IMG/VR virus record: IMGVR_UViG_3300042857_000012
Span: 1-59,211 of that record
Reading direction: 5' to 3' (one strand)
DNA from: a virus
Taxonomy: Duplodnaviria; Caudoviricetes
DNA length: 59,211 nucleotides
Shown: one piece after another, positions 1 through 59,211 of the stretch
Layout of the letters: the number at the start of each line of letters is the position of its first letter
How positions within the stretch are numbered: the first letter of the stretch is position 1
Program-made: the position numbers and the translations under genes
Notes under the pieces: generated by a model
What the model saw: only the letters and a program-made list of their open reading frames with translations
Databases searched by the model: none
Told to the model about the DNA's origin: nothing

Positions 1-927
1 ACTTCGAGGACCGACGCCGCGGCGTTGATTCCCGAAGAGGTCTCGAACGCGATGCTCGGGAAAGCCACCGAGCAGTCCGCGGTGCTGACGATGTTCCGCC
101 GGGTGCCGGTGGGTCGCGCGCAGGTCCGGTTCCCGGTCCTGTCGGCGCTGCCGGTCGCCTACTTCGTGAATGGCGACACCGGTCTGAAGCAGACCACCGA
201 AATCAACTGGACGAACAAGTACCTCAACATCGAAGAGATCGCCACGATCATGCCCGTCCCCGATAACGTGATCTCGGACGTCGAGGTCAACGTGTGGGAC
301 GAGGCAATGCCGCTGCTCACCGAGGCGATGGCACGCACCCTCGACGCCGCGGTGTTCTTTGGCACCAACGCGCCGAGCTCGTGGCCGACGAACATCAACG
401 CCGCGGTCACGTCCGCCTCGAACAACACCACCGAGGGCTCCGCCGCGGCCGCCGGCGGCTACTACGGCGACGTCGACATCCTGTACGGCAAGGTCGAGGC
501 CGACGGCTACGACGTGTCAGGCTGGGTCGGCGCGACGTCGGCGAAGGCGAAGATCCGCACCGCCCGCGACTCGCAGGGCCGCAAGCTCGACGTGGGCCGC
601 GCGGACGGGGCGATCACCACCCTGGACGGGTACCCGATCGTCTACCCGATGCGTGGCCTCTGGCCGACCGCCTCAGGGTCGCCGCGGCTGTTCGGCGGGG
701 ACTGGTCCCAGTTCGTGGTCGGCGTCCGGCAGGACATCACCATGAAGATCCTCGACCAGGCCGTCATCCAGGACAATACCGGGGCAATCGTGTACAACTT
801 GCCGCAGCAGGACATGACCGCGATCCGGTTGACGTTCCGGATCGGCTGGCAGGTGGCGAACACGATCAACAACGACCAGCCCACCGAGGCCAGCCGGTAC
901 CCGGTCGGCAGCCTCCTCGTCCCGTAA
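1..927 (+). CDS. major capsid protein (HK97 fold), 5'-truncated
   Basis: Frame open from base 1 (TSRTDAAALIPEEVS); FVNG..LKQTT, EEIATIMPV, LFGGDWSQFVVGVRQDIT, NLPQQDMTAIRLTFRIGW are typical of actinophage capsids. Confidence 0.93.
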   Translation, partial: TSRTDAAALIPEEVSNAMLGKATEQSAVLTMFRRVPVGRAQVRFPVLSALPVAYFVNGDTGLKQTTEINWTNKYLNIEEIATIMPVPDNVISDVEVNVWDEAMPLLTEAMARTLDAAVFFGTNAPSSWPTNINAAVTSASNNTTEGSAAAAGGYYGDVDILYGKVEADGYDVSGWVGATSAKAKIRTARDSQGRKLDVGRADGAITTLDGYPIVYPMRGLWPTASGSPRLFGGDWSQFVVGVRQDITMKILDQAVIQDNTGAIVYNLPQQDMTAIRLTFRIGWQVANTINNDQPTEASRYPVGSLLVP

Positions 928-974
928 CCGCCAATCGCTCAACGATCGGCTGAACGCCGAGGAGGAACCCCCGC

Positions 975-1379
975 ATGACCGCACCATTCGCAAACGCCCA
1001 CCAGGTCCCGGTGCAGCCGGTATCCACGGTCGGGAACGACCTCAACACGAACGTCTACCAGTGCCCCCGCGCGGGCACCGTGTCGGCGGTGACATACGCG
1101 ACAGTCACCGCCATCACTGGCGCGAACACCAACACCCGCAGCGTGTCCCTGGTCAACAAGGGCACCGCCGGTACGGGCACCACGGTGATCGCGACCCTGC
1201 AGTTCGACTCCGCCGTGAACACCGTGGCGAACGTCCCGAAGGCGATCACGCTGGGTGTTGCGGCGAACCTTCAGGTCGCCGCCGGCGAAGTCCTGCAGTG
1301 GCAGTCCACGCACATCGGGACCGGCATCGCCGACCCCGGTGGGCTGCTGCAAGTCACCATCGCCGCGAACTACGTCTGA
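975..1379 (+). CDS. putative capsid decoration/head fibre protein
   Basis: GAGGAGG RBS; beta-rich Thr/Val/Ala protein directly after the capsid gene. Confidence 0.6.
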   Translation: MTAPFANAHQVPVQPVSTVGNDLNTNVYQCPRAGTVSAVTYATVTAITGANTNTRSVSLVNKGTAGTGTTVIATLQFDSAVNTVANVPKAITLGVAANLQVAAGEVLQWQSTHIGTGIADPGGLLQVTIAANYV

Positions 1380-1393
1380 GCAGGAGGATCGAG

Positions 1394-1690
1394 ATGGCAG
1401 ACCGCGCAGGTAAGCCGGCGGCGAAGTCCGCCGAGGACGTCGAGCGTGACCGGCTGTCGGCCCAGGGCCAGACACACGGGGCGGCTGATGCGCCCGGCCC
1501 GGGGTCCGATGAGGTGCAGGCCGCGATGGACGAGGCCACGGCGAAGGGCTTCTTCGGCGTCGAGATCGACAGCACGCCGAATGAGCACTACACCGTGGAC
1601 GGCGTGACATCCGGGAAGCCAACGCCGGAGACGGATGCGGACGCCCACGACGCCGCGTACGTCTCCCGTAACCCGCACCGGACGAAGTAG
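1394..1690 (+). CDS. hypothetical head-region protein (MADRAGKP...)
   Basis: AGGAGG RBS before ATG 1394; inside ORF 1061..1690. Confidence 0.7.
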   Translation: MADRAGKPAAKSAEDVERDRLSAQGQTHGAADAPGPGSDEVQAAMDEATAKGFFGVEIDSTPNEHYTVDGVTSGKPTPETDADAHDAAYVSRNPHRTK

Positions 1691-1705
1691 CGGAGGCGGG
1701 GCACC

Positions 1706-2158
1706 GTGGTCGCGTATGCAACTGCCAGCGATGTGGCCGCCGGGTGGCGGACGCTGACCGCTGACGAGCAGGCGCGCGCCACGGTGCTCCTCGACCGGGC
1801 CGCGGTGCTGATCCGCGCCGCGGTCCCATCGGTGCCGGCGCGACTGACCGCTGGAACCCTCGACGCCAAGGTGCCATTGACGGTCAGCGTGAACATGGTG
1901 CAGCGGGTCCTTCGGAACCCGGAAGGCGTGACGCAGCAAACGCTCGGGCCGGCGTCGGTGACCTACGACCGGGACGACTCCGGTGCGCTGTACCTGTCCG
2001 AGTCCGACCTCGCCGCGCTGACCGCGGCTGCGGTGGTTGTGACGGGTGCGGCGAGTGTCGGCGCCGGCTCGGTGGCGTTGGCGGTGTGGGACAAGACGGT
2101 GATCCCGTCGTGGGCTCGTCCGGATCGGTTGCATTCGCCGTTCTGGCCGTCGGCGTGA
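1706..2158 (+). CDS. head-to-tail adaptor
   Basis: YATASDVAAGWRTLT, MVQRVLRNPEG..TLGPASVTY, LYLSESDL motifs; gene position. Confidence 0.85.
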   Translation: MVAYATASDVAAGWRTLTADEQARATVLLDRAAVLIRAAVPSVPARLTAGTLDAKVPLTVSVNMVQRVLRNPEGVTQQTLGPASVTYDRDDSGALYLSESDLAALTAAAVVVTGAASVGAGSVALAVWDKTVIPSWARPDRLHSPFWPSA

Positions 2159-2484
2159 CGATCCCGTTCGGCAGCACCGTCACGGTCACGGTGGTCCGGC
2201 CGGCGGCGGAGAACAGGTTCGGCGACCCGGTCGGAGATCCAGTCGAGACCGCGCTGCCAGGGTGCGTGGTGTGGGTCAACGAGGGCACCGAGGACACCGA
2301 CCACGCGGACACCGTGGTCGCCCCGGCGACGCTCGTAGCACCGGCCGGGGCCGATATCCGCGCCACCGACCGGGTCGTCACCGACGACGGGACGTGGGAG
2401 GTAGTCGGCGAGCCGACGCCCCGCCGGTCACCGTTCACCTCGGCGGCGCTGGTCGAGGCGCATCTGAGGAAGGTGACGGGCTGA
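2155..2484 (+). CDS. head-to-tail stopper
   Basis: GTGA overlap; NRFGDP, ADIRATDRV, WEVVGEP, LRKVTG motifs. Confidence 0.8.
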   Translation: MTIPFGSTVTVTVVRPAAENRFGDPVGDPVETALPGCVVWVNEGTEDTDHADTVVAPATLVAPAGADIRATDRVVTDDGTWEVVGEPTPRRSPFTSAALVEAHLRKVTG

Positions 2485-2822
2485 TGGCTTCCGCTCGGGT
2501 GGAGTTCGACCGGGCCGGCATGTCCGCTGTCCTGGTCGGCCCGGATATCCGTGGGGTGCTGGCGACGGTCGCCGAGATCGGAAGGGCGTACGCCGAGGAG
2601 ATTGCGCCGCGCCGGTCCGGCAACTATGTCCGCTCGTTTGAGGTGCGAGCGGACACCATCGAGTTCTCCGGCTCACCCCGCGCTGCGGCGACGCTCATCA
2701 ACACCGCCGGCTACGCGGCAGCGGTCGAGTGGGGCTACGGCCGAGGCGCCACCGATCCGGCGCCGAAGGCGCATCGGGTGCTCGGCCGGACCCTGGATCA
2801 CCTGACTGAGCTGCGACCCTGA
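2484..2822 (+). CDS. neck protein (HK97 gp10-like)
   Basis: TGATG overlap; APRRSGNYVRSF, YAAAVEWG, HRVLGRTL. Confidence 0.75.
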   Translation: MASARVEFDRAGMSAVLVGPDIRGVLATVAEIGRAYAEEIAPRRSGNYVRSFEVRADTIEFSGSPRAAATLINTAGYAAAVEWGYGRGATDPAPKAHRVLGRTLDHLTELRP

Positions 2823-2832
2823 GGGAGCGGGC

Positions 2833-3294
2833 ATGGCCGACGGTGTGATGAACATCGCCAAAGGGAAGATCGCCTACTACGCAGGCCTACCCGCCGCGAA
2901 CGACGCGCTGATCGTGGTGCTGCTGAAGGCGACCGGCCTGGAAGCCGACGACACCCTCAACAACTACGACGACCTCGCCGCGCTGCTCGCCGCCGCGAAC
3001 GACGAGGCCGACGCCACCAACTACGTCCGCAAGACCGTCACCGCGAGCATCACGGTGACGGTGGACGACACCGGCAACAAGGTCGACATCGACATGCCGG
3101 ACCTGACGTGGACCGCACTCGGCGGCGCCAGCAACAACACCATCGCCAAGATGCTGGTCTGCTACGACCCGGACACCACCGGCGGCACCGACAGCACCGT
3201 GATACCGCTGACGTACCACGACTGCACGCTGACCACGGATGGCACGGACGTGACGGTGCAGATCGCCGCGGCGGGGTTCGCCCGCGCCGCCTGA
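2833..3294 (+). CDS. putative virion structural (collar/fibre-associated) protein
   Basis: GGGAG RBS; Thr/Asp-rich beta protein within the neck module. Confidence 0.6.
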   Translation: MADGVMNIAKGKIAYYAGLPAANDALIVVLLKATGLEADDTLNNYDDLAALLAAANDEADATNYVRKTVTASITVTVDDTGNKVDIDMPDLTWTALGGASNNTIAKMLVCYDPDTTGGTDSTVIPLTYHDCTLTTDGTDVTVQIAAAGFARAA

Positions 3295-3329
3295 CCCTGC
3301 GAGCAGGCTAGCCGGAGGGCGGGCGGTCG

Positions 3330-4493
3330 GTGACGCTGTACCAGATCTGGCCGGCGACGTCCGGTCCCGGCTCGGCCACCGTCGACGGCGGCGTGAACCT
3401 CGCGGTCGAGTTCTACGTCACCGACCCAGGTCTCAGCGCGACCGGGCTGCGGTTCTGGAGGGCGGACACGTCGATCCTCGGGCCGGTCACCGCGCAGATC
3501 TACTCCGTCACCGACGCCAGCTCTGGCACGCCGCTAGCCGGCGCCGACATCACGTTCACCCTGTCCGGCACCGGCTGGCAGACAGCCACCTTCACCGCGC
3601 CGGTCGCGCTCACCGCCAACCAGCGATACCGGGCGGTCTGCAACTTCCCGACGAACTACTCAGCCGACGGCCACTACTGGGACTCCGGGGCAGGCGCCGG
3701 CGGCATCACGCACGGCCCGCTGGTCGCCCCGGATTCGGCGGCAGCGACGGGCGGGGACCAGGGCAGCTTCGTCGTCGGCGGATCGCTGGCGTTCCCGACG
3801 AACCAGTTCAGCTCCGCAAACTACTGGGTCGACGTCAACGTCCAATCAGGACAGACAATCACAGTTGGGCAGGCCGCCGAGACGGACACGGCCGGCCAGA
3901 TCACGGCCAGAAAGACCCGGCCGCTCGGGCAGGCGACCGCCACCGAATCCGGCAGTACCGTCACTGTGACGAAAGTCCGCTCGGTGGGGCAGGCACCGTC
4001 CACCGAGACAGCGACCGCGCTCACGCGGCGGAAGGCCCGGACGGTCGGGCAGGCGCTCACCACGAACACCGCGCAGCCGGTCACCATCCCCACGGACACC
4101 ACGCCGTCCGGATACCCGGACATCGAGCTGGTCCTGTGCGACTTGCTCGCCGACCTCGGCAACACCGGCACCCGCACCCCGGCGGACCTGCAGGACCAGT
4201 TGGAGTTCATCCGGATCCGCCGGGTCGGCGGTTCCGACGATCAGGTCACCGACCGAGCCCGGGTAGACGTCGAGGTGTTCGCCGCGACCCGTGCCGTGGG
4301 GGAGGCGTTGATCGAGGACATCCGGCAACGCCTGTCGGTCCGCGGACCGTTGACGGTGACCTCCGGCGGCCGGCCGGTGGTGGTGGACAGGACGCAGTTG
4401 CTCGCAGGCCCCGTCGAACTCGCCTGGCCGGACCCTGAGGTCCGCATGTTCCACGCGACCTATCAGCTCGAATCCCGGCGGCCGTGGCCGTAA
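3330..4493 (+). CDS. DUF4082-like domain + repeat stalk + tail terminator fusion
   Basis: N-term LAVEF..ATGLRFW..GWQTATFTAPV..FPT..NYWVDV; four ~19-aa xGQA repeats; C-term YPDIE..IRIRRVGGSDD..DRARVDVEVFA; precedes major tail gene. Confidence 0.75.
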   Translation: MTLYQIWPATSGPGSATVDGGVNLAVEFYVTDPGLSATGLRFWRADTSILGPVTAQIYSVTDASSGTPLAGADITFTLSGTGWQTATFTAPVALTANQRYRAVCNFPTNYSADGHYWDSGAGAGGITHGPLVAPDSAAATGGDQGSFVVGGSLAFPTNQFSSANYWVDVNVQSGQTITVGQAAETDTAGQITARKTRPLGQATATESGSTVTVTKVRSVGQAPSTETATALTRRKARTVGQALTTNTAQPVTIPTDTTPSGYPDIELVLCDLLADLGNTGTRTPADLQDQLEFIRIRRVGGSDDQVTDRARVDVEVFAATRAVGEALIEDIRQRLSVRGPLTVTSGGRPVVVDRTQLLAGPVELAWPDPEVRMFHATYQLESRRPWP

Positions 4494-4520
4494 ATCGACA
4501 ACAGGAAGTGAGATCAGGTC

Positions 4521-5186
4521 ATGGTCGGTGTTGCCTACTCGGGCGTCGCGGTGCGGCACTCGGAGTTGATCCGCAAGGCCCTGCAGGGCAGCGTCTTCGT
4601 CGCGCCGTCAACGGCGACGTCGATCACAGCGCTGACGGGCACCGATTCGCTGATCGCGGCTCTCCCCGTCGGGTTCACCGACCTCGGGTACGCCACGAAG
4701 GACGGCACAAGCTTCGACCGCGCGGTGGACGCCAGCGAGACGACGTCCTGGGGTGCCACCGACCCGACCCGCCGGGACATCACCTCGGATGTGGTCACCA
4801 TCCACGTCGTGTGCCAGGAAACCAAGGCCTCGGTCCTGGGTCTGTACATGGGCTTGGACGCGACGACGGCGGTGCCGACATTGGCGTCGGGGGAGGTGGC
4901 GATCGCGAAGCCGCTGCGGCCGCTGAACAGGTTCTACCGCCTACTGACGCTCGGCGTGGACTCGAACACCAGCGGCGAGATCTACATCGCCCGGTACAAC
5001 CCGTACGTGTCGGTGACGTCGCTCGGCACGCAGACCTACCAGGACGGCGAGGAGCTGAAGTACGACATCACCTTCACCGCGTACCCCGATGCGACGCTCG
5101 GCTACTCCGAGAAGATGTTCTACGGCGGCCTCGGCTGGAAGGCGTTGATCACCGCGGGCAACATGGGCTTCGCCGCCCCGGCCTAA
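4521..5186 (+). CDS. major tail protein
   Basis: GSVFVAP, FTDLGYATKDG, SWG..PTRRDITSD, YDITFTAYPD. Confidence 0.9.
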   Translation: MVGVAYSGVAVRHSELIRKALQGSVFVAPSTATSITALTGTDSLIAALPVGFTDLGYATKDGTSFDRAVDASETTSWGATDPTRRDITSDVVTIHVVCQETKASVLGLYMGLDATTAVPTLASGEVAIAKPLRPLNRFYRLLTLGVDSNTSGEIYIARYNPYVSVTSLGTQTYQDGEELKYDITFTAYPDATLGYSEKMFYGGLGWKALITAGNMGFAAPA

Positions 5187-5210
5187 CCGTCCACTCGACC
5201 AGGAGATCAG

Positions 5211-5426
5211 ATGGCTACCACTGCGGACGTCCCGAAGGACGCCGACGGCAACGACGTGCCGGTCCTCGGCCTGTTCGAGCACCCGGAGTCTGGTGCGCAG
5301 GTGTGGGCGCATACCCCCGCCGACGAGGTGCAGTACCAGGCTGAGGGCTGGAAGCCGGTCAAGACCGCGAAGGCGGAGAAGGCCGCCGCGGCGCCGGAGA
5401 AGGGGGCCAGCGGTGGCGGCAAGTAG
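5211..5426 (+). CDS. small hypothetical protein
   Basis: AGGAG RBS; 71-aa ORF after the major tail gene. Confidence 0.65.
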   Translation: MATTADVPKDADGNDVPVLGLFEHPESGAQVWAHTPADEVQYQAEGWKPVKTAKAEKAAAAPEKGASGGGK

Positions 5427-5766
5427 CGGCCGCCGACCGGCCGCCGCGCAGCAGGACAAGCCGGCGCCCGTCTCGCTGAACCTCGACACCCTGGAGCGGG
5501 AGGGCGGCACCCCCGAACCGTTCGTCGTCGTCCTCGCAGGCGAGCGGCTGCTGCTGTCCGACCCGGCCGAGGTGGACTGGCAGAAGCTGATGGCCGCGAT
5601 CCGGGACCCGCACGTGTTCTTCCGGCTGATCATCCCGCCGGACGACCACAAGACGTTCTTCGACGCGACGCTGCCCGGCTGGAAGATGAACAAGCTGATG
5701 CAGTCGTACATGGAGCACTACGGTCTGCCGAGCCCGGGGGAAGCGGTCGCCTCGCCGGCGTCCTGA
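5413..5766 (+). CDS. tail assembly chaperone (gpG-like)
   Basis: Lies between tail tube and tape measure genes; ends at slippery site ...SPGEA. Confidence 0.8.
   Translation: MAASSGRRPAAAQQDKPAPVSLNLDTLEREGGTPEPFVVVLAGERLLLSDPAEVDWQKLMAAIRDPHVFFRLIIPPDDHKTFFDATLPGWKMNKLMQSYMEHYGLPSPGEAVASPAS
5736..5742 (+). other. -1 ribosomal frameshift site G GGG GAA
   Basis: The -1 frame is open from here (GSGRLAGVLTRYGEAIEYDL...) into ORF 5796..6236, giving a gpGT-like product. Confidence 0.8.
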
Positions 5767-6236
5767 CCCGGTACGGCGAGGCGATCGAATACGACTTGGC
5801 GGTCCGCGGCGTCGACCTGGCCCGCGAGTGGCGGTCCCGACGCTGGCGCCGGCTACTCAACCTGATTGACCACCTGCCGGCCCACTCGGCGTACGCCGAG
5901 GCGCTGGCGGCCGATGAGGACTTGGCGGTGGCGGTCCTCGCCCACCCGCAGCCCGACGGGGCAACTGGGCCGCGGGTGAGCGAGTGGACATCGGAGCGGG
6001 CAGCGCTCGCCGAGATCAGCGACAAACTGTCGACTCTGATCGCCGCGACGATCGCGGCGGCCGGGTCCAGACCGCCGAAGCTCATCCCGTCACCGCGGCC
6101 ACGGGTGGCCGCCGACCAGGTGCGTGAGCGGCAGCGCGCCGCAGCGCACCTGTCGCTGGTCGAGCGGGTCCTCCCGGACCGGGCGCAGGCCGACGCCGAG
6201 TTCACGCGCCTGTCCGAGATCGAGGCGACGACGTAG
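5739..6236 (+). CDS. tail assembly chaperone frameshift extension (gpT-like)
   Basis: YGEAIEYDL..GVDL..WRRLLNLIDHLP..S motif typical of actinophage gpT. Confidence 0.8.
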   Translation, partial: GSGRLAGVLTRYGEAIEYDLAVRGVDLAREWRSRRWRRLLNLIDHLPAHSAYAEALAADEDLAVAVLAHPQPDGATGPRVSEWTSERAALAEISDKLSTLIAATIAAAGSRPPKLIPSPRPRVAADQVRERQRAAAHLSLVERVLPDRAQADAEFTRLSEIEATT

Positions 6237-6248
6237 GTCGGGGGTGTC

Positions 6249-9200
6249 GTGGCCGACTACGACGCCGGGCGCGCGTTCCTGCAGATCGTTCCCTCCTTCC
6301 GGGGCGTCCGAGAGTCGATCAAGAAGCAGGCGAAGACGTGGGCCGACGACGTCGAGGGAGCGGTCGAGAAGGCGCTGCCGGAGGGCTTCACCAAGGGCAG
6401 CAAGGCGACTGAGCCGGTCGCGAAGAAGAAGGGCACGGAGACCGGCGAGGCCTACGGCGGGGCGTTCGCGCGGACGGTGAAGACCCGCGTCGAGGCGGCG
6501 CTGAAGGCGCTACCTCCGGTAAAGATCAACGCCGACTCGTCGCTGGTCGACATCAAGCTGGCGGCGATCCGCGCGGAGCTCGCCGATCTGTCGAAACAGA
6601 AGATCGGTGTCGACGTGGACGACGCGACCGCGCTGGCGCAACTGGAACGACTGAAGGCCGAACTGGACCAGATCGGCGCCGACTCCGCGTCGATCCAGGT
6701 CCGCGCCGACACCGCCACAGCGTCGGTCGAACTCGACAAGCTCGCGGCGCAGATCCGTCGCATCGCCGACGACTCACCTACAGTCCAGGTCGATGCCGAC
6801 ACGGGGGCGGCGGACGCGAAGCTCGCCGCGACGGGCGCCGAAGCGGCACGGCTGGGCGCGTCGTCACCGACGATCAGCCCGGACGTCGACTCCGGGCGGG
6901 CGTTGATCGGTATCGCGGTGATCCGGGCGGCGCTGCTCGCGTTGACCGCGGCACCCATCGTGATCCCGATCGCGGTGGCCGGCGCGTCACTCCTCGGCCC
7001 CTTGGCGGCCGCCGGAGCAGGCGCAGCAGGGTTCGGTGCTGTCGCCGCGTCCGGTCTGTCGCGGATTCACACCGCGATGCAGGCGCAGGACGCCGACACC
7101 GGGGGCGGTGGCCGTTCCGCGGCATCGCAGGTATCCGCGACGAACAGCATCCGCCTCGCGCAACTGGGACTCGCCGACGCGCAGCGGGCCGTCGCGGTCA
7201 CTGCTCGGCAGAACGCGCAGGCTCAGGCCCAAGCCGCCGAGCAGGTACGCGCCGCTGAACAGTCGCTGGCCCAGGCGCAGCGGCAGGCCGCCGACGCGCA
7301 GAAGGCGCTCAATCAGGCTCGGGTAGATGCCAAGCGCGGCCTGGAAGACCTCGCGAACAGCCTCGCCGACGCGCAACTCGCGCAACGCCGGGCGCAGGCG
7401 AACCTCCGAGACGCGCAAGCCACCCTGACGGCGGTCCTCGGTGACCCGCGTTCAACCGCGGCGCAGCGAGAAGCCGCGCAGTTGGCCGTGGATGAGGCAA
7501 CGCAGGCGCTGGCCGAACAGGGCCAAGCCGTCAAGCGGTTCGCCGAGGACAAGAAGGCCGCCGACAAGGCTGGGGTTAGCGGATCCGATCGGGTGCTGGC
7601 CGCTGAACGCAGGCTGGCGGACGCCCGGCGGGAGGCGGCGGACAGGCAGCGGGCGTTGTCGAAGGCCCGCGCCGAGCAGGCGTCGGTGGAGCTCCAGAAC
7701 GCCGAGCGGAACATCCAGGCTCAGGAAGGTCTGGTACGCGCGCAACTCGGGCTGGCCTCCGCGCAGGCTTCGGCGGCCGCGGCGCAGGAGTCGGCGGCCG
7801 GCGCAACCAGCAAGCTCGACAAGGCGATGAAGGACTTGACGCCGACCGAACGCGCCGCCTTGGGCGCGTTCCGGGACTTCGGGCAGGCGTACCGGGACTG
7901 GGTCAGCGCGTTGGAGCCGGCGGTGTTCCCAGCGATCCTCGGCGGCCTCGACCTGATCAAGTCGTTGTTTAAGCCGCTGACACCCATCGTCCAGGCCGCA
8001 TCCGGCGCGTTCGTGCAGCTGGAAAAGGACGCGCAGAAGGCGTTGACGTCGCCGTTCTGGAAAGACACCCTGGCGGCTCTCGCGAGGCTCACCGGCCCCG
8101 CGATCCTCGCGTTCGGACACGTCGTCGGGAACGTCATCACCGGGATCGCCGGGATCGGGCGTGCCCTGTCGCCGACCGGCGGTGGGGTCCTGCGGAGCAT
8201 CGAGGGCCTGTCCGAAAAGTTCGCGACCTTCGGGAAGAACGCCAACAAGCCGGGTGGCTTCCAGGACTTCCTGCACTGGGTACGGGAGAACCTCCCCAGG
8301 GCGATCGAGTGGCTCAAGGCGGTCGGCGAGGCGCTGCTACGGATCGGTCGCGCGCTGCTGCCGATCGGTGGCCTTGTCCTCGGCGGGATCAAACTCCTCG
8401 CGGACGTGATCAACGCGATGCCTCCGTCGCTCCTCGGGGCTATCGCTGCTGCCATCATCGCCGTCGCGGCGGCCGTGAAGTTGTGGGCCCTGGCCACCAA
8501 GGCCTTGGTGTTCTTTGAGGCGCTGCTGAACTTGGAGCTAGGCCCGATCATCATCATCATCTTCGGCCTCGCGGCGGCGTTCCTCTATGCCTGGACGCAG
8601 TCCGAGCGATTCCGTGACATCGTCATCGGAGCACTGCTGTACGTCCGAGACACCGCGTTCGGTGCAGGCAGGCTGACCGCGAAGTACATCATCGACCCGA
8701 TCCTGGGCCTGATCGCTTTGCTGCGGACCGCCTGGGCCAACATCAAAACTGTCTTCGCTACCGGCTGGGCCACGGTCAAGACGGTATTCGCCGACGTCTC
8801 CGGGTTCTTCCAGAAGTATTTCATCGGCCCGATCGAGGCGATCCCCGCTGCGGCGAAACGGATCTGGGACGGCATCAAGAAGGTGTTCTATTCGGGCGTG
8901 AACGCCGTGATCGACATCATCAACGGGTTCATCGGCGCGTTCAACTTCTTCTTCTCCAAGTTCGCGCCGACGCAGCGGATCCACTTCGATCTGATCCAGC
9001 ACGTCGGGCAGAAGACCTCGGGCAAGGGCTTCGGTCTTGCCGGCGGCGGGGTGCTGCCCGGGTACGCGCCTGGTGTGGACTCGATCCCGGCGATGCTGTC
9101 ACCCGGTGAGGGTGTGCTGGTTCCGGAGGCGGTCAGGGCGCTCGGCGCCGACTGGATCCTCGGCATCAACGCCGCGTTCAGCCGGCGGCGCCCAGGGACC

Positions 9201-10097
9201 AATGGGGCGTACGCCGGCGGCGGCGTCGTCGGCGACTTCCTCAGCTTGCTGCCGAGTCCGACCAGCGTCCTACCGGGCGTCAGCGGCAAGAGCCTGGTGT
9301 CCGGGCCGGCAGAGCGGATGCAGGCCCAACTGCGTCACGGCGGGGACCTCCCCGGCCGCGTGGGTGGGGCCGTGGCGGGCAGGCTCGCCGACGCGGTGGC
9401 CGCAGCGCTGGACAAGTCCATCAATCTGCTGCCGGCCGTCATGGCTGGCCTGACCGGCGGCGCGGCCCCCGCCGGCGGGGCAGTCTCCCGGTGGTCCGGT
9501 GTCGCCGGGCAGGCGCTGACGCAGCTCGGCCAGTCCACAACGCTGATCAACCCGGTGCTGCAGCTCATCAAGTTCGAGTCCGGCGGCAACCCAACCGCGG
9601 TCAACCGCACCGACATCAACTGGCAGCACGGCACCCCGTCCGTCGGATTGGCGCAGGTGATCGGGCCGACGTTCGCCGGTAACGCCGGCCCGTACCTCGG
9701 CACAGGGCCGTTCCTCTACGGGGTGAGCACGAACCCGCTGGCGAACGTGTTCGCCGGCCTCAACTACGGCATCCGCCGCTACGGGTCCGTCAGCAACATC
9801 CCCGGCATCAGATCCGTCCAGCACGGCGGCCCGTACCTGCCCTACGACCAGGGCGGCTACCTCCCGCCCGGCATGTCGGCAGTGTTCAACGGCACCGGCC
9901 GCCCGGAGCCGGTCCTGTCCGGCGCGCAGTGGGAGACGCTCGCCGGTTCCACCCGTGGCGGCGACGGGCCTATGACGATCTCCGGCACGCTGGACTTGGG
10001 GGATGGGCTGGTGGGCAGGGTGGAGGGCATCATCGACGCCCGCGAACACCAGCAGGCACGGCAGGTCTCCTACGGTCGGCGAGCGGTGGCGGTGTAG
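6249..10097 (+). CDS. tape measure protein with C-terminal lytic transglycosylase (SLT) domain
   Basis: 1282 aa, Ala-rich coiled coil, hydrophobic segments; ESGGNPTAVN..SVGLAQVIGPTF..NYGIRRYG; YDQGGYLPPG..NGTGRPEPVL. Confidence 0.95.
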   Translation: MADYDAGRAFLQIVPSFRGVRESIKKQAKTWADDVEGAVEKALPEGFTKGSKATEPVAKKKGTETGEAYGGAFARTVKTRVEAALKALPPVKINADSSLVDIKLAAIRAELADLSKQKIGVDVDDATALAQLERLKAELDQIGADSASIQVRADTATASVELDKLAAQIRRIADDSPTVQVDADTGAADAKLAATGAEAARLGASSPTISPDVDSGRALIGIAVIRAALLALTAAPIVIPIAVAGASLLGPLAAAGAGAAGFGAVAASGLSRIHTAMQAQDADTGGGGRSAASQVSATNSIRLAQLGLADAQRAVAVTARQNAQAQAQAAEQVRAAEQSLAQAQRQAADAQKALNQARVDAKRGLEDLANSLADAQLAQRRAQANLRDAQATLTAVLGDPRSTAAQREAAQLAVDEATQALAEQGQAVKRFAEDKKAADKAGVSGSDRVLAAERRLADARREAADRQRALSKARAEQASVELQNAERNIQAQEGLVRAQLGLASAQASAAAAQESAAGATSKLDKAMKDLTPTERAALGAFRDFGQAYRDWVSALEPAVFPAILGGLDLIKSLFKPLTPIVQAASGAFVQLEKDAQKALTSPFWKDTLAALARLTGPAILAFGHVVGNVITGIAGIGRALSPTGGGVLRSIEGLSEKFATFGKNANKPGGFQDFLHWVRENLPRAIEWLKAVGEALLRIGRALLPIGGLVLGGIKLLADVINAMPPSLLGAIAAAIIAVAAAVKLWALATKALVFFEALLNLELGPIIIIIFGLAAAFLYAWTQSERFRDIVIGALLYVRDTAFGAGRLTAKYIIDPILGLIALLRTAWANIKTVFATGWATVKTVFADVSGFFQKYFIGPIEAIPAAAKRIWDGIKKVFYSGVNAVIDIINGFIGAFNFFFSKFAPTQRIHFDLIQHVGQKTSGKGFGLAGGGVLPGYAPGVDSIPAMLSPGEGVLVPEAVRALGADWILGINAAFSRRRPGTNGAYAGGGVVGDFLSLLPSPTSVLPGVSGKSLVSGPAERMQAQLRHGGDLPGRVGGAVAGRLADAVAAALDKSINLLPAVMAGLTGGAAPAGGAVSRWSGVAGQALTQLGQSTTLINPVLQLIKFESGGNPTAVNRTDINWQHGTPSVGLAQVIGPTFAGNAGPYLGTGPFLYGVSTNPLANVFAGLNYGIRRYGSVSNIPGIRSVQHGGPYLPYDQGGYLPPGMSAVFNGTGRPEPVLSGAQWETLAGSTRGGDGPMTISGTLDLGDGLVGRVEGIIDAREHQQARQVSYGRRAVAV

Positions 10098-10895
10098 GTG
10101 GTCGCCGCGATCACCGTGACAGCGGACACCGCCAACTCGCGGATCAGCCTCGCCGTCACCGGCGCGACCGGTGGCACCGGCTATATCCGGCGCACCAACC
10201 CTGACGGCTCCGCGAACACGGTGCGGAACGGGGAGCCGGCGACGTTCACCGCGGGCGCGTGGTCGGACTACGACTACGAGGCCCCGATGGACCTCGCCGT
10301 CACCTACCAAGTCCTGTCCTCCGACCAGACGACGGTGCAGGCCACCAGCAGCTCGGTGACGTTGGCCAGCGGCGACAAGACGTGGCTGAAAGACCCGAGC
10401 GTCCCCACGCTGAACTTCGTCTTGAAGGTCACCGCGATGGGGGACCTGTCCCGCGAGCTCCCGATGGGCGTCTTCTACGTCGCGGGCCGCACGTACCCGG
10501 TGGTGACGACGGGCCGCCGGTTCGTGCCCACCGGCGAGGTCGTCTGCTACACCGAGACGTTCGCCGAGCGGCAAGCGATGCTCAACATCCTGTCGTCGGG
10601 CCGGGTCCTGCAACTGTCCACCCCGGACGGGTACGGGTGGGGCGCCTACTACGTCACTGTCGGCACGGTGAACGAGCACCGACCTACACCAATCGCTGAC
10701 AATTCGGTGCGGCACTGGACGCTGCCGCTGACCATCACCGACCGGCCCGCGTACGTGTCGTCGGCCGCGTCGGGGAACACCTGGGGCGACGTGGTATCCA
10801 ACTACGCCACCTGGGCCGACGTTATCCGGCTCAAGGCCACCTGGAACGACCTCATCGCCGCGGTCGCTCCCGCGACGCAGGCCCCGGGAGTCTGA
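10098..10895 (+). CDS. minor tail protein (distal tail-like)
   Basis: Follows the tape measure gene; DYEAP, WLKDP, GRTYPVV motifs. Confidence 0.75.
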   Translation: MVAAITVTADTANSRISLAVTGATGGTGYIRRTNPDGSANTVRNGEPATFTAGAWSDYDYEAPMDLAVTYQVLSSDQTTVQATSSSVTLASGDKTWLKDPSVPTLNFVLKVTAMGDLSRELPMGVFYVAGRTYPVVTTGRRFVPTGEVVCYTETFAERQAMLNILSSGRVLQLSTPDGYGWGAYYVTVGTVNEHRPTPIADNSVRHWTLPLTITDRPAYVSSAASGNTWGDVVSNYATWADVIRLKATWNDLIAAVAPATQAPGV

Positions 10896-10896
10896 G

Positions 10897-12030
10897 GTGT
10901 ACGCGGTGTCGCAGAAGTTCCTGGAGACGATCCGGCGCTCCCACCGGCCGGTGTTCTACGCCGACGTGTACCGCGGCGGCGTCCGGACGACCCCGGCGGC
11001 GTATCAGGCGACGGGACTGCCGCTGGACAAGGGTTCGTCGGTGACGATCGATTGTGGTTCACAGGTCCGCCGGTCCTGTCAGGTGACGATTGCCGACCCT
11101 GCGCTGGACCCGACGACCGCGCAGGCACTACTGGCCCCGTACGGCACCGAGCTGGTGCTGTCCCGGGGCGTGGAGTACCCGGGCGGGGTGATCGAGTGGG
11201 TGCCGCTGGGCTGGTTCCGCATCGACTCCGCGCGGACCTCGAAGTCGGGCCAGCACGGGCCAGCCGGTATTCAGGTGGTCGGCCGGGACCGGTCGGCGTA
11301 CGTCGTGGACGACGAGTTCACCGCGACCGTGGCCTCGACGCAGTCGACTGTGGTCGCGGAGATCCGGGCGCTGATCCTCGACGCGATGCCGTCCCACGTC
11401 ACCGGCCTCCACGACCTCACCGGCGACACCACTGCGTGCCCAGCGCAGGTGTACGACCAGCGGTCCCGCGCCGACGCCATCGATGTCCTCGCTACCGCGA
11501 TCGGCGCCGAGTTCTTCATCGCAGGCGACGGCACCCCGACGTTGAAGCGGATACCGACGGCGGCCACCGCGCCGTCGTGGACGATCGATGCCGGCGTGGC
11601 GGGGGTGCTCATCGAGGCGGACACCAGCGTCGACCGGGGCGTCATCTACAACGGGTGGGTCGTAACGGGGGAGCGCACCGACGGAACCGCCGGGTCCTAC
11701 GCGTTGGTCACCGACACGAACGTTCTGTCGAGCACCTACTGGTCAGGGCCGTTCGGGCGGCGTCCGGGCCGATTTTCGAGCCCGATCCTGACCAGTGATG
11801 CGATGTGTACCGCAGCTGGTACGTCGCTGCTCGCCCGGTCCTCGGCTGCCGGCTGGACCATCGACCTGACCAGCGTCCCGAATCCGGCGCTGGAGGGTTC
11901 CGAGGTAGTCGTAGTGCTTCTCCCCGACGGCCGGCAGCAGTTCCACATCACCGACGGGGTGACGATCCCTCTGGACGTGGAGTCACCGATGCCGGTCCGT
12001 ACCCGCTCGAACAGCCCCACCGGCACGTGA
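10897..12030 (+). CDS. minor tail/baseplate hub protein (DUF5047-like)
   Basis: MYAVSQKFLETIRRSH, LAPYGTEL..RGV..EWVPLGWFRI, GPFGRRP..FSSP, VPNPALE. Confidence 0.8.
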   Translation: MYAVSQKFLETIRRSHRPVFYADVYRGGVRTTPAAYQATGLPLDKGSSVTIDCGSQVRRSCQVTIADPALDPTTAQALLAPYGTELVLSRGVEYPGGVIEWVPLGWFRIDSARTSKSGQHGPAGIQVVGRDRSAYVVDDEFTATVASTQSTVVAEIRALILDAMPSHVTGLHDLTGDTTACPAQVYDQRSRADAIDVLATAIGAEFFIAGDGTPTLKRIPTAATAPSWTIDAGVAGVLIEADTSVDRGVIYNGWVVTGERTDGTAGSYALVTDTNVLSSTYWSGPFGRRPGRFSSPILTSDAMCTAAGTSLLARSSAAGWTIDLTSVPNPALEGSEVVVVLLPDGRQQFHITDGVTIPLDVESPMPVRTRSNSPTGT

Positions 12031-12281
12031 GCGGTCCGGCGCCACTCGCCAGCGCTATCGCCGCGGCGGCGCAGTCGGCGTTGGCCGGCGCGAAGACGTG
12101 GGGGATAGGCACCGTCACCGCGGCCGCCGCCGGCCCGCCCGCCACCGTGACCATCACCTTGCGGGGACAGTCGCTGCCCGGTGTGCATTACCTGACCAGC
12201 TACACCCCGACTATCACCGACAAGGTGCTCGTCCTGACCGGCGGCCAGCAGGTCGTCGTCCTCGGCAAGATCACCGCATAG
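12027..12281 (+). CDS. small minor tail (spike-like) protein
   Basis: GTGA overlap; GTVT..YLTSYTP..DKVLVL..VVLGKI. Confidence 0.65.
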   Translation: MSGPAPLASAIAAAAQSALAGAKTWGIGTVTAAAAGPPATVTITLRGQSLPGVHYLTSYTPTITDKVLVLTGGQQVVVLGKITA

Positions 12282-12291
12282 GAGGGCCCGG

Positions 12292-12951
12292 GTGGCGAAC
12301 ACCCCGATTGCGACGCTGCCGTACCCGGCGCTCACCGACTCCCCGAACGGACCGTCACAGGTCCAGTCGCTGGCGACTGCACTGGATTCACAGGTGGTGC
12401 CACGATTTGCCACCACTGCCGCCCGGGATGCCGCCATCACCGCCCCGGCCGCCGGGCAAATGTGCTGGACCACGACACCGGCGACGCACTGGTACTACAG
12501 CGGCAGCGGGTGGATCATCCTCGGCGGTGGCGCGTATGGCCGGTGCCGGCTCCGCCGGGTCGCCAACCAGTCGGTCCTCACCAACGCCGCCACCGCCATC
12601 TCGTGGGACACCGAAGACGTCGACAGTGGCGGCTACATCACCGCTCCATCCACCACCATCACCATCCCCGCCAGCCTGGACGGCATGTATGCCATCACCT
12701 TCCGTGCCGCCGGCGCCACCCAGCCCACCAACCGCAACTTCGCGGAGATCAACGTAACCAGCGCGCTCACAGGCGTACCGGGCGACTTCCGCATCCCCTC
12801 GACCGGCGGCACCGCAGAAAACCGCATGGTCGCCTACTACAGCGGGCCACTCGCCGCGGGCGACACCTTCGTCTGCAACGTCCTGCACAACGTCGGAAGC
12901 GCCCAAAACTACGTCGGATGGCTGTCCGTCGTCCGCCTCGCGCCGCTCTAG
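12292..12951 (+). CDS. minor tail/receptor-binding protein
   Basis: GGAGG RBS; LPYP..D.P, RFATTAARDAA..P..GQMCW N-terminus; beta-sandwich C-terminus. Confidence 0.7.
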   Translation: MANTPIATLPYPALTDSPNGPSQVQSLATALDSQVVPRFATTAARDAAITAPAAGQMCWTTTPATHWYYSGSGWIILGGGAYGRCRLRRVANQSVLTNAATAISWDTEDVDSGGYITAPSTTITIPASLDGMYAITFRAAGATQPTNRNFAEINVTSALTGVPGDFRIPSTGGTAENRMVAYYSGPLAAGDTFVCNVLHNVGSAQNYVGWLSVVRLAPL

Positions 12952-12961
12952 GAGCCCCGTC

Positions 12962-13246
12962 TTGCCTCCGTCTCCGCAGGTCGTTGTACAACGCACCACC
13001 TCGCTGCAATACGACGGCACCAACGCCACCGCCATCGTTGACCTGCTGACCGATCAATTCCCCCTCACCCCGAACAGTTACTCGGTCGGCGACGAAACCG
13101 ATGGTGTGCTCACCGTCATCACCACCGACCGGGACCTGTGGGCCGACATCGTCGTCAACGAAGGCGATCATGTGGTCGTGAGCTGGAACGGGTTCCAGGT
13201 GACCTCCGACGAGGTGTTCACCGGCCGGTTTGTGCTGCTGCCGTGA
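12962..13246 (+). CDS. hypothetical protein (tail region)
   Basis: AGGAG RBS, TTG start; GTGA overlap with the next gene. Confidence 0.6.
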   Translation: MPPSPQVVVQRTTSLQYDGTNATAIVDLLTDQFPLTPNSYSVGDETDGVLTVITTDRDLWADIVVNEGDHVVVSWNGFQVTSDEVFTGRFVLLP

Positions 13247-14472
13247 CCCTCATCCCGTACGTCGAGATGATCGGGCAGGTCCGCAACAGCCGGTACGTCG
13301 ACACCCGCATGGCGCGGGTCGCGAACAACTCCATGCGGTGGGGCCTGTCCACCTACGTGGCGCCGACGACGTTCGGGAACGCGGAGCACCCGATCCGCGG
13401 GGCGGCGTCGGTGGCAATGCTGGAGGCGGTCGGCATCCAGACGCTGCTGTACGACCCGGCCCTCGCCGGCTTTCCGAGCTACCTGTCCGCGGTGAACCGG
13501 GCCAACTCGCTGCTGATCGCCGTCGACACCGCGCACCGGCAGTACACGACCGGCGGGTGGGGCGGGCAGTGGCAGTCGGCGTGGTGGGCGACGCTCCTCG
13601 GTACCACTGGCTGGATCCAGTGGCGGTACCTGTCCGTACCCGACCGGGAGCGGCTGCTGCAGGTGGTGGAGTACGAGGCCGATCAGCGGCTCGCGCAGCC
13701 ACCCCGATACCTGCGTGATGCCGCTGGAACTGTTCTGACGCCGGGGGACACCGGTGCTGAGGAGAACGCCTGGAACGCCGGCGGGCTGGCGTGCGCGGCG
13801 CTGATGATGCCCGGCCACCCGCGCGCCGGCGACTGGATGACCGCGGCCGTGCAGCTGGCGGTGGCCGCGTTCTCTCACCCTGACGATGTGAGTTCCGGGC
13901 AGGTCGTGAACGGTCGGCCGCTGTCCGAGTGGCTGGACGGATCGAACGTTGAGCAGAGCTACGACGTGGTCAACCACGGCAAGGTCAACCCCGACTACTC
14001 CCAGTCCATCGGCCTGTTCGGGCATACCGCGATCCTGTTCGGGCTGGCTGGGAAGCCGGTGCCGGAGGCGTTCGGGTGGAACGCCGACCGGGTGTACGCG
14101 CGGCTGACCAGCTACTACACGCCGGGGGAGCCGCCGCAGCCCGTCGCCTATCCCGACGGACCGGACTGGGGTGTCCGCCGCTCCGTCTCCTGCTGGTGGC
14201 CCGACACCTGCGCCCAAGTCCTCGGCTGGGACGCGCTCTGCGACCGCCCGGCCGGCTACTGGGCGGATGTCCACCTGGCCGACGCCGACATTCAGCAGGC
14301 CCGGTACACCGACGGGCACCTGTACGCGCCGCTCAACACCGCCAACCCGGCGCTGTCGGAGGACTCCTACCCGGCCCGGGAACAGGTCGGCTGCTACCAG
14401 CTGGCCGCCGGGCATCTGCTGCGCTGGCTCGCTGACCACGACCGGCTCTGGACCACCGACGCGCCGTACTGA
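13243..14472 (+). CDS. Trp/Tyr-rich helical (alpha/alpha-barrel-like) putative glycan-active enzyme
   Basis: GTGA overlap; 409 aa; WQSAWW, GDTGAEENAWNA, NHGKVNPDY; function inferred only. Confidence 0.55.
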   Translation: MTLIPYVEMIGQVRNSRYVDTRMARVANNSMRWGLSTYVAPTTFGNAEHPIRGAASVAMLEAVGIQTLLYDPALAGFPSYLSAVNRANSLLIAVDTAHRQYTTGGWGGQWQSAWWATLLGTTGWIQWRYLSVPDRERLLQVVEYEADQRLAQPPRYLRDAAGTVLTPGDTGAEENAWNAGGLACAALMMPGHPRAGDWMTAAVQLAVAAFSHPDDVSSGQVVNGRPLSEWLDGSNVEQSYDVVNHGKVNPDYSQSIGLFGHTAILFGLAGKPVPEAFGWNADRVYARLTSYYTPGEPPQPVAYPDGPDWGVRRSVSCWWPDTCAQVLGWDALCDRPAGYWADVHLADADIQQARYTDGHLYAPLNTANPALSEDSYPAREQVGCYQLAAGHLLRWLADHDRLWTTDAPY

Positions 14473-14496
14473 ACCGCGAGGCAAGGGGGGCGGGGC

Positions 14497-15015
14497 GTGA
14501 GCGCTTTTCTGATCGCCTTGACGGTGGCGATCCCCGCGTTCCTGGGGCCGTGGATCGCGATCCGCGCGAACGGCCGGGAACGGCGCAAGGACCAAGCGGC
14601 GACGTGGGCGCGGGACGACGAGGTAGCCGCGCAAGCAGCCAAGGCCGCCGAACTGCTCCTCGCGGCCCAGCAGGAGACCATCAAGCGTACGAATGAGGTG
14701 GCGAGGCACGTCGCCGCCGCCACGGCGAAGACCGACGAGAAACTCGATGCGATCCACACCCTTGTGAACAGCGACATGACGGCCGCCCGGCAGTCGGAGC
14801 TGGACCAGACCAGGGTGACGTTGGTGATGCTCCGCAAGGTTGTCGCGCTCGACCACGCTGCTGGTCGCGCTCCATCCGAGCAGGACGTGGCGACGATCGA
14901 AACGACCGAGGCCCGCATCACCGAGCTGCAGGCGATCCTCATGGACCGGTTGGCGCAGCAGCAGGCGGTGGAGGCCGAGACCCGCGCGGCGAGGCTCAGC
15001 ACCGGGGAGCAGTGA
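14497..15015 (+). CDS. membrane protein with coiled coil (lysis region)
   Basis: N-terminal TM segment; IHTLVNSDMT motif; directly upstream of the lysin. Confidence 0.65.
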   Translation: MSAFLIALTVAIPAFLGPWIAIRANGRERRKDQAATWARDDEVAAQAAKAAELLLAAQQETIKRTNEVARHVAAATAKTDEKLDAIHTLVNSDMTAARQSELDQTRVTLVMLRKVVALDHAAGRAPSEQDVATIETTEARITELQAILMDRLAQQQAVEAETRAARLSTGEQ

Positions 15016-15470
15016 CCTCTCCCGCCGACCTCGGCTGGGGTGACCCGCACGTCCTCACCGACGCCGACATGACCGGTGCGCAGCTGTGGCCCGGTCATGT
15101 CGTGCGAGTCCGCAACGACGACGTAGCTGTAGTCGCCGTCGCTCTGGTCCGCCGGTTGCGGACCGCCGGGTGGCAGGGCCCGGATCCGCTGCTGGACGAG
15201 TGGGGTTACGCGCGCCGGCTGAAGCGGTCCGCCGAGGCGAAGTACCGAGCCCAGGGACTCACCGAGGCGCAGTGGCTGCAGCGGGCCGCCCTGTCGGAGT
15301 GGTCCGACCACGCGTGGGGCACCGCGATCGACCTGGACACCGCAGCGAACCCGATGCTGGCCACCCGGCCAGCCGATCCGCAATCCCGCACCACTCGCCC
15401 CGTCGCCGCGTGCCCCGGCATCGCCGCATCCCTCGGATTGGAATGGGGCGGCGCCTGGACGACGCCGTAG
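15012..15470 (+). CDS. endolysin N-terminal M15-family peptidase domain, interrupted by in-frame TAG
   Basis: WGYARR, SDHAWGTAIDL..NP, GLEWGGAW, then TAG; the closing DPQHWQ motif lies after the stop in the same frame. Confidence 0.8.
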   Translation: MTSPADLGWGDPHVLTDADMTGAQLWPGHVVRVRNDDVAVVAVALVRRLRTAGWQGPDPLLDEWGYARRLKRSAEAKYRAQGLTEAQWLQRAALSEWSDHAWGTAIDLDTAANPMLATRPADPQSRTTRPVAACPGIAASLGLEWGGAWTTP

Positions 15471-15542
15471 GACCCCCAGCACTGGCAGGTTGCCGTGACC
15501 CCGCAGCGACTCGCGCAGATAGCGGCACCACTCAGGAGATCC

Positions 15543-16508
15543 ATGGAAGTCCTCGACTACTCATCCGGCTACCCGGCGCCCGCCGCAGTGAAGGCGGCCG
15601 GGTACGCCGGCGTGGTCCGCTACACCGGCACCCCCGGCCGCGGGAAGAACCTGACCCGCGCCGAAGCGCAAGCCATGACCGCCGCTGGTATCCCCGTCGC
15701 GCTCGTCTACGAAGACAGCGCCGGGTGGATGCGCGGGGGAGCGGCGGCGGGGATCGCTGCCGCTCGCGCCGTGCTGGCCGACGCCGCGAACTGCGGGGTC
15801 GGTGTCCGGTGCGTGTACTTCGCCTGTGACGAGGACGTCACCACGCAGATGGCTGTTGTCCTGGCGTGCCTCGACGGCGCCGCAACAGTCCTCGGCAGGA
15901 ACCGCACCGGCGTGTACGGGGAAGCCGACGTCATCGACGCCGCGGTCCCCGGGCACGCCGCGTGGGGCTGGCAGACCCGCGCCTGGTCCGGCGGCCGCGT
16001 CTCCGCGAAAGCGCACCTGCTGCAGCAGATCGGCTACGTCACCGTCGGCGGCATCCAATGCGACCGGAACACCACCCTGAACGACGACTACGGCCAATGG
16101 CCGACCATACAGCGGGGAGACATCATGCTCGACCCAGACGTGAAAGCCTACTTCGACGCCAAATTCCAGGCCGTCGGCGACGGCCTCGGCATCATCATCT
16201 GGGGCGACGAACGCGTCGACACCCCCACCCACGGCGACGGGCACCCAGACAACATTCAGCGAGTCCGCGCAGAGGAGAAAGCCGACGCCGTCCTCGACGC
16301 GACCCGCGACGCGGCGGACGCCGCCCGGGACGTGTCGCTCCTCGCGCAGATCGCCGCGGTGAACGCCCGCCTCGACACCCTCCAGACCGGCGGCGGGGGA
16401 ACCCCCGTCGACCCGGCGGCGGTCGCGGCCGCGCTCGACTACGACCGGCTCGCCGCCGCGCTGGCCCCGCAGCTCGCGAACGTCCTCGGTAAGCGGCTGG
16501 AGTCCTGA
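15543..16508 (+). CDS. endolysin glycoside hydrolase (DUF1906/GH25-like) + C-terminal domain
   Basis: AGGAG RBS, ATG 15543; LDYS..AGYAGVVRY, VYFACDED, TGVYG, WQTRAWSGG, CDRN; same frame as 15012..15470. Confidence 0.85.
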   Translation: MEVLDYSSGYPAPAAVKAAGYAGVVRYTGTPGRGKNLTRAEAQAMTAAGIPVALVYEDSAGWMRGGAAAGIAAARAVLADAANCGVGVRCVYFACDEDVTTQMAVVLACLDGAATVLGRNRTGVYGEADVIDAAVPGHAAWGWQTRAWSGGRVSAKAHLLQQIGYVTVGGIQCDRNTTLNDDYGQWPTIQRGDIMLDPDVKAYFDAKFQAVGDGLGIIIWGDERVDTPTHGDGHPDNIQRVRAEEKADAVLDATRDAADAARDVSLLAQIAAVNARLDTLQTGGGGTPVDPAAVAAALDYDRLAAALAPQLANVLGKRLES

Positions 16509-16575
16509 TGGGCCTGCGCCTGTTCGCCCGCCGCACCGTATCCACCGATCAACCCCGCACCACCACCCGGAAGGC

Positions 16576-16833
16576 ATGACCATGGCCTCACCAATCAAAA
16601 CCAAGGCCACCTACATCCGCGACCTGGTCGAGCGAGTCGCCTCGACGTTCGTGATCACGTTCCTCGGCACGCTGGTCACCGGCGGCTGGTTCGACATCGC
16701 CCACATCCGCGACACCTCCGCGTTGCAGGCCGCCGGGCTCGCCGCCATCGCCGCAGTCCTGTCGCTGATCAAGGGCCTGGTCGCCAAGTTCGTGGCCAAC
16801 CGGGACTCCGCGAGCCTCGCGCCCGGTGTCTGA
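16576..16833 (+). CDS. holin (r1t-like)
   Basis: DLVERVASTF, two TM segments, AAVLSLIKG..SASL; follows the lysin. Confidence 0.8.
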   Translation: MTMASPIKTKATYIRDLVERVASTFVITFLGTLVTGGWFDIAHIRDTSALQAAGLAAIAAVLSLIKGLVAKFVANRDSASLAPGV

Positions 16834-17338
16834 GCCGCTCGCGCATTCCTCCGCGCCCGGGTCGCCGCTACACGGCGACTTCGGGTTGCAGGCCGGCTCC
16901 GGACTGGCCATGTTCCTCGTCCGGGTCGGCACCCTGAGCCGGTGGGGTCATGCCTGCATCGCAGTCGGGGACGCGGCCGGCGGGCAGATCCAGATCGTGG
17001 AGGCCATGCCCGAGGGTGTCCGGACCCGCACCAGCACCGTCGGGTCGTGGGTGTGGTCAAACGTGCCGCTCACCGACGCGCAACGCGACCACATCGCCGG
17101 CACCGCGTTCACCGAGGTCGGGAAGCCCTACGACTGGCCGAGCATCGCCGGGTTCGTCCTACGGCACTTCGGGATGCACCTACGCGGGAAGCGGTCGAAG
17201 GATCACCCGGATGACAGCTTGATCTGTTCGGAGCTGGCCGCCTGGAGTTATCGGGAGGCTGGCGTCGACCTGTTCCCTGACGTAGCTCCTGGCGATGTGG
17301 CTCCTGGCGACTTGGCCGAATACCTCGTCGTGCACTGA
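16826..17338 (+). CDS. permuted papain-like NlpC/P60 (YiiX/YebB-like) enzyme
   Basis: GD..HACI..VEA..GKPYDW..ICSELAAWSY..AGVDL..VAPGDL (His precedes Cys). Confidence 0.8.
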   Translation: MSEPLAHSSAPGSPLHGDFGLQAGSGLAMFLVRVGTLSRWGHACIAVGDAAGGQIQIVEAMPEGVRTRTSTVGSWVWSNVPLTDAQRDHIAGTAFTEVGKPYDWPSIAGFVLRHFGMHLRGKRSKDHPDDSLICSELAAWSYREAGVDLFPDVAPGDVAPGDLAEYLVVH

Positions 17339-17390
17339 CCCTCTGTCCTGCCCGGTCGGTGCCGTCGGGTGGTCCTGGTCGGGCATGGAA

Positions 17391-17434
17391 GCGCCTCCCT
17401 CACTGGCCTACGGGCTGGTGGGGGAGGCGCGTTT
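17391..17434. terminator. hairpin between convergent transcription units
   Basis: gcgcctccctcactggcc / ggctggtgggggaggcgc stem followed by gttt. Confidence 0.65.
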
Positions 17435-17452
17435 CGTGCGTTCAGGGGAAGG

Positions 17453-17767
17453 TCAAGACTTCGCGTCTGCGCGGTCCAGTAGCAGCAGAGCCTCGCTGGC
17501 GCAGCCACCGCATAGCCATACATGGCCGTCACCAGCCCGAGGTGCGGCGAGCGTCTTGACGGCCTCGGGAGTAACCGGACGTTGCATGTCCCAACCCATA
17601 ACGACGTTGAAACCGCACAACGCAGCAACGGGGATACCGCCGCCGTACTTGAACCCCTCCGGGCCTACCTCGCGGATGTGCTCTTGACCCATCGGCCGGG
17701 CGTGAACCGGCTCGCAGAATGCCAGAACGCGCTCCGTGGCGATGTCCTTACTCGACCGTCTGATCAC
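17453..17767 (-). CDS. hypothetical protein (Cys/His, possible Zn binding)
   Basis: GTGA overlap with the upstream HTH gene; H..ALCG..CGGC. Confidence 0.55.
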   Translation of the reverse strand: MIRRSSKDIATERVLAFCEPVHARPMGQEHIREVGPEGFKYGGGIPVAALCGFNVVMGWDMQRPVTPEAVKTLAAPRAGDGHVWLCGGCASEALLLLDRADAKS

Positions 17768-17979
17768 AGTGACGCATCCTTCCTCGGTCGCCCGGTACGT
17801 CCGGGGCGGTTGGCCTGCCATGCGTCGATGGTCTCCGGCAGCCATGCGGGGGAGCGGCCGAACGTGGCGTCAGGTTCGGGGAAGTCACCCCGACCGCGAT
17901 AGCGGGTGATGCTGTCGGGGTGGACGCCGAGCCGGGCAGCAACAGCCGCCCGGTCCAGCAGGGTTTCGGCATCCGTCAT
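17764..17979 (-). CDS. AlpA/excisionase-like HTH protein
   Basis: LLDRAAVAARLGV.PDSITRYR.RGDFPEPD..FGRSPAW....IDAW...RPGR. Confidence 0.85.
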   Translation of the reverse strand: MTDAETLLDRAAVAARLGVHPDSITRYRGRGDFPEPDATFGRSPAWLPETIDAWQANRPGRTGRPRKDASL

Positions 17980-18437
17980 GGTGTCGTGCTCGCCAGTTGG
18001 TCACGCAGCAGCCCGACCTCGACATCGGTGATCCAGCGGTCGCCGGTCGCGGTGTCGTCGGTGACGGACAGGCCTGCGTCGATCAGGCTGTCAATGACAG
18101 CAACCACGTCCGCACGGTCATTGCCCTCGCCAACCAGCAGATTCACGACACTCTCGGCGGGGTGGACGGCAGTGTAGCCGCGCACCGCGTTGCGGAAGTC
18201 ATTCAGACGAGCGAGGTTGGCCGTGACCAGAGCCGCGTTGACGTACTCGGCGCTGGGGCGTACCGACTGGGCGTACGAGGTCATGTTGGCGATGGCCGCG
18301 AATACCCGGTCGCCTTCGGCAGCGTCGGGCCTCCAGTTCGGCTGGTCCATCGTGGCGGCGAACTGCCCGTCGATGGTGAGGCGGGCCGTCGTGTTGTCGA
18401 TGTCGATGGTGATGCCGTCCTGGCTGATCGTGGTCAC
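17976..18437 (-). CDS. hypothetical protein
   Basis: AGGGGG RBS; ATGA overlap; sits behind a strong promoter. Confidence 0.65.
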   Translation of the reverse strand: MTTISQDGITIDIDNTTARLTIDGQFAATMDQPNWRPDAAEGDRVFAAIANMTSYAQSVRPSAEYVNAALVTANLARLNDFRNAVRGYTAVHPAESVVNLLVGEGNDRADVVAVIDSLIDAGLSVTDDTATGDRWITDVEVGLLRDQLASTTP

Positions 18438-18473
18438 TGGAACCCCCTGGAAGTTGTCTGTGTCGCACGGATG

Positions 18474-18502
18474 ACTTTACGGGATAGGGCAGGCTGTGTC
18501 AA
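18474..18502 (-). promoter_or_regulatory. sigma-A type promoter
   Basis: TTGACA-17 nt-TAAAGT on the minus strand. Confidence 0.75.
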
Positions 18503-18542
18503 CGCACCCGGACAACTTCCTATTGCAGATCGTGCAACCCGG

Positions 18543-18845
18543 CTAGGACCGGCCGCGCGGGTGCTTCTCCTGCCACGTCCGGGCCACCGGCCACCCCGCG
18601 GCCTCCAACCCATCCACCACGGCGGCCATCTGCTCGATGCACCACGTCAGGTGGGTGACGACCCTGCCCAGCGCCTCGGCCTGCACAGGCTGCTCGCCGA
18701 GGGCATCCCGGTCAGCGGCGAGGGCTTCGGCGGCCTGGAGGAGTTGCCCGGCCCGGACCCGCAGATCCGCGGTGACGTCCTCGCGGGACGGCGGGATGTC
18801 GTCGCGGGCTGGGGTGATCTCCATGCGGCCAGGGTCGCACGTCAC
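18543..18845 (-). CDS. hypothetical helical protein
   Basis: GTGA overlap (alternative ATG 18824). Confidence 0.5.
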   Translation of the reverse strand: MTCDPGRMEITPARDDIPPSREDVTADLRVRAGQLLQAAEALAADRDALGEQPVQAEALGRVVTHLTWCIEQMAAVVDGLEAAGWPVARTWQEKHPRGRS

Positions 18846-19090
18846 TGCTCCACGCCGTGCCGCTGGCGACGCCACAACCGCAGGTAATCCAGGTACGACA
18901 TGGCGTACAGCCCGGCCAACGTCAACAGGACCATGTCCTGTTTGGTCAGCGCGTACCAGACGAACCCGACCTCCACGAACAGGTTCATCCACCACGCCTC
19001 GCGGGGTGGCTGGTGCCGGCGGATCCGGCGCCGCTGCAGCAGCCACGACACCGCGGCGAGGGCCACCAGCACCGGGCCGCTCACCGGCAT
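18842..19090 (-). CDS. small 3-TM membrane protein
   Basis: Three hydrophobic segments in 82 aa. Confidence 0.6.
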   Translation of the reverse strand: MPVSGPVLVALAAVSWLLQRRRIRRHQPPREAWWMNLFVEVGFVWYALTKQDMVLLTLAGLYAMSYLDYLRLWRRQRHGVEQ

Positions 19091-19211
19091 AACAGCGGCC
19101 GGGCACTGGAAGCGGACAGCGTTGAATAAGCGTGTGCGGTCAACGGGTGTCAGTCCTTCGTAAGCGTCGTCAGGTACGCCGGTCAGGGCTGGGATACGGC
19201 GGAGGTGGAAG

Positions 19212-20372
19212 TCAGTCCTCGAGGTAGTCGGCCAGCTTGTAGCCGGCGGCGCGCTCGAGCTTGCCGCGCGCCCGGTCGTAGCGGCGGGTGGTCCGCGGGT
19301 CCTTGTGTCGGGCCGAGTCCTGCATGTCCCGCAACGACACCCCGGCGTCCAGGCCGAGAGTCACGAATGCGTGCCGCAGCATGTGCGGGGTCAGCCGCAC
19401 CGGCAGCCCGGCGCGTTTGCCAACCCGCTCCACCGCGAGCTCAGCCTGCCGGTGGTTCAGGGGACGGCCGCCGGGGTTAGCCAGCAGTGGCCCGGTCAGA
19501 TCCTCGAGGTCGACCCCGGCCGCGGCGGCGCGCGCCTCGAGCAGCCGGTCGATCGCCGCGATAGTCGGGCGGGGGATCGCCACCTCCTGCGTCTCCCCGC
19601 CCTTCCCGGTGATCCGGATGATGCGGTGGCCGCTCGAGGCGCCCACGTGCTCGACGTCGACCCCGACGGCCTCGAAGGTGCGCAGGCCGCAGTGGACCAT
19701 CAACGACAGCAGCACCGCCTCGAGCGGGCTACCCACGCGGGTGGCCGCATACCAAACCTGCTGCACCTGATCTTTCGTAAGGCCGACTGTGGGGGAGAAG
19801 TCCGGATCCACTCGAGGTCGGGTGGCGTGCTTGACGGGGTTGTGGTCGGCGATGTCTTCGGCCTCGAGGTAGGCGTACAGCGAACTGACCGCAGCCAACC
19901 GCCGGGCGACCGTCGTGGGTCGAGCCGGCGCTACGTCCTCGGTGCCGCGGCGCTGGTGTTCCGACCAGGCATCAACGTGCCGCCGGCGGGCCTCGAGGAG
20001 ATGGCAGCCCGCGTGCTCGAGCCACGGCAGCCAACCAACATCGTCAGCGCGTGGCTCGAGCCCCTTGCCGGTGAGGCTGAGTCCGAGGTCGTTGGCGTAC
20101 GCCTTGCGGGTGTTCGGGGACTGGACGGACAACAGCCACGCGAGGATCACGCCGCGCAGGTCGTCGTCGGCGAGCACATCGCGCACGGCCAGTGCTCGAA
20201 CCGGACCCTCCCCATCCCCAACGTGGATAACGTGAATTATGCCCGTGGGTGGGGAGGGGTTCGGGCTCGAGGTGCCCACGGCATGCTCCTGAGAATCCGC
20301 ATTCCCGGGCCCGATGTAGTGGGGGTCGGAAGTGGTGCCCGGCCCATCTTGCGGAGTATGTACGTCAGCCAC
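19212..20372 (-). CDS. tyrosine recombinase (XerC/D-like resolvase); start uncertain
   Basis: SPNTRKAY..DL, TVARRLAAVSSLY, GLRTFE, GKGG, PHMLRHAF, ARHKDPRTTRRY (R-K-H-R-H-Y intact). Confidence 0.93.
   Translation of the reverse strand: MADVHTPQDGPGTTSDPHYIGPGNADSQEHAVGTSSPNPSPPTGIIHVIHVGDGEGPVRALAVRDVLADDDLRGVILAWLLSVQSPNTRKAYANDLGLSLTGKGLEPRADDVGWLPWLEHAGCHLLEARRRHVDAWSEHQRRGTEDVAPARPTTVARRLAAVSSLYAYLEAEDIADHNPVKHATRPRVDPDFSPTVGLTKDQVQQVWYAATRVGSPLEAVLLSLMVHCGLRTFEAVGVDVEHVGASSGHRIIRITGKGGETQEVAIPRPTIAAIDRLLEARAAAAGVDLEDLTGPLLANPGGRPLNHRQAELAVERVGKRAGLPVRLTPHMLRHAFVTLGLDAGVSLRDMQDSARHKDPRTTRRYDRARGKLERAAGYKLADYLED
20220..20247. other. dif/Xer-like recombination core site
   Basis: AACGTGGATAA-CGTGAA-TTATGCCCGTG: 11-6-11 layout, arms 8/11 inverted identity, ATAA-N6-TTAT core. 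Confidence 0.55.
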
Positions 20373-20562
20373 GGTTCCTCCGCTTCGGCAAGCGCATCTC
20401 CACGTTGTGGACTCGGCACCACGGCGGTGACGCTGTACGGGAAGGCCGCGCAGACCGGACCGCGCAGCGCCGGCGTGGGCAGACGTACCAAACAGACCAA
20501 ACAGATCCAGACTGGCCGTATGCGCCCTGGAGCCGGGCGGCTCCCCATCTGCTGTTGACCAT
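20365..20562 (-). CDS. small Cys/His (Zn-finger-like) protein
   Basis: TGATG overlap; CPRRRC...CRVH. Confidence 0.5.
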   Translation of the reverse strand: MVNSRWGAARLQGAYGQSGSVWSVWYVCPRRRCAVRSARPSRTASPPWCRVHNVEMRLPKRRNRG

Positions 20563-20858
20563 CACGCCGCCGCCTTCCGGTCGATCTGCCCGGCCTGTGC
20601 GGCTTCCTTGCGGGCCTGACTGCGGATCGTCTCCCACCGCCGTGGGCTTGTACCGGCGCGGATGCCGTACTCGTCCCCGGTGTCAGCGAGAGCGTCCTGC
20701 AGGCACTGCGCGGCAACGGGGCACGAGGCGCAGATCCGGCGGGCCTCCACGGCGAGACCGGCGTCCGGATACCACAGCTCGGGGTCGGTCTGGGCGCACA
20801 CTGCCATGCGCTGCCAGCCGGGCGCGGGGCGTTCGAACAACTGGGCAGTGGCGATCAT
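20562..20858 (-). CDS. WhiB-family transcriptional regulator
   Basis: W..MAVCAQTDPELWYP, ARRICASCPVAAQCL, YGIRAG. Confidence 0.9.
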   Translation of the reverse strand: MIATAQLFERPAPGWQRMAVCAQTDPELWYPDAGLAVEARRICASCPVAAQCLQDALADTGDEYGIRAGTSPRRWETIRSQARKEAAQAGQIDRKAAA

Positions 20859-21202
20859 GACGCCGCCTTTTGGCCGGTCCACGGCAGCGTCAGTCCGTCA
20901 TCACGGCGGCGCGGCACGACGTGGACATGCAGGTGCTTCACGGTCTGCGTGGCCTCCGGGCCGACCGACGTGATGATGTTGCAGGGCATGAGCGCCCGGG
21001 CCATCTCCGCGGCGGCGACCATCACGGCGCCGGTGGTGATCGGGTTCTCGGCGGCATGGTCGACGTGCCGGCGCGGGACGACGAGCACGTGCCCGTCGGT
21101 GACGGGGTTCGGCGGCTGGAAGGCGACGGCGTCGGACCACTGCCGGTCGTAGTCGCCGGCCTTGATGCGGTCGCAGAACGGGCAGGTGGTCGGGGCGGAC
21201 AT
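20855..21202 (-). CDS. HIT-family nucleotide hydrolase
   Basis: CPFC, GHVLVVPRRH, QTVKHLHVHVVPR histidine triad. Confidence 0.92.
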   Translation of the reverse strand: MSAPTTCPFCDRIKAGDYDRQWSDAVAFQPPNPVTDGHVLVVPRRHVDHAAENPITTGAVMVAAAEMARALMPCNIITSVGPEATQTVKHLHVHVVPRRRDDGLTLPWTGQKAAS

Positions 21203-21268
21203 GCCGCTCCCCCTCTCGATGGGCGGTGGGTGCCGCCGGGTAGTCAGGTACCCGGCGGCAGGGCAGGG

Positions 21269-21694
21269 CTACTTCAGGCAGGTCGGCGCCGGATCGGTCT
21301 GGCTGCTGACGACCTTGCCGCCCGCGGTCACGGTGGTCGTCATGGGCTGGCCGGACGGGATCTCGTCGACGACCAGCCAGCCGTACTGGTCCCGGGTGTC
21401 GGTGCGCAGTTCGGTGCCGTCGCGGAGGACCACGGAGGCGGACACGGGCTGGCCGGTGTAGGACTGGACGTCTGCCTCCACGGCCGCGAAGCCGGGGTGC
21501 GCGTCGGAGCAGTACACGCCGATGTACGAGGACGCGGGAACGTCCGCGGTCTTGTGCTGGGCCAGGACGTAGCCGACGGTGCCGGTCACGGCGCACATTG
21601 CGGCGAAGGTGGCGAGCGCGCGCAGCCGGCTCTTCGGCTGGCGGCCTTCCGGCTCAGCGGGTGCGGTGGTGGGTCTGTCGAGGATGTTCTTCAC
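21269..21694 (-). CDS. membrane-anchored exported protein
   Basis: GGGGAG RBS; one TM, then a beta domain with two Cys. Confidence 0.65.
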   Translation of the reverse strand: MKNILDRPTTAPAEPEGRQPKSRLRALATFAAMCAVTGTVGYVLAQHKTADVPASSYIGVYCSDAHPGFAAVEADVQSYTGQPVSASVVLRDGTELRTDTRDQYGWLVVDEIPSGQPMTTTVTAGGKVVSSQTDPAPTCLK

Positions 21695-21723
21695 GGTGGT
21701 CTCCCCCGTAGGTTGGGTTTGGG

Positions 21724-21933
21724 TTATGGACGTCTACGTCTGGACGGGCTCGCGGCCCGCAGTTCAGCGGTCGTGCCGCAGGCTTTGCAGAACGTCTCGT
21801 GCAGGCCGGCGCCGTGGACGTTGCGGTACTTGGGTCGCTGGTGCCGGTGGTAGCCGGCTTTCAGGTCGCGGCGGCAGCGGCCCCGGCCGAGGAAGCGGAT
21901 CCCGGCCAGCCGGACACGCTGGGCCTTCATCAC
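21724..21933 (-). CDS. small basic Zn-finger-like protein
   Basis: Overlaps upstream stop; C..H.H..CKAC. Confidence 0.5.
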   Translation of the reverse strand: MMKAQRVRLAGIRFLGRGRCRRDLKAGYHRHQRPKYRNVHGAGLHETFCKACGTTAELRAASPSRRRRP

Positions 21934-22286
21934 CGCGTCCCGGTGTGGCGGCTGTGGATGTAGAGCGCGACGGCGAAGATGAGGAGCGCGGTGAAGTAGA
22001 CGGCGGCGTACCGGGCGAACCGGCGGTCACGTCCGCGTTGCTTGGCGAGTTCGGCCTGCTTGGCGACGGAGTCCCGGACGCGTGCTTTGCGGACAAGGTG
22101 GTGCATCCGCAGCGAGTAGGCGCACTGGTGGGTGCATACCACCCACTGGCCGCACAGGTCGCACATGTCGACCTCGCTGCTCCGGTTCCCCAGTCGGACG
22201 GTGATGCTCATGTTGTGGTGGAGGTGTTCGGGGCTGGGGTTCCGGGCGCAACTCCGGTGGCCGACCAGGATCTCCGCGCCGGCCAT
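21930..22286 (-). CDS. Zn-ribbon protein with C-terminal TM anchor
   Basis: TGATG overlap; C..H.H..CDLC..C.H.C; terminal YAAVYFTALLIFAVALYI. Confidence 0.6.
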   Translation of the reverse strand: MAGAEILVGHRSCARNPSPEHLHHNMSITVRLGNRSSEVDMCDLCGQWVVCTHQCAYSLRMHHLVRKARVRDSVAKQAELAKQRGRDRRFARYAAVYFTALLIFAVALYIHSRHTGTR

Positions 22287-22591
22287 CACCGGCTCCCGAG
22301 GTACAGCAGGACAGCGACCACGGCGAGGATCGTCACGAACGCGAGGCGGGCCTGCCTCTTCCGGCGCTGCGCGACCAAGGCCGCAGCCAGCCGCGTTGCG
22401 GCCGCCCTCGCTTGGCTCTCCCGGGCGCGGCGGTCGGCGCCGGGCGCCGCCGTCTCCTGTAGCTCGAACACGGCCCCGCAGTGCCGGGCGAGGCACCGGT
22501 ACCGGTCGCCGCCCACGAGCTTCGAGGTCTGCTCGATCTTGTGATCGTGGTCCAAGCCGTAGCCGTTGACCTGTACGTACTGGACGGGCAT
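22286..22591 (-). CDS. Zn-ribbon protein with C-terminal TM anchor
   Basis: AAGGAG RBS; HDH..CLARHC; terminal LAFVTILAVVAVLLYL. Confidence 0.65.
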   Translation of the reverse strand: MPVQYVQVNGYGLDHDHKIEQTSKLVGGDRYRCLARHCGAVFELQETAAPGADRRARESQARAAATRLAAALVAQRRKRQARLAFVTILAVVAVLLYLGSR

Positions 22592-22605
22592 GTCGATCTC
22601 CTTAC

Positions 22606-23217
22606 TCAGTAGCCGATGTAGTCGTCGCCGGCCTGGACACGGCGAGCGCCGGGGATGGCCTCGATCGACCCGTACCGGCCGATCGCGTAGTGCGTGCAGG
22701 CGGCGATGTTGCAGGGCGGGTCGTAGATCCCCGCCGGGCCGCGCTTGCGGCATCCGGCCGGTGCGTGCGCTGCGTACGTCGGGGCGATGGCCTGCATCAA
22801 CCCCATCGACGGGGTGTGCAGGTCGGTGTAGTTGCGGTCCCAGCAGTTGATGGCGTGGACCTTGCCGCCGGACTCGTGGTTGATCGCGATGTGCACGATG
22901 CGGCGTTCGGTCGCGGAGTACGGGCGGTGCAGCAGCACGCCGGCCGCGGTGATCCACCGGTCGATCTGTGCGTCGCTGGCCGGCGTCTCGTCGTTGGGGT
23001 GGCACACCCCCGGTGCGTACTTACCGCCCTTCGTGCTGCCGCTGGGCAGCGACGGGAGCCGGTCCTGGATGACCTGCGGTACCCGTACGCCGTGGCCGGT
23101 GCCCGACTTGCCTAGGTGCCCGGCGAGCTGCGGCATCGCGGCCGGGCCGCCAATGGCCAACACCGCCGCCAGTGCGATCCACGGCTTACTCGGGATCCAC
23201 CCGCCACGACGCGCCAT
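22606..23217 (-). CDS. exported lytic transglycosylase (SLT)
   Basis: N-terminal signal/TM; HESGG..AINCWDRN..SMGLMQAIAPTY..IYDP..NIAA..YAIGRYGS. Confidence 0.88.
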   Translation of the reverse strand: MARRGGWIPSKPWIALAAVLAIGGPAAMPQLAGHLGKSGTGHGVRVPQVIQDRLPSLPSGSTKGGKYAPGVCHPNDETPASDAQIDRWITAAGVLLHRPYSATERRIVHIAINHESGGKVHAINCWDRNYTDLHTPSMGLMQAIAPTYAAHAPAGCRKRGPAGIYDPPCNIAACTHYAIGRYGSIEAIPGARRVQAGDDYIGY

Positions 23218-23693
23218 CAGGACCCCTTGGCCAGCGGGCACGCCCGGCACCAGAACGCGTACACCGCGACCAGCACCATCACAACCAGTGCCAGCGTCGT
23301 ACCGGCCGAGTCGACCACCACCATCGCGGTCGGGTTACGGCGAGGCACGAACGCCATCACCGCGGCGATGCCGTGGACGGCGAGGAGCGCGAGGTACATG
23401 ACCGCCCGCGCACCACGCGACACCGCGCGTCGCTCCGGCGAGTAGCCGGGCAGCAGCGCCCACAGCGCGACCGTCATCACGAACGCGGCGGCGGCGTACG
23501 ACGGATTCCCGTCGGGTGCCCCGTTGACGATGCCGGTACGGACAGCCCCGTAATCCGCGAGGGCCAGCAGCGCGAGGCCACCCATGATGGTGAGCCGGGG
23601 CTGGTCGAACATCCCCGCCTTCTCGGCGACCGTAGGCACGGGCCGGGCTGGCAGCGGAGCCTTCGCCGCGACCCGCTCGCTGACCGAGGGCAT
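23217..23693 (-). CDS. 4-TM membrane protein
   Basis: TGATG overlaps at both ends; four hydrophobic segments. Confidence 0.7.
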   Translation of the reverse strand: MPSVSERVAAKAPLPARPVPTVAEKAGMFDQPRLTIMGGLALLALADYGAVRTGIVNGAPDGNPSYAAAAFVMTVALWALLPGYSPERRAVSRGARAVMYLALLAVHGIAAVMAFVPRRNPTAMVVVDSAGTTLALVVMVLVAVYAFWCRACPLAKGS

Positions 23694-23794
23694 CAGCGCC
23701 TCGCCGCGAAGCCGGCCAGCAGGCCGAGCACGATCACGGCTACCGCGATCAGCGCGTGCGTCCCGGCGGCGGCTGCCTGGACGGCCGCCGTCAC
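23693..23794 (-). CDS. 33-aa single-TM peptide (MTAAVQAAAAGTHALIAVAVIVLGLLAGFAARR)
   Basis: Not in the ORF track; stop/start overlaps at both ends. Confidence 0.55.
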   Translation of the reverse strand: MTAAVQAAAAGTHALIAVAVIVLGLLAGFAARR

Positions 23795-23964
23795 CGGACA
23801 CTCCGCTTCGCGTCGCGCGACACCAGCGCAGCGAGTACGCCGACGATGATCGCAGCGACCCCCGCGACCGCGAGGCCCTGAGTGCCAGGCTTCTGGTCGA
23901 GGCCGTAGCCGACGAGCAACGCCGACCCTCCGACGATGCCGAGAGCGGCCAGGATTTTGTACAC
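23791..23964 (-). CDS. 57-aa two-TM protein (MYKILAALGIVGGSALLVGY...)
   Basis: Not in the ORF track; AAGGGG RBS; GTGA overlap. Confidence 0.65.
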   Translation of the reverse strand: MYKILAALGIVGGSALLVGYGLDQKPGTQGLAVAGVAAIIVGVLAALVSRDAKRSVR

Positions 23965-24019
23965 AGCTATCCCCTTCGATCCATTCAGTGGGAGTGGTGG
24001 TGCCGCTATTCAGCGGCGA

Positions 24020-24553
24020 TTAGCCCTGCGCCCATGCTGGGCAAGGGCGGAATACCAGCGAACTGCCACGTGCGAAATGCCAGAGCGTTCCGTTGGAGTC
24101 GAAGTGTGCGATGTACTTGATGTTGTCCGCACCAGTGAATGCGACTCCGGACTGTTGCACGTCCTCGTGTTCGCGGTGCTCACCCCACCGGTACTTCTCG
24201 TACACCGGGGTCACGGTGAACACGGTGGTGTCGGTAAAGTCAGCCAAGTCAGGGGGACCTTCGGCGACCAGGAGCCAGGGCACCTCGCACGCCTGCCCGT
24301 CTGGCGACTGCTTGAACGGCACATGGCCGCTGACGTCGACCCAGCCGACCTTGAACCAGTTGTCGAAGTCGCTGATCTCGGCGCACGACTTGCCATGGTC
24401 ATATCTGGTCGGTGAGCACGATGACGGTGATGATGGTGTCGGTGAGGCCAGCGCCGGGCTCGCTTGCCCCGCCGCATCCGCCGCCGCGTTCGTGCAGCCA
24501 GCCGCCAGTACGCCGAATGTGGCGACCGTGGCCAGCAGTAGGCGGGTACTCAT
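24020..24553 (-). CDS. lipoprotein
   Basis: MSTRLLLATVATFGVLAAG-C lipobox; Ser/Pro linker. Confidence 0.75.
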   Translation of the reverse strand: MSTRLLLATVATFGVLAAGCTNAAADAAGQASPALASPTPSSPSSCSPTRYDHGKSCAEISDFDNWFKVGWVDVSGHVPFKQSPDGQACEVPWLLVAEGPPDLADFTDTTVFTVTPVYEKYRWGEHREHEDVQQSGVAFTGADNIKYIAHFDSNGTLWHFARGSSLVFRPCPAWAQG

Positions 24554-25032
24554 CGCGGACAGCCGTGCGGGTAGTGAGGCTCGTCGTCGGCACTCAGGCT
24601 CACGAACCGCAGTTCGTGCCCCGCTAGCAGCTCGTGCCCGTCTGCCAGTTCAAACCGCCCGGACACCATCCATACCGGCCAACCCCTACTCGGGAGAAGG
24701 CGGACGCGCACTGGGTGTGCCCCCGCGCTGCCCAAGAGGCCCGGGTTGCTCGGGCCGGTCGCCACGATCCCAGCGGAGCTGTCCAATCGACACACGGTCT
24801 TGCCCTGGTCGATCGTCTGATAGAAGACCTCCGGACCGAACCAGGCGGTCTCTCCGGGCTCCATGGAGAACAGCACCCTGGATGCTGGCCCATCGATCAA
24901 CGTTGGTGAGGCCAGAGGCGGGTTCGTGCTGGTTGATGGGCCGGACGAACTCTGCTCGGCGGTCGTCGTCGCTGTGCAGCCGGCTATCAGCACACCGAGT
25001 CCGGCGAGCACGGCCAGCAGGATCTTTCTCAC
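24550..25032 (-). CDS. lipoprotein
   Basis: MRKILLAVLAGLGVLIAG-C lipobox; Ser/Thr linker; ATGA overlap. Confidence 0.75.
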   Translation of the reverse strand: MRKILLAVLAGLGVLIAGCTATTTAEQSSSGPSTSTNPPLASPTLIDGPASRVLFSMEPGETAWFGPEVFYQTIDQGKTVCRLDSSAGIVATGPSNPGLLGSAGAHPVRVRLLPSRGWPVWMVSGRFELADGHELLAGHELRFVSLSADDEPHYPHGCPR

Positions 25033-25544
25033 TTCTCCCCCTTGATCGGTATGCGGCGGATGGCTATCACGCCGCTGTACACCTTGCGTTCAGACACAGG
25101 CACGCCGGCCTGCGGTGCTTCGATCAGCCGGCCGCCGCCCTCGTAGATCGCGACGTGGTGCCCGCCGTCCGGGTACACCCAGAACAGCAGGTCCCCCGGC
25201 CGCGCGTTCTTGATCCCGCCGTGGACTGCTGTGCCGGCGTGCTGCTGCTCGGCGGCCGTACGCGGCAGCTGCACCCCGAGGTCCCGGTACACGCGCTGGG
25301 TGAACCCGGAGCAGTCCATGCCGGCCCGGGTCTCCCCGCCCCACACGTACGGCACCCCGAGGTACCGGCGGGCTACGGTGACGACCCGCTGGTCCTGGCT
25401 GCCGGTGCTGTGACAGGCGGTGCAGTCCTGGAGGCCGGAGACCGTCCGGGTGCTGTGGATGACGGAGGCCACGGCGTCGCGGCCGGCTGGGGTGGTGACC
25501 AGCAGGGACGCCACCGCCAGCCCGGCCACGGCGCGGTACCTCAT
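25029..25544 (-). CDS. secreted NlpC/P60 (C40) peptidoglycan endopeptidase
   Basis: Signal peptide; YLGVPYVWGG..DCSGF..LPRTAAEQ..PGDLLF..HVAIYEGGG..IEAP. Confidence 0.92.
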   Translation of the reverse strand: MRYRAVAGLAVASLLVTTPAGRDAVASVIHSTRTVSGLQDCTACHSTGSQDQRVVTVARRYLGVPYVWGGETRAGMDCSGFTQRVYRDLGVQLPRTAAEQQHAGTAVHGGIKNARPGDLLFWVYPDGGHHVAIYEGGGRLIEAPQAGVPVSERKVYSGVIAIRRIPIKGEK

Positions 25545-25753
25545 CGGACCAGGCTCCGCAGGAACTCGGCCAGTGCGCCGGCAGCATCACCGACGCCACC
25601 GAAAGCGTCCTGAACGAGATTCGCTGACTCGTTCGGTTCCGTGACCACGTAGTACATGACCACGGCGATGGCGGCGAACAGCCCGAGCTTCTTGTAGTTG
25701 AGGCCGCCGGTCAGCCCGGCGAGACGACGGATGCCCTCGCGTAGCCGGTTCAT
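25541..25753 (-). CDS. small single-TM membrane protein
   Basis: KKLGLFAAIAVVMYYVVTEP..SANLV then an amphipathic helix; overlaps at both ends. Confidence 0.7.
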   Translation of the reverse strand: MNRLREGIRRLAGLTGGLNYKKLGLFAAIAVVMYYVVTEPNESANLVQDAFGGVGDAAGALAEFLRSLVR

Positions 25754-26304
25754 CAGCCGACCAGCCGCGACAGCATGCCCGGCTTGCCGGTCATCAGGTA
25801 CGCCGTGAACCGCTGCGCCCAATCACCGAGCCCAGCCAGTCCGCGCAACAACAACGCCACGGCCGCCCGGCCCGGCTCGACCTGCAGCGCGCCGAACACC
25901 ACCAGCGCCGCCACAACCACGATGGCCGCCGAGATCCCCGCCCAGTTACGACGGCCCTCGACCACAGCCAGCGGGTCCCGCCGGCGGACCTTGTTCACCG
26001 CCAACACCACCCACACCACCAGCACGGCACCCGCGATCGCGGCACCCAACTGGACATGCTGGTTGCTGACCATCCACCCGGCGCCCGCGTCACGGACCCG
26101 GATCGGCTTACCCGCGTGACGGGTATGCCCGAGCTTGTCGGCGAGCGGCCCAGCCCAGTTGTGCAGAGCCGCCCACATCTTCTGGATGCTGACGTTCAGC
26201 GGCCGGACCGCGGCGACCACAGCCACCGCCGAGCCGATCGCCGCGACACGCAGCACGATGATCCCGGCCTTGCGGGTGCTGGCGTCCAGTTCTCCGACCG
26301 TCAT
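25753..26304 (-). CDS. multi-TM membrane protein
   Basis: GGGGGAG RBS; 3-4 hydrophobic segments. Confidence 0.7.
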   Translation of the reverse strand: MTVGELDASTRKAGIIVLRVAAIGSAVAVVAAVRPLNVSIQKMWAALHNWAGPLADKLGHTRHAGKPIRVRDAGAGWMVSNQHVQLGAAIAGAVLVVWVVLAVNKVRRRDPLAVVEGRRNWAGISAAIVVVAALVVFGALQVEPGRAAVALLLRGLAGLGDWAQRFTAYLMTGKPGMLSRLVG

Positions 26305-26323
26305 GACTCCCCCTTCCCTGTCA

Positions 26324-26500
26324 TCAGAAGTACTGACCGACCCAATGCCACACGTTCACGGCGGCCCCACCGACATCTGCGACGAACCCGACGACGGCGC
26401 CCTTGAAGCTGTCCGGACGTTCGACCGCGGCGTATGCGATGAACAGGCCGACCAGCAGGACCCCGGCGGCCTTGGCCACCTTCTTGACCGCCTTGGTCAC
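26324..26500 (-). CDS. 58-aa single-TM protein (MTKAVKKVAKAAGVLLVGLFIAYAAVERP...)
   Basis: Not in the ORF track; GGAGG upstream; same architecture as 25541..25753. Confidence 0.65.
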   Translation of the reverse strand: MTKAVKKVAKAAGVLLVGLFIAYAAVERPDSFKGAVVGFVADVGGAAVNVWHWVGQYF

Positions 26501-26528
26501 GAGATGCCAGCCCTCCGCCGGCGACGCC

Positions 26529-26915
26529 TCACCGGCCGGCCCGGGCCTGGCGTCGGCTGAACACCGAGCCGACCAGCAGGACCACGCCGGCGATGGCGAG
26601 GAACTGGAAGGTCAGCCGCTCGTGAGTGGCGGTCTGGTGGACGCTGGAGGTCACCACGTAGCAGCCGGCGATGGCGCCGATGAACGCGGTGAGTACGGCG
26701 CGGCTGTCGCTCTCGATGAGTCCGCCGATCACGAACGCGGCGGCGGCCAGGGTGATCACGTACAGGCCGAGACCCTGGGACGGGATACCCGGAGTGGCCA
26801 GGACGAAGCCCGCGGCCAGGATGGCGGAGCCGGCGGCGTACGCCCACTGCGCCGGGGAACTGGGCCGCCAGAAGTCGCGGCGCTCCTGCGGGGGCATGGC
26901 GGTGATGGTGTTCAT
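26529..26915 (-). CDS. 4-TM membrane protein
   Basis: GGAGG RBS; ATGA overlap with the ATPase stop. Confidence 0.7.
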   Translation of the reverse strand: MNTITAMPPQERRDFWRPSSPAQWAYAAGSAILAAGFVLATPGIPSQGLGLYVITLAAAAFVIGGLIESDSRAVLTAFIGAIAGCYVVTSSVHQTATHERLTFQFLAIAGVVLLVGSVFSRRQARAGR

Positions 26916-28108
26916 GGGGTTCCTCCCCTGTTCGCGGACCAGGCGGTCCGGTCCGGATCCGCGCCCAGTCGCAGGGCGCGGTCGTATTCGTGTTGGCGCA
27001 CCAGGTCTTGGCTGTACGTCAGCCCCAGCTGGGCGCTCAGGTGGGCTTGCTCGGACCGGGGCAGGTACGCGCCCCGGAACATCACCGGCCAGCCGGTCAG
27101 CGGGTCGAGGTAGTAGCCGACCCCTTCCAGCGCCATCGGGATGCGGTGCGCGGCGGCGCCGGCATCGGCGCCCACCCCCAGCGCGGGCGTGATCATTGAC
27201 GCGTTCGGGACGCGGTGCAGGATGCGGCCCGGGAAGAAGTCGCGGACCGCGGCCAACGCCGCCGACTCGTCCTTGGTGGAGGTCTGCGTCACCAGCCACA
27301 GCACGCACGCCGCCTCCCGGCCGGTCTGCGCGACTTCCTTCACGCGCCGGGTAGCCGTCCGCTGCTGCGCCTGCGTCCCCCGACCGAGCAGGGTCAGACC
27401 CTCGCCGACGATCAGGACTTCCAGCGGCTCCCACGGCCGGGGGGTCAACGCGTAGTCCTCGATGGGCCACGACTCGCGGTCGGCGTACCGCTGGTCCATG
27501 CGGTCCCCGAAGTGGTCCACGAGGTCCACGCAGTCGCCGTGGTCCCTCGCGTACTGGTCCACCCCCAGGGACGTGGACCAGTCCACGAAGTCGCCCTTGT
27601 TGTCGGCGAGGGTCACCCGGACCGGGACCTGCTGGACCACTAGGCCACGGAGCATGGACCGCAGGGTCATCGTCTTACCTGACCCACTGGCCCCCGTGAC
27701 CAGCTGCGACCCCCTCCACCAGAAGGTGGCCTGCTGGCCCGGTATCGCGGTGACCCCCATCGGGGCGTGGTCCTTGACCCCCTGGACCGGGGCCAGTTCA
27801 CGCCAGTCAATGACCCGGGCCAGTGGATGGGTCAGGTACACGTGGGCCTTCAGGGTCCGGGTGTCGATCGGCTCCCACGCGATCGTGTCCGCGCCCAGCT
27901 GCCGCAGCCACGTCTCCTCCGACTTGATCACGTCCTGCGGGCGGACGCGGGCGTCGGTGAGGTCGAGCGTCAGCGTCGCGCCGGACTCCCCCGCGGGCAC
28001 GGGCGCGCCCACGAGCCGTACGCGGTCCGGCCACGGTGACTCCCCTGTCCCCCCGCGCGCGCGGGAACGTGTCTGCCCGGCCGCGGGCGGGCGCGTGAAG
28101 CGGCTCAT
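26912..28108 (-). CDS. FtsK/SpoIIIE-family (TraB/TraSA-like) P-loop ATPase
   Basis: LVTGASGSGKT Walker A, LADNKG, MDQRY, VLIVGE (Walker B with D>G), GREAACVLWLVTQ, VRDFFPGRI..R, GVGY. Confidence 0.85.
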   Translation of the reverse strand: MSRFTRPPAAGQTRSRARGGTGESPWPDRVRLVGAPVPAGESGATLTLDLTDARVRPQDVIKSEETWLRQLGADTIAWEPIDTRTLKAHVYLTHPLARVIDWRELAPVQGVKDHAPMGVTAIPGQQATFWWRGSQLVTGASGSGKTMTLRSMLRGLVVQQVPVRVTLADNKGDFVDWSTSLGVDQYARDHGDCVDLVDHFGDRMDQRYADRESWPIEDYALTPRPWEPLEVLIVGEGLTLLGRGTQAQQRTATRRVKEVAQTGREAACVLWLVTQTSTKDESAALAAVRDFFPGRILHRVPNASMITPALGVGADAGAAAHRIPMALEGVGYYLDPLTGWPVMFRGAYLPRSEQAHLSAQLGLTYSQDLVRQHEYDRALRLGADPDRTAWSANRGGTP

Positions 28109-28650
28109 GCCGCCCCCTCCCCCGACTCCGCTGCGTATGCGCCCGCCGCGTCCGCGTGCCCACGCACGAGGCGAGCAGCGTCCACAGCATCCGCAACCCG
28201 ACCGGGCAACTCGTCCAGCCAGACGTTCCGATCCAGGGGGGTTGACAAAGGGATTACTCTGAACTCGGCGACGCGTCGCCGGGTGTGTAGGAAGAAGATC
28301 GAGGCGGCAATCAGCAGGCCCAGCCCGAGCCCGGTCACCAGCAGGCCCAGCGCCCACACCAGCGCACCCAGGCCAGCGGCCACGCCCATCACGCACAGTG
28401 CCCACGTTCGCGCTCGCCCGCTCCCGCGCTCGTCGCGTGGACGGGCGGGCGCTCCCATGTCCGCCACGCGCTCGTACGCCTGCGGCACGCGCTCGTCACG
28501 TGCCTGTGCGCGGGTGCGCCTGCGGGCGCGTAGCGCGCACGCGAGAAGCAGGAGAGCGGCGAGCGGGAAGGCGATGAAGCCGCCGTTGCCGAGGTACTGG
28601 GACGCGAGCAGGGGAGTGGCCACCGCGGCGATCCCGAACAGGACGTTCAC
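28105..28650 (-). CDS. 4-TM membrane protein coupled to the ATPase
   Basis: Two pairs of hydrophobic helices; GTGA and ATGA overlaps. Confidence 0.7.
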   Translation of the reverse strand: MNVLFGIAAVATPLLASQYLGNGGFIAFPLAALLLLACALRARRRTRAQARDERVPQAYERVADMGAPARPRDERGSGRARTWALCVMGVAAGLGALVWALGLLVTGLGLGLLIAASIFFLHTRRRVAEFRVIPLSTPLDRNVWLDELPGRVADAVDAARLVRGHADAAGAYAAESGEGAA

Positions 28651-29648
28651 CGGACCACCCGCAGGTTCTGGTGGGCTGCGGCCTGCCGGGCGGTGCGGAC
28701 CCGGCGCTTGGCCGTGGTCCGGCTCACCTTGAGCCGCTGGGCCAACTGGTCCTGGGTCAGCGCGGGCTCATCGCCGGTGAGGTAGTGGTCCACCAACTGG
28801 TCCTCGGTGAGCTGGTCCAGGTCCACCGGCTGGCCCATGGGCCGTGGCCCCTTGGCCTGGTCCAGTGGTCCACCGGCTGGTCCACCGTGGCCCTGTGGCC
28901 CCTGGTCCACGTGGTCCACCATGGTCCGGTCCACCGGTGGGCCATGGCCCACCTCGTGGTCCACCGGTCCACTGGTGTGGCCCACTGGTCCATGGCCGTG
29001 GTCTAGGGCCCGGGCGGGGAGCACTGTCGGGGCGCCGTCGGCCCCCCGCCCGGTGGACACGGCCGGAGGTGGGGCCGTCACAGCCGTGTCCGTTTCGGGC
29101 CGACCAGGGCGCGGGGAGTCAACACCCCGGTCGACGTCTTCGAGGGGGGCAGGGACAGCCGGGGACCCGACTGTCGTCAGCTGCCCCTGCCCGGGAGCGG
29201 TGTCGAGGGCAGGATCCTCGACAGCCGCGAGCTTCTTGGCCGAGCGGGTGGTCAGGTGGTGCAGGTGCGCGCCCAGCAGCGCGGCCGGGGCCGGCCAGAA
29301 GCCGATGGCGGTCCGCAGGTTCGGGCTGGGCGGGCCGGTCAACCCGGCGCCGGTCCGTAGGTGCATGGCCTGCACGGCGGCGGACATGCCGGTGCTCGCG
29401 ATGCAGACCAGCACGGCGTAGGTGCGGGACCAGCCTTTGAGGTTGATCGCGGCCCGGATGGCGACAGCACCGAGGCCGTCAGCGGCGAGGCTGTGGAGCC
29501 ACGCGAGGTAGGGCGGCCACCCGCAGGCGACGGCGACGGAGTACATGCCGACGGCGGTGAGCGCGGCGCCAGCGGCCAGCACGGCGGCGAGGGGCGCCTG
29601 CTTGATGCTGGCTCGCAGCCAGTGGCCGGCGGTGGTCCAGCGGCTCAC
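28647..29648 (-). CDS. DUF2637/Spd-like membrane protein with C-terminal HTH
   Basis: GAGGAGG RBS; A.ACGW..YLAW...AADG, four TMs, Pro-rich linker, TQDQLAQRLKVSRTTAKRR. Confidence 0.7.
   Translation of the reverse strand: MSRWTTAGHWLRASIKQAPLAAVLAAGAALTAVGMYSVAVACGWPPYLAWLHSLAADGLGAVAIRAAINLKGWSRTYAVLVCIASTGMSAAVQAMHLRTGAGLTGPPSPNLRTAIGFWPAPAALLGAHLHHLTTRSAKKLAAVEDPALDTAPGQGQLTTVGSPAVPAPLEDVDRGVDSPRPGRPETDTAVTAPPPAVSTGRGADGAPTVLPARALDHGHGPVGHTSGPVDHEVGHGPPVDRTMVDHVDQGPQGHGGPAGGPLDQAKGPRPMGQPVDLDQLTEDQLVDHYLTGDEPALTQDQLAQRLKVSRTTAKRRVRTARQAAAHQNLRVVR
28715..29003 (-). repeat. cluster of GTGGACCA-like direct repeats (clt-like)
   Basis: About a dozen GGTCCA copies plus TGGCCC/TGGTCC variants on + within ~290 bp. 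Confidence 0.8.
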
Positions 29649-29685
29649 TGTGTCCTCCTCCTGTCGACGTCGTGGTTGTGGCAGG

Positions 29686-29859
29686 TCAGCGGGGCGAGAA
29701 TCGGCCGCGCTTGGCGGCGACCTGCCGGATCACGGCCCGCATCTGGCCACGAGTGGTGGCGTGCTGGCCGCCCTTGAGCCGCTTACGGCGGTGATGGGCG
29801 TCTGCGGCTGCGGCGGCTGACCGTTCGCGCGGGGTCATCTGGGCCCAGGTTTTGCTCAC
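29686..29859 (-). CDS. 57-aa basic protein (MSKTWAQMTPRERS...)
   Basis: Not in the ORF track; AAGGAGG RBS. Confidence 0.6.
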   Translation of the reverse strand: MSKTWAQMTPRERSAAAAADAHHRRKRLKGGQHATTRGQMRAVIRQVAAKRGRFSPR

Positions 29860-29889
29860 CGTGTCCTCCTTCGTCGTGTGGTGGGTGGA

Positions 29890-30159
29890 TCAGGCAGCGC
29901 GGCGGAGTAGTCCCCGCCGACGGACCTGGCGGACGCGCTGGCCCTGGCCGCGCGCCCAGTCGGCCATCGGCTTGGTGACCAGCACCCACGGGCCGAGCAC
30001 GGAGCGCACCTGCCAGTTCCAGCCCTGCGAGGAGTCGGCGGCGACCTGCTCGGTGGTGGCGCCGTAGAAGCCGACTCGCTCGTAGGCGCTGGCGTCTGCG
30101 GCGCTGATGCGGGTGTGCAGCCTGGCGCCGTCGAACGCGACGTAGGTCTGCCGGGTCAC
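29890..30159 (-). CDS. hypothetical protein
   Basis: GTGA overlap. Confidence 0.55.
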   Translation of the reverse strand: MTRQTYVAFDGARLHTRISAADASAYERVGFYGATTEQVAADSSQGWNWQVRSVLGPWVLVTKPMADWARGQGQRVRQVRRRGLLRRAA

Positions 30160-30437
30160 TGGATCGCCAGCTTGTGCTTCGGGGTGTCGCCGAGCACCAC
30201 TGCTGCCGCGTGGTCGGCCTTCGTGAGCGTCTTCTGGTTCATCTCGCGAAGGAGGTACACGTGCGCCGGCGACTGCTTCCACAGCTCGATCAGGGACGCG
30301 GACACCTGGTCCTGGGTGTAGCGGCTGACCTTGCGGTGGCTGCGGATCTCAGTGAGGGGGACTGCGTCACCGGGGGCGGCGGCGAGCAGGCGGTAGGCGG
30401 TGACGATGTCGGTGATGCAGCCTGCGGTGCGTGGCAT
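30156..30437 (-). CDS. hypothetical (winged-helix-like) protein, first gene of the leftward operon
   Basis: GAGGGG RBS; VPLTEIR..V..L..E.NQKTLT.AD.AAAV.LG..KH.L.I. Confidence 0.65.
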   Translation of the reverse strand: MPRTAGCITDIVTAYRLLAAAPGDAVPLTEIRSHRKVSRYTQDQVSASLIELWKQSPAHVYLLREMNQKTLTKADHAAAVVLGDTPKHKLAIQ

Positions 30438-30459
30438 GTCTGGTGCCCCTCGGTAGTGA

Positions 30460-30514
30460 CTAAGTTGTGCTTAGCATGCTAACTTTTCCGCAGGGTGTCA
30501 AGCGACGCTAGGAT
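30460..30514. promoter_or_regulatory. divergent promoters with palindromic operator
   Basis: Minus strand TTGACA-17-CATGCT; TTAGCATGCTAA palindrome (30471-30482) over the -10; plus strand TAGGAT 6 nt before ATG 30521 (leaderless). Confidence 0.65.
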
Positions 30515-30520
30515 TCCGGC

Positions 30521-30868
30521 ATGAGCGCGCCGGGATCCCCACAGTGGGTAAGGAGCCTTGAGCGCGTGCGAGAGCTGATCGAGCAGGCGAAAGCCGCCGC
30601 TTACGCAGAGGACTGGACCACCGCGATCGCGGCTGCCCATGAGGCCGTCAAGCAGGCCACCGACGCCCGCAAGGCCGTCGTCAACCAAGCCCGGCTGATA
30701 GGGAAGATGAGCGGCGAGTCTGTCGGTCGCCTACTGACCACGGACAAGAAGCCCGAAGGCATCTCGTCAGAGGCCGTGATCCAGCAGTTCGGCCCCCTGC
30801 GAGCCATCGCCAGTGACGCCGGCCGGGCACAGTGGGAAGCTGAGCGTCAGCAGGACGACATGGTCTGA
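30521..30868 (+). CDS. HTH regulator divergent from the leftward operon
   Basis: AVVNQAR...MSGESVGRLL......ISSEAVIQQFG HTH pattern. Confidence 0.65.
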   Translation: MSAPGSPQWVRSLERVRELIEQAKAAAYAEDWTTAIAAAHEAVKQATDARKAVVNQARLIGKMSGESVGRLLTTDKKPEGISSEAVIQQFGPLRAIASDAGRAQWEAERQQDDMV

Positions 30869-30954
30869 CTCGTTCGGGCGAACTGGTCTCGACACGACAC
30901 GTGCACCACCCAGATCCCGGGATGATCCCCTCCGCACATCAAGGGGGAGTCCCG

Positions 30955-31482
30955 ATGGACTACGACCACACAGCCACACCACCGGATCCGGCCCGCCCGT
31001 GGCCGACACCCGCCCAACCCATCCCGCCGCGCAGTCCTCTCTGGCTCGCCGGGGTCGCCGTCGCGGTAGCGCTCGTCGCCGGCGGCCTCGTCGGCTACTT
31101 CCTGCCGCATCACCAGGGCGGCGCCAAGCCGCCGCCCACCAGTTCCACCAAGCCGGCGACCGTGAGTCTGGTCGGCACCCTGAAGGTCTCCGGCCACGGC
31201 AGCGGCGAACTGGACAGTCTCGGCGGCGGTAGCTGCCAGGGCAGCGGCGGGTACTCCGACATCACCGAAGGCGCACAGGTCGTCATCACCGACGACTCCG
31301 GTGCCACGCTGGCCATCACGCATCTGGAGCCTGGGTCCGGTGACCAGTTCTCCTGCGAGTTCCAGTTCCGGTCAGAGGTGCCTTCCGGGCGCGGGTACTA
31401 CGGGGTGCAGGTCTCCCACCGCGGCATCGTCAAGGAGCGCGAGGTGGATCTAGGGATTGTGGCGATCTCGCTCGGCGCCTGA
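30955..31482 (+). CDS. membrane-anchored exported protein
   Basis: GGGGAG RBS; Pro-rich N-term, TM, CQGSGGYSDI.EGAQVVITD..G domain. Confidence 0.75.
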   Translation: MDYDHTATPPDPARPWPTPAQPIPPRSPLWLAGVAVAVALVAGGLVGYFLPHHQGGAKPPPTSSTKPATVSLVGTLKVSGHGSGELDSLGGGSCQGSGGYSDITEGAQVVITDDSGATLAITHLEPGSGDQFSCEFQFRSEVPSGRGYYGVQVSHRGIVKEREVDLGIVAISLGA

Positions 31483-31497
31483 CCCACCCACGTGGAC

Positions 31498-31535
31498 GCG
31501 GCCCCACCCTCAGGCTTGGAGGGTGGGGCCGCTTT
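31498..31535. terminator. intrinsic terminator between convergent genes
   Basis: 14-bp perfect stem gcggccccaccctc/gagggtggggccgc followed by ttt. Confidence 0.8.
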
Positions 31536-31548
31536 GGCGTGAGGCGCG

Positions 31549-32112
31549 CTAGCTGGCTGTGCGCTGGACCGTGATGACCTTGCAGGTGGCGAGCTTGCCG
31601 GAGACCGACCCGACCAGGTCGGCGGTTGCGCGCTGGCCGCCCTCCACCGCCGAAGCCGACGCGAAGCCACTACCGATGTTCGTGCCGGCCGCGTCGAGGA
31701 ACGTCACGTCGATGAAGTAGTCGCTGCGGCCCGGGCTGTGGTTCACGATCGCGAGCTTGCCGGAGACCAGCCCGTAGCCGCCCGTGTCGGCGCAGCTGGT
31801 GAGCTTCACGTCCGCGCTGGCGTCCTCCGAGCCGTAGCCGCGGCCGACCGTGGTGGCCGGTGTCGGCTTCTTCGGCGCTGCAGCGGTGGCCTTGCTGGTG
31901 GTGGCTGGCGACCCGGCTGGCACGTTGGTCACGGGCTGCCCGCCGGCGGCCGGGTTTCTCGTCTCGCCGCCGCCGACGATCGCGGCGATCACGATCAGCA
32001 ACACAAACACGCCGAGCGTACTGAGCAAGACGTTCCGGACGATGTGCCGCTTCTTCGGTTGCAGCGGCTGTGGTGGTGGCCACCCGTAACCGGGTGGTGG
32101 TGGCATGGCCAT
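31549..32112 (-). CDS. membrane-anchored exported protein (FxLYD-like domain)
   Basis: PPPGYG..KKRH, TM, Thr/Ala linker, IVNHS..RSDYFIDVTFLDAAG. Confidence 0.75.
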   Translation of the reverse strand: MAMPPPPGYGWPPPQPLQPKKRHIVRNVLLSTLGVFVLLIVIAAIVGGGETRNPAAGGQPVTNVPAGSPATTSKATAAAPKKPTPATTVGRGYGSEDASADVKLTSCADTGGYGLVSGKLAIVNHSPGRSDYFIDVTFLDAAGTNIGSGFASASAVEGGQRATADLVGSVSGKLATCKVITVQRTAS

Positions 32113-32245
32113 GCTTGGGCCCCCTCGACGTTGTGCAAACCCGGGGGCAGTGTGGGGGGCAAACGCTGGCCGCGACCGGCATACGGGCATCACCCCGCCC
32201 GAACGAGTGACCCTGGGGCATGATCCGTTATCCACACCATACTTT

Positions 32246-32428
32246 TCGTACACGCGGTCGGGGGCACCTGCGCATACGCTGGTTCGTACAGCGGTCAGTA
32301 GTGAGATGCCTTACAAGCAGGGGGTCGCTGGTTCGAACCCAGCCGCGCCCACCAGCACGTCGTTGACCTGCGGATACACGCGTGCGTCACCCGGACGGGC
32401 CGAGCAAGTTACGTCGTACAGCGGTCAG
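32246..32428 (+). repeat. integrase arm-type repeats flanking the att core
   Basis: TCGTACAGCGGTCAG at 32284 and 32414, variant at 32246; ACCTGCGxATAC at 32266 and ~32367. Confidence 0.65.
32307..32354 (+). other. attP: attP common core = 3' half of tRNA-Val(TAC)
   Basis: tgc-cttacaa-gca anticodon arm, gctgg-ttcgaac-ccagc T-arm, acceptor strand with CCA; no 5' half; adjacent to the integrase. Confidence 0.88.
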
Positions 32429-32471
32429 CGACACCATAACCTCAGGAAGATCGTCGGCCTACAGTCCGACT

Positions 32472-33374
32472 GTGGACAGCACCTACGACCCGCTCATCCG
32501 CTCCTGGACCCTCTACCTCGCGGCCGCGAACAAGGCGCCAAAGACCATCGAGGCGTATGGGACCGCCGCCCGGCTGCTCGCCGCACATCTCGGTGCGCGA
32601 GGTAGGGGCGACGGGTGGGAGCACGTTGTAACGGCAGACGTACATCTGTTTCTGCAGGAGCAGCTGACCACACATGCCCCGTCGACCACGCACCAGCGGT
32701 ACCGCGGCTTGGTGCAGTGGTTCAAATGGCTGCTGGCCGAGGGTGAGATCAGACGGGACCCAATGACCGGCGTGGCCCCGCCCGAAGTCCCTGAACAGCC
32801 GGTCGACGTACCGGCCTCAGACGTTGTTGCAAAGCTCGTGCGCGGGCTCGCCGGCACGGATTTCGAGAGCCGCCGGGACCTGGCGATCTTTTCCCTATTG
32901 GTCGACACCGGAATGAGACGCGCCGAGATCGCCGGTATCGAGGTCGAACACCTGGACTTGGATCATCGCGAGGTCGAGGTTCTCGGCAAAGGGCGGCGGG
33001 CCCGCACGCTGCGGTACGGCCGGCAGACCGCGCTCGCGTTAGATCGGTACCTGCGGATCCGCGCGAAGCACCGCATGGCCGGCCGGCCTGAGTTATGGCT
33101 GGCCGTCAAGAACCGCCCACCGATGAAGGCCAACGGCATCTATCAGATGGTCCGCCGCCGTGGTGAGGCCGCAGGCTTGGACGGGCTGCACCCACACCAG
33201 CTGCGGCACCTGTTCGCCCATCTGTGGCTGGACAAGGGTGGCAGCGAGGGGCACTTGATGGCTATCGCGGGCTGGCGGTCACGGTCGATGGTGACCCGCT
33301 ATGCCGACTCTACGAGGGCCGCCCGCGCACGTGATGAAGCAGACCGGCTCGGAATCCTCGATCGGCTGACCTGA
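32472..33374 (+). CDS. int: tyrosine integrase
   Basis: APKTIEAY, DTGMRRAE, GKG, HPHQLRH.F, AGWRSRSMVTRY; TACAGT -10 just before GTG 32472. Confidence 0.93.
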   Translation: MDSTYDPLIRSWTLYLAAANKAPKTIEAYGTAARLLAAHLGARGRGDGWEHVVTADVHLFLQEQLTTHAPSTTHQRYRGLVQWFKWLLAEGEIRRDPMTGVAPPEVPEQPVDVPASDVVAKLVRGLAGTDFESRRDLAIFSLLVDTGMRRAEIAGIEVEHLDLDHREVEVLGKGRRARTLRYGRQTALALDRYLRIRAKHRMAGRPELWLAVKNRPPMKANGIYQMVRRRGEAAGLDGLHPHQLRHLFAHLWLDKGGSEGHLMAIAGWRSRSMVTRYADSTRAARARDEADRLGILDRLT

Positions 33375-33591
33375 TTACCCAGGTTGGGTGTCCGTCGGCC
33401 GAATGGCCTGCCACGAAATAGCGGGGCGTAATGACCTAGAGGTAGCCATAGTCCACAACGGGCTAACCCACAAGGGTGGCTGCAACACGAACGCCACATG
33501 ATCTATGTCCGGGGTGCACCATAGAGTCCGCAGGTGGCAGGATCGGGGGCCACGCGAACGTACGTTCGACGGGAGAGGGGCCCGGGTAGAG

Positions 33592-33792
33592 ATGGCGCGG
33601 TCACGGGGACCGATCGAGGTTAGGCGAACGCCCGTCCCCTTAGGTGGCGGGCCAGTCGCGTTGATCCAAGACAGCGAGCACGGCATCGTCGTAATCGAGG
33701 TCGATCACTCCTGTTCAACGCAGGTCGCAGAGGCACTTCAGATGGCCCTCGCTGAGCTACTTCTCGGCCTGCGGCCGGTCGACGGAGCCTGA
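33592..33792 (+). CDS. small hypothetical protein
   Basis: Globular-looking ORF convergent with the repressor; start uncertain. Confidence 0.45.
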   Translation: MARSRGPIEVRRTPVPLGGGPVALIQDSEHGIVVIEVDHSCSTQVAEALQMALAELLLGLRPVDGA

Positions 33793-34215
33793 CCGAACCT
33801 CGTCACGCAGCAGGAGCAACAGCTCGTCGTCCGTCAGGTCGTCCATCCACGAGGGCCGCGCTGTAGCGACAACCGTTACCGACACTTCGGCGCCTGAAGG
33901 TGTCGCGATCATCCGCGTGTGACTGGACAGCGGTACATGGTCGGCAGCCTCTTCGGCGAGCGGTTGCAGTGGTGTCCCGTCCAGGTATGCACGCGCGAGG
34001 CTGCCACGCACCAGGCGGAGGGCATCTTCCCAAGGAGTCTTGAACCGCGGGACCCGCTTGCCCGTCTCCGCATTGGTGACCGACGTCGGGTCGATCTCCA
34101 GGACCTTGGCCAGCCTGTCCCGCGTGACCCCAAGCTCGTCGCGACGTTGCCGCAGCCACTGTCCAACCTGCACGCGGCGCCCTTCGTCCACAGCGCCTGA
34201 TCTCACGATGACCAA
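33757..34215 (-). CDS. immunity repressor (XRE HTH)
   Basis: VGQWLRQRRDELGVTRDRLAKVLEIDPTSVTNAETGKRVP; divergent from cro. Confidence 0.85.
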   Translation of the reverse strand: MVIVRSGAVDEGRRVQVGQWLRQRRDELGVTRDRLAKVLEIDPTSVTNAETGKRVPRFKTPWEDALRLVRGSLARAYLDGTPLQPLAEEAADHVPLSSHTRMIATPSGAEVSVTVVATARPSWMDDLTDDELLLLLRDEVRSGSVDRPQAEK

Positions 34216-34238
34216 GCATCACGATTCTGTGGCCGGTT

Positions 34239-34353
34239 TGTCCACACGAGACACCGTCTCGGACCTAAGTTCCCTTATCTTCCTCACACCACAGCGTGAA
34301 CAGGGTTGACGGTTACCTCTAAGTTCCACTAAGTTCCACTCATGTCCACACGA
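34239..34353. promoter_or_regulatory. early lytic promoter and operators
   Basis: TTGACG(34306)-18-TAAGTT(34330), leaderless ATG 34342; CTAAGTTCC x3 (34265, 34319, 34329); TGTCCACACGA x2 (34239, 34343). Confidence 0.7.
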
Positions 34354-34569
34354 CAGAACGGCGCGGTGATCCGCCAGCTTCGCAAGGAGCGCGGCCTTCG
34401 CCTCGGCGGCCTTGCCGACATGGTGGAGCTAACGGCCAAGAGCCTGAACAACATCGAGGGCGGTCGGGCCCAGGCATCCGAAGTGGTCCTCTACCGCCTC
34501 GCGCGGGCACTGGACGTCGAGTACGACCGGTTGCTGACCGACGCATCTCAACCCGAGCGAGTCGCGTGA
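34342..34569 (+). CDS. Cro-like HTH protein
   Basis: NGAVIRQLRKERGL..LADMV..LNNIEGG..AS..LARALDV. Confidence 0.85.
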   Translation: MSTRQNGAVIRQLRKERGLRLGGLADMVELTAKSLNNIEGGRAQASEVVLYRLARALDVEYDRLLTDASQPERVA

Positions 34570-34826
34570 TGCCCGCGACACCAGAGCAACGCTCCCTCGC
34601 GGGCCGCATCGGCGCCCACTCCTCGTGGGCCAAGACCGCCGACCGTGCCGCGCGGACCGAGCCAGCCCGCCGGGCATCGCTCGCCCGCTTCGAGCAGCAG
34701 GTCGACCCCGACGGCGTGATGACTCCGGAGCAGCGAACCGCAGCTGCCGACAGCGCCCGCCGTGCGTACATGTCCCGCCTGTCGCTGCTCGCGGCACAGG
34801 CACGCCAGAACAACAACGCCGCCTGA
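34569..34826 (+). CDS. actinophage hypothetical protein
   Basis: RIGAHSSWAKT.DR.ART.PAR..FEQQVDPDG; TGATG overlap. Confidence 0.7.
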   Translation: MPATPEQRSLAGRIGAHSSWAKTADRAARTEPARRASLARFEQQVDPDGVMTPEQRTAAADSARRAYMSRLSLLAAQARQNNNAA

Positions 34827-34902
34827 CCCCAGACATGGTGCGGCGCCCCGCAGGGGTCCAGTCCCGCGAGGCGCCGTCTTAGAAGCTGCTGAAGGAGCTT
34901 CA

Positions 34903-35283
34903 GTGAACAGGATTCTAACGGACAAGCGTCACAACATCACGCGGGACCCGTCCCACACCAACCCGCTCGACGCCATCCCGCAGGTACTCACCTCCGCCGC
35001 CGAAGCCATCCAGACCCAGGGCCTGTGGCGCGGACGCAACACCGGCATCTCCGTCGTCGCCGCGATCTCCCAGTCCGCCCGCTCCATCTGCTCGCCGCGC
35101 TACGCCCGACCGGTTGAGCGCGCCGCCGAGATCGCCCTGATGCAGCACCTCGGCATCGACCCCGACGAGATGAGCCTGCCGGCCATCGCGGCGTGGGAGG
35201 ACAAGGCCTCCCAGGACGCCGTCGTGGCCGCACTCCGGGCAGCCACCGGGCGGGCCTCGAAGCTGTTCGCGGTGACGTCATGA
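34903..35283 (+). CDS. hypothetical protein (DUF6197-like), paralogue of 35955..36323
   Basis: AAGGAG RBS; L..AA..I...GLW.G...W.D....VVAALRAA. Confidence 0.6.
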   Translation: MNRILTDKRHNITRDPSHTNPLDAIPQVLTSAAEAIQTQGLWRGRNTGISVVAAISQSARSICSPRYARPVERAAEIALMQHLGIDPDEMSLPAIAAWEDKASQDAVVAALRAATGRASKLFAVTS

Positions 35284-35588
35284 GCACGCCGATCAGAGCC
35301 ACCCCGACCGCGTACACGGTCGCGCTCGACCTGACCGGCGCCCCGACGGTACCGATGCGCTACAGCCGGGTGCCGGGCCGCATGTTCCAGCCGTTCCACG
35401 TCGTCCTGGCCTACCGGCGACCGCTGTCGGGCAACGACTGGCAGGTCAGTGCCTCCCTGTACGGATGGCTGTGCCGCAAGGACGGCTCGGCTGGCGAGCA
35501 GCGGACTGACGACTCACTCAGCCGGGCCGAGTTCCCGGAGTGGCTGTCCGCGCTGGCTGGCAAGCACCACCCGGCGGGTGCCCGATGA
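35280..35588 (+). CDS. hypothetical protein
   Basis: ATGA overlaps. Confidence 0.55.
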   Translation: MSTPIRATPTAYTVALDLTGAPTVPMRYSRVPGRMFQPFHVVLAYRRPLSGNDWQVSASLYGWLCRKDGSAGEQRTDDSLSRAEFPEWLSALAGKHHPAGAR

Positions 35589-35776
35589 CCGCCCGCCACC
35601 GCATCCGCCGACGCGACCGTGCCGCGGGCGTCCAGTACCTCATCGCCAGCCAGGTCGCGATCCTCGCCGCCGAGTTGGCCGCTGCCGCCGAGCACGCCGC
35701 ACCCATCCCGCCCGGCGGCCCGCTGGCCCCCGTCGAACTCTCCGAGCACCTGAACCAGATCGGTGGTGCCTCGTGA
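35585..35776 (+). CDS. hypothetical protein
   Basis: 4-bp overlaps. Confidence 0.5.
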   Translation: MTARHRIRRRDRAAGVQYLIASQVAILAAELAAAAEHAAPIPPGGPLAPVELSEHLNQIGGAS

Positions 35777-35958
35777 ACGCCGCGCTGCACATCATCGAGG
35801 CCACCCGCGCCGACTACGTCGCCGGCCGCACCAGCCACGAGGACGCGGTCGCCGCCATCCAGGACGTCGGCTTCGGCCTCAACGCGACAACCGCGAACCT
35901 GCTCCTGAACAGCGGCACCCTCACCGACCAGTACCGCGCGACGGGTGGTGCGATGTGA
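35773..35958 (+). CDS. hypothetical protein
   Basis: GTGA overlaps. Confidence 0.5.
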   Translation: MNAALHIIEATRADYVAGRTSHEDAVAAIQDVGFGLNATTANLLLNSGTLTDQYRATGGAM

Positions 35959-36323
35959 CCGCCCCCGTGCTCGACCCGGAACTGACCGCCGTCATCCTCC
36001 GCTCCGCCGCCGACCGCATCACCGAGGTCGGTCTGTGGCAGGGCCGGGTGTCGCCGGACGAGCCCGACACTGGCCGCACCTGCGCCGCTCTCGCAATCTG
36101 CGCCGCCGCTGGCCGGAACGGCGTCCGCGGTGACGCGCAGTACGCCACGCTGGCACTGTTCGCCCGCAGCGTCGGACTGACCATCGAGCCCGACGGCGAG
36201 TTCAACGGCGAGTTCAACGCGGTCCTCGACTGGAACGACCAGCTCGCCGGCCCGAACCCGGCCGGGCAGGTCGTTGCTGCGCTGCACCGGGCCGCCGACA
36301 GCGTGCTGGCAGTGGCGTCATGA
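35955..36323 (+). CDS. hypothetical protein (DUF6197-like)
   Basis: LRSAADRI..VGLWQG..CAALAI..WND..QVVAALHRAA. Confidence 0.6.
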   Translation: MTAPVLDPELTAVILRSAADRITEVGLWQGRVSPDEPDTGRTCAALAICAAAGRNGVRGDAQYATLALFARSVGLTIEPDGEFNGEFNAVLDWNDQLAGPNPAGQVVAALHRAADSVLAVAS

Positions 36324-36787
36324 CCCTCCACCTCGTCCCGATCCTGGACACCAAGCCGGCCCGGCGCCGGCGGATCCGCTCCGGTGACGCCCGCCTCGTC
36401 ATGGGCCTACGCCTGATGCTCGACGCGGCCACCGACCCGACACGCCGCGACGCCCTCGCGGTCGACCCCGGTGACGTGGCCGACATCCGCGCCGCCCTCG
36501 CCCCCCGCGCCACCTTCCGGACCCGCGAGGGCGCGCTGCTGGCGCTGGCGAAACTTGCCACCGACTGGACCGCCACCGAGCAGGGCCGCGACGAGATGCG
36601 CCGCCTGCTCGCCTACATCGCCCCCGCGCTCGACCTGGAGTCGTACCTGTGGGCGGAGATCGTCGGCGACCTCGACATCAGCAACGACGAGCAGTTCAAC
36701 ATCGACGCCCGCGGCGCCGCTGAGGCGAACCTGTTCTGCAACCTCGCCGCCGCGCTCGGCGCTCCGACTGGACCGGGGGCAGCGTGA
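36320..36787 (+). CDS. hypothetical protein
   Basis: ATGA overlap. Confidence 0.55.
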   Translation: MTLHLVPILDTKPARRRRIRSGDARLVMGLRLMLDAATDPTRRDALAVDPGDVADIRAALAPRATFRTREGALLALAKLATDWTATEQGRDEMRRLLAYIAPALDLESYLWAEIVGDLDISNDEQFNIDARGAAEANLFCNLAAALGAPTGPGAA

Positions 36788-37023
36788 TGGCCACGACACC
36801 GAAGACCACCAAGGCCGCCCGCATCCTCGCTGACTATGCCGCCTTCACCGCGCAGGAGCAGACCGAAGCCGAGGTCGTACTGAATGACCAAGCCCACGGC
36901 GGACACGGCATCACCAAGCCTGAGGCTGCCGCCCTGGTCGACCTGATCGCCGACCTCCGGCGCGCGGCCGCCGCTGCTGCCGCCACGCGTCCGGTAACGG
37001 TGACCCGGAGGGGAGCGGCGTGA
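36784..37023 (+). CDS. hypothetical protein
   Basis: Coupled ORF. Confidence 0.5.
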   Translation: MMATTPKTTKAARILADYAAFTAQEQTEAEVVLNDQAHGGHGITKPEAAALVDLIADLRRAAAAAAATRPVTVTRRGAA

Positions 37024-37220
37024 TGGAGCCACTGACCGCCGACGAGATCCAGCGGTACGCCGACGAGTACAACCTCCCACCGCTGCCGCCCGGCCCGGAC
37101 CCGAACCCGGAAGCGATGGCGCGGGCCATGCAGGTCGCCCGCGACGCCTTCACTGCGACCGTCCGCCGTGAGCACGTCCGCGACGGGTCCTGCTGTCGCC
37201 TACCGGCAGGGGACATCTGA
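37020..37220 (+). CDS. hypothetical protein
   Basis: Coupled ORF. Confidence 0.5.
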   Translation: MMEPLTADEIQRYADEYNLPPLPPGPDPNPEAMARAMQVARDAFTATVRREHVRDGSCCRLPAGDI

Positions 37221-37309
37221 TGACCCCCAACGGTCTGCGTGCCGTCCTCAACGCGGCGCTGATCGGCGCGTTCATCCTCGCCACCGTGATCTACCTGGCC
37301 ACCCGATGA
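37220..37309 (+). CDS. 29-aa TM peptide
   Basis: TGATG overlap; MTPNGLRAVLNAALIGAFILATVIYLATR. Confidence 0.45.
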   Translation: MTPNGLRAVLNAALIGAFILATVIYLATR

Positions 37310-37326
37310 CTTCCCCAGGAGCACCC

Positions 37327-37734
37327 ATGAGCCGCACCACGCAGGACGCCACGGGCCCCGACGAACTGGACCAAGCGCGCATCGAGGAGATTCGCACGAA
37401 GGTCAACCGCTGGACCCCGCAAGGCGCCAGCGACCTGATGATGTTCGACCTCGCCACGGTCTTGGCGTTACTGAACGCCTACGACGCCATGACCGCGGCC
37501 GGCAAGCGAGTCGAGTTCGTCGTGGACTGCCCGGTCTGCGGTGAGCCCGCGACCGCCGGCACCACCCTGTTCACCGACTACGAGCCCGGCCAGCCACTGC
37601 GTATCGACCTCGGCATGGCCGCCTCGCAGGAGACCTTCACCTGCACCGGCCCGGACTGCGGCGCCCAGTGCTACTCGGGCGACTTCGAGGTGTTCACCGA
37701 CGAGGACACCGAGGGCGGTACTCCCGATGCCTGA
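37327..37734 (+). CDS. Zn-ribbon hypothetical protein
   Basis: AGGAG RBS; CPVC...CTGPDC. Confidence 0.55.
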   Translation: MSRTTQDATGPDELDQARIEEIRTKVNRWTPQGASDLMMFDLATVLALLNAYDAMTAAGKRVEFVVDCPVCGEPATAGTTLFTDYEPGQPLRIDLGMAASQETFTCTGPDCGAQCYSGDFEVFTDEDTEGGTPDA

Positions 37735-37921
37735 GCCGACCGCCGAGCGCGTGCAACTGCCTCCAGTCGACCTGGACGGCGCGGTGCAGCGACTGCACGA
37801 CGCCGCCCGAGTCGCCGACCTGTGGGCCGCCTCCCCGCGCGTCCGCCAAGAGATCGCCGACCGGTACAGCGGTCTGGCGTGGGCGCTGGATCACCTTACG
37901 TACGGGGGCGACGATGCCTGA
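37727..37921 (+). CDS. hypothetical protein
   Basis: 8-bp overlaps. Confidence 0.5.
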   Translation: MPEPTAERVQLPPVDLDGAVQRLHDAARVADLWAASPRVRQEIADRYSGLAWALDHLTYGGDDA

Positions 37922-38696
37922 GCCGACCACCGCGCCGATCCTCATGGTCGCGATCAACGAAGCCCGCGCGGACCTCGACTACCACGGCCAACTGATCACC
38001 GCCCCTGACGCTACGTACAACCCGGATGCGCTCGCCGTCGTCAGTGCAGCCACAACCTTCCGCGACGCCTACGACAGCGCGGCCGCTGCCATCGAGGTAT
38101 ACCGATCGGACATCGCTTCCCTACGGGCCCGCGCTGCCGCCGCTGAGGCTGCGGTACAGCGAGTCCGGGAGGCTGCCAAAGTCGGGCACGACCAGTGCGT
38201 CTACCGGCCCCACGCGATCGAGGACGAGTACGAGCGGGGAAAGGCTCACGCGCTGGACGACGTGTACCGCCTGCTGGCAGGTGCAGCGGATACCCCGCCG
38301 CAGTCCGACCTCACCACGGTCTCCGGCATCGTCAACGCGGCACCCGACGACCAGCCCGTCACCGTCACCGGCTACATCCACCACGTCGACGCCCGCGCCA
38401 ACCGGGCCGGAGCGGCGTACGTCGAGCTGGTCCTGGTCGACCGGAACGCTGAGATCGAGGACTCTGACCCGGCCGCCGTGAAGGTCGTCATCCCGGCGCC
38501 GGTCTACGCCGGTTGGGACCTCGCGCTGAGTCCCCAGGAGGGGACGCTGGTGGAGATCACCGGCCGGACCGTCCGCGAGGTCGTGGTCATCGCCTCCGGT
38601 GTGCAGGAACTGACCTGCCCGGGGCACCTCGGCTCCGACCCGGAAGACCCGCAGTACTGCGACGGGACCTGCCGGTTCGTCGGGAGCCAGCCGTGA
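37914..38696 (+). CDS. coiled coil + OB-fold nucleic-acid-binding protein
   Basis: VTVTGYIHHV..RANRAG..YVELVLVD..VKVVI..VY..EGTLVEITG OB-fold pattern. Confidence 0.6.
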   Translation: MPEPTTAPILMVAINEARADLDYHGQLITAPDATYNPDALAVVSAATTFRDAYDSAAAAIEVYRSDIASLRARAAAAEAAVQRVREAAKVGHDQCVYRPHAIEDEYERGKAHALDDVYRLLAGAADTPPQSDLTTVSGIVNAAPDDQPVTVTGYIHHVDARANRAGAAYVELVLVDRNAEIEDSDPAAVKVVIPAPVYAGWDLALSPQEGTLVEITGRTVREVVVIASGVQELTCPGHLGSDPEDPQYCDGTCRFVGSQP

Positions 38697-38887
38697 CCCG
38701 CGCCGTAGCGGTGTGGCCTCAGGCCGGCACCGTCCACCTGTCCGGTGAGGGCTACGCCCCGCCGCTGATCCTCACCACCCGGCAGGCCATCCACCACGCC
38801 GGCCTCCTGCGCGGCACTGACCGTCCGCTGGCCCGGGAGATCGGCGCGTGCGTCGGCCGGATCTGGCAACAGGAGCGTGCGGCATGA
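38693..38887 (+). CDS. hypothetical protein
   Basis: 4-bp overlaps. Confidence 0.45.
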   Translation: MTRAVAVWPQAGTVHLSGEGYAPPLILTTRQAIHHAGLLRGTDRPLAREIGACVGRIWQQERAA

Positions 38888-39243
38888 CGTCGGCCGAGGA
38901 ATTGCGGGCAGCGGCCGCACAGATGCGCGAGCTGGCCGAGGCGGTCATCACCGGCACCGACGAACTGCCAGGGATGCACTGGTTCGCGGACCACGCGACC
39001 TTTGAGGGCGGACGGTCCGAGGTTGTGGCGTTGGACGAGGGGTCGCTCGTCGCCCAAGGGCTGCACCGGGAGATGGCCGAGCACTTCGCCGCTTGGGATC
39101 CCGCCGTGGCCCTGGCCGTCGCTGACTGGCTGGAGAGTGTCGTCAATGACGAGGCGTTCACCGCGATGAGTAGCGCCTATTCGTGTGTCTGCTTCAACCA
39201 CGCCCTCGCTGTGGCCCGCGTTTTCCTCGGCGGTACGGCGTGA
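38884..39243 (+). CDS. hypothetical protein (Ead/Ea22-like)
   Basis: EELRAAA..MRELAEA..W..AEHFAAWDP.VALAVADWLE. Confidence 0.6.
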   Translation: MTSAEELRAAAAQMRELAEAVITGTDELPGMHWFADHATFEGGRSEVVALDEGSLVAQGLHREMAEHFAAWDPAVALAVADWLESVVNDEAFTAMSSAYSCVCFNHALAVARVFLGGTA

Positions 39244-39542
39244 CCGAGACGTGGACCGACTTGATGACCCGCTGCACCGGCTGGGTCCGCCGACCCGACT
39301 GGACCAGTGAAGACTGCGCCGCCGCCTACGTCCTGGACGACGGCCGGCACATCGAGCGAATGAGCGGCAGCCTTGCCGACCCCGGCAAGCAGTGCCCGCA
39401 GGCCCGCGAGATGACCGCCGAGGAAGCCCACCACCTGTGGGCGACCGTGTACGTCCCCGGCCCCGAGTACCAGGCGCGACGGGCGTACTACGAGGCAGCC
39501 ACGCGCGGCTACGTCCGCGTCCGCACCGGCGGTGCCCTGTGA
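39240..39542 (+). CDS. hypothetical protein
   Basis: GTGA overlaps. Confidence 0.5.
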   Translation: MTETWTDLMTRCTGWVRRPDWTSEDCAAAYVLDDGRHIERMSGSLADPGKQCPQAREMTAEEAHHLWATVYVPGPEYQARRAYYEAATRGYVRVRTGGAL

Positions 39543-39673
39543 AGCGTGCTCTCCTCGCCGCCATCGCAGCCGCTGTCCTCGCTGCCCTCGCAGGTTTGGC
39601 CGTGACATGGGACGCGCTACTCCACGGCGGGGACACGGGCAGCGACTTCAACCTGACGGGAGATCTGACGTGA
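39539..39673 (+). CDS. small membrane peptide
   Basis: MKRALLAAIAAAVLAALAGLAV; GTGA overlaps. Confidence 0.5.
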   Translation: MKRALLAAIAAAVLAALAGLAVTWDALLHGGDTGSDFNLTGDLT

Positions 39674-40485
39674 GCTTCTCCCGTGAGCAGGTTGACCAGC
39701 TCCTCCGGGCCATCAACCCGAACCGTGTACTCCAGGCCGAGGGCCAGACTCACGTCGCGCAGCAGGACATCCGCGCCCACCTGACCCGGATCTTCGGGTT
39801 CGAGGGCTGGGACAAGGAGGTTCTGGAATTGCGCTGCGTCCGCGACACCGCGATCACACTGCCCGCCAAGGGCAGCAGGCCGGAGCGGCAGGTCCCCGCG
39901 GTCACCTACCTGTGCCGGATGCGCCTCACCATCCGCGACCCCTCCGGTGCGGTGGTCAAGGTGTCCGAAGACGTCGGCACCGGCACCAGCCCGAACCTGC
40001 CCACTTATGGCGACGCGCACGACTTCGCCGCGAAGAACGCTGTGTCATACGCACTGAAGCGCTGCGCCATCGACCTCGGGGATCAGTTCGGTCTGTCGCT
40101 GTACAACAAGGGCCAGACCGAGGCGCTGGTTAGGCGGACCCTGGTCAGGCCGGGAGATAGCGCGCCGGACGGGGACGTCGAGGCCAACGTCCCCCGGCAG
40201 GTGTCGATGGGCGACTCCGAAGACGCTCCGCCAGCGGATGTCGGCGAGGAGTCCCAGGAGCCGTCGCAGTCGGAGCCGGACAAGATCCGGGCCGAACTCC
40301 TCAAGCTCTGCGGTGAACTCGGTTGGAACGCCGCCACGGTCGCGCAGGGATACGCCAAGCAGTACGGCGGCCGAGACATCCGCACGGAGACCAACGTCGA
40401 GGCGCTGACGCTGTTCCTCCAGGACCGGCTGCTGGACGCCGCCCGGGAGAAGGAAGAAGCAGCCGGCGAGGGGGCCGCCGCATGA
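39670..40485 (+). CDS. Rad52/Rad22 (Sak)-family ssDNA annealing protein
   Basis: IRAHLTRIFGFEGW, RLTIRD..G..EDVGTG, AHDFAAKNAVSYALKRCAIDLGDQFGLSLY. Confidence 0.88.
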   Translation: MSFSREQVDQLLRAINPNRVLQAEGQTHVAQQDIRAHLTRIFGFEGWDKEVLELRCVRDTAITLPAKGSRPERQVPAVTYLCRMRLTIRDPSGAVVKVSEDVGTGTSPNLPTYGDAHDFAAKNAVSYALKRCAIDLGDQFGLSLYNKGQTEALVRRTLVRPGDSAPDGDVEANVPRQVSMGDSEDAPPADVGEESQEPSQSEPDKIRAELLKLCGELGWNAATVAQGYAKQYGGRDIRTETNVEALTLFLQDRLLDAAREKEEAAGEGAAA

Positions 40486-40898
40486 GCACCAGCCCGTGGG
40501 CGCAGCCACCGGCCCCGCCGCTGACGTTGCAGGAGACCAACCAGCGCATCCACGACCTGACCCGCGAACTGGAACGGCAGCACGAGCACGAGCTGCAGGG
40601 CCTGCTCGCCGAGCAGCAGCGCGTCTCGCTGGCGTACGAACTCCGCTTCGCCGCCGCGGTCGCCGCTTCCGAGCAACGCTCGGAGGACCGGCGCAAGGCC
40701 GAGGCGACCGGCGTGCTGGCCGAGACGTACCTGGACGGCAACCCGACCGACCTCGCCACCCGCAAGGCCGTCATCGACATGCAGGTGAAAGCCCAACGCG
40801 AATATGCGCACAACCTGCGGGCCGAGATCAACGCCATGCAGACCCTGTCGGCGAACCTCCGCGCGGAAGCCGGCCTGGCGGGGGTGATCCGGCCGTGA
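40482..40898 (+). CDS. coiled-coil hypothetical protein
   Basis: ATGA overlap with the annealase. Confidence 0.6.
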   Translation: MSTSPWAQPPAPPLTLQETNQRIHDLTRELERQHEHELQGLLAEQQRVSLAYELRFAAAVAASEQRSEDRRKAEATGVLAETYLDGNPTDLATRKAVIDMQVKAQREYAHNLRAEINAMQTLSANLRAEAGLAGVIRP

Positions 40899-41386
40899 GC
40901 GAACTCAAGGACGTGGCCCGGGACCTGCTGGTGCTGGCCGAACTCGTCAAGCGCGTGAAGACGGCCGACCTGGCGCTGCGGTCCCGGTACGCCGAACTCG
41001 GCGACGAGGGCGACCGCACCGCCTGGAAGGTCGACGGACAGCCGGTCGGCGGGGTGCAGATCACCGCCGGCGCACTCCGCGCCCGCATCACCGACCCCCG
41101 GGCGTTGCTGCGCTGGGTCCAGGCCAACCACCCCACCGAGGTCGTAGCCGAGCCAGCGATACGACCGGCGTACCAGACGGCGCTGCTGGACGCGGCGAAG
41201 GAAGCCGGCATGCCCGTGGACCCGGCGACCGGCGACGAAGTCCCCGGCATCGTCGTAGAGCTCGGCGACCCGATCGTGCGTGTGGTCCCCGCGAAGGGTT
41301 CCGGCGTGCTGATCGAGGCCGAGTGGAAGGCCGGCCGGCTGGCGCTTCCCGCGTCGGTGCTGCCCGAGTTGGAGGCGCCGCGATGA
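40895..41386 (+). CDS. hypothetical protein (recombination region)
   Basis: ALLRWV..NHPTEV..DPATGDEVPGI. Confidence 0.65.
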   Translation: MSELKDVARDLLVLAELVKRVKTADLALRSRYAELGDEGDRTAWKVDGQPVGGVQITAGALRARITDPRALLRWVQANHPTEVVAEPAIRPAYQTALLDAAKEAGMPVDPATGDEVPGIVVELGDPIVRVVPAKGSGVLIEAEWKAGRLALPASVLPELEAPR

Positions 41387-41802
41387 CCCTGTCCCGCACC
41401 AACATCCGCCGCCGCGCCACACCCCGGCTGGCTGCTTCACAGCGCGCCCTGGCTGCCGCTCAGGCAAAGGTCGCGGAACGGTCCGGAGGCAACTGCGAGG
41501 GCTGCGCGTCACACCCGGCCTCGCAGTTCCACCACCGCAAGGCCCGGCAGGCCGGCGGGTCCAGTCGCGACGCGGCGATCCACTCGCCAGCGAACCTTCT
41601 GCACCTGTGCCTGTGGTGCCACGAGATGTGCGAGTCGCATCCGGACCGGTGGACGTTCGGCTGGAAGGTTCACCGCGGCCACAACCCCGCAGAGGTCAGC
41701 GTGTTGCTGACGATCGGATCGTGGCAGGTCGAGCCGGCCTGGTTCCTGCTGGATGACGGTGGCGGCCGGTGTGCCGCCCCGGACGGGGGAGAGGCGACAT
41801 GA
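41383..41802 (+). CDS. HNH endonuclease
   Basis: RSGGNCEGC..HHRK.R..GG..NLLHLC.WCH. Confidence 0.8.
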   Translation: MTLSRTNIRRRATPRLAASQRALAAAQAKVAERSGGNCEGCASHPASQFHHRKARQAGGSSRDAAIHSPANLLHLCLWCHEMCESHPDRWTFGWKVHRGHNPAEVSVLLTIGSWQVEPAWFLLDDGGGRCAAPDGGEAT

Positions 41803-42047
41803 GGGGTGTCAGCAAGCGTCCGGCGTACCGCGTACAGGTCTGGCGGCAGTCACCGTTCCCGCTGGACATCACCAGCAGCAAGGCCGCTGCGTATCGGGAG
41901 GCGGAAGCCCAGGCACGGCAGGCGGTCCAGTACGGCGGGATTACGCAAGTACAGGTGATGGTTCGCGAGCCCGGTAGCCGCCAGTGGGGCGCACTCGAAA
42001 CGGTTTGGCGCCACGGCAGCCTCGCCCCCAGCGAGCTCGACCCCTGA
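41799..42047 (+). CDS. hypothetical protein
   Basis: ATGA overlap. Confidence 0.5.
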   Translation: MRGVSKRPAYRVQVWRQSPFPLDITSSKAAAYREAEAQARQAVQYGGITQVQVMVREPGSRQWGALETVWRHGSLAPSELDP

Positions 42048-42168
42048 CGTGGTGGCGCGGCCCCGTCCCTTCCTTATTCGGCTGGGGAAGACGCCGCAAC
42101 CTGCGGGTCGCGCCACCACCCCACCACAGACCACCCGACACGCAAAGACGAGCACCACGGAGACACCG

Positions 42169-42624
42169 ATGAGCTACCAGAGCGCCGCCTACGACAAGCA
42201 GAACGACGACGGATTCCCGCCTGACCCGGTCGTGGTGATTGTTGCCACCGGCACCCACGACGTGTCCCGACTGGCGCACCTCCTGAACGGCGGCGCGCCC
42301 GTCATCGAGCAGTACCAGCTCGGGGAGCGCGTACGCCGCCAGGTTCGCCGCCACTCCGCCGGCCGCGCCGCGCTACATCTGCTGCACGAGCACGGCGGGC
42401 CGGACCTGCTGGAGACCGCACCACCCAAAGACGCCGAGCTGGAGAAGCTGATCCGCCTAGCCATCTCCGACCCGGGCGCGTTCGTAAAGCGGGGTCACCC
42501 GACGGCTGGGGGCAAGAGCGACTACAGCGAGTCGATCCCCGCGTGGGGTGCACGCGCTGTCCTGGTGGCACTGGAACGACACGGCGTCGACCGGGCTGTC
42601 GCGACCTCGGGCGGTGCGGCATGA
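42169..42624 (+). CDS. hypothetical protein
   Basis: GGAG RBS before ATG 42169. Confidence 0.55.
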   Translation: MSYQSAAYDKQNDDGFPPDPVVVIVATGTHDVSRLAHLLNGGAPVIEQYQLGERVRRQVRRHSAGRAALHLLHEHGGPDLLETAPPKDAELEKLIRLAISDPGAFVKRGHPTAGGKSDYSESIPAWGARAVLVALERHGVDRAVATSGGAA

Positions 42625-42809
42625 GCGACACCACCACCCGCACCGAATGGGCGGTCCTGCTGTCCAACGGCCGCCGCTGGACCTCCGAGCTCCACACCGA
42701 AGCCTCCACCCGCCGGGCTGTCGCTGACTCCGGTACCGGTGTGGTGCAGTCCCGCACGGTGACGACCACGGTCACCGACTGGGTGGACGCGCCGGACGGT
42801 GCGGCATGA
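42621..42809 (+). CDS. hypothetical protein
   Basis: ATGA overlaps. Confidence 0.5.
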   Translation: MSDTTTRTEWAVLLSNGRRWTSELHTEASTRRAVADSGTGVVQSRTVTTTVTDWVDAPDGAA

Positions 42810-43243
42810 CCGCGCCGAAGCAGCCAACCGGCGCTGAGCCGATCCGCGACGGCCACAGCCTCAACGTCGAACTCGAATCAGCCGGGATCTACCTCACCGT
42901 GAACTGCCCCCACGACGGCACCGACTGGACCACCTACGACCTGATGGACCGGCCACGCTGCCGCCGCGTCGTAGACCCCCACGACGGCACGCCAGACAAC
43001 GACCACGCCAACACCTGCATGATCTCCGAATGGTCCGAGGCGGTGACCGGCGCCGCTGAACTGCTCGACCTCGGCACGGGCGGCTTCACAGCCACCGCGC
43101 TGCCGATCGAGGTCATCTACTGGTGGACCGTCGGCGACCAGTTGTACCTGAGGCCCGTCGCGGGGCCGCCGGGTGAGACTGAGTACAAGACCCTGATAAC
43201 TGAGGTCGCCGCTCGGTCTGCAACTCCGGAGCGTGCGGCATGA
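42806..43243 (+). CDS. hypothetical protein
   Basis: ATGA overlaps. Confidence 0.55.
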   Translation: MTAPKQPTGAEPIRDGHSLNVELESAGIYLTVNCPHDGTDWTTYDLMDRPRCRRVVDPHDGTPDNDHANTCMISEWSEAVTGAAELLDLGTGGFTATALPIEVIYWWTVGDQLYLRPVAGPPGETEYKTLITEVAARSATPERAA

Positions 43244-43455
43244 TCCTCGCCTTCGCTCTCACCGCTGCCACCCTCCCGGCCGCCATGTACGGCGTGCACC
43301 GGTTCGAACGCTGGTCGCAGGACTGCGAGGTCCGGGCCGCGCAGATCCGCGCGGAGGACGCCGTCATCACGGGACACCCCGGCGCTGACGAGGACTTCGC
43401 TGTCCAGCTGCGGTCGTGGCTGGACGCCGGCCAGGGATCGGCGGTGGCACGGTGA
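43240..43455 (+). CDS. small membrane protein
   Basis: N-terminal hydrophobic segment; overlaps. Confidence 0.5.
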   Translation: MILAFALTAATLPAAMYGVHRFERWSQDCEVRAAQIRAEDAVITGHPGADEDFAVQLRSWLDAGQGSAVAR

Positions 43456-43763
43456 CCCGCCGACCGGTCGGCCACGCCAGCCCGGCAGAGCCCGTCACCG
43501 AACTCCCGCAGGTCCCCGCAGGCCCCGGCCAAGGCGCCTCGACGACCGCCACCCTGCCCCGCCCGCGCTGCGCTTCCTGCCGCCAGCCGATGCCCTGGCA
43601 CCCGCCGCTGTGCACCTGCGGCCACCCCGTCAGCAGCCACCACGAAACCGGGACCGGGAACCTCACCTACTGCTGCAACGGCGGCCCTGACGGCAACTGC
43701 GGCTGCGGCCGGTACGCGCAGGCCAGCGACGGCTACTACGGGCCGCTGAAGGTGGCGTCATGA
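43452..43763 (+). CDS. Cys-rich hypothetical protein
   Basis: CASC, CTCGH..H, CC..CGC. Confidence 0.5.
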   Translation: MTRRPVGHASPAEPVTELPQVPAGPGQGASTTATLPRPRCASCRQPMPWHPPLCTCGHPVSSHHETGTGNLTYCCNGGPDGNCGCGRYAQASDGYYGPLKVAS

Positions 43764-44089
43764 CCGCCGTCACCGCGGACGAAGCCCGCGACATCATCCG
43801 CACCCACTGGCTGGTGGTCGGCGGCGACTTCCAGCACATGCACGGACTGTGGGCCGGTACCGACGACGACACGGTCACCGCAATAGTTGATGACGGCCAA
43901 GCGTCCGCGCGGCTGGCATGCGGCCGGCTCGGTAACTGCTGGGTTCCCGGCGTCGGTGACCGCATGGGCGCCGACCGGTGCCCGTCCTGCTGCGACGCCC
44001 TCGGCCTACCGCACGGGGTCGGCTCACCGAAGAACGACCTGACCTGCCGCGCCCTGCTGGGCCTGCCCGCTTCCGGCGGTGCAGCGTGA
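43760..44089 (+). CDS. hypothetical protein
   Basis: LACG..RCPSCC..G.P.G.GSPKND. Confidence 0.55.
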   Translation: MTAVTADEARDIIRTHWLVVGGDFQHMHGLWAGTDDDTVTAIVDDGQASARLACGRLGNCWVPGVGDRMGADRCPSCCDALGLPHGVGSPKNDLTCRALLGLPASGGAA

Positions 44090-44292
44090 CCGGCCCGCTG
44101 TACGGCGACTGTCACGGCTGCGGCCAGCAGCACCGCCTGACCAAGCGTGGGCTGGTGTACCGCCACAACCACGCCACCGACCGGCTCATGAACTGCTCCG
44201 GGTCCGGTCGAGCACCGATCCGCCCGGTCCGGCCTGCCCGCGTACCGGGCGCCGCCACCGTCCACCTGCCCGACCCGGAGGTGACCCCGTGA
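44086..44292 (+). CDS. small Zn-finger protein
   Basis: CHGCG..L..G..H..CSGSG. Confidence 0.55.
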   Translation: MTGPLYGDCHGCGQQHRLTKRGLVYRHNHATDRLMNCSGSGRAPIRPVRPARVPGAATVHLPDPEVTP

Positions 44293-44846
44293 CCACACCC
44301 GCCCTGTTCCCCGGCGCCACCGGCATGTACCGGGCGGCCGTCATCTCCGCCGACCACCGGTACCGGTACAGCCTCATCCGCCGTTGGGCCGACACCGGCC
44401 CCGTCGTCTGCTTCGTCATGCTCAACCCGTCCAGGGCCGACGCCGAAGTGGACGACAACACCATCCGCCGCTGCATCGGCTTCGCCCGAGCGTGGGGCGC
44501 GTCGGCGCTGCGGGTCCTGAACCTGTACGCCTACCGGTCGCCGTACCCGCGTGACCTGTGGACGGCCGCCGATCCGGTCGGCCCGGAGAACGACGCCGCC
44601 CTGACCCGCGCTGCTCAACGCGCGCAGGACCGTGGTTGGCCACTGATCGCCGCGTGGGGTGGGAACGCCCGCCCTGACCGCGTAGCCGCTGTCCTGGCCC
44701 TGTCCGGCATGACCGCGCTGCAAGCCCTCGGCGTCACCAGATCCGGCGCCCCGCGGCATCCGCTGTACCTGCCGACCTCGGCTGTCCCGTCACCGTGGCC
44801 GCCCGCCCACCTGCCCGACACCACACCGGGGGAGACGCCCGCATGA
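44289..44846 (+). CDS. DUF1643 family protein
   Basis: YRYSLIRRW, FVMLNPS.AD..DD.TIRRC..FA, NLYAYR, AAWG, PRHPLY. Confidence 0.85.
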   Translation: MTTPALFPGATGMYRAAVISADHRYRYSLIRRWADTGPVVCFVMLNPSRADAEVDDNTIRRCIGFARAWGASALRVLNLYAYRSPYPRDLWTAADPVGPENDAALTRAAQRAQDRGWPLIAAWGGNARPDRVAAVLALSGMTALQALGVTRSGAPRHPLYLPTSAVPSPWPPAHLPDTTPGETPA

Positions 44847-45706
44847 GCGACAACAGCAGCATCGAGTGGACCTCGACCACCTGGAACGTCGTAACCGGCT
44901 GCACGCGGGTTTCGGAGGGCTGCGACAACTGCTACATCGAACGCACCATGCCGTTCCGCGTGGCGCACCGCCGCTTCGACCAGGACGGCGTCGGCGGCAC
45001 CACGGGCGTACTGCTCCACCCGGAGCGGCAGGACAAGCCGCTGCACTGGCGCAAGCCCCGCAAGGTGTTCGTCAACTCCCTCGCGGACCTGTTCCACAAC
45101 GACGTCCCGGACGGGTTCATCGCCCGCGTGTGGGAGGTCATGGCCGCGACGCCGCAGCACACCTACCAGATCCTTACCAAGCGGCCCGCGCGGATGCGCA
45201 GCCTCCTCGGGTCCGACGACTGGCTCGACATGTTCGAGCGGGGCAACGCCGAGTACCCCCTGCCGAATGTGCATCTCGGCGTGTCCGTGGAGAACCAGAA
45301 GTGGGCCGACAGCCGCATTCCGCTGCTGCTCGCCACCCCGGCTGCTGTCCGCTGGGTCAGCGCCGAACCGCTGCTCGGCCCGGTGGAGTTCGAGTTCCTG
45401 CACTACTTCGACCCCGGCAATTGCGCGTGCGAACCCACCTGGAGCGTCCACGAGCCCACCTGCGGCGTTGAGCCCGGCGCGCACTGGGGCCTGGACTGGA
45501 TCGTGGTCGGCGGTGAGTCCGGCCCGGGTGCCCGCCCGATGGATGAGGCGTGGGCGCAGCGCATCGTGCGCGACTGCCGCGCGGCCGGCGTGAAGGTCTT
45601 CGTCAAGCAGCTCGGCAGCGTCCTCGGCGGCAAGGCCCACCACGACATCGCCACCTTCCCCGCTGGCTTGCGGCACCGGGAGTACCCGACGCAGGTACCA
45701 GCATGA
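44843..45706 (+). CDS. DUF5131 (Gp37/Gp68-like three-Cys) protein
   Basis: SIEWT..TWN..TGCTRVSEGCDNCY, FVNSLADLFH, LTKRP.R, SAEPLLGP, WIVVGGESG..ARPM. Confidence 0.9.
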   Translation: MSDNSSIEWTSTTWNVVTGCTRVSEGCDNCYIERTMPFRVAHRRFDQDGVGGTTGVLLHPERQDKPLHWRKPRKVFVNSLADLFHNDVPDGFIARVWEVMAATPQHTYQILTKRPARMRSLLGSDDWLDMFERGNAEYPLPNVHLGVSVENQKWADSRIPLLLATPAAVRWVSAEPLLGPVEFEFLHYFDPGNCACEPTWSVHEPTCGVEPGAHWGLDWIVVGGESGPGARPMDEAWAQRIVRDCRAAGVKVFVKQLGSVLGGKAHHDIATFPAGLRHREYPTQVPA

Positions 45707-45897
45707 CCGCCCCCGCCGTTCTGGTCACCGTGCCCGTCCCGCCGCCCGGCGCCGACACCGTCCATACCCGCCTCGCCGCACGCCGCGCCGCGCTCACCAT
45801 CCTCGGCGCCGACCCGGCCCTGCACTGGCTGTCCACCGAACGCCTGGTCTACCTCGCCCGGTGCGCACTGCTCGACACGCCCGGCGGTGAGGGATGA
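45703..45897 (+). CDS. hypothetical protein
   Basis: ATGA overlaps. Confidence 0.5.
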   Translation: MTAPAVLVTVPVPPPGADTVHTRLAARRAALTILGADPALHWLSTERLVYLARCALLDTPGGEG

Positions 45898-46385
45898 CCG
45901 GCTACACCGCCAACACCTCCACCAACGCCCCGACCGGCCACCCCCGCGCGTTGTGCCGCGACTACCTCGACCTCCACTTCCCGGTCGGCGGCGGCCCCCA
46001 ACGCGACAAGCAAACCGCCGCGGCCAAAGCAGTGTGCCGACGCTGCCCGCTTACCACGGCGTGCCAGCGCTGGTCCCTGGACCACCGCGAGCCGTACGGG
46101 GTGTGGGGCGGCATATGCGAAGACGAACGCGGCGCCCTGACGCGACGGGACACCAGCCCTGCCCAAGCCGCCGAACTCCGCCGCCGCCACGCCGAACGAG
46201 ACACCAACACCGGCACCATCCGCCAGCTCGCCCGCAGCGGCCTCAACGACCAGGAGATCGCCGACGACCTCAACCGCGCCAACCCCGGCGCTAAGTGGTC
46301 CAGCGGCAGGGTGCAGGCGACCCGGTCCCGCAACGAGATCCCATCCGGGTACCACGTTCGGCAACGCACCCAGGGGGCGGCGTGA
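45894..46385 (+). CDS. WhiB-family regulator with C-terminal HTH
   Basis: ALC..HFP..AKAVCRRCP...C..YGVWGG..EDER; GLNDQEIADDL. Confidence 0.88.
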   Translation: MTGYTANTSTNAPTGHPRALCRDYLDLHFPVGGGPQRDKQTAAAKAVCRRCPLTTACQRWSLDHREPYGVWGGICEDERGALTRRDTSPAQAAELRRRHAERDTNTGTIRQLARSGLNDQEIADDLNRANPGAKWSSGRVQATRSRNEIPSGYHVRQRTQGAA

Positions 46386-47224
46386 AGCCCCCGATCCTGT
46401 ACTTCGGCGGGAAGATCACCCTCGGTCCCGCCATCGCCGCTCTGCTCCCTCCGCATGAGCACTACGTAGAGCCGTTCGCCGGGTCGCTCGCGGTGCTGCT
46501 GGCGAAGCTGCCCAGCCCGCACGAGACGGTCAACGACCTCGACGGCGCGGTGATGGCGTTCTGGCGGGTACTGCGGGACCAGCCGGAAGCGTTGGAACGG
46601 ATCTGCGCGCTGACCCCGCACTCCCGCGCCGAGTTCGCCGCCGCGCGGGACCTCGACGGCGCTCCGACCGACCTGGAGATGGCCCGCCGCGTCTGGGTGC
46701 TCCTCACCCAAGGCCGCGCCGCACGGCTGACCCGCACCGGGTGGCGGCACTACTGCGACCCGGTGCGGTCCAGCGTTGGCATGCCCGGCTACCTGGCCGG
46801 CTACGTGCAGCGGCTCGCGCCAGCAGCTGCTCGGCTGGCGAACGTCAGTCTGGAATGCCGTCCCGCGCTGGACCTGATCCGCAAGTACGGCTCCGTGCCC
46901 GAGGTGCTGTTGTACGTGGATCCGCCCTATCTCGGCAGCACTAGGGCGAACGACAGCGCCTACCGGGTCGAGATGCGCACCGAGGCCGAGCACCGCGAGT
47001 TGGCCGAGGCTCTGCACACGTGCCGCGCCACGGTCGTCCTGTCCGGCTACTCCAGTGCCCTGTACGACAGCGAGATGTACCCGGACTGGCACCGCCGCAC
47101 CTTCGACGCGAGCACCGGCCAGGGCGGCACCTGGGCCAACCGCACCGAAGTGCTGTGGAGCAACCGTCCCCTCGCCGACAACCAGCCGACCCTGTGGGAC
47201 CACACCGAGGAGGCATGCGGATGA
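46382..47224 (+). CDS. DNA adenine methyltransferase (D12/Dam class)
   Basis: YFGGK, YVEPFAGS, ETVNDLD, YVDPPY, VLSGY, TEVLWSN. Confidence 0.92.
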   Translation: MKPPILYFGGKITLGPAIAALLPPHEHYVEPFAGSLAVLLAKLPSPHETVNDLDGAVMAFWRVLRDQPEALERICALTPHSRAEFAAARDLDGAPTDLEMARRVWVLLTQGRAARLTRTGWRHYCDPVRSSVGMPGYLAGYVQRLAPAAARLANVSLECRPALDLIRKYGSVPEVLLYVDPPYLGSTRANDSAYRVEMRTEAEHRELAEALHTCRATVVLSGYSSALYDSEMYPDWHRRTFDASTGQGGTWANRTEVLWSNRPLADNQPTLWDHTEEACG

Positions 47225-47442
47225 CCCCGGATCTCCCTGTCCTGCGGGCGCTTCCACAGCCCGTACCCATGATCGAGGGGGGTAGGATGGCCGAGCCCGA
47301 AACTGGGCGGGGCCGCCGGTGTTGGAAGCACCGAACGGCCCCCGACCTCCACGCTCCGAATCAGCGGAAGGAGGCCGTGGTGTTGCATGCTCGCACACCG
47401 TCGGCTGCCCCATCACCCCGGCATATGGCCCGCCCAGCATGA
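47221..47442 (+). CDS. hypothetical protein
   Basis: ATGA overlaps at both ends. Confidence 0.4.
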   Translation: MTPDLPVLRALPQPVPMIEGGRMAEPETGRGRRCWKHRTAPDLHAPNQRKEAVVLHARTPSAAPSPRHMARPA

Positions 47443-47648
47443 CCGGCCGCGAAGCCCTCGCCGAAGCCGCCGCCGCAGAGACCGCCCGCGTCTACGGCGC
47501 CGTCTCCCGCGAATGGCACGGCGAGACCGAGGACACCCCGACCACCCACCTGATGCGACACGAACACGGCCGCCGACTGTGGGCGCTCGCCGCGGTCGTC
47601 GGGCAGGACTCCATCCCCGGCATCGATGACGAGCGGGCGGTGGCGTAG
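47439..47648 (+). CDS. hypothetical protein
   Basis: Coupled ORF abutting rep. Confidence 0.5.
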   Translation: MTGREALAEAAAAETARVYGAVSREWHGETEDTPTTHLMRHEHGRRLWALAAVVGQDSIPGIDDERAVA

Positions 47649-48602
47649 ATGCCCAAGGGCGAGATCCACGTCCAGCTGAGCGTCCACTACGCCGACGGCA
47701 GCCTCGCGGACGTGCACCCGCTCGCCCGACTGCTCTACGTGGATGCGCTGTGCAAGGCGAAGGAGACGCTCAATGACGGGACGTTCACCCGCGCGCAGCT
47801 CGCCAAGGTCGCGTACTGGGCGACACCGAAGCAACTGGACGCCTACCTGCGGGAACTAGTCGCAGAGCCGGCGGACGGCAAGGCGTCGCCGCTGACGAGG
47901 AACGACAACGGCACGTACACCGTCAGCGCGTGGCTTGCCCGTAATCCCAGCCGCGCGGATGTGGCGGCCCGTCGAACGGGCGACCGCGGCGAACGCAGCA
48001 CCAGCGGCGCGCGGGGTGCGCACGTCAAGAACCACGTGAATAGGGGGGTCCGGCGGCCGGAGAGTTGTCCCTTCTGCGCCACGGACGGGCCCGGCTCGGG
48101 TGTAGCTGATAGCCAGAGCAGCGTAGCTAATAGCCAGGCCCCGCCTAGCTCAGCCACTAGCTCAGCTAAAGCTACGAGTGGCACAGAGACAGAGACAGAG
48201 ACAGAGACAACAGCTACCTACGTACCAGCATCGGGGGCAGATCCGTACCAAGCGGCAGACGACCCCGGCGGAGCATCCGGGCCAGCCGAATCGCTCCTCG
48301 CCGAGCACGTCGCCATCGTCGGCAAGGTCAACCGCAACACCCTCAACGAGCTCGGCCAACAGATCGCTGACCTGCTGCGCCAGGAGTACACCCTCGATGA
48401 GATCCGGGCCGGTCTGGGCCTGTGGCGCAAGGGCTCCACCTGGCCGTCCCACCTGCCAGTGCAGGTTGATCGAGCACGTCAGGGCGGCCTTGCGGGTGGC
48501 TGGCAACCGATCAAGTCGGCAAACCCGAACCCGTACCTGGCCGACCTGCGCGACGCCTTGGGCGCGCCAAGCGCGATCGCGGCGCTCGGGGAGGCGGGAT
48601 GA
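47649..48602 (+). CDS. replication initiator (lambda O-like architecture)
   Basis: N-terminal ARLLYV..LC..DG..W..RNPS, H..RG..CPFC; low-complexity iteron linker with ETETETET; C-terminal helical domain. Confidence 0.7.
   Translation: MPKGEIHVQLSVHYADGSLADVHPLARLLYVDALCKAKETLNDGTFTRAQLAKVAYWATPKQLDAYLRELVAEPADGKASPLTRNDNGTYTVSAWLARNPSRADVAARRTGDRGERSTSGARGAHVKNHVNRGVRRPESCPFCATDGPGSGVADSQSSVANSQAPPSSATSSAKATSGTETETETETTATYVPASGADPYQAADDPGGASGPAESLLAEHVAIVGKVNRNTLNELGQQIADLLRQEYTLDEIRAGLGLWRKGSTWPSHLPVQVDRARQGGLAGGWQPIKSANPNPYLADLRDALGAPSAIAALGEAG
48102..48209 (+). repeat. putative replication origin iterons inside rep
   Basis: GTAGCTrATAGCCAG x2 (48102, 48123), CTAGCTCAGC x2 (48145, 48157), ACAGAG x4 (48183-48206). 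Confidence 0.65.
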
Positions 48603-49057
48603 CCCCCGAACAGACCGTCGCGCTGTTGGCGTACGCCTCGGCCATCGACGCGCGGATCCGGCGCAACGATCCGCAGGAGCGGCAACTCCAAGTCCGGGCG
48701 TGGCAGACGCAACTCGCGGCAGTCGACCCACAGGACGCCGCCGCCGCGGTCGACACGCACTACGCGCAGCCGAATGTCTCCGCAGCGATGCCTGGCGACA
48801 TCGCCGGCCGGGCACGAGCGATCCGGGCAGCCCGCCGCCGAGACAACCTGGAGCGCGCAGGCGACGCCGCGACCTTGCCGGTAGGCGTCGACCCCGACAA
48901 CGTGCCGGCGTACCTGGCCGCGCTGCGGGACGCCCGGGACCGGATCGCGGACGGCGAGGAGCCGCCGGCCTTGGATGTGACATCGCGGAGGAGCCTACGA
49001 CTGGACGGAGTGTTCCGTCAGGTGCCGCGTGTCAACGGGCGGGGCGGGGCGGCATGA
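48599..49057 (+). CDS. putative helicase loader/inhibitor-like protein
   Basis: MTPEQTVALLA..SAID.R..AW..L..A.AAV..HY..MPGDI directly after rep. Confidence 0.6.
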   Translation: MTPEQTVALLAYASAIDARIRRNDPQERQLQVRAWQTQLAAVDPQDAAAAVDTHYAQPNVSAAMPGDIAGRARAIRAARRRDNLERAGDAATLPVGVDPDNVPAYLAALRDARDRIADGEEPPALDVTSRRSLRLDGVFRQVPRVNGRGGAA

Positions 49058-49335
49058 GCGCCGCGCAGCCACTGGAGCCGTGGGAACACGACAACGCACA
49101 CCAGGCTCTGGACGGGTGGCTGTACGCGTGGCGGCAGCACCATCAGGACGGCAGCCACCCCCCGCTCGCGTTCCTACTTCACCTTGGCGCTGACGCGGTG
49201 GAACTGATGCAGGGCAGTACGCCGAAGGTCGAACTCGCCCGGCTGCTGTGGGCCTGCGCTGAGGACGGGGTCTGTATCCACGGTTACCGCTGGAACGAGC
49301 CGTTGCCTGACCCGACCGAGGGAGTGGCAGCGTGA
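49054..49335 (+). CDS. hypothetical protein
   Basis: ATGA overlap. Confidence 0.5.
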   Translation: MSAAQPLEPWEHDNAHQALDGWLYAWRQHHQDGSHPPLAFLLHLGADAVELMQGSTPKVELARLLWACAEDGVCIHGYRWNEPLPDPTEGVAA

Positions 49336-49381
49336 CCCGGCGAACTGACGATGGACACCTGAGCGTGAGGCAGGTGACGAC

Positions 49382-50557
49382 ATGAAAGATCGCGTCCTCC
49401 ATGTCCCGACCGGGACAATGTTGGAGTTCAGCCGGCCGGACTTCGGTGGGCCGGCAGCCGCCGCGGTGATCGAGGAGTGGGACAACCGGGCCGGGCCGGT
49501 ACGCGAGGGCGACTTCGTGTGTTGGTTCCACCGCGAGCACGAGCGGCCGGGCCTGTACCTCCAGCGCCGACGCGGCCAGCTCGTCGCCGCACACTGGGGC
49601 CACTCTGGACTGGCGGACACACACACGATCACGCACGGAATGACCGACGAACACCGCTACCAGACCGACTACATCCAACGCGCGGCCGAAGATGCGGGCT
49701 TCGCCACCGAGAAGGAGTACGTGCTCCCAGGCGTACGCCTGGATGCTGCAATCTTCACCGACTGGTCGGTCACCGGGATCGAAGTGCAGAGATCCAAAAT
49801 CACTGCCCGGACGGCCAGGAGCCGTACGACCAAGGCCGGGCGCAGCGGCGCGCTGTCGGTGTGGTTCAACGACCGTGACGACCGGGCACCGTGGTTCGGT
49901 CGCGTCCCGTCGATCGGCATGAACCGCAGGCCGTGGGACACGGTCCCGCCGCGGTACTCCGCGGTGGTGGGTAGCGGCACTGGCCACATCAAGGCAGTCC
50001 GATGCACGTCGAGCTCCGGCATCGTCTGCCGCGACCGCCGCACCGGCTGGTGCGGTGCATACCATCCGGTCCGCGAGCCGCTGCGCGGTCTGTTCGTGGA
50101 CAACATCGCCGAGATGGTCCCGTTGGGCCAGTTGGTGCCGATGCGGTTCCGGCTCGCCACCAAGCCCGACCCGGTGATCTATCTGGTTCCGCCGGACAGC
50201 CTGCGTCGGTATGAGGAGCTGACCTTCGAGGCGGCCGGGTTCGCTATCGCGCCACCTCCGCCGCTGACGGCCGGGCAGCGGGAGCGCATCACCTGCTCCG
50301 CTGACGCCGGCGTCAAGGTAGTCAGGCCGGACCTACCTGCCCGGGCGAAGCATCCGCGGGTGCAACTGTCGGGGTTGGCGAGGTTCGGGCTCGACGGCCT
50401 CGCCTGCCAGGAGCGCGCCCGGCTACCCCAGGATGACCCCCGCGGGCCGAGGCAGCGCGCCTGTTGCCGCTGTGGCCGGGTCACGGCCCGTATCGACGGT
50501 GAGGGTTTGGCGTGGTGTGGCGGCGAGTTTGCCCCTGATCCCGGAACAGCGACCTGA
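49382..50557 (+). CDS. CoiA-like PD-(D/E)xK nuclease
   Basis: MTDEH, E..L...RLD......GIEVQRS..I...RT. Confidence 0.6.
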   Translation: MKDRVLHVPTGTMLEFSRPDFGGPAAAAVIEEWDNRAGPVREGDFVCWFHREHERPGLYLQRRRGQLVAAHWGHSGLADTHTITHGMTDEHRYQTDYIQRAAEDAGFATEKEYVLPGVRLDAAIFTDWSVTGIEVQRSKITARTARSRTTKAGRSGALSVWFNDRDDRAPWFGRVPSIGMNRRPWDTVPPRYSAVVGSGTGHIKAVRCTSSSGIVCRDRRTGWCGAYHPVREPLRGLFVDNIAEMVPLGQLVPMRFRLATKPDPVIYLVPPDSLRRYEELTFEAAGFAIAPPPPLTAGQRERITCSADAGVKVVRPDLPARAKHPRVQLSGLARFGLDGLACQERARLPQDDPRGPRQRACCRCGRVTARIDGEGLAWCGGEFAPDPGTAT

Positions 50558-50681
50558 TGGGCGGACCTGGTGCGATACCCGGCGCCCCGCTCCCATCGGG
50601 CTACCCGGTGGACCGATGGTGGGAAGACGAAGGGGGAGAGGCAATGGCCGAGGACGAGGGCAGTAGCGAAGAGGCGGCGGC

Positions 50682-50891
50682 GTGAGCGACCTACCGGACG
50701 AGCTGTACTGCCAGTGCCCGGAACAGGAGACCGCGCGCTGCGACATGCCGGCGACCGCCGAGGACATGCGCTGCGACGTGTGCCGCGCCGGTTGTGGCGA
50801 CTACGGGACGCTGGCCGCCGAGGATCTGGAGTTCCATACGCCAGCGGACGGCACTGTGGACTGGGATGCGCTGGAGCGGGTCCGTGGCTGA
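50682..50891 (+). CDS. Cys-rich hypothetical protein
   Basis: CQC..C..ATAED.RCDVCR. Confidence 0.5.
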   Translation: MSDLPDELYCQCPEQETARCDMPATAEDMRCDVCRAGCGDYGTLAAEDLEFHTPADGTVDWDALERVRG

Positions 50892-51165
50892 GTTCAAGGT
50901 CCCGGAAGCCGCCGTGGACGCCGCTTGGCGAGCGGACATGCTACGACGGATGGACGGTCGCGGCCGGTACAGGCAAGTCCTTGAAGACGCTGCTCCGCAC
51001 ATCGCCGCTGCTGCTCTCCGGCAGGCCGCCGAGGACATGTGGAACCTGCCCCGCTCCGACGGCAGGCGACCCCTCGGGTACGTAGCGTGGCTGCGTGATC
51101 GGGCGGACCAGCTTGACGGCCGCCAACCGACCGAAGCGGACATGGCCGAGCGGGGGCCGGCATGA
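50884..51165 (+). CDS. hypothetical protein
   Basis: LEDAAPHIAAAALRQAA..WLRDRADQL. Confidence 0.55.
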   Translation: MAEFKVPEAAVDAAWRADMLRRMDGRGRYRQVLEDAAPHIAAAALRQAAEDMWNLPRSDGRRPLGYVAWLRDRADQLDGRQPTEADMAERGPA

Positions 51166-51473
51166 AGTGCGGCATGCGGTACGTACGTCCCGGCGGCGAG
51201 GAGCGCGGAGACCGGATCGTGCGGTGTACGAAGAGCGCTGGGCACGACGGCGACGGATGGCACGAGGAGACCGAGACGGGTAGCCGCTGGCCGGTGCGGT
51301 GGGATGCCTGTGTCCGGTGTGGTGACCCGATCCCACCGGACTGGACGCGCATGTGGGGGCCGGCCGGCTCGGCGCATGCCGACTGCGAGCACTACCGCTC
51401 CTGCGTCGCTGACGGATCGATTGTGCCGCCGGGAGCGAGGGTCGACGTGCCGCTGGAGGCGCCCGATGCCTGA
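51162..51473 (+). CDS. Cys/His hypothetical protein
   Basis: C..CT...GHDG..H; CVRC..H..C. Confidence 0.5.
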   Translation: MKCGMRYVRPGGEERGDRIVRCTKSAGHDGDGWHEETETGSRWPVRWDACVRCGDPIPPDWTRMWGPAGSAHADCEHYRSCVADGSIVPPGARVDVPLEAPDA

Positions 51474-51654
51474 GGACACGCTGACAGCCAGCGAGGCCGC
51501 CGCTGAGCGCCTGTACGCCGTCGCTGACGGCCTGCGGGACACCGAACGCTGGTGCACGGACCATCGGATCGACTTCGGGGCGTCGCCGGGTGTGGTGTTG
51601 GCGGCGGTCCGAGACGAGCTACAGCAGGCCGCGGCCGCGCTGGCGGTGTCCTGA
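51466..51654 (+). CDS. hypothetical protein
   Basis: GGAGG RBS; overlaps. Confidence 0.5.
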   Translation: MPEDTLTASEAAAERLYAVADGLRDTERWCTDHRIDFGASPGVVLAAVRDELQQAAAALAVS

Positions 51655-51917
51655 TGGGATACGGCTCCTACGTCCTGCCGGACGGTCGCGAGGCCGGCTA
51701 CCTCGTCGACGACGTCTGCAACGAGGCTGGCTGCGTCACGGAGATCGACCGGGGTCTGGGTTACCTGTGCGGCCAGACTCCGGGCGGCGATGAGCACGGC
51801 TGCGGCGGGTACTTCTGCTCGCCGCACCTGTTCCACGGCGGTCCCTGCCAGCTCTGCACGCGCTGTATCGCGGCTTGGGAGGCCACGCACCCTGAGGAGG
51901 CAGACGCCGATGCCTGA
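51654..51917 (+). CDS. Cys-rich phage protein
   Basis: AGY.V..VC...GC...IDRGLGYLCG..PGG.EHGCGGYFC..H. Confidence 0.65.
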   Translation: MGYGSYVLPDGREAGYLVDDVCNEAGCVTEIDRGLGYLCGQTPGGDEHGCGGYFCSPHLFHGGPCQLCTRCIAAWEATHPEEADADA

Positions 51918-52080
51918 GCAGGTGGTGACGGTCGCCGAGTTCCCGCACGGCCTGCGGTGCGCCCGCTGCCGCCGCCTGATCGCCCCGGGCCAGCTGTACG
52001 GGTCGACGCCGGTGGGGATGTCCGGTGCGGTGCCGGTGGAGGAACTGGTGTGCCCGGAGTGCGAGGTGTCGCATGGCTGA
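51910..52080 (+). CDS. small Zn-finger protein
   Basis: CARC...CPEC; GAGGAGG RBS. Confidence 0.5.
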   Translation: MPEQVVTVAEFPHGLRCARCRRLIAPGQLYGSTPVGMSGAVPVEELVCPECEVSHG

Positions 52081-52291
52081 GCCTCGCCGTCTGCGGGTGG
52101 GCAACCACCACGGCGTCAGCATCGTGGAGCACGTCGGTGACGCGGACCGGGGCGTGATGGTGGCCTCGATCACCGCCGCGCCGAAGCGGTCCTTCGAGGA
52201 CGCGCTCGGGTTGGCGCGGGAGATCTGCGACGCGGTGAACGCGGCCCGGGAGGCACGGGAGTTCCGGCAGGAGATCGGGGGGAAGCGGTGA
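52073..52291 (+). CDS. hypothetical protein
   Basis: Coupled ORF. Confidence 0.5.
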   Translation: MAEPRRLRVGNHHGVSIVEHVGDADRGVMVASITAAPKRSFEDALGLAREICDAVNAAREAREFRQEIGGKR

Positions 52292-52722
52292 ACGGTGAAG
52301 CGGTGGACGCCTGGGTGTCCAGCGTCGATGAGCTACTGGCCGGTCGGCGGGACGACGTGGAGGTGTCGGACGACGCGATGCGGTGGAGCCCAGAGGCGCC
52401 GGAAACTGGGCCGCTGCTACCCGCTGCCATGTGGGATGACTGCGTATGGCCGCCGCCGGGCCAGTGGCAGCCGACCGGCCTGCTGAATCGGTCGGACATC
52501 CATGTCGACCCTACGGTGATCGATCGATTGACGCGGACGTTCGCCATGAGCGTGGCCGAGGTGACGGGGACGGTGATACGAACGCTGGTGGCGTTCGAGC
52601 AGATTCCTGACGAGCTTGTGGAGGTGGACGACGCGGGTAACCGCATCCGCCGCGCGTTGGAGGCCCGCCGTAACCGGGACACCGGTCCACCTCGGCCGCC
52701 GCTGGGAAGGCGGGTCCGGTGA
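52288..52722 (+). CDS. hypothetical protein
   Basis: GTGA overlaps; DAMRW.P, RALEARRNRDTGP. Confidence 0.55.
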   Translation: MNGEAVDAWVSSVDELLAGRRDDVEVSDDAMRWSPEAPETGPLLPAAMWDDCVWPPPGQWQPTGLLNRSDIHVDPTVIDRLTRTFAMSVAEVTGTVIRTLVAFEQIPDELVEVDDAGNRIRRALEARRNRDTGPPRPPLGRRVR

Positions 52723-52937
52723 CCCCCCACGCCGAGACACCAGCCGGGGTTGCGCCATACCTGCCGCAGATGGCGTTCAACGGCCCGCTCTGCAACGGCT
52801 ACTCCGTGGAGGTCACCGCCGAGGGTGTAACCGTCTACTCCGAGTGCTGCGCCGACAGGATGAGCGTGGAGACCGCCCGCGCGCTGCATGAGGCGCTGGG
52901 CCGGTACCTCGCGGATCACCCGGGGGAGCGGCCATGA
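52719..52937 (+). CDS. hypothetical protein
   Basis: Coupled ORF. Confidence 0.5.
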   Translation: MTPHAETPAGVAPYLPQMAFNGPLCNGYSVEVTAEGVTVYSECCADRMSVETARALHEALGRYLADHPGERP

Positions 52938-53188
52938 CGGACACCCCGGCAGGCAACTGGGTCAGTGACCGGTCGGCAACCCCGGTCAACCGCTGCGTTC
53001 TCCCACCGGTTGGTGCGCACGGTTCGATCTGGCGTTGCGCCTGCCGCCGTCTGTGGCGGGTGGGCGAGGCCTGCGACTGGTGTGACGCGTACGGCGTCGG
53101 GACACACATCCGAGGGCAGTGCATGGTTGGCGCGAAGTGGCGGCCGGCGACGGCGTGGCAGCGGTTCCGGTACTGGAGGTCGCCATGA
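52934..53188 (+). CDS. Cys-rich hypothetical protein
   Basis: ATGA overlaps; C.LP..GSIWRC.C..W. Confidence 0.5.
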   Translation: MTDTPAGNWVSDRSATPVNRCVLPPVGAHGSIWRCACRRLWRVGEACDWCDAYGVGTHIRGQCMVGAKWRPATAWQRFRYWRSP

Positions 53189-54111
53189 CGGACACCCTGT
53201 GCGCGGTCTGCGGACGTCCCGTCGCCGATCAGGCATACCTGTGTGATCGGGAGACCCGGATGCTCGCCGTCGACCTCGCCGAAGTCCCCGGCCTGGAGCC
53301 GGAGCTGGAGGTGACCCTGTCCCGGCAGGACCGGGTGGGTGAGTCCGGCGGTGGTGGAGTGACGAAGCGCTCGGAGGAGCCGCTGCCGTTCTCGGCGGTC
53401 GCCAGCGAGGCCGGGTACGTCCTGACCAACACCCTGACGACCTGGGCACGCCACGTGGCGGGGGAACGTGGAGGCCCGGGTCCGGGTGAAGGTCCGATCG
53501 GCCCGCGATGCGCCTTCGCGTGTTCGCACGTGTCGTGTGCCGCGATCCTGGCCGCCGCTGAGGCCGTACGTGCGCCTGCCGCGACAACAGCGGCCCGGTG
53601 GCTCCTGGGACCGGGTAGGCACCTGGAATGGCTCAGGCACCGCCCAGAGGCCGAGCAGGCGTATGGCGAGATCACTTCAGCGGTGGGCATGGTGCGGCTG
53701 GTCATCGACCGGCACGGATCCCGCATGTACGCCGGCCCGTGCACCACCCCGGACGCTGACGGCGTGCCGTGCGCGGCGGACTTGGAGACCCGACCCGGCG
53801 CGCGGCTGATCCGCTGCCGGGCGTGCGGGGCCGAGCACGACGCGCAGCACCGCCGGGACTGGCTCCTCCAGTCCGCCGAGCGGCAACTGCTGACCGCTAC
53901 CGAACTGTCCCGGGCGTTGCCGCTGTTGCTGGGTCGGGAGCTGAACGTGAACACGATCCGGACGTGGGCGAACCCACCGAATCAGCGGCTCGTCGCCCAC
54001 GGCACCACGCAGGAGGGCTGGCCGCTGTATCAGGTCGGTGAGGTGATCACGCTGGCGCTCGCCACGCCGACACGGCGCAGAAGTGGACACGGAGAGCCAC
54101 GGAGCGCCTAG
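53185..54111 (+). CDS. Zn-binding protein with C-terminal HTH (candidate late regulator)
   Basis: CAVC..LC; AGPC..C..L..CRACG; LTATELSRAL..NTIRTWA..LYQVGEV; last gene of the early arm. Confidence 0.65.
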   Translation: MTDTLCAVCGRPVADQAYLCDRETRMLAVDLAEVPGLEPELEVTLSRQDRVGESGGGGVTKRSEEPLPFSAVASEAGYVLTNTLTTWARHVAGERGGPGPGEGPIGPRCAFACSHVSCAAILAAAEAVRAPAATTAARWLLGPGRHLEWLRHRPEAEQAYGEITSAVGMVRLVIDRHGSRMYAGPCTTPDADGVPCAADLETRPGARLIRCRACGAEHDAQHRRDWLLQSAERQLLTATELSRALPLLLGRELNVNTIRTWANPPNQRLVAHGTTQEGWPLYQVGEVITLALATPTRRRSGHGEPRSA

Positions 54112-54209
54112 AATGCGGCAACGCAGGTGGACGAGCTATGCCTGCCCGAGCCCCGCAGCCTTTGACCCGCTGTGGGGCTTCCTGCTGTACACCCCCCTCC
54201 CAGGGACCT

Positions 54210-54247
54210 GGCGGCCCCGGCACTTCCCCCGTGGTGTCGGGGCCGCC
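54210..54247. terminator. hairpin between convergent genes
   Basis: ggcggccccggcac / gtgtcggggccgcc 14-bp stem. Confidence 0.6.
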
Positions 54248-54249
54248 GG

Positions 54250-54546
54250 CTACGAACTCGCGGAAGCTGCGGCGGCTCGCCGTTGGGCGACATGCTCACG
54301 CTTGGTCGCGCAGGGCCAGTCTTCGCGGCACACGGCGCAGGTGAGCACCGGGCAGCCGTTGTCGCAGCAGTCGGGGTCGTCGCACAGGTAGTAGCGGTTC
54401 GGGTGGTGCGGCTCACCTTCCGGCCGGTCCAGGTGTTCCTGATTGCGCCATCCGCAGCGTGCGCACGGCGCGGAGGCGAACCCGGGCTGGCGCATCGCCC
54501 ACGGCACAGGGCGGAATCCGCAGGGCCAGTCGTGCTTCTCGCTCAC
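54250..54546 (-). CDS. Cys-rich hypothetical protein
   Basis: GGAGG RBS; CARCG..H; H.N..C..C..CAVC.EDWPC. Confidence 0.55.
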   Translation of the reverse strand: MSEKHDWPCGFRPVPWAMRQPGFASAPCARCGWRNQEHLDRPEGEPHHPNRYYLCDDPDCCDNGCPVLTCAVCREDWPCATKREHVAQRRAAAASASS

Positions 54547-54564
54547 GGCTTCCTCCGTAGGTAG

Positions 54565-54999
54565 TCAGGCAGGCGAAGAGGGACTGGGCTCGACGGCGAG
54601 CATCTCCCGTTCGCGGTACTCGTCGTATACGGTCCTGCCGTCATCCACCAGCAGGTACGGCAGCATCACCTGATCCAACGCGGCCGCGGCGGCCTCAATC
54701 AGTGCCAGTTGAGCGTCCAGCCAGTCCCGGACGATCCGCCACGCCACGCGCGCAGCCTGCTCCGGCGTCACCTTCCCGTTGACCCCCTGCGCGAGTTTCC
54801 GGGCGACCCCCGCAACCTCAACAGGTAGGTCGTAGGCGCGGCGTCCGTACGGAGTGTCGAGCGCGAACGATAGGCCGACGGGCAGGCCACCGGCGTAGTT
54901 AACGGCGACCCGGCTGGCGCCATGCTTGGCGAGCATCGCTTGCACCTCGGCCACGGTCCGAACTACCGGGACGGACGTGGTGTAGTTCTTGATCGGCAT
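54565..54999 (-). CDS. phage hypothetical protein
   Basis: IKNYTT.V...RTV.E.Q.ML.KHGA..QAARVAWRIVRDWLDAQLALIE..QVMLPYL. Confidence 0.75.
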   Translation of the reverse strand: MPIKNYTTSVPVVRTVAEVQAMLAKHGASRVAVNYAGGLPVGLSFALDTPYGRRAYDLPVEVAGVARKLAQGVNGKVTPEQAARVAWRIVRDWLDAQLALIEAAAAALDQVMLPYLLVDDGRTVYDEYREREMLAVEPSPSSPA

Positions 55000-55036
55000 T
55001 AGCCGCACCCCTCAACCTCGGACGTCAGGCCTTCGC

Positions 55037-55219
55037 TCATGGGGTGTTCCTCTCTCGGTATTCCTCCAGTGCGATCCGCATGTCGTCGGCGCGGGTGTAG
55101 CGGCGGCCAAGGTGCTGCTCACGCCTGATGGCGTGCTGGCTGTACCAGTCGAGCAGTTCCGGCGGCAGGTCCAGGCTCACCACGTTGCGCTTGCGCTGGG
55201 TGGGGTTGTCTGGCGGCAT
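55037..55219 (-). CDS. ribbon-helix-helix DNA-binding protein
   Basis: VVSLDLPPELLDW..TRADDMRIALEEY. Confidence 0.65.
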   Translation of the reverse strand: MPPDNPTQRKRNVVSLDLPPELLDWYSQHAIRREQHLGRRYTRADDMRIALEEYRERNTP

Positions 55220-55295
55220 GGGTAGAGCGTAGCGCTAACCCCCGACCTGGCGCTACCAACACGCCGGCAATGCACTACATCGGGTGGAGGTGGCT

Positions 55296-55589
55296 ATGCA
55301 GCCGGTGCACCTTCCCGGTGATCAGTGCACCGTCCATGGCTACCACTGGCCCCCCGTCCGCCGCACCGTGGTTCACCATCTGATGCCGCGCGGTATGGGA
55401 GGCCCGGACACCGCCGAGAACCGGGTCAACATCTGCGGCACCGGCCACGACACCATCCACACCAACATCCACACCCTGTGCCTTCACGGACCTGACGCGC
55501 CGCTGGTCGGTACGCGGGCGGAGCGGGCGCTGGCCCTGCGCGGCTACCAGGCGTGGATCGACGCGGGCAAGCCGGGGCATCCGGAGTGA
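55296..55589 (+). CDS. HNH endonuclease (possibly terminase-associated)
   Basis: HH.MPRGMGGPD..ENRVNICGTGHD.IH. Confidence 0.75.
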   Translation: MQPVHLPGDQCTVHGYHWPPVRRTVVHHLMPRGMGGPDTAENRVNICGTGHDTIHTNIHTLCLHGPDAPLVGTRAERALALRGYQAWIDAGKPGHPE

Positions 55590-55828
55590 TCCAGCCCTGC
55601 GACCACCCGAACGCAGCTCAGCACAAGGGCCACCGCTACTACCAAGGCGGCTCCATGGACGGGACCGTGCAGCACCTCGTCTACGCCGCCCCGAGCGACT
55701 ACCCGCAGACCTTCGGCACGGTGCTCCGTGACGGGCAGCGGTCCTGGTATGAGATCGACTACGAGGCCAGCGAGGGGACCGAGGCGGTGTACCGGTTCAT
55801 CGGCGCAGGCCGAGAGTTCCCGCGGTGA
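55586..55828 (+). CDS. hypothetical protein
   Basis: GTGA overlaps; GGSMDG..Y..YRF.G. Confidence 0.55.
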   Translation: MIQPCDHPNAAQHKGHRYYQGGSMDGTVQHLVYAAPSDYPQTFGTVLRDGQRSWYEIDYEASEGTEAVYRFIGAGREFPR

Positions 55829-56106
55829 TCGCCGCCGGCCAGCACGTCGCAGCGTCGACCACCTGGACCTACGACGTCACCCGAGGCGCCGACCTCCCCG
55901 AGCGTGAGGGCCGCCGCATCGGCCTGTGGCTCCTCGCCCACGGCCTGGACCCGTACCGCGTCCACCGCCCCCGCATCGTCGCCACGGACCGTGAGGCTGT
56001 GCTGGTGGTGGACATCGCCGTGGACCTGCCGGACGGGTCGGTCGGCTACTCGCAGCGGCACGTCGACATGCGCACCCCGCCGCCGGTTCCGTGGACCGCC
56101 CTGTGA
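55825..56106 (+). CDS. hypothetical protein
   Basis: WL.AHGLDP; resembles 57099..57386. Confidence 0.55.
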   Translation: MIAAGQHVAASTTWTYDVTRGADLPEREGRRIGLWLLAHGLDPYRVHRPRIVATDREAVLVVDIAVDLPDGSVGYSQRHVDMRTPPPVPWTAL

Positions 56107-56119
56107 CGAGAGGCCGCCC

Positions 56120-56941
56120 GTGTACACCCGCCTGATCCCGGCCACCGACCCGCGGCTTGGGCGGCATGTAAGCCACGATGACCGGTCGCTGCGGTACGCC
56201 GCCCCTGTCCTGCCCCGGGGCGCGCTGCAGGCGCAGCAGTGGACCCGCCGCTGCCCCGTCCTGGATCAGGGATCGCTCGGCAGCTGTTGCGGCAACGCCG
56301 CCGCCGGTTGGGTGGGTACCGACAACATCGCCCGCGAAGGCGACCCGGACGTGGACGAGACGCTGGCGCTGGACCTGTACCACTGGGCGACGGTGTTGGA
56401 CGAGTTCGACGGCGTGTATCCCCCGACGGACACCGGAAGTTCGGGGTTGGGTGCGGCGAAGGCGTTGAAGCGGGCCGGGTACTGCATCTCCTACACCCAC
56501 GCGTTCACGTTGCGCGCCCTCGCCACCGTGCTGCAGTCGGGGTCGGCGCTGATAGGCATCCCGTGGCACGACTCGATGTACGAACCCCACGCCGACGGCC
56601 GTATCCCCGTCAACACGGCCAGCCCGCTCGCCGGCGGCCACGAGCTGATCGTGGACGGGTACGGGCCGATGGCCGACCCAGCCCAGGACCGGTACTGGCT
56701 CACAAACAGCTGGGGCACCAGCTGGGGTCAGGACGGCCGCGCGTACCTGACGGGCGTCGACCTCGCGCTGCTGCTCGCCGACGACGGCGACGTCACCGCA
56801 CCCGCTGTGGCCGCTATCGCTGGTGACGCGGACCTGGTGCTGGCCGCGGTGCTACACCCGTGGATCGCGACCCGGCACACCGGCAGCAACGCCACAGCAG
56901 CCCGCGCGGCCGGGGACTGGCTCACGGCGAAGGGACTGTGA
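56120..56941 (+). CDS. papain-family (C1A-like) cysteine peptidase
   Basis: VLDQGSLGSCCGNA, GGHELIVDGY, YWLTNSWGTSWGQDG (Q-C-H-N intact). Confidence 0.88.
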   Translation: MYTRLIPATDPRLGRHVSHDDRSLRYAAPVLPRGALQAQQWTRRCPVLDQGSLGSCCGNAAAGWVGTDNIAREGDPDVDETLALDLYHWATVLDEFDGVYPPTDTGSSGLGAAKALKRAGYCISYTHAFTLRALATVLQSGSALIGIPWHDSMYEPHADGRIPVNTASPLAGGHELIVDGYGPMADPAQDRYWLTNSWGTSWGQDGRAYLTGVDLALLLADDGDVTAPAVAAIAGDADLVLAAVLHPWIATRHTGSNATAARAAGDWLTAKGL

Positions 56942-56947
56942 CCGGCC

Positions 56948-57121
56948 ATGCCCCGCCGCACGATGCGGGAGGAACGCCGCACCTACCGCCGCCGGCGCTG
57001 CTCCTACACCGAGCCCACCGGGTGGCGGTGCCGTAGCAGGCCCGAGCAGGACAGCGACCGGTGCCTACTCCACGCCGAGCCCGCCGAGGAGGCCCGCTGT
57101 GTCGGTAGTACTGGACCTTGA
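56948..57121 (+). CDS. 57-aa CCCH Zn-finger-like peptide
   Basis: Not in the ORF track; CSYTEPTGWRC..DRCLLH. Confidence 0.45.
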   Translation: MPRRTMREERRTYRRRRCSYTEPTGWRCRSRPEQDSDRCLLHAEPAEEARCVGSTGP

Positions 57122-57386
57122 CGTCCACGATCCCGTCTTGCGTCCGTGGCTAGGCAGCCCGGTCTTGTGTGACTGGATGCGAGAGCTGGGCGTCGACCCT
57201 CGTGCGGTGTACCGCCTGGCCGTCCTCGCCGACGGAGACGGGCAGGTCGAGTTCCACCGCTACGCCACCTGCGACGGCAAGCGGTACAGAGATCCGGGTA
57301 CGGATGATGTGGCGTTGCTGCCGGTGACGACCGTGCCCTTGACGGTGCCCATCCCCACCGAACTGCTGGCCTACCGAACCCGCTGA
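57099..57386 (+). CDS. hypothetical protein
   Basis: GAGGAGG RBS; LCDWM.ELGVDP. Confidence 0.55.
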   Translation: MSVVLDLDVHDPVLRPWLGSPVLCDWMRELGVDPRAVYRLAVLADGDGQVEFHRYATCDGKRYRDPGTDDVALLPVTTVPLTVPIPTELLAYRTR

Positions 57387-57428
57387 GGCGCCAGCCCAGT
57401 AGCGCACGAGGACTGGACGGAGCAGCCG

Positions 57429-57767
57429 ATGGCCACCACCAATGACCAGATCCTCACCGCGCTGAACACGCTCCGCGCCGAGCTCACCGCCGCGCTGACC
57501 ACGGTGCAGGACACCCTCGACGTCACCACCGCCCGAGTCGACCGGCTCCGGGCGCCCCTCGCACGATTGGAGGCGGCCATGGCCGTCACGCAGGCGCAGC
57601 TGGACGCCCTCACGACCCGCATCGACCAGGCCACCGCCGACATCCGCGCCGACATCCAGGCCATCAAGGACGCGCACCCGGACGTGGACGTGTCCCGCCT
57701 GGAGGCGACCGTCGCATCCCTGGAGGGGCTGGACGCCGAGAACCCGGACGCCCCGCCGGCGGGCTGA
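57429..57767 (+). CDS. coiled-coil protein
   Basis: Heptad pattern; GGAG RBS. Confidence 0.6.
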   Translation: MATTNDQILTALNTLRAELTAALTTVQDTLDVTTARVDRLRAPLARLEAAMAVTQAQLDALTTRIDQATADIRADIQAIKDAHPDVDVSRLEATVASLEGLDAENPDAPPAG

Positions 57768-57774
57768 GCACACC

Positions 57775-58866
57775 ATGACCCGGCAGCGGTGGGCGGTCGC
57801 GGTGGCCCTGCTCGCCGCTGCCGTACTCGGGATCGCGGGTGGTGCTGTCGCGTTTCCGCGGGCTCAGGTAGCCGACTCCGGCACGGCGGCGCAGCTGGAC
57901 CGCATCGACGGCAACGCGTACGCCGCATGCGTCAACGCTGCCGGCTCCAGCACGGTGAGGCTGAACCGCTGCTCCGCACCACCGACCACGACCTCGCCGC
58001 CCACGAGTAGCACGCCGGCCACAACCACACCGCCGACAGCCCCTCCCAGTGGCGGCGACTGTGCGTGGCCGGCGTGTTTCCCCACCGCCGCCACGACCGG
58101 TGTCCCGGCCGGGACCGCGCTGGCCGCGGTCGGCACGGACCTCCACGCTGTCGCCGGCGCCACTGTGGACGCCCGTGACATCCAGGGCTCGCTGATCGTG
58201 GACGGCAACGACGTGACCGTGACCCGTTCGCGCATCCACGGGGTGGTGTTCAACTGCGCCGGCTGCCACGGCTTGAGCTTGAGCGACAGCGAGATCACGG
58301 CCCGCCCCGACGAGGACTACTCCACAGGGAACTTCCCGCCGATCACCGGCTCCTACACCCTGACCCGCGTGCACGTGCACCGCTGGCAGGACGGCCCACG
58401 CACCGACCAGGGCACCGCCGTCATCCGCGACTCCCTGGTGGATGAGCTGACCTTCCAGGCCGGGGAGCACCCGGACGGGGTGCAGCAGTACTGCCCGGGC
58501 TGCGAGGTCCACGTCACCCTCGACCACAACACCCTCAGCGGGTGCGCCGGCAACAGCAGCGACAAGGGCAACAGCGCCCTGTTCTGGTCCGACCATCCCG
58601 GCACCGGGAGCACGCTGCTGGCCACGCACAACCGCTTCGCCTGCGGCCAGTACAGCGTCCGCATCAACGACACCGGCAGCGGCATCACCGGCAACCATCC
58701 GGGCGTGACCGTCGAGGTCCGAGACAACACGGTGTCCGCGGGGTCGTACGTCAACGGTCCGGCCGAGTGCGCGCACGGCGTGACCTGGAACGGCACCGAC
58801 GGGGTGAAGTGGTCCGGCAACGTGCTCGACAGCGGCGCGGCCATCCCGATGCCATGCACCGCGTAG
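57775..58866 (+). CDS. secreted right-handed beta-helix (pectin-lyase-like) protein
   Basis: Signal peptide, Pro/Thr linker, FPTAATTGVPAG, NDVTVTRSRI, HPDGVQ, TLDHNTL, V.DN repeats. Confidence 0.75.
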   Translation: MTRQRWAVAVALLAAAVLGIAGGAVAFPRAQVADSGTAAQLDRIDGNAYAACVNAAGSSTVRLNRCSAPPTTTSPPTSSTPATTTPPTAPPSGGDCAWPACFPTAATTGVPAGTALAAVGTDLHAVAGATVDARDIQGSLIVDGNDVTVTRSRIHGVVFNCAGCHGLSLSDSEITARPDEDYSTGNFPPITGSYTLTRVHVHRWQDGPRTDQGTAVIRDSLVDELTFQAGEHPDGVQQYCPGCEVHVTLDHNTLSGCAGNSSDKGNSALFWSDHPGTGSTLLATHNRFACGQYSVRINDTGSGITGNHPGVTVEVRDNTVSAGSYVNGPAECAHGVTWNGTDGVKWSGNVLDSGAAIPMPCTA

Positions 58867-58879
58867 ATCAGGAGGCGCT

Positions 58880-59035
58880 GTGACCCACCCGCTGTACATT
58901 GTGCTGCTCCTCATCGCGGCCGTCCTGTTCGGCCTCGCTGCGCTCAACGTGGCCAGCACTCGCATCAACCTCATCGCGGCCGGGCTGCTGGCGTGGGTGC
59001 TAGTCCCGCTCCTGACCTTGCTGGAGGTGGGCTGA
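58880..59035 (+). CDS. small two-TM membrane protein
   Basis: AGGAGG RBS; LLLIAAVLFGLAA..RINLIAAGLLAWVL. Confidence 0.7.
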   Translation: MTHPLYIVLLLIAAVLFGLAALNVASTRINLIAAGLLAWVLVPLLTLLEVG

Positions 59036-59036
59036 G

Positions 59037-59211
59037 ATGGCTGCCGACCCGCACCCCGGAGATCCTGAGCGGCTCATGGAGTACTGGGCCCACGGCAAGG
59101 GCGCGGCCAAGATCGAGTGGGGCCGGCCAGGTGACTTCGCCCGGTGCATCCGCGAGGTCAACGGGGCCATCGAGCGAGGCGGCGGCAAGCCGCTACCCGA
59201 CCACGAGATCA
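59037..59211 (+). CDS. actinophage hypothetical protein, 3'-truncated
   Basis: GGAGG RBS; L.EYW.HG.GAAKI.WG.PGDF.RC motif. Confidence 0.7.
   Translation, partial: MAADPHPGDPERLMEYWAHGKGAAKIEWGRPGDFARCIREVNGAIERGGGKPLPDHEI

Follow-up and report, generated by a model that had tools for sequence, protein, structure and literature searches.

Our analysis of a 59,211-nt stretch of phage DNA (the window) indicates that its endolysin gene has probably lost a domain through a single nonsense mutation. The original fused lysin, an M15 zinc peptidase joined to a glycoside hydrolase (GH), would thereby have become a GH-only lysin preceded by a dead upstream remnant, with the in-frame TAG acting as an ordinary terminator. 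We consider this explanation, including its element that the mutation arose recently and is, to date, private to this phage, to be fairly likely as a whole. The window is most of the genome of a temperate soil actinophage: the record is linear, 79% complete (CheckV) and comes from a bulk soil metagenome, and two tyrosine recombinase genes above the Pfam cut-off mark it as a temperate element.

An amber codon interrupts a two-domain endolysin gene

The region from 15012 to 16508 on the plus strand consists of 152 codons, a TAG at 15468–15470, 345 further codons and a TGA, which amounts to 498 codons if the TAG is read through. The GTG start at 15012 overlaps the TGA of the upstream gene (GTGA). 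The 498-codon gene comprises an M15 zinc peptidase, an Rv2525c-like GH domain and a C-terminal tail; its first ORF (15012–15470), which holds the M15 (VanY-like) domain, ends at the TAG in the context WGGAWTTP-TAG-DPQH. The 24 in-frame codons that follow (15471–15542) encode D-P-Q-H, the end of the peptidase fold (its last strand and helix) and the linker, and stay untranslated unless the TAG is read through. The original prediction, that an in-frame TAG sits in a 498-codon frame running into a DUF1906 domain, agrees with the sequence, and the downstream part matches PF08924 (E 1.5e-19). A protein collection search returned 18 uninterrupted fused M15-GH proteins of 459–537 aa, with up to 84% identity locally and 73% over the alignment. 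As these two-domain proteins align across the site, the open frame past the TAG is not a chance occurrence. The lysin is adjoined by a holin gene (16576–16833, plus strand) with matches to phrog_443 holin (3.8e-13) and to PF16945 (Phage_r1t_holin, 29.7 bits).

The stop codon separates the peptidase from its third zinc ligand

In the 152-aa product, residues 96–151 match Peptidase_M15_4 (PF13539; E 4.4e-11, 43.6 bits, Pfam cut-off 25). The match spans profile positions 5–61 of 70 and ends there because the TAG cuts the domain. His100 (15309–15311) and Asp107 (15330–15332) form an H-x6-D motif without variation in two alignments, of 17 and 21 sequences, and pair in the alignment with the H-x6-D of Ply500 (2vo9), whose His and Asp are zinc ligands. 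The third zinc-ligand residue, His157 of the D-x-x-H that follows W-G-G-x-W, lies at 15480–15482; it is present in the reading frame, pairs with the last His of Ply500 (2vo9), and is absent from the 152-aa product. Since the stop precedes this His by four codons, the product should be inactive: the fragment would lack both its third ligand and the fold's last strand, and peptidase activity should be lost. The earlier suggestion of a truncated peptidase deprived of its third zinc ligand is thus backed both by the Pfam match that stops short and by the pairing with 2vo9.

An AF2 model of the read-through peptidase domain (pLDDT 89.8) gave VanY, VanXY, LdcB, VanX, Ply500 and Hedgehog-N as top structural matches, with Z scores of only 5.8–7.5 and Foldseek E-values of 3e-3 or weaker. 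The alignments of this model to LdcB, VanY, VanX and Ply500 extend to model residues 162–170, past the stop. The domain resembles LAS/M15 peptidases such as Ply500 (2vo9), VanY, VanXY and LdcB in its H-x6-D and D-x-x-H motifs and its Pfam match, but identity to them is 11–18% and here the last ligand lies outside the translated product.

Most homologues carry tryptophan at the site

The original prediction had offered three explanations for the stop: readthrough, a recent TGG>TAG nonsense mutation and a sequencing error. A comparison of Trp versus stop in homologues at the protein level favours the second. Among 36 aligned homologues, 30 have Trp at the site, 2 Tyr and 3 Lys, one has a gap, and none (0/36) has a stop. 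Trp accounts for 15/16 sequences in the first alignment (Tyr 1/16) and for 15/20 in the alignment of fused homologues (Tyr 1, Lys 3, gap 1). A TGG>TAG change is the simplest origin of the amber codon, because Trp dominates at the site and a single G>A transition suffices. The accompanying idea that the mutation attenuates lysis in a phage with a non-lytic spread route found no support.

We observed 2 private changes in the peptidase part at 80 sites that are invariant in 11 close homologues, compared with 0–4 when each homologue was tested likewise, and none at the 14 invariant sites in the codons after the TAG. Judged by these substitutions, the peptidase part shows no decay.

Neither megablast nor blastn detected related DNA among 50,697 phage records, and tblastn gave nothing beyond GH-part matches at ≤42% identity and a single peptidase-part match at 39%. 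No locus exceeded 59% identity in viral, metagenome or genome contig collections, and the comparison with the 66–73% identical fused homologues is thus one of proteins. A degenerate DNA motif pattern with the TAG fixed matched 0 stretches in viral contigs (the window's own record excluded), and no protein fragments of 30–96 aa ending at the same stop were found. A 247-nt contig from soil run X2 (∼92% identical) covers 15299–15545, and no change at 15468–15470 is among the differences listed for it. The same holds for the differences listed for the aligned contigs of all four runs, which give no evidence either way. If the X2 relative does share the TAG, the mutation would be older than recent and private, and its maintenance would need explaining.

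A probable internal start at the domain boundary

A Shine-Dalgarno-like AGGAGA (15534–15539) precedes an in-frame ATG at 15543 by 3 nt (local sequence CTC AGG AGA TCC ATG); the 4-nt spacer from AGGAG to the ATG is at the short end of the range seen in the window's other genes. In frame, the element is read as the rare Arg codons AGG and AGA, the two rarest among 1176 Arg codons (49 and 13 occurrences, respectively), and AGG-AGA occurs in 0/121 Arg-Arg pairs. No other in-frame AGGAG-N3-9-ATG is present inside the 97 predicted genes. The putative internal start thus combines a Shine-Dalgarno-like sequence with an ATG in frame, is located at the domain boundary, and uses the same stop codon as the long ORF. 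The original prediction had overlooked the AGGAGA-ATG at 15534–15545, from which a stand-alone GH lysin could be made in full.

The resulting 321-codon ORF (15543–16508, plus strand) encodes the Rv2525c-like GH domain and the C-terminal tail. The domain match (PF08924, Rv2525c_GlyHyd-like, DUF1906) scores 71.3 bits against a cut-off of 27.2 and covers profile positions 2–196 of 198, and the product matches the phrog_13480 endolysin family (8.7e-27). D182 and D273 are among the acidic residues invariant in 21 sequences. GH-only proteins from metagenomes make up 57 of the 79 matches, and in 14 of 15 that were inspected an LDYS motif is found at residues 4–7, as in the 321-aa product; in the exception, P0048, it is at residue 20. 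The stand-alone protein P0033 and the 321-aa product are collinear over their whole lengths (61% identity), and ATG 15543 coincides with the N-termini of the stand-alone GH homologues. In each of the 20 aligned fused homologues, a Met (17 sequences) or a Val (3 sequences) stands no more than one position away from the domain junction. The 321-aa GH-plus-tail protein starting at ATG 15543 is therefore the probable working endolysin, the lysin activity of Rv2525c-like domains itself resting on annotation. A restart at GTG 15495, which would give a 337-aa ORF, was also considered; it is less likely than ATG 15543 because it has no comparable Shine-Dalgarno sequence and is off the N-termini of the stand-alone homologues.

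A proposed route from a fused to a GH-only lysin

According to the model that we favour, the ancestral endolysin gene would have been one 498-codon ORF for an M15 (VanY-like, LAS-fold) peptidase, a GH domain and a tail. A single G>A change, four codons ahead of the third zinc-ligand His, would then have turned the conserved TGG into TAG. Ribosomes starting at GTG 15012 would release a 152-aa fragment that has presumably lost peptidase activity, and ribosomes binding the AGGAGA at 15534–15539 would start at ATG 15543, the N-terminal boundary of the GH domain. The internal start would yield a 321-aa GH-plus-tail protein with the layout of the stand-alone lysins of other actinophages, and this protein, together with the neighbouring holin, probably still lyses the host. 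On this model, 15543–16508 should be annotated as the lysin and 15012–15470 as a truncated remnant.

The same mutation could instead mark a dead end. Metagenomics would then have caught a prophage that is defective, or a variant that is not viable, in which the internal ATG is underused, lysis is lost or badly impaired and the lysin is becoming a pseudogene. Prophage grounding commonly begins with nonsense mutations in lysis genes, and a temperate element with two recombinase genes, known from an incomplete linear record of bulk soil, would fit this reading; moreover, lysins of the amidase_2 or cutinase families were not found elsewhere in the window. However, no other homology-supported broken gene was seen in the window. 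Among the other in-frame stops, TAG 1688, 6234 and 10095 turned out to be ordinary gene boundaries (TGA 14470 is outside this count). Neither lysin domain shows decay, the holin is intact, and so are the Shine-Dalgarno sequence with its ATG and the full GH-plus-tail ORF, which is collinear with natural stand-alone lysins. We thus regard a decaying element as unlikely.

The allele is found in several assemblies

The original prediction had also named a sequencing error as a possible cause of the stop. Assemblies from IMG/VR, JGI, ENA and Logan all yield the identical 152-aa product, and a 14,970-nt Logan contig of run X1 (k-mer depth 8.3) is identical over 14400–16700, i.e., 2301 bases. With separate pipelines in agreement and an identical Logan contig, an error is unlikely. 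All TAG-bearing assemblies may stem from one sample, with X1 flagged as a possible source; the allele is thus not placed in independent populations. No RNA runs are among the sequencing runs listed with the sequence.

A related view is that the TAG arose as an artefact of sequencing or assembly, or that the assembler fixed a minority allele, in a population that truly carries TGG. The stop is one base away from a conserved codon, the holders of the exact sequence may share one origin, and the allele is known from contigs, which hide minor variants and drop rare ones. Against this stand the identical product obtained by different pipelines, the Logan contig without a difference at its depth, and the nature of the change, which is a substitution outside a homopolymer and not an indel. 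We consider an artefact improbable.

TAG is a working terminator in this phage

The remaining explanation of the original prediction, programmed or suppressor-dependent readthrough or TAG recoding, is not supported. TAG terminates 13 of the 96 complete predicted genes. Two of these codons lie among the tail genes, where TAG 6234–6236 ends the T part of the tail assembly chaperone and TAG 10095–10097 ends the tape measure, and each is followed by a next gene in the same frame that matches a separate family. TAG is thus a working terminator in the late genes, and efficient suppression would fuse three tail proteins, since the next genes share the frame. Of the window's TAGs, only the one in the lysin is spanned by homologues. 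ARAGORN detected 0 tRNA genes in the 59,211 bases, as the original prediction had stated for suppressor tRNAs in the window, the record being 79% complete. The window likewise has 0 Rfam matches, and there is no unusual RNA fold around the TAG (z 0.29).

Functional readthrough would require either a leaky context or a suppressor tRNA, supplied by the host or by the part of the genome outside the record, so that some full-length lysin is made beside the GH isoform and lysis is tuned. The absence of private changes at the 14 invariant sites after the stop would fit such a scenario, but a very recent mutation would account for it just as well. Tyr at the site in one homologue per alignment suggests that the position tolerates a second aromatic residue. 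In addition, 21% of the genome lies outside the record (CheckV), and the ∼92% identical X2 relative has no change at the codon among those listed. Recoding of late and lysis genes has also been described for gut phages (bioRxiv 10.1101/2021.08.26.457843). In gut phages with a reassigned TAG, the codon is read as Gln (code 15). The present case resembles them in that the phage is uncultured and a lysis gene contains an in-frame TAG. In contrast, here a single gene is affected, neighbouring late genes end in TAG and are followed in frame by the next gene, the hosts fall within high-GC soil actinobacteria, the homologues have Trp and not Gln at the site, and neither a tRNA, an Rfam element nor a stable local structure is present in the window. 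Readthrough of this kind is therefore improbable as well.

In a more specific version, the TAG would be common to the ∼92% relative and maintained, and in this family of fused M15-GH lysins the leaky amber together with a conserved internal start would set the ratio of full-length (rare) to GH-only (abundant) lysin. We regard this as very improbable; if true, a maintained leaky TAG would represent stop-codon tuning of lysis in a high-GC actinophage with an otherwise standard code.

Two other ways past the stop were rejected: the other frame open across the site (15086–15829) would not restore D-x-x-H after a frameshift, and pyrrolysine-type decoding is disfavoured by its known distribution and by the use of TAG to end other late genes.

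Comparison with known lysin systems

A close parallel is LysA of mycobacteriophage Ms6, which is described as two forms, Lysin384 and Lysin241, the short one in frame with its own ribosome-binding site and a common stop (PMC3111421, PMC3314691). Ms6 mutants making only the shorter or only the longer lysin are reported to be viable (PMC3111421), and internal lysin starts are reported to be frequent in phages of Gram-positive hosts (PMC9430671). The lysin analysed here shares with Ms6 LysA a predicted second, shorter in-frame product with a ribosome-binding site and the same stop codon. In contrast to Ms6, the long form is cut by a stop, so that only the short form is possible without readthrough; moreover, the domains are an M15 peptidase and an Rv2525c-like GH instead of an amidase, and the two polypeptides are predicted from sequence.

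The domains of actinophage lysin A are described as fused in some phages and encoded by separate genes in others (PMC5559632). Gordonia phage Camerico (Cluster DF is cited alongside) is annotated with split lysin A genes 32 and 34, and at another locus (L008) a complete peptidase gene (239 aa) and a GH gene are separate, each with its own tail. Such split genes encode complete domains, whereas here the first ORF ends inside the M15 domain. Because it ends before the last zinc ligand, it represents a truncation and not a clean split.

Stand-alone DUF1906 lysins, such as lysin A of Mycobacterium prophage prophi91-3 and the DUF1906 protein of Rhodococcus phage P19, are similar to the 321-aa product in layout, length and position after the tail genes and beside the holin. 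The annotated prophi91-3 lysin A (324 aa) has the GH domain at its N-terminus, and genes for lysin B and a holin come next. Unlike the lysin studied here, the prophi91-3 and P19 genes have no in-frame upstream peptidase remnant, and identity to DUF1906 lysins of cultured phages is ≤42%, in the GH domain only.

Implications for modular phage lysins

If our reading is right, little changes for the genetics of these phages: no recoding is needed in soil actinophages, and the nonsense allele of this modular lysin has the look of an ordinary mutation rather than of a new reading of the code. The allele would then be a natural snapshot of domain loss in modular endolysins: with a start already present inside the gene, at the domain boundary, one step is enough to turn a fused gene into a stand-alone GH lysin. 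The finding also draws attention to fused M15-Rv2525c-like lysins as an uncultured family. Since each of the 20 aligned members has a Met or Val at the junction, production of two isoforms, as in Ms6 LysA, may be routine in this family.

An amber codon divides a formerly continuous lysin gene

Reading positions 15012–16508 (+) bore out the original prediction of an in-frame amber codon in an endolysin gene: 152 codons precede a TAG (15468–15470) lying between the residues W-G-G-A-W-T-T-P and D-P-Q-H, and beyond the TAG the frame stays open for another 345 codons, up to a TGA. Pfam searches likewise agreed with both proposed domain identities. The VanY-like zinc peptidase (M15) family Peptidase_M15_4 matches residues 96–151 of the 152-aa product (E-value 4.4e-11, 43.6 bits), ending at profile position 61 of 70, and Rv2525c_GlyHyd-like (DUF1906), a glycoside hydrolase (GH) domain, matches the part downstream of the stop (E-value 1.5e-19).

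Querying with the 498-aa read-through, in which X takes the place of the stop, gave 79 protein hits. Both Pfam domains are present in a single chain in 18 of them (459–537 aa), two have the same peptidase fused to a GH25 domain and 57 are GH-only (276–340 aa); the remaining two are a peptidase-only protein and the window's own 321-aa product. The nearest fused proteins share 66–73% identity along the aligned length, with local values as high as 84%. A second search with a 177-aa peptidase query yielded 16 peptidase-plus-tail proteins of 231–300 aa. Sequence comparison thus indicates that the lysin gene was formerly one ORF. The homologues originate from soil metagenomes, with distant ones in Actinomycetota genomes, and no cultured phage with a fused M15-Rv2525c-like lysin was found in the collections searched, which makes this family a small novelty.

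In the window, the GH domain is followed by a C-terminal tail (16107–16505), which comes straight after the peptidase in the peptidase-only homologues P0002–P0017 (47 residues align with P0009 at 32% identity). At locus L008 (4001–5559), a peptidase gene lies next to a GH gene, and the tails at their ends are nearly identical. The tail has no Pfam match and is a mobile module, which may serve in wall binding or in oligomerisation.

The stop is probably an ordinary nonsense mutation

The residue at the stop column is Trp in 15/16 proteins of the peptidase alignment (Tyr in the other) and in 15/20 of the fused alignment, where one Tyr, three Lys and one gap make up the rest, the Lys and gap rows belonging to a second M15 subtype. 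A stop occurs at this column in none of the 36 aligned homologues, and one G>A transition is enough to turn TGG into TAG. Among the explanations first proposed, a TGG>TAG nonsense mutation is therefore favored by the ancestral Trp and the single transition, and programmed or suppressor-dependent readthrough is disfavored, as other genes of the window terminate at TAG.

To estimate the age of the mutation, we scored private changes at positions where the 11 closest fused homologues all agree, treating each homologue likewise. The window has 2/80 such changes before the stop, 0/14 after it and 2/88 in the GH domain, compared with 0–4, 0–1 and 0–7, respectively, in the homologues. The peptidase part is undecayed, so the mutation is recent on this scale or, less likely, the region is still under selection. 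Both private peptidase changes are adjacent (A125S and H126R, residues 125–126, 15384–15389) and are also present in the more distant homologues P0031 and P0032, a patch which hints at a small recombination event.

An identical 152-aa product is on record in Logan and ENA (24,437-base contig) and in JGI (two contigs, the longest 23,806 bases), and a Logan contig from sequencing run X1 (14,970 bases, depth 8.3) matches the window at each of the 2301 bases compared. Because X1 was flagged as a possible source sample, this agreement is one between assemblers rather than between independent populations. The evidence consists of assembled contigs, and a minor TGG allele may exist at the site. A 247-base contig from a different soil run, X2, covers 15299–15545 with 20 differences; among the nine listed, seven are at third codon positions and none is at 15468–15470. 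The two listed differences past the stop, at 15484 and 15485, change Trp158 to Phe, which is the residue of most homologues there.

Recoding of the lysin TAG is unlikely. In our gene map, a rough GC-frame heuristic rather than the output of a trained gene finder, the 96 complete predicted genes end in TGA (80), TAG (13) or TAA (3). The tail assembly chaperone's T part terminates at TAG 6234–6236 and the tape measure at TAG 10095–10097; from each of these stops the frame continues into the following gene without another stop, and these downstream genes match separate families, namely families of tape measure proteins and one tail protein family of 270 positions, matched at 36–267. Efficient late suppression would hence join the chaperone to the tape measure and the distal tail protein. 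The window contains no tRNA genes, in line with the earlier statement that no suppressor tRNA was seen in it, and no Rfam families, and the 121 nt around the TAG fold no better than shuffles (z 0.29). According to published abstracts, gut phages that reassign TAG read it as Gln, whereas the homologues have Trp at this site. Taken together, these observations make programmed or suppressor-dependent decoding improbable, and the case falls outside the class of recoded phages; trace near-cognate readthrough may occur.

By the same heuristic map, the structural and lysis block (1–17338) has 24 predicted genes, of which 7 (the lysin fragment among them) end in TAG, versus 6/73 elsewhere; the cases checked are ordinary gene ends. 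The TAG at 1688, a same-frame junction coding-like on both sides, proved to be an ordinary boundary ahead of the head-tail adaptor.

Predicted loss of peptidase activity

Ply500 (2vo9) was the sole solved structure found by sequence. Its alignment pairs H100 and D107 of the window with the H-x6-D of Ply500, and the His four residues past the TAG with the last His of Ply500; in Ply500 these three residues bind zinc. The proposal that the truncated peptidase lacks the third zinc ligand is thus supported. The read-through domain as modelled by AlphaFold2 (pLDDT 89.8) matches LdcB, VanY, VanXY, VanX and Ply500 with middling scores (Z 5.8–7.5), so that we regard the fold as consistent rather than proven; the alignments extend to model residues 162–170, past the stop. 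Lacking one ligand as well as the final strand and helix, the 152-aa product should be inactive, and peptidase activity would be lost through the TAG.

Genome setting

The window is an entire IMG/VR virus record of 59,211 bases, linear and, by CheckV, 79% complete; its G+C content is ~70% from end to end. No close cultured phage was found in the collections searched. The gene order starts inside the major head protein and runs through head-tail adaptor, major tail, tail assembly chaperone, tape measure (1282 aa), minor tail and lysin to holin. Two tyrosine recombinase (Phage_integrase) genes, at 19212–20186 (−) and 32472–33374 (+), score above the Pfam cut-off; the phage is thus probably temperate and carries a second recombinase.

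Upstream of the tape measure gene, an ORF at 5413–5766 (117 aa) overlaps a −1-frame ORF open at 5427–6236, whose distal part matches tail assembly chaperone families (profile positions 133–262 of 270); the pair appears to have the usual G / G-T layout of programmed −1 frameshifting. The C-terminal third of the tape measure (6249–10097; residues ~863–1228) also matches phrog_971, annotated as endolysin (7e-30), and may harbour a motif resembling cell-wall hydrolases, of the kind embedded in tape measures of other actinophages. ORFs 13243–14472 (409 aa) and 14497–15015 (172 aa) share a frame, separated by TGA 14470–14472 and 24 nt, and have no PHROG or Pfam match, alone or read through with X.

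The holin gene (16576–16833) is located downstream of the lysin. Its end overlaps by 8 nt a gene at 16826–17338 that matches phrog_1128 (annotated enoyl-CoA hydratase/carnithine racemase-like; 1e-25) and no Pfam family, an odd partner for a lysis cassette. Neither lysin B (cutinase) nor amidase_2 was found in the window.

A probable internal start for a GH lysin

The 24 codons past the stop end in CTC AGG AGA TCC ATG, placing an AGGAGA (15534–15539) 3 nt upstream of an in-frame ATG at 15543, which the original prediction overlooked. Among the 1176 Arg codons of the window, AGG (49) and AGA (13) are used least, AGG-AGA accounts for 0/121 Arg-Arg pairs in predicted genes, and no other in-frame AGGAG-N3-9-ATG occurs inside the 97 predicted genes (47,097 coding bases). 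The 4-nt spacer from AGGAG to ATG is short relative to other window genes. The ATG coincides with the N-termini of stand-alone GH lysins: an LDYS motif is found at residue 4–7 in 14/15 GH-only lysins examined, at residue 20 in the homologue P0048, and at residue 4 in the window product. The 321-aa product (15543–16508) and P0033, a homologue encoded on a 56-kb contig, are 61% identical in an alignment spanning residues 2–312, and in Mycobacterium prophage prophi91-3 the annotated lysin A (324 aa) starts with the GH domain, with lysin B and holin genes next. At the domain junction, within one position, 17/20 fused homologues have Met and 3/20 Val, both GH25 fusions included. Thus, ATG 15543 looks like a real internal start, at which translation would initiate, and fused genes of the M15-GH family would carry such a start.

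Internal starts have been reported as frequent in endolysin genes (PMC9430671), and mycobacteriophage-type lysin domains are described as separate genes in some Gordonia phages (PMC5559632), as they are in the annotation of Camerico. The window gene is similar in layout to a split lysin A, but lies outside that definition because its first ORF encodes an incomplete domain. It rather resembles a two-isoform lysin gene whose long isoform is gone; Ms6 mutants with only the shorter in-frame lysin are reported to be viable with altered lysis timing (PMC3111421; PMC3314691). The internal start would still yield a complete GH-plus-tail lysin, which together with the holin may be lytically competent, and the phage would be viable with a GH-only lysin.
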